Shown piece after piece: positions 1 through 20,000 of a DNA stretch of 20,000 nucleotides (position 1 is its first letter; each line of letters starts with the position of its first letter). Origin of the DNA: an uncultured virus (IMG/VR IMGVR_UViG_3300024503_000494) (taxonomy: Duplodnaviria; Heunggongvirae; Uroviricota; Caudoviricetes); the IMG/VR virus record IMGVR_UViG_3300024503_000494, positions 58,914 through 78,913 of that record; one strand, 5' to 3'. The position numbers were made by a program, and so were the translations under genes. The notes beneath the pieces are model-generated. The model ran no database searches, was not told the origin of the DNA, and saw only the letters and a list, made by a program, of their open reading frames with translations.

Positions 1-363
1 CCCGTTGAACAAAGAGTTAATCAAAACTCAAAAATCTTTGTTCTTCGCGACGAAACCACACAAGAACCTCTGGCAGTGACCTGCGTAAAGTTCTTAGAAA
101 AAATTCCTAGTTCTGTGAACGATCTAGCCGAAGCTGCAATTAACACAAATACCGCAGTATTCTATACTATTTGGTCATATGCTGCTGGTGCAGGCCGTAC
201 TCTAATCGAACAGGCTCAAGAGCACATTAAAAAGGAACACCCTGAAGTGGAAACCTATGTTACTCTAAGTCCTAAGACAGAAATGGCCAAGAGATTTCAC
301 TTGAAAAACGGTGCTGAGATTCATAGAGAAAACGAAGATAGTGTAAACTACCTATACCACTAA
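1..363 (+). CDS. Conserved phage protein, possible GNAT-like fold (5'-partial)
   Basis: Frame is open from base 1 to TAA at 361-363. Motifs FYTIWSY..GAGR and TLSPKTEMAKRFHLKNGA resemble an acetyltransferase-like fold. Confidence 0.6.
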   Translation, partial: PVEQRVNQNSKIFVLRDETTQEPLAVTCVKFLEKIPSSVNDLAEAAINTNTAVFYTIWSYAAGAGRTLIEQAQEHIKKEHPEVETYVTLSPKTEMAKRFHLKNGAEIHRENEDSVNYLYH

Positions 364-1355
364 CCAGCGTGGTATCCTCTAGACTGCATAACTTTTTCTA
401 CCCCAGACCGCTTTTTCCAAGGCAGGTTCCATTTTGAAGTCTGTATTTCTTTGATAAAGAATTCTACGGCCTGGGGATTCAATTCACCTTCGACAAGATC
501 CTGGTCAGACAGCCAATCTGGACCAATCAGCTCTGTATGAAATCCTGAGGTAAGATCCAAGGGTTGACCTTTGACCAAGGTGTCTAGAATCTTTTTAACT
601 AGGACATCGTGATTGCACAGGCACATATGATTGTATCTACAGTCTCCGCCCTGGAAATATCCCGAGTGTCCTTGGTCCAGCATTTCATCTAGTTTTTTCT
701 TATCCTTGTATTCGCCCCATTGAATAAAAGATAAATTTCCCTGAGCAAACAACAGATGTTCATATTGATCGCAGCCAACTAGGTCCATATCAAAGCCCGG
801 AATAACTAGAGCACGATTTAGACCTCTTCTGGCAATTTCGTAGGCAATGAGTCCTAGGCGCGATCGCATTGCTAGACTATCAATGTGTGGTCTTTGTATG
901 TGCTTGATAAACAGTTCAATGGCCTTGGCCTGTTCTGAAGATATGTGTTGATCAAGATCCATGATATTCCAGTTACTGATCGTAGGTTCATCTTCAAAGT
1001 ACCAAAATCTTGCTGGACTGGTTAGAATAAAGATCACAATGTCATTGGGATCTATTAAATGAACAACTTTTAGGAATTCATTTAGGGCCCAGTCCTGTGC
1101 AGAACCTACCAATGAATTATTGCGTAACTGTATTACTTCACCTAGCTCAGTGGCCAAGGCGTGACTCAGTTGACGTGTCCATACGCGAATAGGATCGCGA
1201 TCGGGCCACAGCGCAGACCAGCTATCACCAAATATCCATAGTCTGCGAGGATCTTTTTTAGCTTCTGGGTGTGTATGATTCAACTTCTGCCTTCCATTGA
1301 TCCAGCGTTCGCTGCTCTTGTTGAACAGCAAAATCTTGGGCCAATCTCCAGGCAA
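360..1355 (-). CDS. SGNH/GDSL-hydrolase-like phage protein (start uncertain, possibly TTG at 1283)
   Basis: Block-I-like WIFGDSW, then GSAQDW, and C-terminal YNHM. The 5' part overlaps the 1258-1449 ORF, so the true start is likely later. Confidence 0.6.
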   Translation of the reverse strand: MPGDWPKILLFNKSSERWINGRQKLNHTHPEAKKDPRRLWIFGDSWSALWPDRDPIRVWTRQLSHALATELGEVIQLRNNSLVGSAQDWALNEFLKVVHLIDPNDIVIFILTSPARFWYFEDEPTISNWNIMDLDQHISSEQAKAIELFIKHIQRPHIDSLAMRSRLGLIAYEIARRGLNRALVIPGFDMDLVGCDQYEHLLFAQGNLSFIQWGEYKDKKKLDEMLDQGHSGYFQGGDCRYNHMCLCNHDVLVKKILDTLVKGQPLDLTSGFHTELIGPDWLSDQDLVEGELNPQAVEFFIKEIQTSKWNLPWKKRSGVEKVMQSRGYHAG

Positions 1356-1449
1356 GGTCTTCGTTGGTGATTAGACGGCCGTCGATCTGCTGTCTTTCTA
1401 TTCTAATGCGTGTTTTTAAATTTCGGGCCATTACTCTATATGCTATCAC
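1258..1449 (-). CDS. Hypothetical protein, 63 aa
   Basis: GTG start with AGGAG RBS, downstream of TATAAATA (1471-1478). Confidence 0.6.
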   Translation of the reverse strand: MIAYRVMARNLKTRIRIERQQIDGRLITNEDLAWRLAQDFAVQQEQRTLDQWKAEVESYTPRS

Positions 1450-1470
1450 GGGTCGTCTCCTGTAATAGTA

Positions 1471-1478
1471 TATTTATA
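1471..1478 (-). promoter_or_regulatory. T4-type late promoter motif TATAAATA
   Basis: Exact TATAAATA on the minus strand upstream of the 1449 start. Confidence 0.55.
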
Positions 1479-2061
1479 CCCTTGTGGTTGTGTAATTGAA
1501 GATCACACAGATACGCTGTTGATGTTCTTGAGGACGTCCAGTCCAGCGCCAGTGTGTGCCGTCAAAGTCGTACCAAGTACCACCACGGGGTTCTAGACGA
1601 TGCACAATGTTCTCCAAATTCTGGGGTAATTCCCAGTCCTGCATCCAAGAACGTTCACGAAGAATGTCTGTGGTGCCGTCGGAATCCATGGGGAAATAAA
1701 TGCCAGTTTGATGTGGGCCTGTGATGTCAATGTGCGGTTGGCTATTGCCACGATCTCCGGGTAGAGAATTAACTACTCTTATTTTAAAAATTCTACTTAG
1801 GTTTTTGCCCTGATGATCCAAGGCTCGGAATAGGATCATTTGACAGATGTCCATTAGTTCTTCGTTGATCACGGTGTCGTTGTCATAGACCACATTGGTA
1901 TATTGGTGCCAGTCGTATCTGCGAATATCTCGGGCCATTTCTGGAGGAAAAAATCCCCAATTAGTCAATGGGTTGCCGATGCGTTCAGCTAGCCAGCCCC
2001 GGACCTGACCCTCAAAAAGGTCATCAATTTGAGTCAGTTTAGGCAACAGTTCTTCAGTCAT
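1474..2061 (-). CDS. 2OG-Fe(II) oxygenase-like protein
   Basis: HxD (PHID), distal His (DGTHW) and terminal R-x-V-I-F-N strand; AGGAG RBS. Confidence 0.65.
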   Translation of the reverse strand: MTEELLPKLTQIDDLFEGQVRGWLAERIGNPLTNWGFFPPEMARDIRRYDWHQYTNVVYDNDTVINEELMDICQMILFRALDHQGKNLSRIFKIRVVNSLPGDRGNSQPHIDITGPHQTGIYFPMDSDGTTDILRERSWMQDWELPQNLENIVHRLEPRGGTWYDFDGTHWRWTGRPQEHQQRICVIFNYTTTRV

Positions 2062-2117
2062 AGTATCTCCTTGTCACATACTTATCCCATAAACTGGTCA
2101 GTGAATTAAATATTGAT

Positions 2118-2741
2118 ATGCAGACCCTAGGCTTATTTTCCGAACCCGTGACTCGCCAACAGATTTGGCCCGGAACCTGGCAACAGCAGCTTGATCAGAT
2201 TCCCTGTGAATATCAGACCAATCACTGTTACTCCCTGTCCCAGAGAGTTTTGGACACAGTTCCAGATCTACACCAAATAATTGAACAAAGGGTTCAACAG
2301 TGGGCTGAACAGGTTCTGGGCATCACGGATACACTCTACATCACAGAAAGTTGGATCAATGTCTATAATACCGGCGACTCCATACATCAGCACAGCCACC
2401 CTAATTCCATAGTGTCGGGAACTTGGTATTGGTCAACACCCGAAACAGAGATTAGATTTCACAAACAGGGCTTAAACTCATCTACACACTGGACTATGAA
2501 ACTGGATCAAAGGCCCACAGCCTGGTCACAGACAGAAGTCATACTGCCCGTAGAACAAGGTGATCTACTCCTATGGCCCAGTTATCTACAGCACTCAACC
2601 ACAGCACACACCAGCGAAGAACCAAGAAAAACTCTGAGCTTTAATGCAATGCCTAGATCTTGGGGAAGTAATTTCTATAGAGTCGGCGAAGCCGCAGCGC
2701 AAATTCCTGAGCGCGAAGCGCAGCAGCGCAAGATTTTTTAG
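2118..2741 (+). CDS. 2OG-Fe(II) oxygenase, TIGR02466-like
   Basis: ESWINVY..GD..HQHSHPNSIVSGTWY, GDLLLWPSYLQHS and RKTLSFN motifs; TAAATA at 2107-2112 just before the ATG. Confidence 0.85.
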   Translation: MQTLGLFSEPVTRQQIWPGTWQQQLDQIPCEYQTNHCYSLSQRVLDTVPDLHQIIEQRVQQWAEQVLGITDTLYITESWINVYNTGDSIHQHSHPNSIVSGTWYWSTPETEIRFHKQGLNSSTHWTMKLDQRPTAWSQTEVILPVEQGDLLLWPSYLQHSTTAHTSEEPRKTLSFNAMPRSWGSNFYRVGEAAAQIPEREAQQRKIF

Positions 2742-2773
2742 AAGAATTATCTGCGCATATATCCGCAGAAGCC

Positions 2774-3037
2774 CTATCTACAAGAGAATTTAGTCAGTAA
2801 ATCTTGATCAAAGTCTTCGAACAGAGTGCGCATTATACGCGAGTGTTCAGGATACTGTAGAAGCCATTGTGTGGCCAATTTTGGCACTCCAAAAAGCAGC
2901 CAGTAGTCTGTGGGAATAGCAGAGTTATAGGCATCAGTGTGAGCATAACTACGAGGCCAATAGTGTACTGAGTCGCGCCAAGAATTAAGTAAGGTAATCT
3001 GCGACTGGCGAAATGGCTCTAGGTACACAAGTAGCAT
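2774..3037 (-). CDS. Hypothetical protein, 87 aa
   Basis: ORF preceded by TAAATA (3046-3051, minus). Confidence 0.55.
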   Translation of the reverse strand: MLLVYLEPFRQSQITLLNSWRDSVHYWPRSYAHTDAYNSAIPTDYWLLFGVPKLATQWLLQYPEHSRIMRTLFEDFDQDLLTKFSCR

Positions 3038-3099
3038 TACACTAGTATTTACATCAAACCCTTATATCTATGTGAGATCCCAAGGGCAGTTTGCGTCGT

Positions 3100-3300
3100 T
3101 TAAGCCACTGATGTTGATGAGTTATGAATCTGTGCATTGGCGAGACTGAACTTGTGTATAACAGGATCTATGACAAACTCTAGAGTCTGCTTATGAGCTA
3201 GAATGGGATCCGGTTTAAATGACAGATCTAGAGTGGATACATACTGCGCCGTAAACTCAAAGGTTCGGCGCCAATCGGGGTGGGGACTAAATGTCTGCAT
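3100..3300 (-). CDS. Hypothetical protein, 66 aa
   Basis: ATG ORF tightly packed behind 3304-3489. Confidence 0.45.
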   Translation of the reverse strand: MQTFSPHPDWRRTFEFTAQYVSTLDLSFKPDPILAHKQTLEFVIDPVIHKFSLANAQIHNSSTSVA

Positions 3301-3303
3301 ACA

Positions 3304-3489
3304 CTATATATCATCTAGAACACGAAACACTGAAGTAAACCGTAGTAAAAACTCAGTTAATATAGGACTGGAATCAATCCATACACGAGTACGATTTAAG
3401 TGGATTTCGTGACGGAGACTGTGTTGCTCTATAAAAGCAAAGAATTCTCTAAGCTGGGGATCAGAGTTTAGGAGTGCGTACTGTGGCAT
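3304..3489 (-). CDS. Hypothetical protein, 61 aa
   Basis: ATG ORF overlapping the end of the methyltransferase gene. Confidence 0.55.
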   Translation of the reverse strand: MPQYALLNSDPQLREFFAFIEQHSLRHEIHLNRTRVWIDSSPILTEFLLRFTSVFRVLDDI

Positions 3490-3968
3490 ATAACTAGATT
3501 GTTAGTAACAGAGCCAAGAGTAAAGTACTGACTAAGCTGACTTAGCCACCATTCTAGGGGTTCTTGTATAAGATGAAGATTTTGTCCGTTAGGGAATGAA
3601 CTACGTGCAGGCACTGACGATATGTTAACATAGGCTACTTTTAGAGTCAAAGACTGTAGATGTGCCAAGACTGAGTGAATACACTGAGGTTCTATGTGCT
3701 CTAAGACATCTACGCAGACTACGAGATCTCTAGGTTGTGGCAGAGTAGAATAAGCTGGGATTCCGGGATCATAGTTATCCACAGGGACTAGATCGCCGAT
3801 TTTTTTACTGAGCAGAGCTTGTCCACAGCCGTAGTCCAAGATGTGCGCACAGGAGTATTGATGATAAAGCTCTAAGATATGTTCAGAGTAACGATGACCA
3901 ACATCGCCCCAGGGTCTGCGCAGATGTTCTTGAACCAGCATCTGTTGATATTTGGGTGTATAAAGCAT
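3468..3968 (-). CDS. Class I SAM-dependent methyltransferase
   Basis: Motif I ILDYGCGQ and DLVVCVDVLEHIEP. Confidence 0.85.
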   Translation of the reverse strand: MLYTPKYQQMLVQEHLRRPWGDVGHRYSEHILELYHQYSCAHILDYGCGQALLSKKIGDLVPVDNYDPGIPAYSTLPQPRDLVVCVDVLEHIEPQCIHSVLAHLQSLTLKVAYVNISSVPARSSFPNGQNLHLIQEPLEWWLSQLSQYFTLGSVTNNLVICHSTHS

Positions 3969-4130
3969 AGACTAGTATATACTAAGAAAAGGGTTTTAGA
4001 GGTCAAAAATTTGGCCGCGCAAAAAATTTGGGTGGAGTACTTTTCATTTCAGGGTGGTGATTTTAGACCCCATACCGCTAGTAAAACTACTACTATAGTA
4101 TACACACTATACCGGCCACCCCCCACCACC

Positions 4131-4331
4131 TCAGCACCGGTCGGTCATCTCCGGTGTCCTCAGTTCAGGTCTAACCTGACCTCCACAGCGTCGAAGAGCC
4201 TCGCCAGGTTGATTGGGAATCTGATCAAACTTCTGATGATAGGGCCGTGACCAAGCTGCGTCTCTACGATCGTAGGCTGTACAGGCAGCTAGATTAGCTA
4301 GAGCTAAGGCTACGAATAAGCGCACGAACAT
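4131..4331 (-). CDS. Small putative lipoprotein
   Basis: Hydrophobic N-terminus ending in lipobox LAAC. Confidence 0.55.
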   Translation of the reverse strand: MFVRLFVALALANLAACTAYDRRDAAWSRPYHQKFDQIPNQPGEALRRCGGQVRPELRTPEMTDRC

Positions 4332-4521
4332 CTTCAGTGATCTCCATATGTTGATCCATCACAGCAGCGATCATTAGATCGTGTATGACTACAGCATCCT
4401 TTTGATATGCGGGGGGCAGGTTCCGTATAAGCCGCTCAACATCTGCTTGCGATTCACAGCTCCAGATCATGTCTGCGATCTGATGTTGTTGACGATTAAG
4501 TCCGTGTAGTTCTATAGTCAT
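4294..4521 (-). CDS. Hypothetical protein, 75 aa
   Basis: ATGA overlap with the upstream gene. Confidence 0.7.
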   Translation of the reverse strand: MTIELHGLNRQQHQIADMIWSCESQADVERLIRNLPPAYQKDAVVIHDLMIAAVMDQHMEITEDVRALIRSLSSS

Positions 4522-4700
4522 TGCTGAGCCCTCTGGATCATAAGTGTACCTGCATACATTGCACCTAGTCCAGTTACTGCAACAGCTAGGGCCTGTAGCA
4601 GCTCTGTGTTGGTGATGCTATTCTCTACACCACCTGTGCCCAACATAGTGATCACAAGTCCTACTATGACGACAAACATTCCCTGACCTTCTGTAACCAT
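4518..4700 (-). CDS. Small membrane protein, 2 TM
   Basis: Two hydrophobic segments; AGGAGCTG RBS; own promoter. Confidence 0.75.
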   Translation of the reverse strand: MVTEGQGMFVVIVGLVITMLGTGGVENSITNTELLQALAVAVTGLGAMYAGTLMIQRAQQ

Positions 4701-4732
4701 TTTCAGCTCCTAGTTGTTTAGTGTATGTGTAT

Positions 4733-4761
4733 ATTATACGATCGAACTGGCCGTTTGTCAA
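4733..4761 (-). promoter_or_regulatory. sigma70-type early promoter
   Basis: TTGACA-17-TATAAT. Confidence 0.9.
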
Positions 4762-4766
4762 CCAAT

Positions 4767-5003
4767 TTAGGCCACTTCTTTGAACACACGATAGCCACGG
4801 CCCTGAAGCACACGGATCGCGGCCTGTACTTCTTGATAGTTCTTTTCTTCCCAATCCAACATCTCTTTGGCGCCTTTGATGGTGTCTTCATCGCAGGTGT
4901 TACCTGTGGCAAAGTGACGGTAGAAGTAGTAGCGGCCTTCGTCACCCTCGACTGCCTGGATAGAGCCGATGTTCTTGTAGAGTTGAACTTCGTTGTGTTT
5001 CAT
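4767..5003 (-). CDS. Hypothetical protein, 78 aa
   Basis: GGGAGCGC RBS; own promoter. Confidence 0.8.
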   Translation of the reverse strand: MKHNEVQLYKNIGSIQAVEGDEGRYYFYRHFATGNTCDEDTIKGAKEMLDWEEKNYQEVQAAIRVLQGRGYRVFKEVA

Positions 5004-5032
5004 TTGCGCTCCCTATTTGTTAATATGCGTGT

Positions 5033-5061
5033 ATTATACGATCTTTTGGAAGACCTGTCAA
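5033..5061 (-). promoter_or_regulatory. sigma70-type early promoter
   Basis: TTGACA-17-TATAAT; the TGA in the -35 box is the stop codon of the upstream gene. Confidence 0.9.
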
Positions 5062-5318
5062 CCTCTAGGGTTATTGCGCACAAACTGCCACATCTTAAAC
5101 GCTTCCCCACGCAGACCCATTAGAATCCCTTCGTAGTCTGCATAGGAGCAGCAGGCCCAAAGACTCTGAGGACGATAGGTGTAGCTGCCTGAGCCATCGC
5201 CCCAATCATACTCGCGTTCTGTGTTGTGCTGTGTGACGATCCTTTTCGCAGTTGCAGCCAGCTTGTAATACTTCTGCATATGACCCGAACGCTGATCGTA
5301 GACTACCCAACCTGACAC
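5058..5318 (-). CDS. Hypothetical protein, 86 aa
   Basis: GTG start with GGAGG RBS. Confidence 0.7.
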   Translation of the reverse strand: MSGWVVYDQRSGHMQKYYKLAATAKRIVTQHNTEREYDWGDGSGSYTYRPQSLWACCSYADYEGILMGLRGEAFKMWQFVRNNPRG

Positions 5319-5319
5319 A

Positions 5320-5433
5320 TCAACCTCCGAAGACTATGGTTCCCGCAGCAGCGGCCGTGATTAAGATGGCCTGAGCAATGCCAAAGTGGAACAGAGCCCA
5401 GGTAACTGCAATCCATCCGATGAGTTTGATCAT
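5320..5433 (-). CDS. 37-aa membrane peptide (not in ORF track)
   Basis: MIKLIGWIAVTWALFHFGIAQAILITAAAAGTIVFGG; AGGAGCGAA RBS directly after a promoter. Confidence 0.7.
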   Translation of the reverse strand: MIKLIGWIAVTWALFHFGIAQAILITAAAAGTIVFGG

Positions 5434-5460
5434 TGTTCGCTCCTTTGTTTCAGTGTTTAT

Positions 5461-5489
5461 AGTATAGGATCTTTAGCCCAAACTGTCAA
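5461..5489 (-). promoter_or_regulatory. sigma70-type early promoter
   Basis: TTGACA-17-TATACT; -35 overlaps the upstream TGA stop. Confidence 0.85.
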
Positions 5490-5710
5490 CCAAAATAGTG
5501 GAATAACCCTGCGGCGCATACGGATATGCCCGCTAGGTTAACGATCATCTGTGGCTTATTTGCCACACGGTAGCTCCAAGCAAAATAGCACAGGCCACCG
5601 CAGAGTCCCAAGACGATCTGCAGAGGATGCAGAGTGTGGAAGAAGTTCATAACCACATACATTCCTAAGAGGAATGCAGTACCGGACCATTGGAGTAAGT
5701 TGTTTATCAT
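5486..5710 (-). CDS. Small 3-TM membrane protein, probably leaderless
   Basis: Three hydrophobic helices; ATG 6 nt after the -10 box with no SD. Confidence 0.75.
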   Translation of the reverse strand: MINNLLQWSGTAFLLGMYVVMNFFHTLHPLQIVLGLCGGLCYFAWSYRVANKPQMIVNLAGISVCAAGLFHYFG

Positions 5711-5716
5711 ATGTGT

Positions 5717-5745
5717 ATTTTAACAGCCTTTTACCAATCTGTCAA
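5717..5745 (-). promoter_or_regulatory. sigma70-type early promoter
   Basis: TTGACA-17-TAAAAT. Confidence 0.85.
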
Positions 5746-5750
5746 CCATA

Positions 5751-6062
5751 TTAGCCCAGGTGTTTGCAGGCACCTCTAAATGTAAATCCTGGACAGGTAC
5801 AGGTTTTCTCTGCGTCGTTGACTGTGTAAGTTTTGCCGTTTGAGCCTTGGACTGTGCGTGTGTCATTTGATGCCTTTACTTTGAATGGGTTTGGTGTTAC
5901 GGTTTGGAACTTCCGGCCTCGCTTGTCGAAGCCTTTGATTCCTGACTTGAAATAGAATGGCGTAGTTTCCCCTTGCTTGATATAGGCAACCAGCGTTGTG
6001 CCATCGAGTAGGTAAGTGTGGGCAGGAAACTGCCCCCCAGTGGTTTCCTGTAGGGCTTCCAT
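5751..6062 (-). CDS. SWIM-type zinc-finger protein
   Basis: C-terminal YTV...CTCPGFTFRGACKH (CxC-x8-CxH). Confidence 0.8.
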   Translation of the reverse strand: MEALQETTGGQFPAHTYLLDGTTLVAYIKQGETTPFYFKSGIKGFDKRGRKFQTVTPNPFKVKASNDTRTVQGSNGKTYTVNDAEKTCTCPGFTFRGACKHLG

Positions 6063-6244
6063 TACGCTGCCTCTTCAGTGTTCTCTTGTATAAAGTCCAG
6101 CACGTCATCCGCTGAGTTTTCAATTTGTGTGTGGATGTAGTAGCATTCGTCGCTGGCGCCCATTGCTGACTGTACCAATGCGTCTGCTTCCTGCAGTAGT
6201 TCCACAGCCCTGAGCAGTTGCTGGTTTTGCTTGTTTGTTAACAT
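6062..6244 (-). CDS. Hypothetical acidic helical protein, 60 aa
   Basis: AGGAGCGAA RBS; TAATG coupling to the next gene. Confidence 0.75.
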   Translation of the reverse strand: MLTNKQNQQLLRAVELLQEADALVQSAMGASDECYYIHTQIENSADDVLDFIQENTEEAA

Positions 6245-6269
6245 CTTCGCTCCTTGTTAGTATGTGTAT

Positions 6270-6298
6270 ATTGTATGCCCAAACAGCCAATCTGTCAA
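6270..6298 (-). promoter_or_regulatory. sigma70-type early promoter
   Basis: TTGACA-17-TACAAT. Confidence 0.85.
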
Positions 6299-6316
6299 CC
6301 AATTTGTAATAACCCT

Positions 6317-6709
6317 TTAGCTTGTAGGGCTATCCTTGATCATATACTCATTGCCTTCCACTACGGTACAGCGAACATTGCGCAGTGACTCAGCCATACG
6401 ATTGATGAGTTCTTCACGTGAAGTGCCTTGGCCTAGGAACCGATCGTTGTCCTTGCGGAAAGCATAGAGCATTTCACCGTGCTTTTCCACCTTGATTTCG
6501 ATGTGATCTAACTCAGGTTCATCATGCTCAGGTTCAGGGATAGTGAGGCCATTGGCACGAGCCACACGAATCAAATCCTGATTCTTCACGCCCAACTCCT
6601 TGAGGATCATGGAGAAAGCAGTGAGATGAATGCGGGTCGCAGCCCTGTTACCTAGGAACCAACCCAGGGCAAAGAATATAGCTAGTGTGATCCAATCAAT
6701 AAGTTCCAT
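6317..6709 (-). CDS. Membrane-anchored hypothetical protein, 130 aa
   Basis: N-terminal TM helix; AGGAGAGCG RBS. Confidence 0.8.
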   Translation of the reverse strand: MELIDWITLAIFFALGWFLGNRAATRIHLTAFSMILKELGVKNQDLIRVARANGLTIPEPEHDEPELDHIEIKVEKHGEMLYAFRKDNDRFLGQGTSREELINRMAESLRNVRCTVVEGNEYMIKDSPTS

Positions 6710-6728
6710 CGCGCTCTCCTATTGTTTA

Positions 6729-6757
6729 ATTATATATTCAAAAACGCCAGTTGTCAA
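6729..6757 (-). promoter_or_regulatory. sigma70-type early promoter
   Basis: TTGACA-17-TATAAT. Confidence 0.9.
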
Positions 6758-6759
6758 CC

Positions 6760-6794
6760 AAAAAAAACCCTACTGTACGTGTATACAGTAGGGT
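6760..6794 (-). terminator. Intrinsic terminator
   Basis: CCCTACTGTA/TACAGTAGGG stem followed by a T8 run on the minus strand. Confidence 0.8.
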
Positions 6795-6810
6795 GTTAAG
6801 ACCGCCGATA

Positions 6811-6825
6811 CCGGGAGCGAATCGG
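6811..6825 (-). repeat. 15-nt 3'-UTR element CCGATTCGCTCCCGG, copy 1 (anti-RBS candidate)
   Basis: Identical to 12958-12972; complementary to GGAGCGAA. Confidence 0.8.
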
Positions 6826-6827
6826 GT

Positions 6828-7139
6828 TTATTCGGCGATAGCTTCTGTCTTCGCGACAGTAGTCTTACTTACCTTGGCAGCTGTGGCCAAAGGGTTCTTC
6901 TTGACAATGTAAGCAACAGCAGCTTCTACAGCAGCATTGCCCTTGCCAAAGCCAGTTTCGACCATATAGGCACCAATCTCAGCCTTGGTCATTTCACGTG
7001 GAAGATCCACGAGGTTGATGTCAGTGTGACCATTCTTGGCAAGGATCTTGATGCGCATCACGTCATTAGCGAAACGAACCTTGGTCTTACCTGCTTGAGT
7101 GGAAACACCAGCAACCGCAAACTTCTTATCTGTAGCCAT
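6828..7139 (-). CDS. Hypothetical basic Ala/Lys-rich protein, 103 aa
   Basis: AGAGG RBS; own promoter and terminator. Confidence 0.85.
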   Translation of the reverse strand: MATDKKFAVAGVSTQAGKTKVRFANDVMRIKILAKNGHTDINLVDLPREMTKAEIGAYMVETGFGKGNAAVEAAVAYIVKKNPLATAAKVSKTTVAKTEAIAE

Positions 7140-7193
7140 TTAAATTACCTCTTTCTGTGTGTGTTAAAAAATATACCTTTTTGGTATGTTATA

Positions 7194-7222
7194 AATGTAG
7201 CATCAAGTGCCACTTCTGTCAA
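7194..7222 (-). promoter_or_regulatory. sigma70-type promoter (variant -10)
   Basis: TTGACA-17-TACATT; hairpin ATACC-N5-GGTAT in the leader. Confidence 0.65.
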
Positions 7223-7409
7223 CCATTCGGTTGTCCAATTTAGACACTCGAATGGTCACAGACTCTTTCTCGTCTAGGGCGGCGATAAACTCGTCGTCAT
7301 AGACCAGATCCTGAAAGGCCAAATCGAGCATTTCCTCGACCCGGACCTCGTCCGCTGTGCCTGAACCTCCACAGATGACTTCTAATCGATAGTTAAAGGT
7401 TCTCGACAT
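7203..7409 (-). CDS. Hypothetical protein, 68 aa
   Basis: Overlaps the upstream ORF; C-terminus reads through the next promoter's -35 box. Confidence 0.65.
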   Translation of the reverse strand: MSRTFNYRLEVICGGSGTADEVRVEEMLDLAFQDLVYDDEFIAALDEKESVTIRVSKLDNRMVDRSGT

Positions 7410-7707
7410 TTTCCCAAAATTCCTTGCGTAACATAAACATCGTGTAGGCTTCCTTGCTCAGATACAGCGATGATTTCTCTGCATCCCAGGCCCAAACCGG
7501 CTGATGTCCATCGAAGTAAGTGGGCCGGGCGCAGAACAATTCTCCTGAAGGACCAAACTGTTGCCACAGCCAGTTGCGAGCTCGAACCCATTGTGCAATT
7601 CGAGTCTGCTTCTGGCCATGTGGCTGATAGCCTGTGAACTCGACTCTATGACTGAAGCGATCGTGCCCGTCATAGCGTCGGTCCATTTTGACCACAGTCA
7701 TTGTCAT
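7393..7707 (-). CDS. Hypothetical Trp-rich phage protein, 104 aa
   Basis: ATGA coupling to the upstream gene. Confidence 0.75.
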   Translation of the reverse strand: MTMTVVKMDRRYDGHDRFSHRVEFTGYQPHGQKQTRIAQWVRARNWLWQQFGPSGELFCARPTYFDGHQPVWAWDAEKSSLYLSKEAYTMFMLRKEFWENVENL

Positions 7708-8327
7708 AGAGACTTCAACTCCAGGTTCTTGTCAACACCATCTTTGATCCACTCTGTGAGTTCTTCTTCTTCCTCTTCCTGGAACTCACGGATAGCCTCA
7801 GCGATGCAGAACGCTTCGTCTAGTTCTGGGTAATCCCGTTCGATCTCATCAGCAGTCATGCCTTCGAGGCTAAAGTCCTCGCAGTTGCCGTCCTCATATA
7901 CACCAGCAAAAGCCATACCTGATTCATAGAACTGTGCAGAAACTCGGAAGCCTAGTTGCTCTAACTTCTGATAAGCATTCACGGGTGGAGACCATGCTGA
8001 ATCAAAGGTAGTGAACAGCGTCTTACCATCAGGGTGAATATCAGTCTGTCCATCGCCACCTACATCCCATTTGGTTCCCCACTCGCCGACGCAGTAGTCA
8101 TACCAGTTGCTGTAGCCAAACTTTTCAACATTGGACTTCATCTGTGCTTCCAATGCGGCCTGCTTGTCTCCGTCCCCGTAGGAACCAGCCATGGTTTCTG
8201 TGAGTTCTTTGGGCACAGGAATGAACTCCTGCAGGAACTCTCCACGATCCAGTGCTTCTTTGGCACGAGTAATCATTGCTGGATCATCGTGCTCAAGGGT
8301 CAATGTGTTGTTGCACCAATTTGGCAT
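7704..8327 (-). CDS. DUF1281/YubB ferredoxin-like family protein
   Basis: MPNWCNN start after GGAGCGTG RBS; WYDYC..EWGTKWD, FDSAWSPP and FYESGM motifs. Confidence 0.75.
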   Translation of the reverse strand: MPNWCNNTLTLEHDDPAMITRAKEALDRGEFLQEFIPVPKELTETMAGSYGDGDKQAALEAQMKSNVEKFGYSNWYDYCVGEWGTKWDVGGDGQTDIHPDGKTLFTTFDSAWSPPVNAYQKLEQLGFRVSAQFYESGMAFAGVYEDGNCEDFSLEGMTADEIERDYPELDEAFCIAEAIREFQEEEEEELTEWIKDGVDKNLELKSL

Positions 8328-8328
8328 A

Positions 8329-8532
8329 TCACGCTCCTTCTGTTTCAGTATTAGTATTATACAACCGATCTTCGATGTTGTCAACCAAATTCTGTTCCAA
8401 AGTGTCAGCGGAGCGACTCAGAATCTGGGCCATAGTGCGTTCCACCTTAATCCTCTCTGGAAGGCTCATGGGTGTTTCCAAGGCCTTGACGGCTCGTTGA
8501 ATGTATTGAAATTCCGTAGGGGTCATCGCCAA
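8329..8532 (-). CDS. Hypothetical protein, about 65-67 aa
   Basis: Coupled to the upstream gene; last third overlaps the promoter and RBS of the next unit. Confidence 0.55.
   Translation of the reverse strand: MAMTPTEFQYIQRAVKALETPMSLPERIKVERTMAQILSRSADTLEQNLVDNIEDRLYNTNTETEGA
8356..8384 (-). promoter_or_regulatory. sigma70-type early promoter
   Basis: TTGACA-17-TATAAT. Confidence 0.9.
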
Positions 8533-8771
8533 TCCTTCTTGTTACCATCACGCTCGTTGTCGTTGTAGCCGGCCATGTATTCAGCCACTGAAGCCTCGTC
8601 GTTGACCGAGACTCGGGCGCCGGAATCGCCTCCCACTCCACCGTAGTGAGGATCACGTGCCCTACCGTAGTAGGAGTCTGCGGATCCACGATCATACAAG
8701 CAACCATGGGTTCCACGCACGAACTGCCAACCCTTTAGGGCATTTACAACACGCTGTTTTTCTGTTATCAT
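8523..8771 (-). CDS. Hypothetical phage protein, 82 aa
   Basis: AGGAGCGAA RBS; HGCLYDRGSADSYYGR motif. Confidence 0.8.
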   Translation of the reverse strand: MITEKQRVVNALKGWQFVRGTHGCLYDRGSADSYYGRARDPHYGGVGGDSGARVSVNDEASVAEYMAGYNDNERDGNKKDWR

Positions 8772-8794
8772 CGTTCGCTCCTTATCATAGTTCT

Positions 8795-8823
8795 ATTGTA
8801 TGATCAAGCAGCCAATTTGTCAA
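8795..8823 (-). promoter_or_regulatory. sigma70-type early promoter
   Basis: TTGACA-17-TACAAT. Confidence 0.85.
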
Positions 8824-8944
8824 CCAATTTCAACTCAGGTTTTCCTACAACACGGCCGCCGTTGATTGTGGCGTACATTTCCGCTACAGCCCGAACGTAG
8901 AACTTCTGGGAGTTGCCATTGGGGTAAATCACGGTGTATTCCAT
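8804..8944 (-). CDS. 46-aa protein (not in ORF track)
   Basis: MEYTVIYPNGNSQKFYVRAVAEMYATINGGRVVGKPELKLVDKLAA; AGGAGAGCGA RBS after a promoter. Confidence 0.7.
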   Translation of the reverse strand: MEYTVIYPNGNSQKFYVRAVAEMYATINGGRVVGKPELKLVDKLAA

Positions 8945-8966
8945 TCGCTCTCCTAACTATGTGTCA

Positions 8967-8995
8967 ATTATAGCAAGGATCAGCCAAAGTGTCAA
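8967..8995 (-). promoter_or_regulatory. sigma70-type early promoter
   Basis: TTGACA-17-TATAAT; -35 overlaps the upstream TGA stop. Confidence 0.9.
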
Positions 8996-9258
8996 CCAGT
9001 TTTTTTAGCGATATGTGGATAACCTTTGAGTTTGGCGGGTTTCTTCTTGACCTTAAACTCTTTCTCAACATAGTATTTGAGCAGCTCTGTTTGGATCATT
9101 TTGACCAAATCCGAACCGTTAGATTCCGGGCAGATGAACCGAACCGGACAGTGACCCCAACTCATATGCTCTAGGAATTGGTTGTAGTAGCGTCTGTGCA
9201 TCTTGTTCCTTGGATCAAAGGCTACAAGGGGGCGGGCGTAGTATTCTAATTTGCTCAC
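8992..9258 (-). CDS. Hypothetical basic protein, 88 aa
   Basis: GTGA overlap with the upstream small ORF. Confidence 0.7.
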   Translation of the reverse strand: MSKLEYYARPLVAFDPRNKMHRRYYNQFLEHMSWGHCPVRFICPESNGSDLVKMIQTELLKYYVEKEFKVKKKPAKLKGYPHIAKKTG

Positions 9259-9431
9259 GAATTTACAGTCTCAAACGGATCGTAGGAATCGTCTGTGGTT
9301 AGCCCGTTACCGGCGATCCAATCATAGACCATCTCTGTGGGGCACTCCAACATGAGAGCAATCATCTTAGGCGAATGACCTTCGATATACAGTTGCTCGA
9401 TATCATAGGCAAGATCTGCGACTTTACTCAT
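9255..9431 (-). CDS. 58-aa HTH-like protein (not in ORF track)
   Basis: MSKVADLAYDIEQLYIEGHSPKMIALMLECPTEMVYDWI...; G-x-S-x-x-x-IA-x-x-L...V-x-x-W HTH pattern; ATGA coupling. Confidence 0.7.
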   Translation of the reverse strand: MSKVADLAYDIEQLYIEGHSPKMIALMLECPTEMVYDWIAGNGLTTDDSYDPFETVNS

Positions 9432-9559
9432 TTAGCATTCTCCATAACTCCAGTTACAACCGTGTGGGTGGTATCAACAGCATTACCAACGATGGTCTTA
9501 GTAACAGCAGGGTACAGGACAGCCAATGTTAAAAATACTCCTAACAAGAATTTAAGCAT
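9428..9559 (-). CDS. 43-aa membrane or secreted peptide (not in ORF track)
   Basis: MLKFLLGVFLTLAVLYPAVTK...; AAGGAGTGAT RBS after a promoter. Confidence 0.7.
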   Translation of the reverse strand: MLKFLLGVFLTLAVLYPAVTKTIVGNAVDTTHTVVTGVMENAK

Positions 9560-9591
9560 TTTATCACTCCTTACTTTGTTACGATATCTAT

Positions 9592-9620
9592 ATTATACAA
9601 CCAATCTACCTATCTGTCAA
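9592..9620 (-). promoter_or_regulatory. sigma70-type early promoter
   Basis: TTGACA-17-TATAAT. Confidence 0.9.
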
Positions 9621-9700
9621 GACCTAGATTCACGCACACACGTAGCAGCGGGGCCACTTAGGAAGTTGTGGCTTTTTAGCCACAACCCCCGGCACTCCGG

Positions 9701-10906
9701 TTAGCCCGTTTCCTTTTCGTAGATAACAGTCTGACCAAAGGGTGCTTGAGCAGATGTGTTACCTTTAACGATAAAGATTGTGTCGCAGTAGTCCTCAGGA
9801 CCCCAACTACCGCAGGGATAGCCGTCTGTGAACATAATGAACTTCTTAGGGCGAATGTCATTCTCTTCCATAAAGGTAAAGTTGACATCGAAGTCTGTGC
9901 CACCGCCACCTTGAGGTTCATACTCAACCAAGTCTTCAGCGTTGTCGTGGCTGATGCTTTGGTGATTGTAGATCTCTGTGTCAAAACACCACAGGTTGAT
10001 CTTGAAGTCCTCGTATTGATCCATAATGCCTTTGATCTCAGAAAGGAATACAGTTGCATCCTCTTCACCGATCGAACCCGACATATCGATTGCAATAGCC
10101 ACGTCAATGGTAGTTGCTTCTTTCATACCAGGAAGCACCGCACCTGAGTGTTGGCTCTTACGATTGTAGCGAGCGAATGAGTAGTCATTACGCACAATAG
10201 ATTGGATCTCTTGCTGAACCAATTGGCGCCAGTCCATTTTAGGCTCAGTCATAGTCTTGATCATACGCATAATGCCCGCAGGAGTCTTACCTGCACCAGC
10301 GGCCGCGGCACTTTGGATCATAGCCTCTTTGATCTCTTGACGCAGTTTCTCAGCTTCTTCCTTACTGAGCGTAGGCTTCTCTTTGCCGTCTTTGGTCTTG
10401 TCGCCAGGGCTACCAGCACCTTCTTCTTCTTTAATGTGCTCGTCCAAAAGGTCACCCAATTGCTTCAGCAGTTGATCCATAGGGATCTTCTCTGCTTGTT
10501 CATACAATTGATCGTAGATTTCTTCCCAAGCCATACCACGATACTTGGGATCGTAGCAGATCTTAACCTCGGTGATCTTCTCACCGATGCGTTCGTCTAC
10601 AAGGATTTGGTTTACGGCATAGTCCTGTGCGATGTTAGACAGCATACGATCACGTGAACCTACGCGACCAAAGTGATCAAAAACGCAGTGGCAGATCTCG
10701 TGTGCCAGCAGGAACTCTAACTTCTTAACAGACAGTTTGTTAATGAAGTCCTTGTTATACATAAAGTCACGGCCGTTAGTTGCCGCGGTAGGGCACCAGT
10801 CTGAAGCGTCCATCAAACGCATACGGGTGGCCATATTGCCGAAGAAGGGTGCTTTCAAAAGCAGGCCTACTCGTGCAGTAGTTAGTTTCTCAACGATTGG
10901 ATCCAT
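9701..10906 (-). CDS. HExxH metallopeptidase plus vWA-like domain protein (DUF2201-like)
   Basis: PTAATNG and HEICH in the N-terminal domain; MIDAS-like IDMSGS, GGGTDF and FTDGY in the C-terminal domain. Confidence 0.9.
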   Translation of the reverse strand: MDPIVEKLTTARVGLLLKAPFFGNMATRMRLMDASDWCPTAATNGRDFMYNKDFINKLSVKKLEFLLAHEICHCVFDHFGRVGSRDRMLSNIAQDYAVNQILVDERIGEKITEVKICYDPKYRGMAWEEIYDQLYEQAEKIPMDQLLKQLGDLLDEHIKEEEGAGSPGDKTKDGKEKPTLSKEEAEKLRQEIKEAMIQSAAAAGAGKTPAGIMRMIKTMTEPKMDWRQLVQQEIQSIVRNDYSFARYNRKSQHSGAVLPGMKEATTIDVAIAIDMSGSIGEEDATVFLSEIKGIMDQYEDFKINLWCFDTEIYNHQSISHDNAEDLVEYEPQGGGGTDFDVNFTFMEENDIRPKKFIMFTDGYPCGSWGPEDYCDTIFIVKGNTSAQAPFGQTVIYEKETG

Positions 10907-10931
10907 AAGTCGCTCTCCTTAGTATGTATAT

Positions 10932-10960
10932 ATTATAGCACCGGAAATCCAATGCGTCAA
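10932..10960 (-). promoter_or_regulatory. sigma70-type early promoter
   Basis: TTGACG-17-TATAAT. Confidence 0.85.
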
Positions 10961-10964
10961 CCGT

Positions 10965-10995
10965 AAAAAAAGGGTGTTGTATTTCTACAACACCC
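10965..10995 (-). terminator. Intrinsic terminator
   Basis: GGGTGTTGTA-GAAA-TACAACACCC followed by T7 on the minus strand. Confidence 0.8.
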
Positions 10996-11012
10996 CCGCA
11001 ATGGGCGAGGTC

Positions 11013-12098
11013 TTAATTCTCCATTGCTGAAAGAACATACTTGCCGAAACGCTTGTGGAACTCGTCGAACGACTTCATCTTAGTAGCGTCCAGGGGCAGG
11101 TCGTAGTTAGTAAGAGCAGTCTTTGCACCCATAACAACCAACTCTGTTGGGAAGTTAGCCATCATATAGGCAAAGAAGTTATCTGCCATACCGTCCCAGT
11201 CCTTGACCTTCTTCTCAGCACGGTCTTTCAACTCGTAGCAGAGTGAAACAGTCAACGAATACATCGCAGACACTTCTTTGATCTGCAGGTCCTTGACCTT
11301 GCCATCCAAAATGTCTTCTGCCTTAGGCAGTTTGCCTGCGATCTTACGGTGAGCCATAAACTTATTGCTCAGACCGTCACCAACGGCACCCGCAATCAGG
11401 GTAGCCAAAGTCTCGTTGTCAACATCGTCGTCGCTGAGCAGGTCAGAAACGAACATCCAAGAACGAGGAGTAGCAAATGACTTGCTAGGGCTCTTAGGAT
11501 CGAAGTCATACAGGTCTTGCTTGGCAAAGCCTACATAACCTACGACATCTGGATGCACCTTGTTCAAGGTAGCCCAGTCTTGCCAGTCATCAAAGTCCAC
11601 TTTCATTTCCAAGTGAACGAAACGGTTAGCCAGCGGAGCAGGCATACGGTAGGTAACACCACGGTCACCTTCACGGTTACCAGCGGCGACTACGTCAACA
11701 CCCTTAGGCAGTTCGTAGGTACCAACACGACGGTTCAGAATCAACTGATAGGCCGCGGCCTGAACAGCAGGAGGAGCAGAGTTCAATTCATCCAAGAAGA
11801 TGATTGCCTTGCTATCTGGGTCCACAGGCAGTTCTGCAGGAGGAGCCCAAGTCATTTTGCCTTGATCGGCATTGTAATAAGGAATACCCTTGATGTCGGT
11901 GGGCTCCCAAAGTGCTAGGCGGACGTCGATGACCTCACGACCTGCGTCTTCACCGATCTGCTTGACGAGATCGGATTTACCAATGCCTGGAGGACCCCAC
12001 AGGAACACTGGACGGCGAACATTGACCGCCTTACGAATTGCCTTCTTGGCGTTTTTAGGACCAACTTGGCGAACGGAAACATCTACTTGCTTTGACAT
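11013..12098 (-). CDS. MoxR-like/AAA_5 AAA+ ATPase
   Basis: Walker A GPPGIGKS, Walker B IIFLDELN, sensor AAGN, Arg finger PLANRF, and TPRSW. Confidence 0.9.
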   Translation of the reverse strand: MSKQVDVSVRQVGPKNAKKAIRKAVNVRRPVFLWGPPGIGKSDLVKQIGEDAGREVIDVRLALWEPTDIKGIPYYNADQGKMTWAPPAELPVDPDSKAIIFLDELNSAPPAVQAAAYQLILNRRVGTYELPKGVDVVAAGNREGDRGVTYRMPAPLANRFVHLEMKVDFDDWQDWATLNKVHPDVVGYVGFAKQDLYDFDPKSPSKSFATPRSWMFVSDLLSDDDVDNETLATLIAGAVGDGLSNKFMAHRKIAGKLPKAEDILDGKVKDLQIKEVSAMYSLTVSLCYELKDRAEKKVKDWDGMADNFFAYMMANFPTELVVMGAKTALTNYDLPLDATKMKSFDEFHKRFGKYVLSAMEN

Positions 12099-12147
12099 AA
12101 GACCTCGCTTAAAAAACAGTTAAAACAATTACTCTCTCAGTATCATT

Positions 12148-12176
12148 ATTGTAGCACCAGGTGCCCAACCTGTCAA
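12148..12176 (-). promoter_or_regulatory. sigma70-type early promoter
   Basis: TTGACA-17-TACAAT; -35 overlaps the upstream TGA stop. Confidence 0.85.
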
Positions 12177-12814
12177 CTGATGATTTTCACATAATTTAGG
12201 GCTGTTGTTTTATCGCCACGATGCTGTTTGATCTTGGCCTTCACCCGCAGTTCACCTTCTACAGCACGTGAGAACCAAAAGTCCACAAATGACTCACCTG
12301 CACGGGCGTAGATCTTGAACTTGTTGTATTCAGGATTGTAACGCGAACGTATTACAGTCAGAGAGATCACAACAGTATCCCCTACAGCGCCCGGGAGTTG
12401 CTCACTTTGGAACAGTTCTCGTTTCATCTCCGTCCGGGATTGCTCCATGCGAGCTGACTGGGGCAAGCAGCTGACAATGGCGAAGTCCAACATATCACGG
12501 CCCGTGAACTCGTCCTTTTGGGCAATCTTGAGAGCAGTCTGCTCGAAGTCTGTGATCTTCCCAGTCAGCAGCTTCATGGTGAAGGTGTTGATCTGTGCGC
12601 GATATTGCTGTCCCTGAGCGATCTCTTCTGCTGTAGGCTGCACATTGTCGCGGAGCCATTGCTTGACCAAGACCTTGTTTGGTTGCTTGATCACGGTGTT
12701 GTAGTCTATCCCGTGGGTGGCAGTAGCAGCATAGACTGGCTCTTTGCAGTAGCCGCCATTTTGAACATCAGCCCTAACAGCCAGGCCCCATACTTGATCT
12801 GCTGTGAATTGCAT
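12173..12814 (-). CDS. Hypothetical protein with possible C-terminal OB-fold
   Basis: GGAGCGAA RBS; beta-rich C-terminus GAVGDTV...VKAKIKQH...TALNYVK. Confidence 0.75.
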   Translation of the reverse strand: MQFTADQVWGLAVRADVQNGGYCKEPVYAATATHGIDYNTVIKQPNKVLVKQWLRDNVQPTAEEIAQGQQYRAQINTFTMKLLTGKITDFEQTALKIAQKDEFTGRDMLDFAIVSCLPQSARMEQSRTEMKRELFQSEQLPGAVGDTVVISLTVIRSRYNPEYNKFKIYARAGESFVDFWFSRAVEGELRVKAKIKQHRGDKTTALNYVKIIS

Positions 12815-12841
12815 TCTTCGCTCCGTTGTCTAACTGTCTCT

Positions 12842-12870
12842 ATTATATAGCTGATCGCCCAAGTTGTCAA
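12842..12870 (-). promoter_or_regulatory. sigma70-type early promoter
   Basis: TTGACA-17-TATAAT. Confidence 0.9.
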
Positions 12871-12917
12871 CCGGTTTGGAGAGTGCCGGCCGGTGTGGCA
12901 TTTTTGCAACATCCAGC

Positions 12918-12945
12918 CAAAAGAAAAGCCGCTGTAGTAGCGGCT
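12918..12945 (-). terminator. Intrinsic terminator
   Basis: AGCCGCT-ACTAC-AGCGGCT followed by TTTCTTTT. Confidence 0.75.
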
Positions 12946-12957
12946 CAAAGAAAGTCC

Positions 12958-12972
12958 CCGGGAGCGAATCGG
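12958..12972 (-). repeat. 15-nt 3'-UTR element CCGATTCGCTCCCGG, copy 2 (anti-RBS candidate)
   Basis: Identical to 6811-6825; a second GTCGCTCCT lies at 12985-12993. Confidence 0.8.
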
Positions 12973-12995
12973 ATCGTTTACTTTAGGAGCGACTC

Positions 12996-13268
12996 TTAAA
13001 GAGTGATACCCATTGCGCGAGCTTTGTAGCCAAGTGCTACGATCTCACGGCTTGGTTGGCCCAACTCGTATTCGGTAACAGTCACACCGTTGCCAGCAAC
13101 ACGAGTGTTGGCATAAACAGCGTAACCATGCTGACGAATGCGGCTTGCTTCAGCAGCCAAGTTACCTACGCCGAAACGCTTAGTTGCTTCGGATTGGGTA
13201 AGTTTTGCACCATTGTAAAGTGCGTTGAAGACCTTGAAAGTCTTGGTGTCTTTAGAAATGCGTTTCAT
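12996..13268 (-). CDS. Winged-helix/HTH DNA-binding protein
   Basis: LTQSEATKRFGVGNLAAEASRIRQHGYAVY...YEL wHTH pattern. Confidence 0.75.
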   Translation of the reverse strand: MKRISKDTKTFKVFNALYNGAKLTQSEATKRFGVGNLAAEASRIRQHGYAVYANTRVAGNGVTVTEYELGQPSREIVALGYKARAMGITL

Positions 13269-13321
13269 TTTGTTTCCTTTTAAGTTAATATAGCTGATTA
13301 CTTGTTCTTCAGCGTTCTTAA

Positions 13322-13350
13322 ATATTAGCAGAACGCTCTGGAAGAATCAA
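13322..13350 (-). promoter_or_regulatory. sigma70-type promoter (variant)
   Basis: GGTTGATT-17-TAATAT. Confidence 0.55.
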
Positions 13351-13352
13351 CC

Positions 13353-13550
13353 TCAATCTTTCCTTTTTACGGATACATTCGCTCGAAAGAAAGTTCCTAG
13401 GATCACAACAGCAGCCCAAGTAGCCAAACCAAATTCAATAGCCAGGCTAGGGAACAGCGTGTTCAGTGACCAGATCACAAGCCACGGTCCAATCGCCAAC
13501 AATACAACGATCAGCAAGAATGCCAATGCGATCTTAATTACGGTACTCAT
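13353..13550 (-). CDS. Small 2-TM membrane protein
   Basis: Hydrophobic; IWSLNTLFP motif; ATGA coupling. Confidence 0.8.
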   Translation of the reverse strand: MSTVIKIALAFLLIVVLLAIGPWLVIWSLNTLFPSLAIEFGLATWAAVVILGTFFRANVSVKRKD

Positions 13551-13777
13551 AGTAATTCTCCTATCTCTTCTGCTAGTTTAACAGACTCGATTTCCTTTTG
13601 CAAGAGCTTTTCTGCTCGTTTTCCATTTACTGAAGTGCCACCCTGATATACTTTGTAGAAGTGGTCAGCACAGTAGCTCTTTCCAGTTAGATTGGGCTTA
13701 CCGCAGTAGTGAACAGAACCCTTGCGGGGGTCCTGTTCGGGCCCAATCCACTGACAGGTCAGCGGACGGTAATCCAT
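13547..13777 (-). CDS. GcrA C-terminal-like Cys/His protein
   Basis: TCQWIG...YCG...GKSYCADH pattern. Confidence 0.65.
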   Translation of the reverse strand: MDYRPLTCQWIGPEQDPRKGSVHYCGKPNLTGKSYCADHFYKVYQGGTSVNGKRAEKLLQKEIESVKLAEEIGELL

Positions 13778-14883
13778 TATGCAATTCCTTTCATAACAGT
13801 GACCTTGGCCATATTCTGCCAGTTAGATGGGAAGCTCTTGCGCAGGTCTGCGACTTTGAGCACAGTACGCAGGCTCAGTTCACGCATAGTAGCGCGATTG
13901 TCGTCGATGAAGCTGACAACCTCATCTTTGGCAATGTCCTCCAGCTCGTAGCTATCCAACATACCATCCTTGACAATCTGCTTGATACGCAGTACCTTCT
14001 CGCGATCTGTGTCCATACGCAGATCAATATAGTGACAGCGTGACTCTAGGGCCGCCAAGTGCTCCTGCAGTTTCTTAGAGCGAACGTTCTCAAACTTCAA
14101 GTTAGTGATAAAGATAGCACCACCCTTGAACTCGAAACGATCTGGCACTCCTTCTGAACGAAGCAGACGGCTGTCAGTGTTCCACGAAATGGTACGCTTC
14201 TTGCTAGAGTCCAAAGCGGCCTTAAGAATGTTAAGTGCAATGTCGTCCAAAAGAATTGAGTCACAGTCGTCGAACACAAGAATGTTCTTAGCGTCTGAGT
14301 ATTTGTAGAGCTTAGTGTACAGACCAATGGCTGACATTGCGCCCTTGACGATCTCATATTTGGGCTTACGCTGACCCATCATATCAAACAGATCGTCTTT
14401 GGCAAGTACTTCTTCAACGCCAAAGGATTTGCCCACACCTGGAGGGCCTGTGACGATCATAGCACGTACATCACCATTCTTGACAGCTTTAGTCATATCT
14501 TTGAGGATGTCAAAGCGCAGACGAGTGCGTTCGATGATGTCCTCGTCGGACTCGTGTGCTACAGCAGTATCGGGCACCTTGATCTGAGTGAAATCGGTGA
14601 CCTCTGCGCCTTTGGCACTCTTTGACTTTAAAGCAGTCAGCATTGATACCCCTTGTGGAATTTGTGTTGCTTGAACAGTACCTGCGACAGCATAGTCGCC
14701 CTGACGGCACTTGATTCGGATATTGCGCTCAGGGAAGCCCTCTACACTAGTACCATCAACAGTAACATAGCCGTCGCCGTTCTTAGACACTTTGTAATCT
14801 TCTACAAGATTAAAAGTAAGTCCTGCAACGTTAACAGGTTGACCCTTGATGTTGTACCAGCCTTCAGTGAATGTAATCTGCAT
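13777..14883 (-). CDS. P-loop (AAA-like) ATPase with N-terminal extension
   Basis: Walker A GPPGVGKS, Walker B LVFDDCD, IFITN and ALESR; GGAGCGAA RBS. Confidence 0.85.
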   Translation of the reverse strand: MQITFTEGWYNIKGQPVNVAGLTFNLVEDYKVSKNGDGYVTVDGTSVEGFPERNIRIKCRQGDYAVAGTVQATQIPQGVSMLTALKSKSAKGAEVTDFTQIKVPDTAVAHESDEDIIERTRLRFDILKDMTKAVKNGDVRAMIVTGPPGVGKSFGVEEVLAKDDLFDMMGQRKPKYEIVKGAMSAIGLYTKLYKYSDAKNILVFDDCDSILLDDIALNILKAALDSSKKRTISWNTDSRLLRSEGVPDRFEFKGGAIFITNLKFENVRSKKLQEHLAALESRCHYIDLRMDTDREKVLRIKQIVKDGMLDSYELEDIAKDEVVSFIDDNRATMRELSLRTVLKVADLRKSFPSNWQNMAKVTVMKGIA

Positions 14884-14913
14884 CTTCGCTCCGTTTTGTT
14901 TAACTATGACTCT

Positions 14914-14942
14914 ATTGTACCATCAAACAGCCAACCTGTCAA
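14914..14942 (-). promoter_or_regulatory. sigma70-type early promoter
   Basis: TTGACA-17-TACAAT. Confidence 0.85.
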
Positions 14943-14958
14943 CCCCTAAAAATAACCC

Positions 14959-15399
14959 TTAGTCTTCTAGGGTTTCTGCTTCCATCAACACAGCAGCGAG
15001 CAAGCGGTAGGGGCGTCCGTATTCGGAAACATACCACTGATCGTCCGAACGGAAGATATACTCGTATTCCTCGTACTGGTGATCCTTGACGTAGGCTTCG
15101 TAGTTAGCGAAAACAGCAGCTTCAGTATCGCTCTCACCACGATCTCGACCGTAGGCACAGGTCCAGTTGTTGCGGTGATCTTCGTTGGTATAGCGAGCAT
15201 CGAAGTCGTGAGGCTCACCGATCTCAGGACGCAGCGAGCTGATCGATCCCAAGAGCATGAGTGCCAGGACCTTGGCACGATCTGTATAATGTTCGCTGAG
15301 AATTTGACCGTTGTGATCAATGTAGCCGTCCCAGTGGCAGTAGATCTGCATTACGCGGCCGTCGGGTTGCTCCATTGCAATAGTGCTTCGTGTAGCCAT
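14959..15399 (-). CDS. Conserved phage hypothetical protein (TRS...YCHWDGY type)
   Basis: MATRSTI...IYCHWDGY...AYGRDRGE...EEYEYIF; AGGAGCGAA RBS. Confidence 0.85.
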   Translation of the reverse strand: MATRSTIAMEQPDGRVMQIYCHWDGYIDHNGQILSEHYTDRAKVLALMLLGSISSLRPEIGEPHDFDARYTNEDHRNNWTCAYGRDRGESDTEAAVFANYEAYVKDHQYEEYEYIFRSDDQWYVSEYGRPYRLLAAVLMEAETLED

Positions 15400-15428
15400 T
15401 GTTCGCTCCTGTGTGTTGCTAAGCCTAT

Positions 15429-15457
15429 ATTATAACAGGGCCCGTAGGCCCTGTCAA
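15429..15457 (-). promoter_or_regulatory. sigma70-type early promoter with hairpin in spacer
   Basis: TTGACA-17-TATAAT; ACAGGGCC-TACG-GGCCCTGT at 15435-15454. Confidence 0.85.
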
Positions 15458-15461
15458 CCCC

Positions 15462-15815
15462 TTAAATTGCTTCAAATGCCTTAAGGGCTTCTTGTGCGCT
15501 CTCGTCCAAATAGACAGCGTCCATAGCCCGTTGCTTCTCAGCGGCTACCAACTTGCGATATGCTTCCAGCTCTGCTTTCTTTGCTTCCATAGCAGGCCAC
15601 TCCACGTCCGTAGGGTTGAGGTAAGGACCCGTGTAGTCTACCTTGTCTGCTTTAAGGGTAATCTCGCCTGAGCGGATGCCCTCAAAGACCATACCCCACG
15701 TAGGCTGTTCTGGACGGCCACTTGCGCCGTAAAGTTCTACAGCCTTAGCCTGCACCTTCTCTTGTGCTACTTCGTTAAGACGACGGACAAAATACTCACG
15801 TGCTTGCGCTTCCAT
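15462..15815 (-). CDS. Hypothetical helical protein, 117 aa
   Basis: Start reassigned to MEAQARE after the AAGGAGCGAA RBS, downstream of the promoter. Confidence 0.8.
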   Translation of the reverse strand: MEAQAREYFVRRLNEVAQEKVQAKAVELYGASGRPEQPTWGMVFEGIRSGEITLKADKVDYTGPYLNPTDVEWPAMEAKKAELEAYRKLVAAEKQRAMDAVYLDESAQEALKAFEAI

Positions 15816-15849
15816 AGTTTCGCTCCTTAGTTGCGTTGTTGAAGTGTTT

Positions 15850-15878
15850 ATTATACTGTCAAAAGCAGGGGCTGTCAA
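15850..15878 (-). promoter_or_regulatory. sigma70-type early promoter
   Basis: TTGACA-17-TATAAT. Confidence 0.9.
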
Positions 15879-15890
15879 CCCCTGTTGTTT

Positions 15891-16235
15891 TTATGCAAAC
15901 AAATTAAACTTTGCATCCCACGCACTAATAAACGCAGCGCCTACGTCTAAGCTAACGTAATTGTCGCCTTGCATCCCTTGCTCGCTATAGTCTATGTCTA
16001 AGTTGTTAAGACCCTGCAGCGCGAGGAAGTTGCGCAAGTCTGTCATAAATCCCTCGTCTGTGTAAATGAGACCGTCTGTGTCTACATCCCAAAACTTAGT
16101 GTTAAAGTATACACGCAGCTCGCCGAAGTCTTTTTCGTCGTTTACATATGCAAGTCGCATATCTGTAACGTGTACAGGCTTTGCAACGTTAGACCAGTAG
16201 CCGTCGCCGCTAGTGCTAAAAATTGTCTGTTTCAT
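15891..16235 (-). CDS. Hypothetical phage protein, 114 aa
   Basis: AAGGAGCGCGAA RBS; GLIYTD...YSEQGMQG motif. Confidence 0.85.
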   Translation of the reverse strand: MKQTIFSTSGDGYWSNVAKPVHVTDMRLAYVNDEKDFGELRVYFNTKFWDVDTDGLIYTDEGFMTDLRNFLALQGLNNLDIDYSEQGMQGDNYVSLDVGAAFISAWDAKFNLFA

Positions 16236-16264
16236 TTCGCGCTCCTTTGTGTTACTAAGTCTCT

Positions 16265-16293
16265 ATTGTATGCTCACGCAGCCAATTTGTCAA
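16265..16293 (-). promoter_or_regulatory. sigma70-type early promoter
   Basis: TTGACA-17-TACAAT. Confidence 0.85.
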
Positions 16294-16642
16294 CCTCTAC
16301 ACGCAATAACCCTTCAATTAGCTCGGGTAATCGTTTCTTAGCTTCTTCCTCTGCTTGCCAGATCAGATCAGCAGCACAACCGTCCCTGAGAACCTCGCGA
16401 GCATCTTCGTAGAGGTAGCCACCGCAGATCGACGATCCCAGTTCCATGTCATTGAACATGACACGAGCCCTGAGCATAAACCAATCCAAATCGCCCCGGT
16501 TAACCTTGCGCTCTAAGTCCTCTACATCACAGCAGGTATCATCAAAGAGATCGCGGATAGTGCAATCTTCCCAGGTCTTGTCCACGATCACAGTGACCCC
16601 ATTGTGCTGTTCGCGCAGCAGTTCGTCCCAGTAACGCATCAT
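16274..16642 (-). CDS. Hypothetical protein, 122 aa
   Basis: AGGAG RBS, ATGA coupling; C-terminus VDKLAA is encoded by the next promoter. Confidence 0.8.
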   Translation of the reverse strand: MMRYWDELLREQHNGVTVIVDKTWEDCTIRDLFDDTCCDVEDLERKVNRGDLDWFMLRARVMFNDMELGSSICGGYLYEDAREVLRDGCAADLIWQAEEEAKKRLPELIEGLLRVEVDKLAA

Positions 16643-16818
16643 GCAGTCTCCTTGATAGAATCAGCAACCAATTTGTGGCAGGTGTTCAGGGTCAGCATCA
16701 TCACGTGTGCAGCCAGCGCAGCATCCTGGCCTGTGAACTGATTGATTATATCGTGCAGCTCGTTGAGATCTGCGGGAGTGTGCCAAATATTGCTATGTGG
16801 AATCGGGTTAGTCATCAT
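16639..16818 (-). CDS. 58-59-aa protein (not in ORF track)
   Basis: MMTNPIPHSNIWHTPADLNELHDIINQF...; AAGGAGCGA RBS after a promoter. Confidence 0.75.
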   Translation of the reverse strand: MMTNPIPHSNIWHTPADLNELHDIINQFTGQDAALAAHVMMLTLNTCHKLVADSIKETA

Positions 16819-16844
16819 TCGCTCCTTAACGTTACAATACCTGT

Positions 16845-16873
16845 ATTATACTGCCGAACACCCAAGGTGTCAA
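16845..16873 (-). promoter_or_regulatory. sigma70-type early promoter
   Basis: TTGACA-17-TATAAT; -35 overlaps the upstream TGA stop. Confidence 0.9.
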
Positions 16874-17202
16874 TCACCTCGAATGTCCGTGTTCAGTGTA
16901 GGGTTAACAGCTCTACGGATTTCTACTTCCCTACGGTGTGCAGCCGCTTTGCCGCGGATGACCTCATGTACAAGTACTTCAATCTCGTTCTTGTTCGCGA
17001 GCTTGCGCAGTTCTTGACACAAGAGCCAGTTCTTCGACTCTGTTTTGGCACGATAGAAGTGTTTCGCGGCACGTGCCAACACTGACTTATTAATAGTTGA
17101 CTCTGTCTTGGCAGTGACGCCAATGTAGTTTTGACCATTAACACGCAGTTCGTAGATGATGTGATTGCGATCTACACGCTTCTTTCGTTGTACAGTGGTC
17201 AT
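16870..17202 (-). CDS. Minimal GIY-YIG-like nuclease domain protein
   Basis: IIY-x8-YIGVT, conserved R..H, E (RREVE) and LN; start reassigned after the AAGGAGCGAG RBS. Confidence 0.75.
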   Translation of the reverse strand: MTTVQRKKRVDRNHIIYELRVNGQNYIGVTAKTESTINKSVLARAAKHFYRAKTESKNWLLCQELRKLANKNEIEVLVHEVIRGKAAAHRREVEIRRAVNPTLNTDIRGD

Positions 17203-17226
17203 TGCTCGCTCCTTCAACATATGTAT

Positions 17227-17255
17227 ATTGTACGATCGAACTGCCAAAATGTCAA
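17227..17255 (-). promoter_or_regulatory. sigma70-type early promoter
   Basis: TTGACA-17-TACAAT. Confidence 0.85.
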
Positions 17256-17287
17256 CCAATTTGTTAAAGACCCTAGAGGGCCTAGGG

Positions 17288-17416
17288 TTATTTGACGTGA
17301 TCCTCGATTAGCTGCGCGAGTGCAGCAATTGCGTCTTGCTGAGCTTCGTCGTCGAGATCCGTGTAGTGCTGTATACGTGCTAAAGCAGCGTAGAAGACGT
17401 GCTGTAGTTCTGTCAT
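17288..17416 (-). CDS. 42-aa protein (not in ORF track)
   Basis: MTELQHVFYAALARIQHYTDLDDEAQQDAIAALAQLIEDHVK; AAGGA RBS after a promoter. Confidence 0.6.
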   Translation of the reverse strand: MTELQHVFYAALARIQHYTDLDDEAQQDAIAALAQLIEDHVK

Positions 17417-17438
17417 TGCTGTCCTTGTTTAAATGCAT

Positions 17439-17467
17439 ATTATACAAGCAAACAGCATTTTGGACAA
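17439..17467 (-). promoter_or_regulatory. sigma70-type promoter (variant -35)
   Basis: TTGTCC-17-TATAAT. Confidence 0.6.
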
Positions 17468-17468
17468 G

Positions 17469-17502
17469 AAAAAACCCTATAGTTTACTAGGCTATAGGGT
17501 TT
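17469..17502 (-). terminator. Intrinsic terminator after the tRNA cluster
   Basis: CCCTATAG/CTATAGGG stem followed by T6. Confidence 0.75.
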
Positions 17503-17549
17503 CTCCCGTGCTGCTGCACTCTGCGCCAGTGACTAGATGGCTCGCAGCT

Positions 17550-17627
<78 letters not shown>

Positions 17628-17631
17628 TAAC

Positions 17632-17708
17632 TGGCCACGCATAAGGGATTCGAACCCCTGACCCACAGCTTAGAAGGCTGTTGCTCTATCCAACTGAGCT
17701 AATGCGTG
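17632..17708 (-). tRNA. tRNA-Arg(TCT)
   Basis: CACGCAT/ATGCGTG acceptor, ACAGC-CTTCTAA-GCTGT, GTTCGAAT, CCA. Confidence 0.95.
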
Positions 17709-17715
17709 AATTAAA

Positions 17716-17800
17716 TGGTGCGACTGACCAGAATCGAACTGGTATGCATTGCTGCGAGGGATTTTAAGTCCCTTGTGTCTACCTATTTCACCACAGTCGC
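17716..17800 (-). tRNA. tRNA-Leu(TAA)
   Basis: GCGACTG/CAGTCGC acceptor, AGGGA-CTTAAAA-TCCCT, long variable arm, CCA. Confidence 0.95.
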
Positions 17801-17816
17801 GACGTCTTACTAGTAG

Positions 17817-18080
17817 TTAATCTCGATTCTCTAAAGGTTGTGTTACTTCTGGATTGTACGCAGCAACCATCCTGTGCAGGGGTTCCATACGCTGCTGCAT
17901 AACGTGAGGCGCTGCTCGTTCAATTTGATCTAGATCCCACGATGAAGGATAGTGTCGTAAGATGCTGCGAGCTTCCTCACGAACTGCCTTGGGCACACGG
18001 GCATAATGCCCACCCGCTAGACGTTGAAGAAACTCTGCTGCGGTCTTAACACTACGATACCGCTCATCTGGAAGTGTCAT
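17817..18080 (-). CDS. BPSL0761-like small protein
   Basis: MTLPDERYRSV...FL...VPKAVREEARSILRHYP; start reassigned after the AGGAGC RBS. Confidence 0.7.
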   Translation of the reverse strand: MTLPDERYRSVKTAAEFLQRLAGGHYARVPKAVREEARSILRHYPSSWDLDQIERAAPHVMQQRMEPLHRMVAAYNPEVTQPLENRD

Positions 18081-18125
18081 TGATTCTCTGCTCCTAGTTA
18101 GTGCTCGTTTCTTAAGCATATGTAT

Positions 18126-18154
18126 ATTATACGAGCAGAACCCCAACTTGTCAA
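18126..18154 (-). promoter_or_regulatory. sigma70-type early promoter (also likely drives the tRNAs)
   Basis: TTGACA-17-TATAAT. Confidence 0.9.
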
Positions 18155-18168
18155 CTCTTTTTGGCAAA

Positions 18169-18396
18169 TTAGTCAGTATTCTGCAGCGGGGCCTTCCCCA
18201 GTTTCCGTGCTGCACGTTCACGAATTGCTGCAAAGATCTTATAGTTGTGATTGTCCCGCCAGATCATCTCAGCTACGCAGCGTGCCAGAAAGCCCGTGGC
18301 CCAAATGAATGCCAGAGTCTTGTCTTGACTAGTATAGGGATTAACTCCCGCGATCTCACGCAGAACCCATTCAGCTATGTCTTTTGAGTCTTTCAT
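18169..18396 (-). CDS. Hypothetical protein, 75 aa
   Basis: ATG ORF with AGGT RBS. Confidence 0.6.
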   Translation of the reverse strand: MKDSKDIAEWVLREIAGVNPYTSQDKTLAFIWATGFLARCVAEMIWRDNHNYKIFAAIRERAARKLGKAPLQNTD

Positions 18397-18981
18397 TATG
18401 TTACCTACGCAGCGGGGCCACTATAAGCAGAGACTCAGGATAATGGCTAGACCACAGGCAAGCACTATACGAGCATGACGGCGCTCTAGCCAACTCTTAC
18501 TGTATATAGATTCGTATATGAGTATGAGGACCAAGGGCAGAGTTGCACAGCATATATAGGTTAACATCAGATCGCTCCTGAGTATACAGTATATATCTAG
18601 AATCACTCGCAGCGGGGCCACTGTATATAGGTCGTTAGAACAGTCTAGAACGCTAGTTCTAGAGTGAATTCGTGTCTAGAAAACGGTCAAACGGTTCGAA
18701 CTAGGGAGATCTACTGTAAATTTTATAGTAGACTAAAAGTCTAGAACGGTGGTATGAGAGGCTATGCTCAAATGGTCACACAATTTCACACTTTATCACA
18801 CTTTCTACTACTTTTCTGCACCCTTTTCCAATCCCCACCAGGTCGCTAGACCTCTATACGCATCTTGGGGGTCAGTAAATCACACTTACTGAGCTTTTTC
18901 CAGCGTATATACGCACATTGAGCGTGCTCACGCTAGACTTATTATGCGTATACGTATATGTCACTATAGCGCAGCGGGGCC
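18183..18981 (+). repeat. Dispersed direct repeat GCAGCGGGGCC (four copies here, one at 9645)
   Basis: Exact 11-mer at 18183, 18409, 18609, 18971 and 9645. Confidence 0.85.
18421..18567 (-). CDS. Small 2-TM peptide, 48 aa
   Basis: MLTYICC start after AGGAGCGAT RBS. Confidence 0.5.
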   Translation of the reverse strand: MLTYICCATLPLVLILIYESIYSKSWLERRHARIVLACGLAIILSLCL

Positions 18982-19055
18982 TTTAATGACTTAGTATATA
19001 GTAAACATAGTATACACATACTACCGCTATGCTCACTACCAGTGCTTGTGTTCGA

Positions 19056-19313
19056 TTATCCATTTGTAAATAACTCCTCACTCTCTATAGTATCTTCTAC
19101 TATGCAGTAAGTTGCTTCTAGTATGTCTCCGTCTATGTTACGACACAACTCTACTTCCCAGTTATCAAACATATATACACGTTCAATACGAGTTATGAAA
19201 CCCAGTCTATGATTACGCGATCTCTGTGCTATACGAGCACCAGCAAGAGTTCTGTACCATTTTAGGCGTCTCAGAGTATCTTTATGCACTAAGTAATAGA
19301 CCGTTGTCTGCAT
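19056..19313 (-). CDS. Hypothetical protein, 85 aa
   Basis: TAAATA (19319-19324, minus) 5 nt before the ATG. Confidence 0.65.
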   Translation of the reverse strand: MQTTVYYLVHKDTLRRLKWYRTLAGARIAQRSRNHRLGFITRIERVYMFDNWEVELCRNIDGDILEATYCIVEDTIESEELFTNG

Positions 19314-19332
19314 AGGGATATTTAACCAAGGT

Positions 19333-19539
19333 ATGCGAGATACTAGATTATTTTGTTATAGATTACGCTCTGACGTTGACTATGATTCGGAGATTGTTTG
19401 GGCATATGTACAGCGTTCGGGCGGCCATATTAGTATTAGAGCAGACTCCATAGACTTTTGGGTCTCGCCCTCTGCGGAACTATTCTTGATCTGTGCGTGG
19501 CCTTTATTAGAGCGTAGGAGAAACGAAGACTATGTATAA
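19333..19539 (+). CDS. Hypothetical protein, 68 aa
   Basis: ATG ORF divergent from 19056-19313. Confidence 0.6.
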   Translation: MRDTRLFCYRLRSDVDYDSEIVWAYVQRSGGHISIRADSIDFWVSPSAELFLICAWPLLERRRNEDYV

Positions 19540-19620
19540 AAAATCGCTGCCGGATTTTTGCTGCGCTGCTGCTTCGCAGCCAGTGAATTATCCCAAGCTC
19601 GTTTGGGTAAATATTAGACT

Positions 19621-19848
19621 ATGAATGAACTACGTTATTTTAAAATCATCGATGAATCAGTGATTCCTGACATAGAACTTTGGGTCGCAGATCTCGCTAA
19701 TAGATCTACACTGATACGAGCTTCGGACGGTGCCAGTGTGGTCATTGACATTGAGCCCTGGAGGACGATACCTTCGGAGCGAGATCGCAGTCTAGAGTTT
19801 GAACGTAGATTTGGCTCTGCGGTCTTGCGATCTGAGTTTCCTAGGTAA
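19621..19848 (+). CDS. Hypothetical protein, 75 aa
   Basis: TAAATA at 19608-19613 before the ATG. Confidence 0.6.
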   Translation: MNELRYFKIIDESVIPDIELWVADLANRSTLIRASDGASVVIDIEPWRTIPSERDRSLEFERRFGSAVLRSEFPR

Positions 19849-19855
19849 ATATCAT

Positions 19856-20000
19856 ATGCGCCTAATTATTCTCTCTGCGGTGTTTTGGTTATCTGGTTGT
19901 GCCACTGTCACTCAGTGGATTCCTTCATTTTGGGATGCAAATCAAAGTCACTATATAGTTGAGGCTAGATTGAAGATCGAGCAGATCAACTGTGAAGAAC
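19856..20000 (+). CDS. Putative lipoprotein (3'-partial)
   Basis: MRLIILSAVFWLSGC lipobox; TAAATA at 19846-19851; open to the window end. Confidence 0.7.
   Translation, partial: MRLIILSAVFWLSGCATVTQWIPSFWDANQSHYIVEARLKIEQINCEE

What the first reader, a model, noticed from the sequence alone, without database searches (positions are those of the whole stretch)
6811..12993. Candidate trans-acting anti-RBS RNA switch: 3'-UTR elements complementary to the shared RBS of the early genes
Seen: the identical 15-mer CCGAUUCGCUCCCGG (mRNA sense) lies between the stop codon and terminator of two genes, at 6811-6825 after the 103-aa gene and 12958-12972 after the wHTH gene. The second UTR has an extra GUCGCUCCU at 12985-12993. 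The CCG/CGG arms (or CCGAU/AUCGG in copy 1) would present UCGCUCC in a loop. This is the exact complement of the GGAGCGA(A) motif before at least 10 start codons in the region. Neither carrier gene uses GGAGCG (they use AGAGG and AAGGAAA), and both have variant promoters. No plus-strand ATG follows the element, so it is not an RBS for an opposite-strand gene. Inference: these 3'-UTRs, or sRNAs processed from them, could pair with many early mRNAs and silence them together. That would be a phage early-gene shut-off by one seed sequence; I know of no description of this exact arrangement.
Basis: partly seen in the sequence, partly recalled or inferred. Interest (0 to 1): 0.9.

Follow-up and report, generated by a model that had tools for sequence, protein, structure and literature searches.

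The report
Anti-ribosome-site hairpins ending phage early messages
An uncultured giant river/lake phage ends its early messages with a conserved RNA hairpin whose loop mirrors the ribosome-binding site of its early genes, which probably lets RNA pairing alone damp early protein synthesis.

Summary
CCGAUUCGCUCCCGG (mRNA sense) lies at 6811-6825 and 12958-12972, each between a stop codon and a terminator. GGAGCGA precedes 10 early start codons.

The 15-mer is the core of a widespread RNA hairpin, conserved across related uncultured giant-phage contigs. The loop AUUCGCUCC is nearly invariant. The inner stem changes in a compensating way (CCG/CGG, CAG/CUG, CCUAGG/CCUAGG and others). So does an outer stem, built from the gene's last codons and stop codon. 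G.U outnumbers A.C, which points to the mRNA strand.

Loop and ribosome site occur together or not at all in the records examined.

The gene between the two copies, a MoxR-type ATPase, carries a private version. Its stop codon plus 8 nt is the exact complement of its own ribosome site (11 bp), and the two sites co-vary across relatives. This shows 3'-end-to-ribosome-site RNA pairing in this phage family.

Promoter and terminator scans suggest nested early transcripts that share these 3' ends.

No RNA-end data exist and nothing has been tested at the bench. I class it as a new variant of a known kind (icaR-type 3'UTR pairing; C-rich-loop small RNAs).

The parts
6801..6839 (-). Anti-ribosome-site hairpin, copy 1. 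The outer stem pairs AUCGCCGA (6839-6832, the last codons) with UCGGCGGU (6808-6801). It encloses the stop codon (6830-6828) and the 15-mer core (6825-6811).
   Evidence: MFE -31.2 kcal/mol, z -3.54, 0 of 200 shuffles fold as well. Co-variation in homologous loci.
6811..6825 (-). 15-mer core CCG-AUUCGCUCC-CGG: a 3-bp inner stem and a 9-nt loop complementary to GGAGCGAA(U).
6767..6794 (-). Intrinsic terminator after copy 1 (12-bp stem, then U8). A perfect promoter follows at 6757-6729.
12958..12972 (-). 15-mer core, copy 2, in the 3'UTR of the HTH_39 gene. The flanking stem is weak in this phage (AAAG.AAA with UUUACUUU).
   Evidence: The fold is not better than shuffles (z -0.24). Relatives have clear 7-10 bp stems.
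12985..12993 (-). Second, linear anti-site copy GUCGCUCCU, starting 2 nt after the stop codon. It is the complement of the GGAGCGAC ribosome-site variant.
   Evidence: Similar second copies occur in relatives.
12926..12946 (-). Terminator after copy 2. A perfect promoter follows at 12870-12842.
11005..11015 (-). Private anti-site of the MoxR-type ATPase gene: UAAGACCUCGC (stop codon plus 8 nt).
   Evidence: It forms an 11-bp perfect helix with the gene's own ribosome site (duplex -22.2 kcal/mol). This is the only helix of 11 bp among 116 genes; the next longest is 8 bp.
12098..12108 (-). Ribosome site, spacer and first base of the start codon of the ATPase gene: GCGAGGUCUUA. It is the pairing partner of 11005-11015.
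   Evidence: compensatory changes in relatives.
10970..10997 (-). Terminator after the ATPase gene. This is the third strong minus-strand terminator of the early region.
12818..12825 (-). GGAGCGAA ribosome site of the 213-aa gene, the first gene after copy 2.
   Evidence: -13.4 kcal/mol with the loop.
14886..14893 (-). GGAGCGAA ribosome site (368-aa AAA-type gene).
15403..15410 (-). GGAGCGAA ribosome site (146-aa gene).
15820..15827 (-). GGAGCGAA ribosome site (117-aa gene).
16819..16826 (-). GGAGCGAA ribosome site (59-aa gene).
17206..17212 (-). GGAGCGA(G) ribosome site (110-aa gene).
18572..18578 (-). GGAGCGA(U) ribosome site (48-aa gene).
8775..8782 (-). GGAGCGAA ribosome site (82-aa gene, 8523-8771).
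6247..6254 (-). GGAGCGAA ribosome site (60-aa gene, 6062-6244).
5437..5444 (-). GGAGCGAA ribosome site of a short gene.

Best explanation
The two 15-mers are the conserved core of an RNA hairpin placed at the 3' end of early transcription units, between the last stop codon and the terminator.

Shown by sequence comparison:
- The stems vary and compensate, while the 9-nt loop AUUCGCUCC is almost invariant.
- The loop is the exact complement of the early genes' shared ribosome site GGAGCGAA.
- The functional strand is the mRNA strand.
- In this phage family a 3'-end element can pair with a ribosome site. The ATPase gene between the two copies has a private stop-codon-adjacent element that co-varies with its own ribosome site.

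Inferred:
- The loop pairs with GGAGCGAA sites and occludes them, lowering translation and perhaps exposing the mRNA to cleavage.
- Most early genes have their own promoter but share three terminators. The hairpin would therefore sit on the same nested, co-terminal transcripts that carry these sites.
- The anti-site is made only when a transcript is finished, so each early message could be translated while it is being made and damped afterwards.
- Because the site is shared, the same loops could also act on other early mRNAs in trans.
- The element sits close to the stop codon: 0-3 nt after it, or including it. A terminating ribosome may therefore control its accessibility.
For: Structure:
- Downstream of 26 unique homologues of the 103-aa gene, 13 have the exact 15-mer, 7 have 1-3-nt variants that keep UCGCUC (6 of them UUCGCUC), and 6 have none. 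The element starts 0-3 nt after the stop codon, with otherwise unrelated flanks.
- On an alignment of 19 such regions, 85.3% of cells pair, against 23-54% when the partner is slid. Six of 10 pairs have changes on both sides; 19 cells do, a count that 0 of 500 shuffles reach.
- In 108 unique contexts of the exact 15-mer, the best flanking helix scores 7.14, against 4.11 +/- 0.13 with permuted partners. A helix of 6 bp or more is found in 81 of 108, against 28.6 expected (maximum 41). There are 68 distinct 5' arms. Inside the helices G.U occurs 90 times and A.C 41 times.
- The same loop is carried by at least 8 different inner stems.

Complementarity:
- With the 9-nt loop, 10 of 30 predicted early-region genes reach -10 kcal/mol or better, against 2 of 86 other genes.

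Co-occurrence:
- The ribosome-site motif is enriched over the backwards-read control in G001-G004, G011 and G014. It is not enriched in G005 (353 kb, 99% complete), G012, G013 or phage PA5oct.
- Antisense copies were inspected and confirmed in G000, G004 and G011 only.
- In G011, 20 of 31 GGAGCGA copies are ribosome sites. All 3 antisense hairpins lie in the early region.
- Among AAA-ATPase carrier homologues (65 unique loci): 47 have both, 12 neither, 1 the ribosome site only, 5 the 3' copy only. Four of those 5 have AGAGCGA in their ribosome site.

Principle shown next door:
- The ATPase gene's ribosome site GCGAGGUCUUA pairs with UAAGACCUCGC. This is the only 11-bp helix among 116 genes, and none of 2,320 permuted pairs reaches 11.
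- In 43 anchored relatives, 262 Watson-Crick pairs form at 8 flanking positions, against 224.4 +/- 5.1 with permuted partners (maximum 241 in 1,000). One position shows 4 pair types, and changes in the stop codon (UAA, UAG, UGA) are compensated.

Architecture:
- The window has 20 near-consensus minus-strand promoters but only 3 strong terminators, each preceded by an anti-site element.
- In G004 about 19 promoters are followed by one strong terminator, which comes right after two hairpins.

Loop shape:
- The loop contains UUCG, a YUNR motif. Such motifs are described as a general rate enhancer in antisense-RNA recognition loops (passage in PMC4485353).
Against: - The flagged loop is invariant, so it shows no loop/ribosome-site co-variation of its own. 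The co-variation comes from a different, private pair.
- The loop is more conserved than pairing alone requires. AUU precedes CGCUCC in 96 of 110 cases, while ribosome-site position 8 is A in only 47 of 89 and position 9 is U in only 23 of 89. Some extra constraint is acting; a protein partner or the loop's shape are candidates.
- Copy 2 in this window does not fold better than shuffles (z -0.24).
- The 103-aa and HTH carriers' own ribosome sites are not complementary: 0 of 24 unique leaders of the 103-aa gene have GGAGCG. Pairing in cis therefore needs read-through from upstream promoters, which is inferred from consensus scans only.
- No transcript ends, no levels and no strand information are available. 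RNA-library contigs bridge the element and the terminator, and they may include DNA.
- Co-occurrence follows relatedness, so it is not a set of independent events.
- By my strict rule, 35 of 108 exact-match contexts are not 3' elements. Some of these are unrelated high-GC sequences.
Confidence: 0.5

Rival explanations
1. A stable small RNA is released from the carrier 3'UTRs, or the abundant carrier mRNAs themselves serve this role. It acts in trans on many early mRNAs through one seed and shuts early translation off as a temporal switch.
For: - The hairpin after the 103-aa gene is the best conserved, yet this gene never uses GGAGCG itself (0 of 24 unique leaders). The same holds for the HTH gene in this window. 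So these hairpins cannot regulate their own cistron.
- The seed is presented in an apical loop with a YUNR motif, as in fast-binding antisense RNAs.
- There are 2-3 copies per 3'UTR in 43 of 65 AAA-ATPase loci, the last one inside the terminator hairpin. This resembles the layout of small RNAs.
- One shared site precedes 10 or more genes.
Against: - No evidence exists for a separate or stable RNA (contigs only).
- The outer stem co-varies with the last codons, so the unprocessed mRNA form is under selection.
- Carriers in the AAA-ATPase family carry the target site themselves (47 of 65 loci).
- The only pairing shown by co-variation is between the two ends of one gene.
- In relatives the 103-aa gene has an ordinary early promoter, so production would not be delayed.
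Confidence: 0.25
2. The hairpin is a protein-binding RNA signal. One possibility is an antitermination signal read by a phage factor just before the terminator, laid out like phage lambda's cro-nutR-tR1 region (recalled, not tested). Another is a stability or processing site. On this view the complementarity to the ribosome site is secondary.
For: - A conserved loop on a variable stem is the usual signature of a protein-recognised hairpin.
- The loop is more conserved than pairing with the variable ribosome-site extension requires.
- The position is immediately before terminators.
Against: - It does not explain why the invariant 8 nt are the exact complement of the phage-specific ribosome site. 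Nor does it explain why the two occur together.
- Genes after the terminators have their own perfect promoters, so read-through is not needed.
- No partner protein or second linear box was seen.
- The neighbouring private element works by RNA pairing.
Confidence: 0.15
3. This is a DNA-level feature. It could be an orientation-independent binding site for a DNA-binding protein, or a remnant of inverted promoter/ribosome-site cassettes left by modular recombination (PeSL-like shuffling).
For: - The same 15 bp occurs in both orientations next to gene borders. In three related contigs it lies in sense orientation right before the start codon of a csgF-like gene.
- Terminator-plus-promoter modules like PeSLs flank the genes (PMC2839356, abstract seen).
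Against: - A double-stranded DNA site needs no flanking stems. Here two nested stems co-vary, and G.U outnumbers A.C 90 to 41.
- Strict conservation within otherwise saturated flanks argues against a relic.
- The ribosome-site copies lack the CCG/CGG arms, so the two kinds of site are under different constraints.
Confidence: 0.05

Closest known systems
icaR mRNA 5'UTR-3'UTR pairing, Staphylococcus aureus (PMC3868564; abstract seen)
   Same: A C-rich motif in a 3'UTR pairs with the Shine-Dalgarno region. There it blocks the initiation complex and creates an RNase III substrate. The ATPase gene's private pair here has the same layout, with both ends on one mRNA.
   Different: Here the host is a phage, and the element lies at or within 3 nt of the stop codon. 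The flagged version is a hairpin loop shared by several transcription units and matches a ribosome site shared by 10 or more genes. No effect on translation or decay has been measured.
C-rich-loop small RNAs that bind Shine-Dalgarno sequences (RsaE and other Rsa RNAs with unpaired UCCC; PMC2790875, abstract seen)
   Same: An unpaired C-rich motif is displayed in hairpin loops, it is complementary to ribosome sites of several mRNAs, and the proposed effect is a block of the initiation complex.
   Different: No independent small transcript is shown here. The motif is longer (UUCGCUCC) and matches a phage-specific extension of the ribosome site rather than the generic one. It is embedded in mRNA 3' ends.
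T4 RegB endoribonuclease (PMC3014915; passages seen)
   Same: The proposed purpose is the same: functional inactivation of many phage early mRNAs through a motif in their ribosome sites.
   Different: RegB is a protein nuclease that cuts GGAG. Here the proposed agent is an RNA loop, and no RegB-like gene was looked for.
PeSL cassettes of T4-type phages (PMC2839356; abstract seen)
   Same: Strong sigma-70-like early promoters are coupled to terminator stem-loops between small early genes. The three terminators here are each followed within about 10 to 56 nt by such a promoter.
   Different: PeSLs, as described in that abstract, have no anti-ribosome-site loop. The hairpin here is an extra element upstream of, or merged with, the terminator.

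Membership tests
icaR-type 3'UTR/5'UTR pairing | A 3'UTR motif complementary to the Shine-Dalgarno region of an mRNA that carries it. | tested here: met
   ATPase gene: an 11-bp perfect helix with its own site. Flagged hairpin: 8-nt complement of GGAGCGAA. Its own carriers in this window lack the site, but upstream genes likely co-transcribed with them, and 47 of 65 AAA-ATPase carrier loci, have it.
icaR-type 3'UTR/5'UTR pairing | Pairing demonstrated by compensatory changes. | tested here: inconclusive
   Met for the private ATPase pair by natural co-variation: 262 Watson-Crick pairs against 224.4 +/- 5.1 with permuted partners, and several pair types per position. Not testable for the flagged motif, because loop and core site are invariant.
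icaR-type 3'UTR/5'UTR pairing | Inhibition of translation initiation and RNase III cleavage. | not testable with these tools
   This needs toeprinting, reporters or RNase assays.
C-rich-loop trans-acting small RNAs (Rsa/RNAIII type) | An independent, stable small transcript. | not testable with these tools
   24 RNA-library runs hold the region, but only as assembled contigs, which show no ends, strand or level.
C-rich-loop trans-acting small RNAs (Rsa/RNAIII type) | An unpaired C-rich motif in a loop, complementary to ribosome sites of several mRNAs. | tested here: met
   UUCGCUC is unpaired in the MFE fold of 74 of 108 contexts. With the loop, 10 of 30 early genes reach -10 kcal/mol or better, against 2 of 86 others.
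nut/boxB-type antitermination hairpin (features recalled) | A conserved loop on a variable stem in nascent RNA. | tested here: met
nut/boxB-type antitermination hairpin (features recalled) | A promoter-proximal position, an accompanying linear box and a cognate antiterminator protein, with downstream genes that depend on read-through. | tested here: not met
   The element is next to the terminator. No second conserved box appears in the aligned flanks. Downstream genes have their own 12-of-12 promoters. No partner protein was identified, and none was searched for specifically.
Rfam families | A match to any curated covariance model. | tested here: not met
   A cmscan of the whole window at E up to 1 gave three tRNAs and one weak chance hit, none of them at the elements.
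PeSL regulatory cassettes | A strong sigma-70-like early promoter joined to a terminator stem-loop between small early genes. | tested here: met
   Terminator/promoter pairs lie at 6794-6767/6757-6729, 10997-10970/10960-10932 and 12946-12926/12870-12842. Mini-circle formation and shuffling were not tested.

The most novel reading that the evidence does not exclude
A family of giant phages runs an RNA-only, translation-coupled control of its whole early gene set. Every early transcription unit ends in an anti-ribosome-site element that touches or includes the stop codon. A terminating ribosome would therefore unmask the element, and an idle message would fold its 3' end back onto its own or its siblings' ribosome sites. 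This would work either as a built-in timer that silences each early mRNA after it is completed, or as a closed loop that hands ribosomes from stop to start. It would be a phage counterpart of T4 RegB that needs no protein.
Probability: 0.25. Interest if true: 0.85.

Novelty: new variant of a known kind. Interest (0 to 1): 0.7.

Why it matters
How large lytic phages end their early phase is only partly understood. T4 uses a nuclease that cuts early ribosome sites. Here a large group of uncultured river and lake giant phages appears to have written the off-signal into the RNA itself. Its parts are a phage-specific ribosome site shared by early genes, its exact complement displayed at the 3' ends of early transcripts, and a gene-specific version whose two halves have co-evolved.

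If confirmed, this would extend 3'UTR-to-ribosome-site pairing from a single bacterial example to a genome-wide viral design. It would give a compact RNA part (8-nt site plus hairpin) usable for synthetic control of translation. It would also make the role of the stop-codon position testable.

My text searches found no description of it. The library is limited to open-access papers and preprints.

Tried and rejected
- Near-identity DNA search of 6000-14000 against deposited phages: no match.
- The 103-aa protein against the same collection: no match. It also had no Pfam or PHROG family.
- An AlphaFold model of the 103-aa protein (pLDDT 73.1) found no PDB fold (best E 0.65), so the carrier's function stays unknown.
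- Rfam: nothing at the elements.
- Literature search with the raw motif returned only primers and unrelated sequences (930 papers, first 15 listed).
- Earlier notes of this scan, searched by place and by sequence: nothing.
- I looked in G005, a complete relative without the motif, for a clade with a different ribosome-site/anti-site pair. I used k-mer enrichment upstream of starts and downstream of stops. Its sites are AAAGGAA-type and no complementary 3' motif is enriched.
- RNA evidence: 24 riverine metatranscriptome runs hold the region, and four were laid on it. They are contigs only, so they show no ends, strand or levels. Contigs bridge 5795-7005 and 12788-13170. In one run a contig begins at 12958 directly after adapter sequence; a second adapter-flanked end lies at an unrelated place (11106). 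I give neither any weight.
- A possible third element, GUCGCUCC at 8410-8417, has no hairpin and no terminator, and I saw it only in the near-identical contig. I do not count it.
- I considered a resemblance of the + strand motif to a tRNA T-arm and to a segment of 16S rRNA. I dropped both, because they rest on recall only and do not explain the stems or the position.

Full report
WHERE THE WINDOW LIES. The window is the last 20 kb of a 78,913-bp viral record, which CheckV rates as 22% complete. From about 4300 to 19300 it carries small minus-strand genes. There are 20 minus-strand promoter-like sites matching TTGACA-17-TATAAT in 11 or 12 of 12 positions, and only three strong minus-strand terminators: 6794-6767, 10997-10970 and 12946-12926. 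The rest of the record has 40% G+C and mostly plus-strand genes; the window has 47%. The nearest deposited phages are PA5oct-like Pseudomonas giant phages, judged by the MoxR-type ATPase (51% identity). Nothing similar exists at DNA level.

THE OBSERVATION. On the mRNA strand, CCGAUUCGCUCCCGG lies at 6825-6811 and 12972-12958. These are the only two copies in the record. Copy 1 starts 2 nt after the stop codon of a 103-aa gene. Copy 2 lies in the 3'UTR of an HTH_39 gene, and a second, linear GUCGCUCCU starts 2 nt after that stop codon. GGAGCGA occurs 15 times in the window, against 1.63 expected. Ten minus-strand copies sit 0-4 nt before an ATG. Its side remarks hold in this window: the carriers use other ribosome sites, their promoters are weaker, and no plus-strand start codon follows.

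WHAT THE 15-MER IS.

- Spread of the exact match. A 15-mer will also give chance hits in a collection of that size, so I judged by context.

- Flanking complementarity. The 108 unique contexts show strong flanking complementarity. The best helix scores 7.14, against 4.11 +/- 0.13 when the 3' flanks are permuted. A helix of 6 bp or more occurs in 81 of 108, against 28.6 expected. There are 68 different 5' arms.

- Strict classification. A strict rule (flanking helix of 5 bp or more, plus a T-run within 75 nt) is met by 66 of 108 contexts. Seven were classed as sense-strand copies before a start codon, though L035 and L064 lie in high-G+C contexts that may be chance matches. Thirty-five were classed as other. 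Many of these are still element-like, and some are unrelated high-G+C sequences.

- Motif-independent test. I fetched homologues of the 103-aa gene by protein similarity. Of 26 unique downstream regions, 13 have the exact 15-mer, 7 have variants that keep UCGCUC (6 of them UUCGCUC), and 6 (the most distant) have nothing. The element always begins 0-3 nt after the stop codon. The gene's last codons and stop codon pair with the bases just after the 15-mer, and this outer stem changes in a compensating way.

- Formal pair count. On 19 aligned regions, 85.3% of cells pair, against 23-54% when the partner is slid. Six of 10 pairs have double changes.

- Inner stem. The inner 3-bp stem also compensates (G-C 16, A-U 2). 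Across all loci the same loop AUUCGCUCC is carried by CCG/CGG, CUG/CAG, GUG/CAC, CCUAGG/CCUAGG, CCUUGG/CCAAGG, GGUUG/CAACC, GCUAG/CUAGC and GUCAG/CUGAU.

- Strand. G.U outnumbers A.C 90 to 41 inside the helices, which points to the mRNA strand.

- Fold and family. Copy 1 folds as expected (-31.2 kcal/mol, z -3.54). Copy 2 in this phage does not fold convincingly (z -0.24). No Rfam family matches.

OTHER CARRIERS. A 298-aa AAA ATPase of related phages carries one to three copies in its 3'UTR. The counts over 65 unique loci are 0 copies in 13, 1 in 9, 2 in 41 and 3 in 2. The last copy forms the apical part of the terminator hairpin. In six loci the stop codon UGA is itself the start of the first copy.

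LINK TO THE RIBOSOME SITE. The invariant UUCGCUCC is the exact complement of GGAGCGAA.

- In this record, 10 of 30 predicted early-region genes pair with the 9-nt loop at -10 kcal/mol or better, against 2 of 86 other genes. The two carriers score -2.8 and -2.3.

- The ribosome-site motif is enriched over the backwards-read control in G001-G004, G011 and G014. It is not enriched in G005 (353 kb, 99% complete), G012, G013 or PA5oct. I inspected and confirmed antisense copies in G000, G004 and G011.

- In G011, 20 of 31 GGAGCGA copies are ribosome sites, and the 3 antisense hairpins all lie in the early region.

- Among the AAA-ATPase loci the table is: 47 both, 12 neither, 1 ribosome site only, 5 3' copy only. 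Four of the last five have AGAGCGA(A), which keeps the phage-specific part of the site.

- These counts follow relatedness and are not independent events.

The loop is in fact more conserved than the variable end of the ribosome site: AUU precedes CGCUCC in 96 of 110 cases, while site position 8 is A in 47 of 89 and position 9 is U in 23 of 89. So something besides pairing constrains it. One candidate is loop geometry, because UUCG fits the YUNR U-turn motif reported in antisense recognition loops (passage in PMC4485353). A protein partner is the other.

THE DECISIVE NEIGHBOUR. The third terminator of the region follows the MoxR-type ATPase gene (11013-12098), which lies between the two flagged copies.

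- Its stop codon plus 8 nt (UAAGACCUCGC, 11015-11005) is the perfect complement of its own ribosome site, spacer and first start-codon base (GCGAGGUCUUA, 12108-12098).

- This 11-bp helix is unique among the record's 116 genes; the next longest is 8 bp. None of 2,320 permuted pairs reaches 11 bp. The duplex energy is -22.2 kcal/mol.

- In 62 unique homologous loci the two sites change together. Variants seen include GGAGGUCUUA/UAAGACCUCC, ACGAGGUCUUA/UAAGACCUCGU, AGGGGUCUUA/UAAGACCCCU, AGGGGGUUU/AAACCCCCU and GGAGAGGUCA/UGACCUCUCC. Stop-codon changes to UAG or UGA are compensated in the ribosome-site region.

- Over 43 anchored loci, 262 Watson-Crick pairs form at eight flanking positions, against 224.4 +/- 5.1 with permuted partners (maximum 241 of 1,000). 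One position shows four pair types.

- A more distant clade (71-73% identity) has neither the pairing nor the element.

It is passed, but by a gene-specific pair whose two halves lie on one mRNA.

- All three strong early terminators in the window are therefore preceded by an anti-ribosome-site element: two shared and one private.

HOW IT PROBABLY WORKS.

- Shown: a conserved, structured RNA element on the mRNA strand; exact complementarity to the shared early ribosome site; and real 3'-end-to-ribosome-site pairing in this phage family.

- Inferred from consensus scans: most early genes have their own promoter but share terminators, so nested transcripts end at the same hairpins. In G004 about 19 promoters precede a single strong terminator, which comes right after two hairpins. 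Most 103-aa-gene loci have a GGAGCG-type gene within 1.5 kb upstream without a clear terminator between them.

- Consequence: the anti-site would then sit on the messages that carry the sites. Because it is transcribed last, it could damp each message after completion. Because the site is shared, action in trans is also possible. Trans action is the only option for transcripts that start at the 103-aa or HTH gene's own promoter.

- Open question: the strict closeness to the stop codon, in both the shared and the private versions, suggests that the terminating ribosome controls access. I cannot tell repression from other outcomes such as decay, protection or re-initiation.

- Odds: 0.5 for pairing that acts mainly on co-terminal early mRNAs, 0.25 for a strictly trans-acting small-RNA switch, 0.15 for a protein-read hairpin, 0.05 for a DNA-level feature.

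COMPARISON WITH WHAT IS KNOWN. The closest described case is icaR of S. aureus, where a 3'UTR motif pairs with the gene's own Shine-Dalgarno region (abstract). The loop display resembles the UCCC-loop Rsa small RNAs (abstract). The proposed purpose resembles T4 RegB, which inactivates early mRNAs at GGAG ribosome sites (passages). The terminator/promoter modules resemble PeSL cassettes (abstract). None of these combines a phage-specific shared ribosome site with 3'-terminal anti-site hairpins.

My text searches found no such description; subscription journals are not covered. Earlier unchecked notes of this scan describe similar elements in other giant lake phages. One of them prompted me to compare carriers' own ribosome sites. 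I found the ATPase pair while reading and tested it independently.

RNA DATA. Twenty-four riverine metatranscriptome runs hold the region. Four were laid on it, but as assembled contigs only, which cannot show ends, strand or level and may include DNA.

VERDICT. I class it as a new variant of a known kind, with interest 0.7.

Noticed in passing
window 17553-17800 (-): Three tRNA genes lie in a row inside the early region (Rfam tRNA, 55.5-68.5 bits).
   Followed up: no
L171 (G008), L174 (G007), L176 (G006), L180 (G011): In related contigs the same 15-mer occurs in sense orientation, about 8 nt after a TAAATA-type box and 0-2 nt before the start codon of a csgF-like secreted protein. Curlin-repeat-like genes that also use GGAGCGAA sites lie nearby. 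This leader is fully complementary (15 nt) to the 3' hairpin, so it could be a special target.
   Followed up: partly
window 7140-7225 (-) and L126-L166: The 103-aa gene has a conserved leader (ACACACACAGAAAGAGGUAA) preceded by a variable hairpin plus a U-run, downstream of its promoter. The protein has no family and no PDB fold match.
   Followed up: partly
window 8410-8417 (-): A lone GUCGCUCC lies in an intergenic stretch about 85 nt upstream of the GGAGCGUG site of the next gene. The MFE fold pairs the two across the promoter, but the fold is no better than shuffles (z 0.23).
   Followed up: partly
window 13269-13345 (-): The HTH_39 gene's weak promoter is overlapped by an 8-bp inverted repeat (AGCGTTCT / AGAACGCT), which looks like an operator for autoregulation (read).
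   Followed up: no
record G000 positions 19343 (+) and 42372 (-), outside the window: Two further copies of CCGGGAGCGA are followed by (A)CCCAAC. One lies inside a 1152-aa gene and one is intergenic next to a TATAAT box.
   Followed up: no
whole record against the window: G+C is 40.3% for the whole 78.9-kb record and 46.7% in the window. In related contigs a conserved G-rich box followed by TATA(C/T)A-type sequence comes after the early-region terminator. This may be another promoter class.
   Followed up: no
window 12958: In RNA run X3 a contig begins exactly at 12958, the 3' end of copy 2 on the mRNA strand, directly after sequencing-adapter letters (table 7). It is a single case, and a similar adapter-flanked end lies at an unrelated place (11106).
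   Followed up: no
window 9701-12098 (-): A MoxR-type AAA ATPase gene is followed by a gene with DUF2201 metallopeptidase-like and VWA-like domains. The two form a conserved pair in this early region.
   Followed up: no
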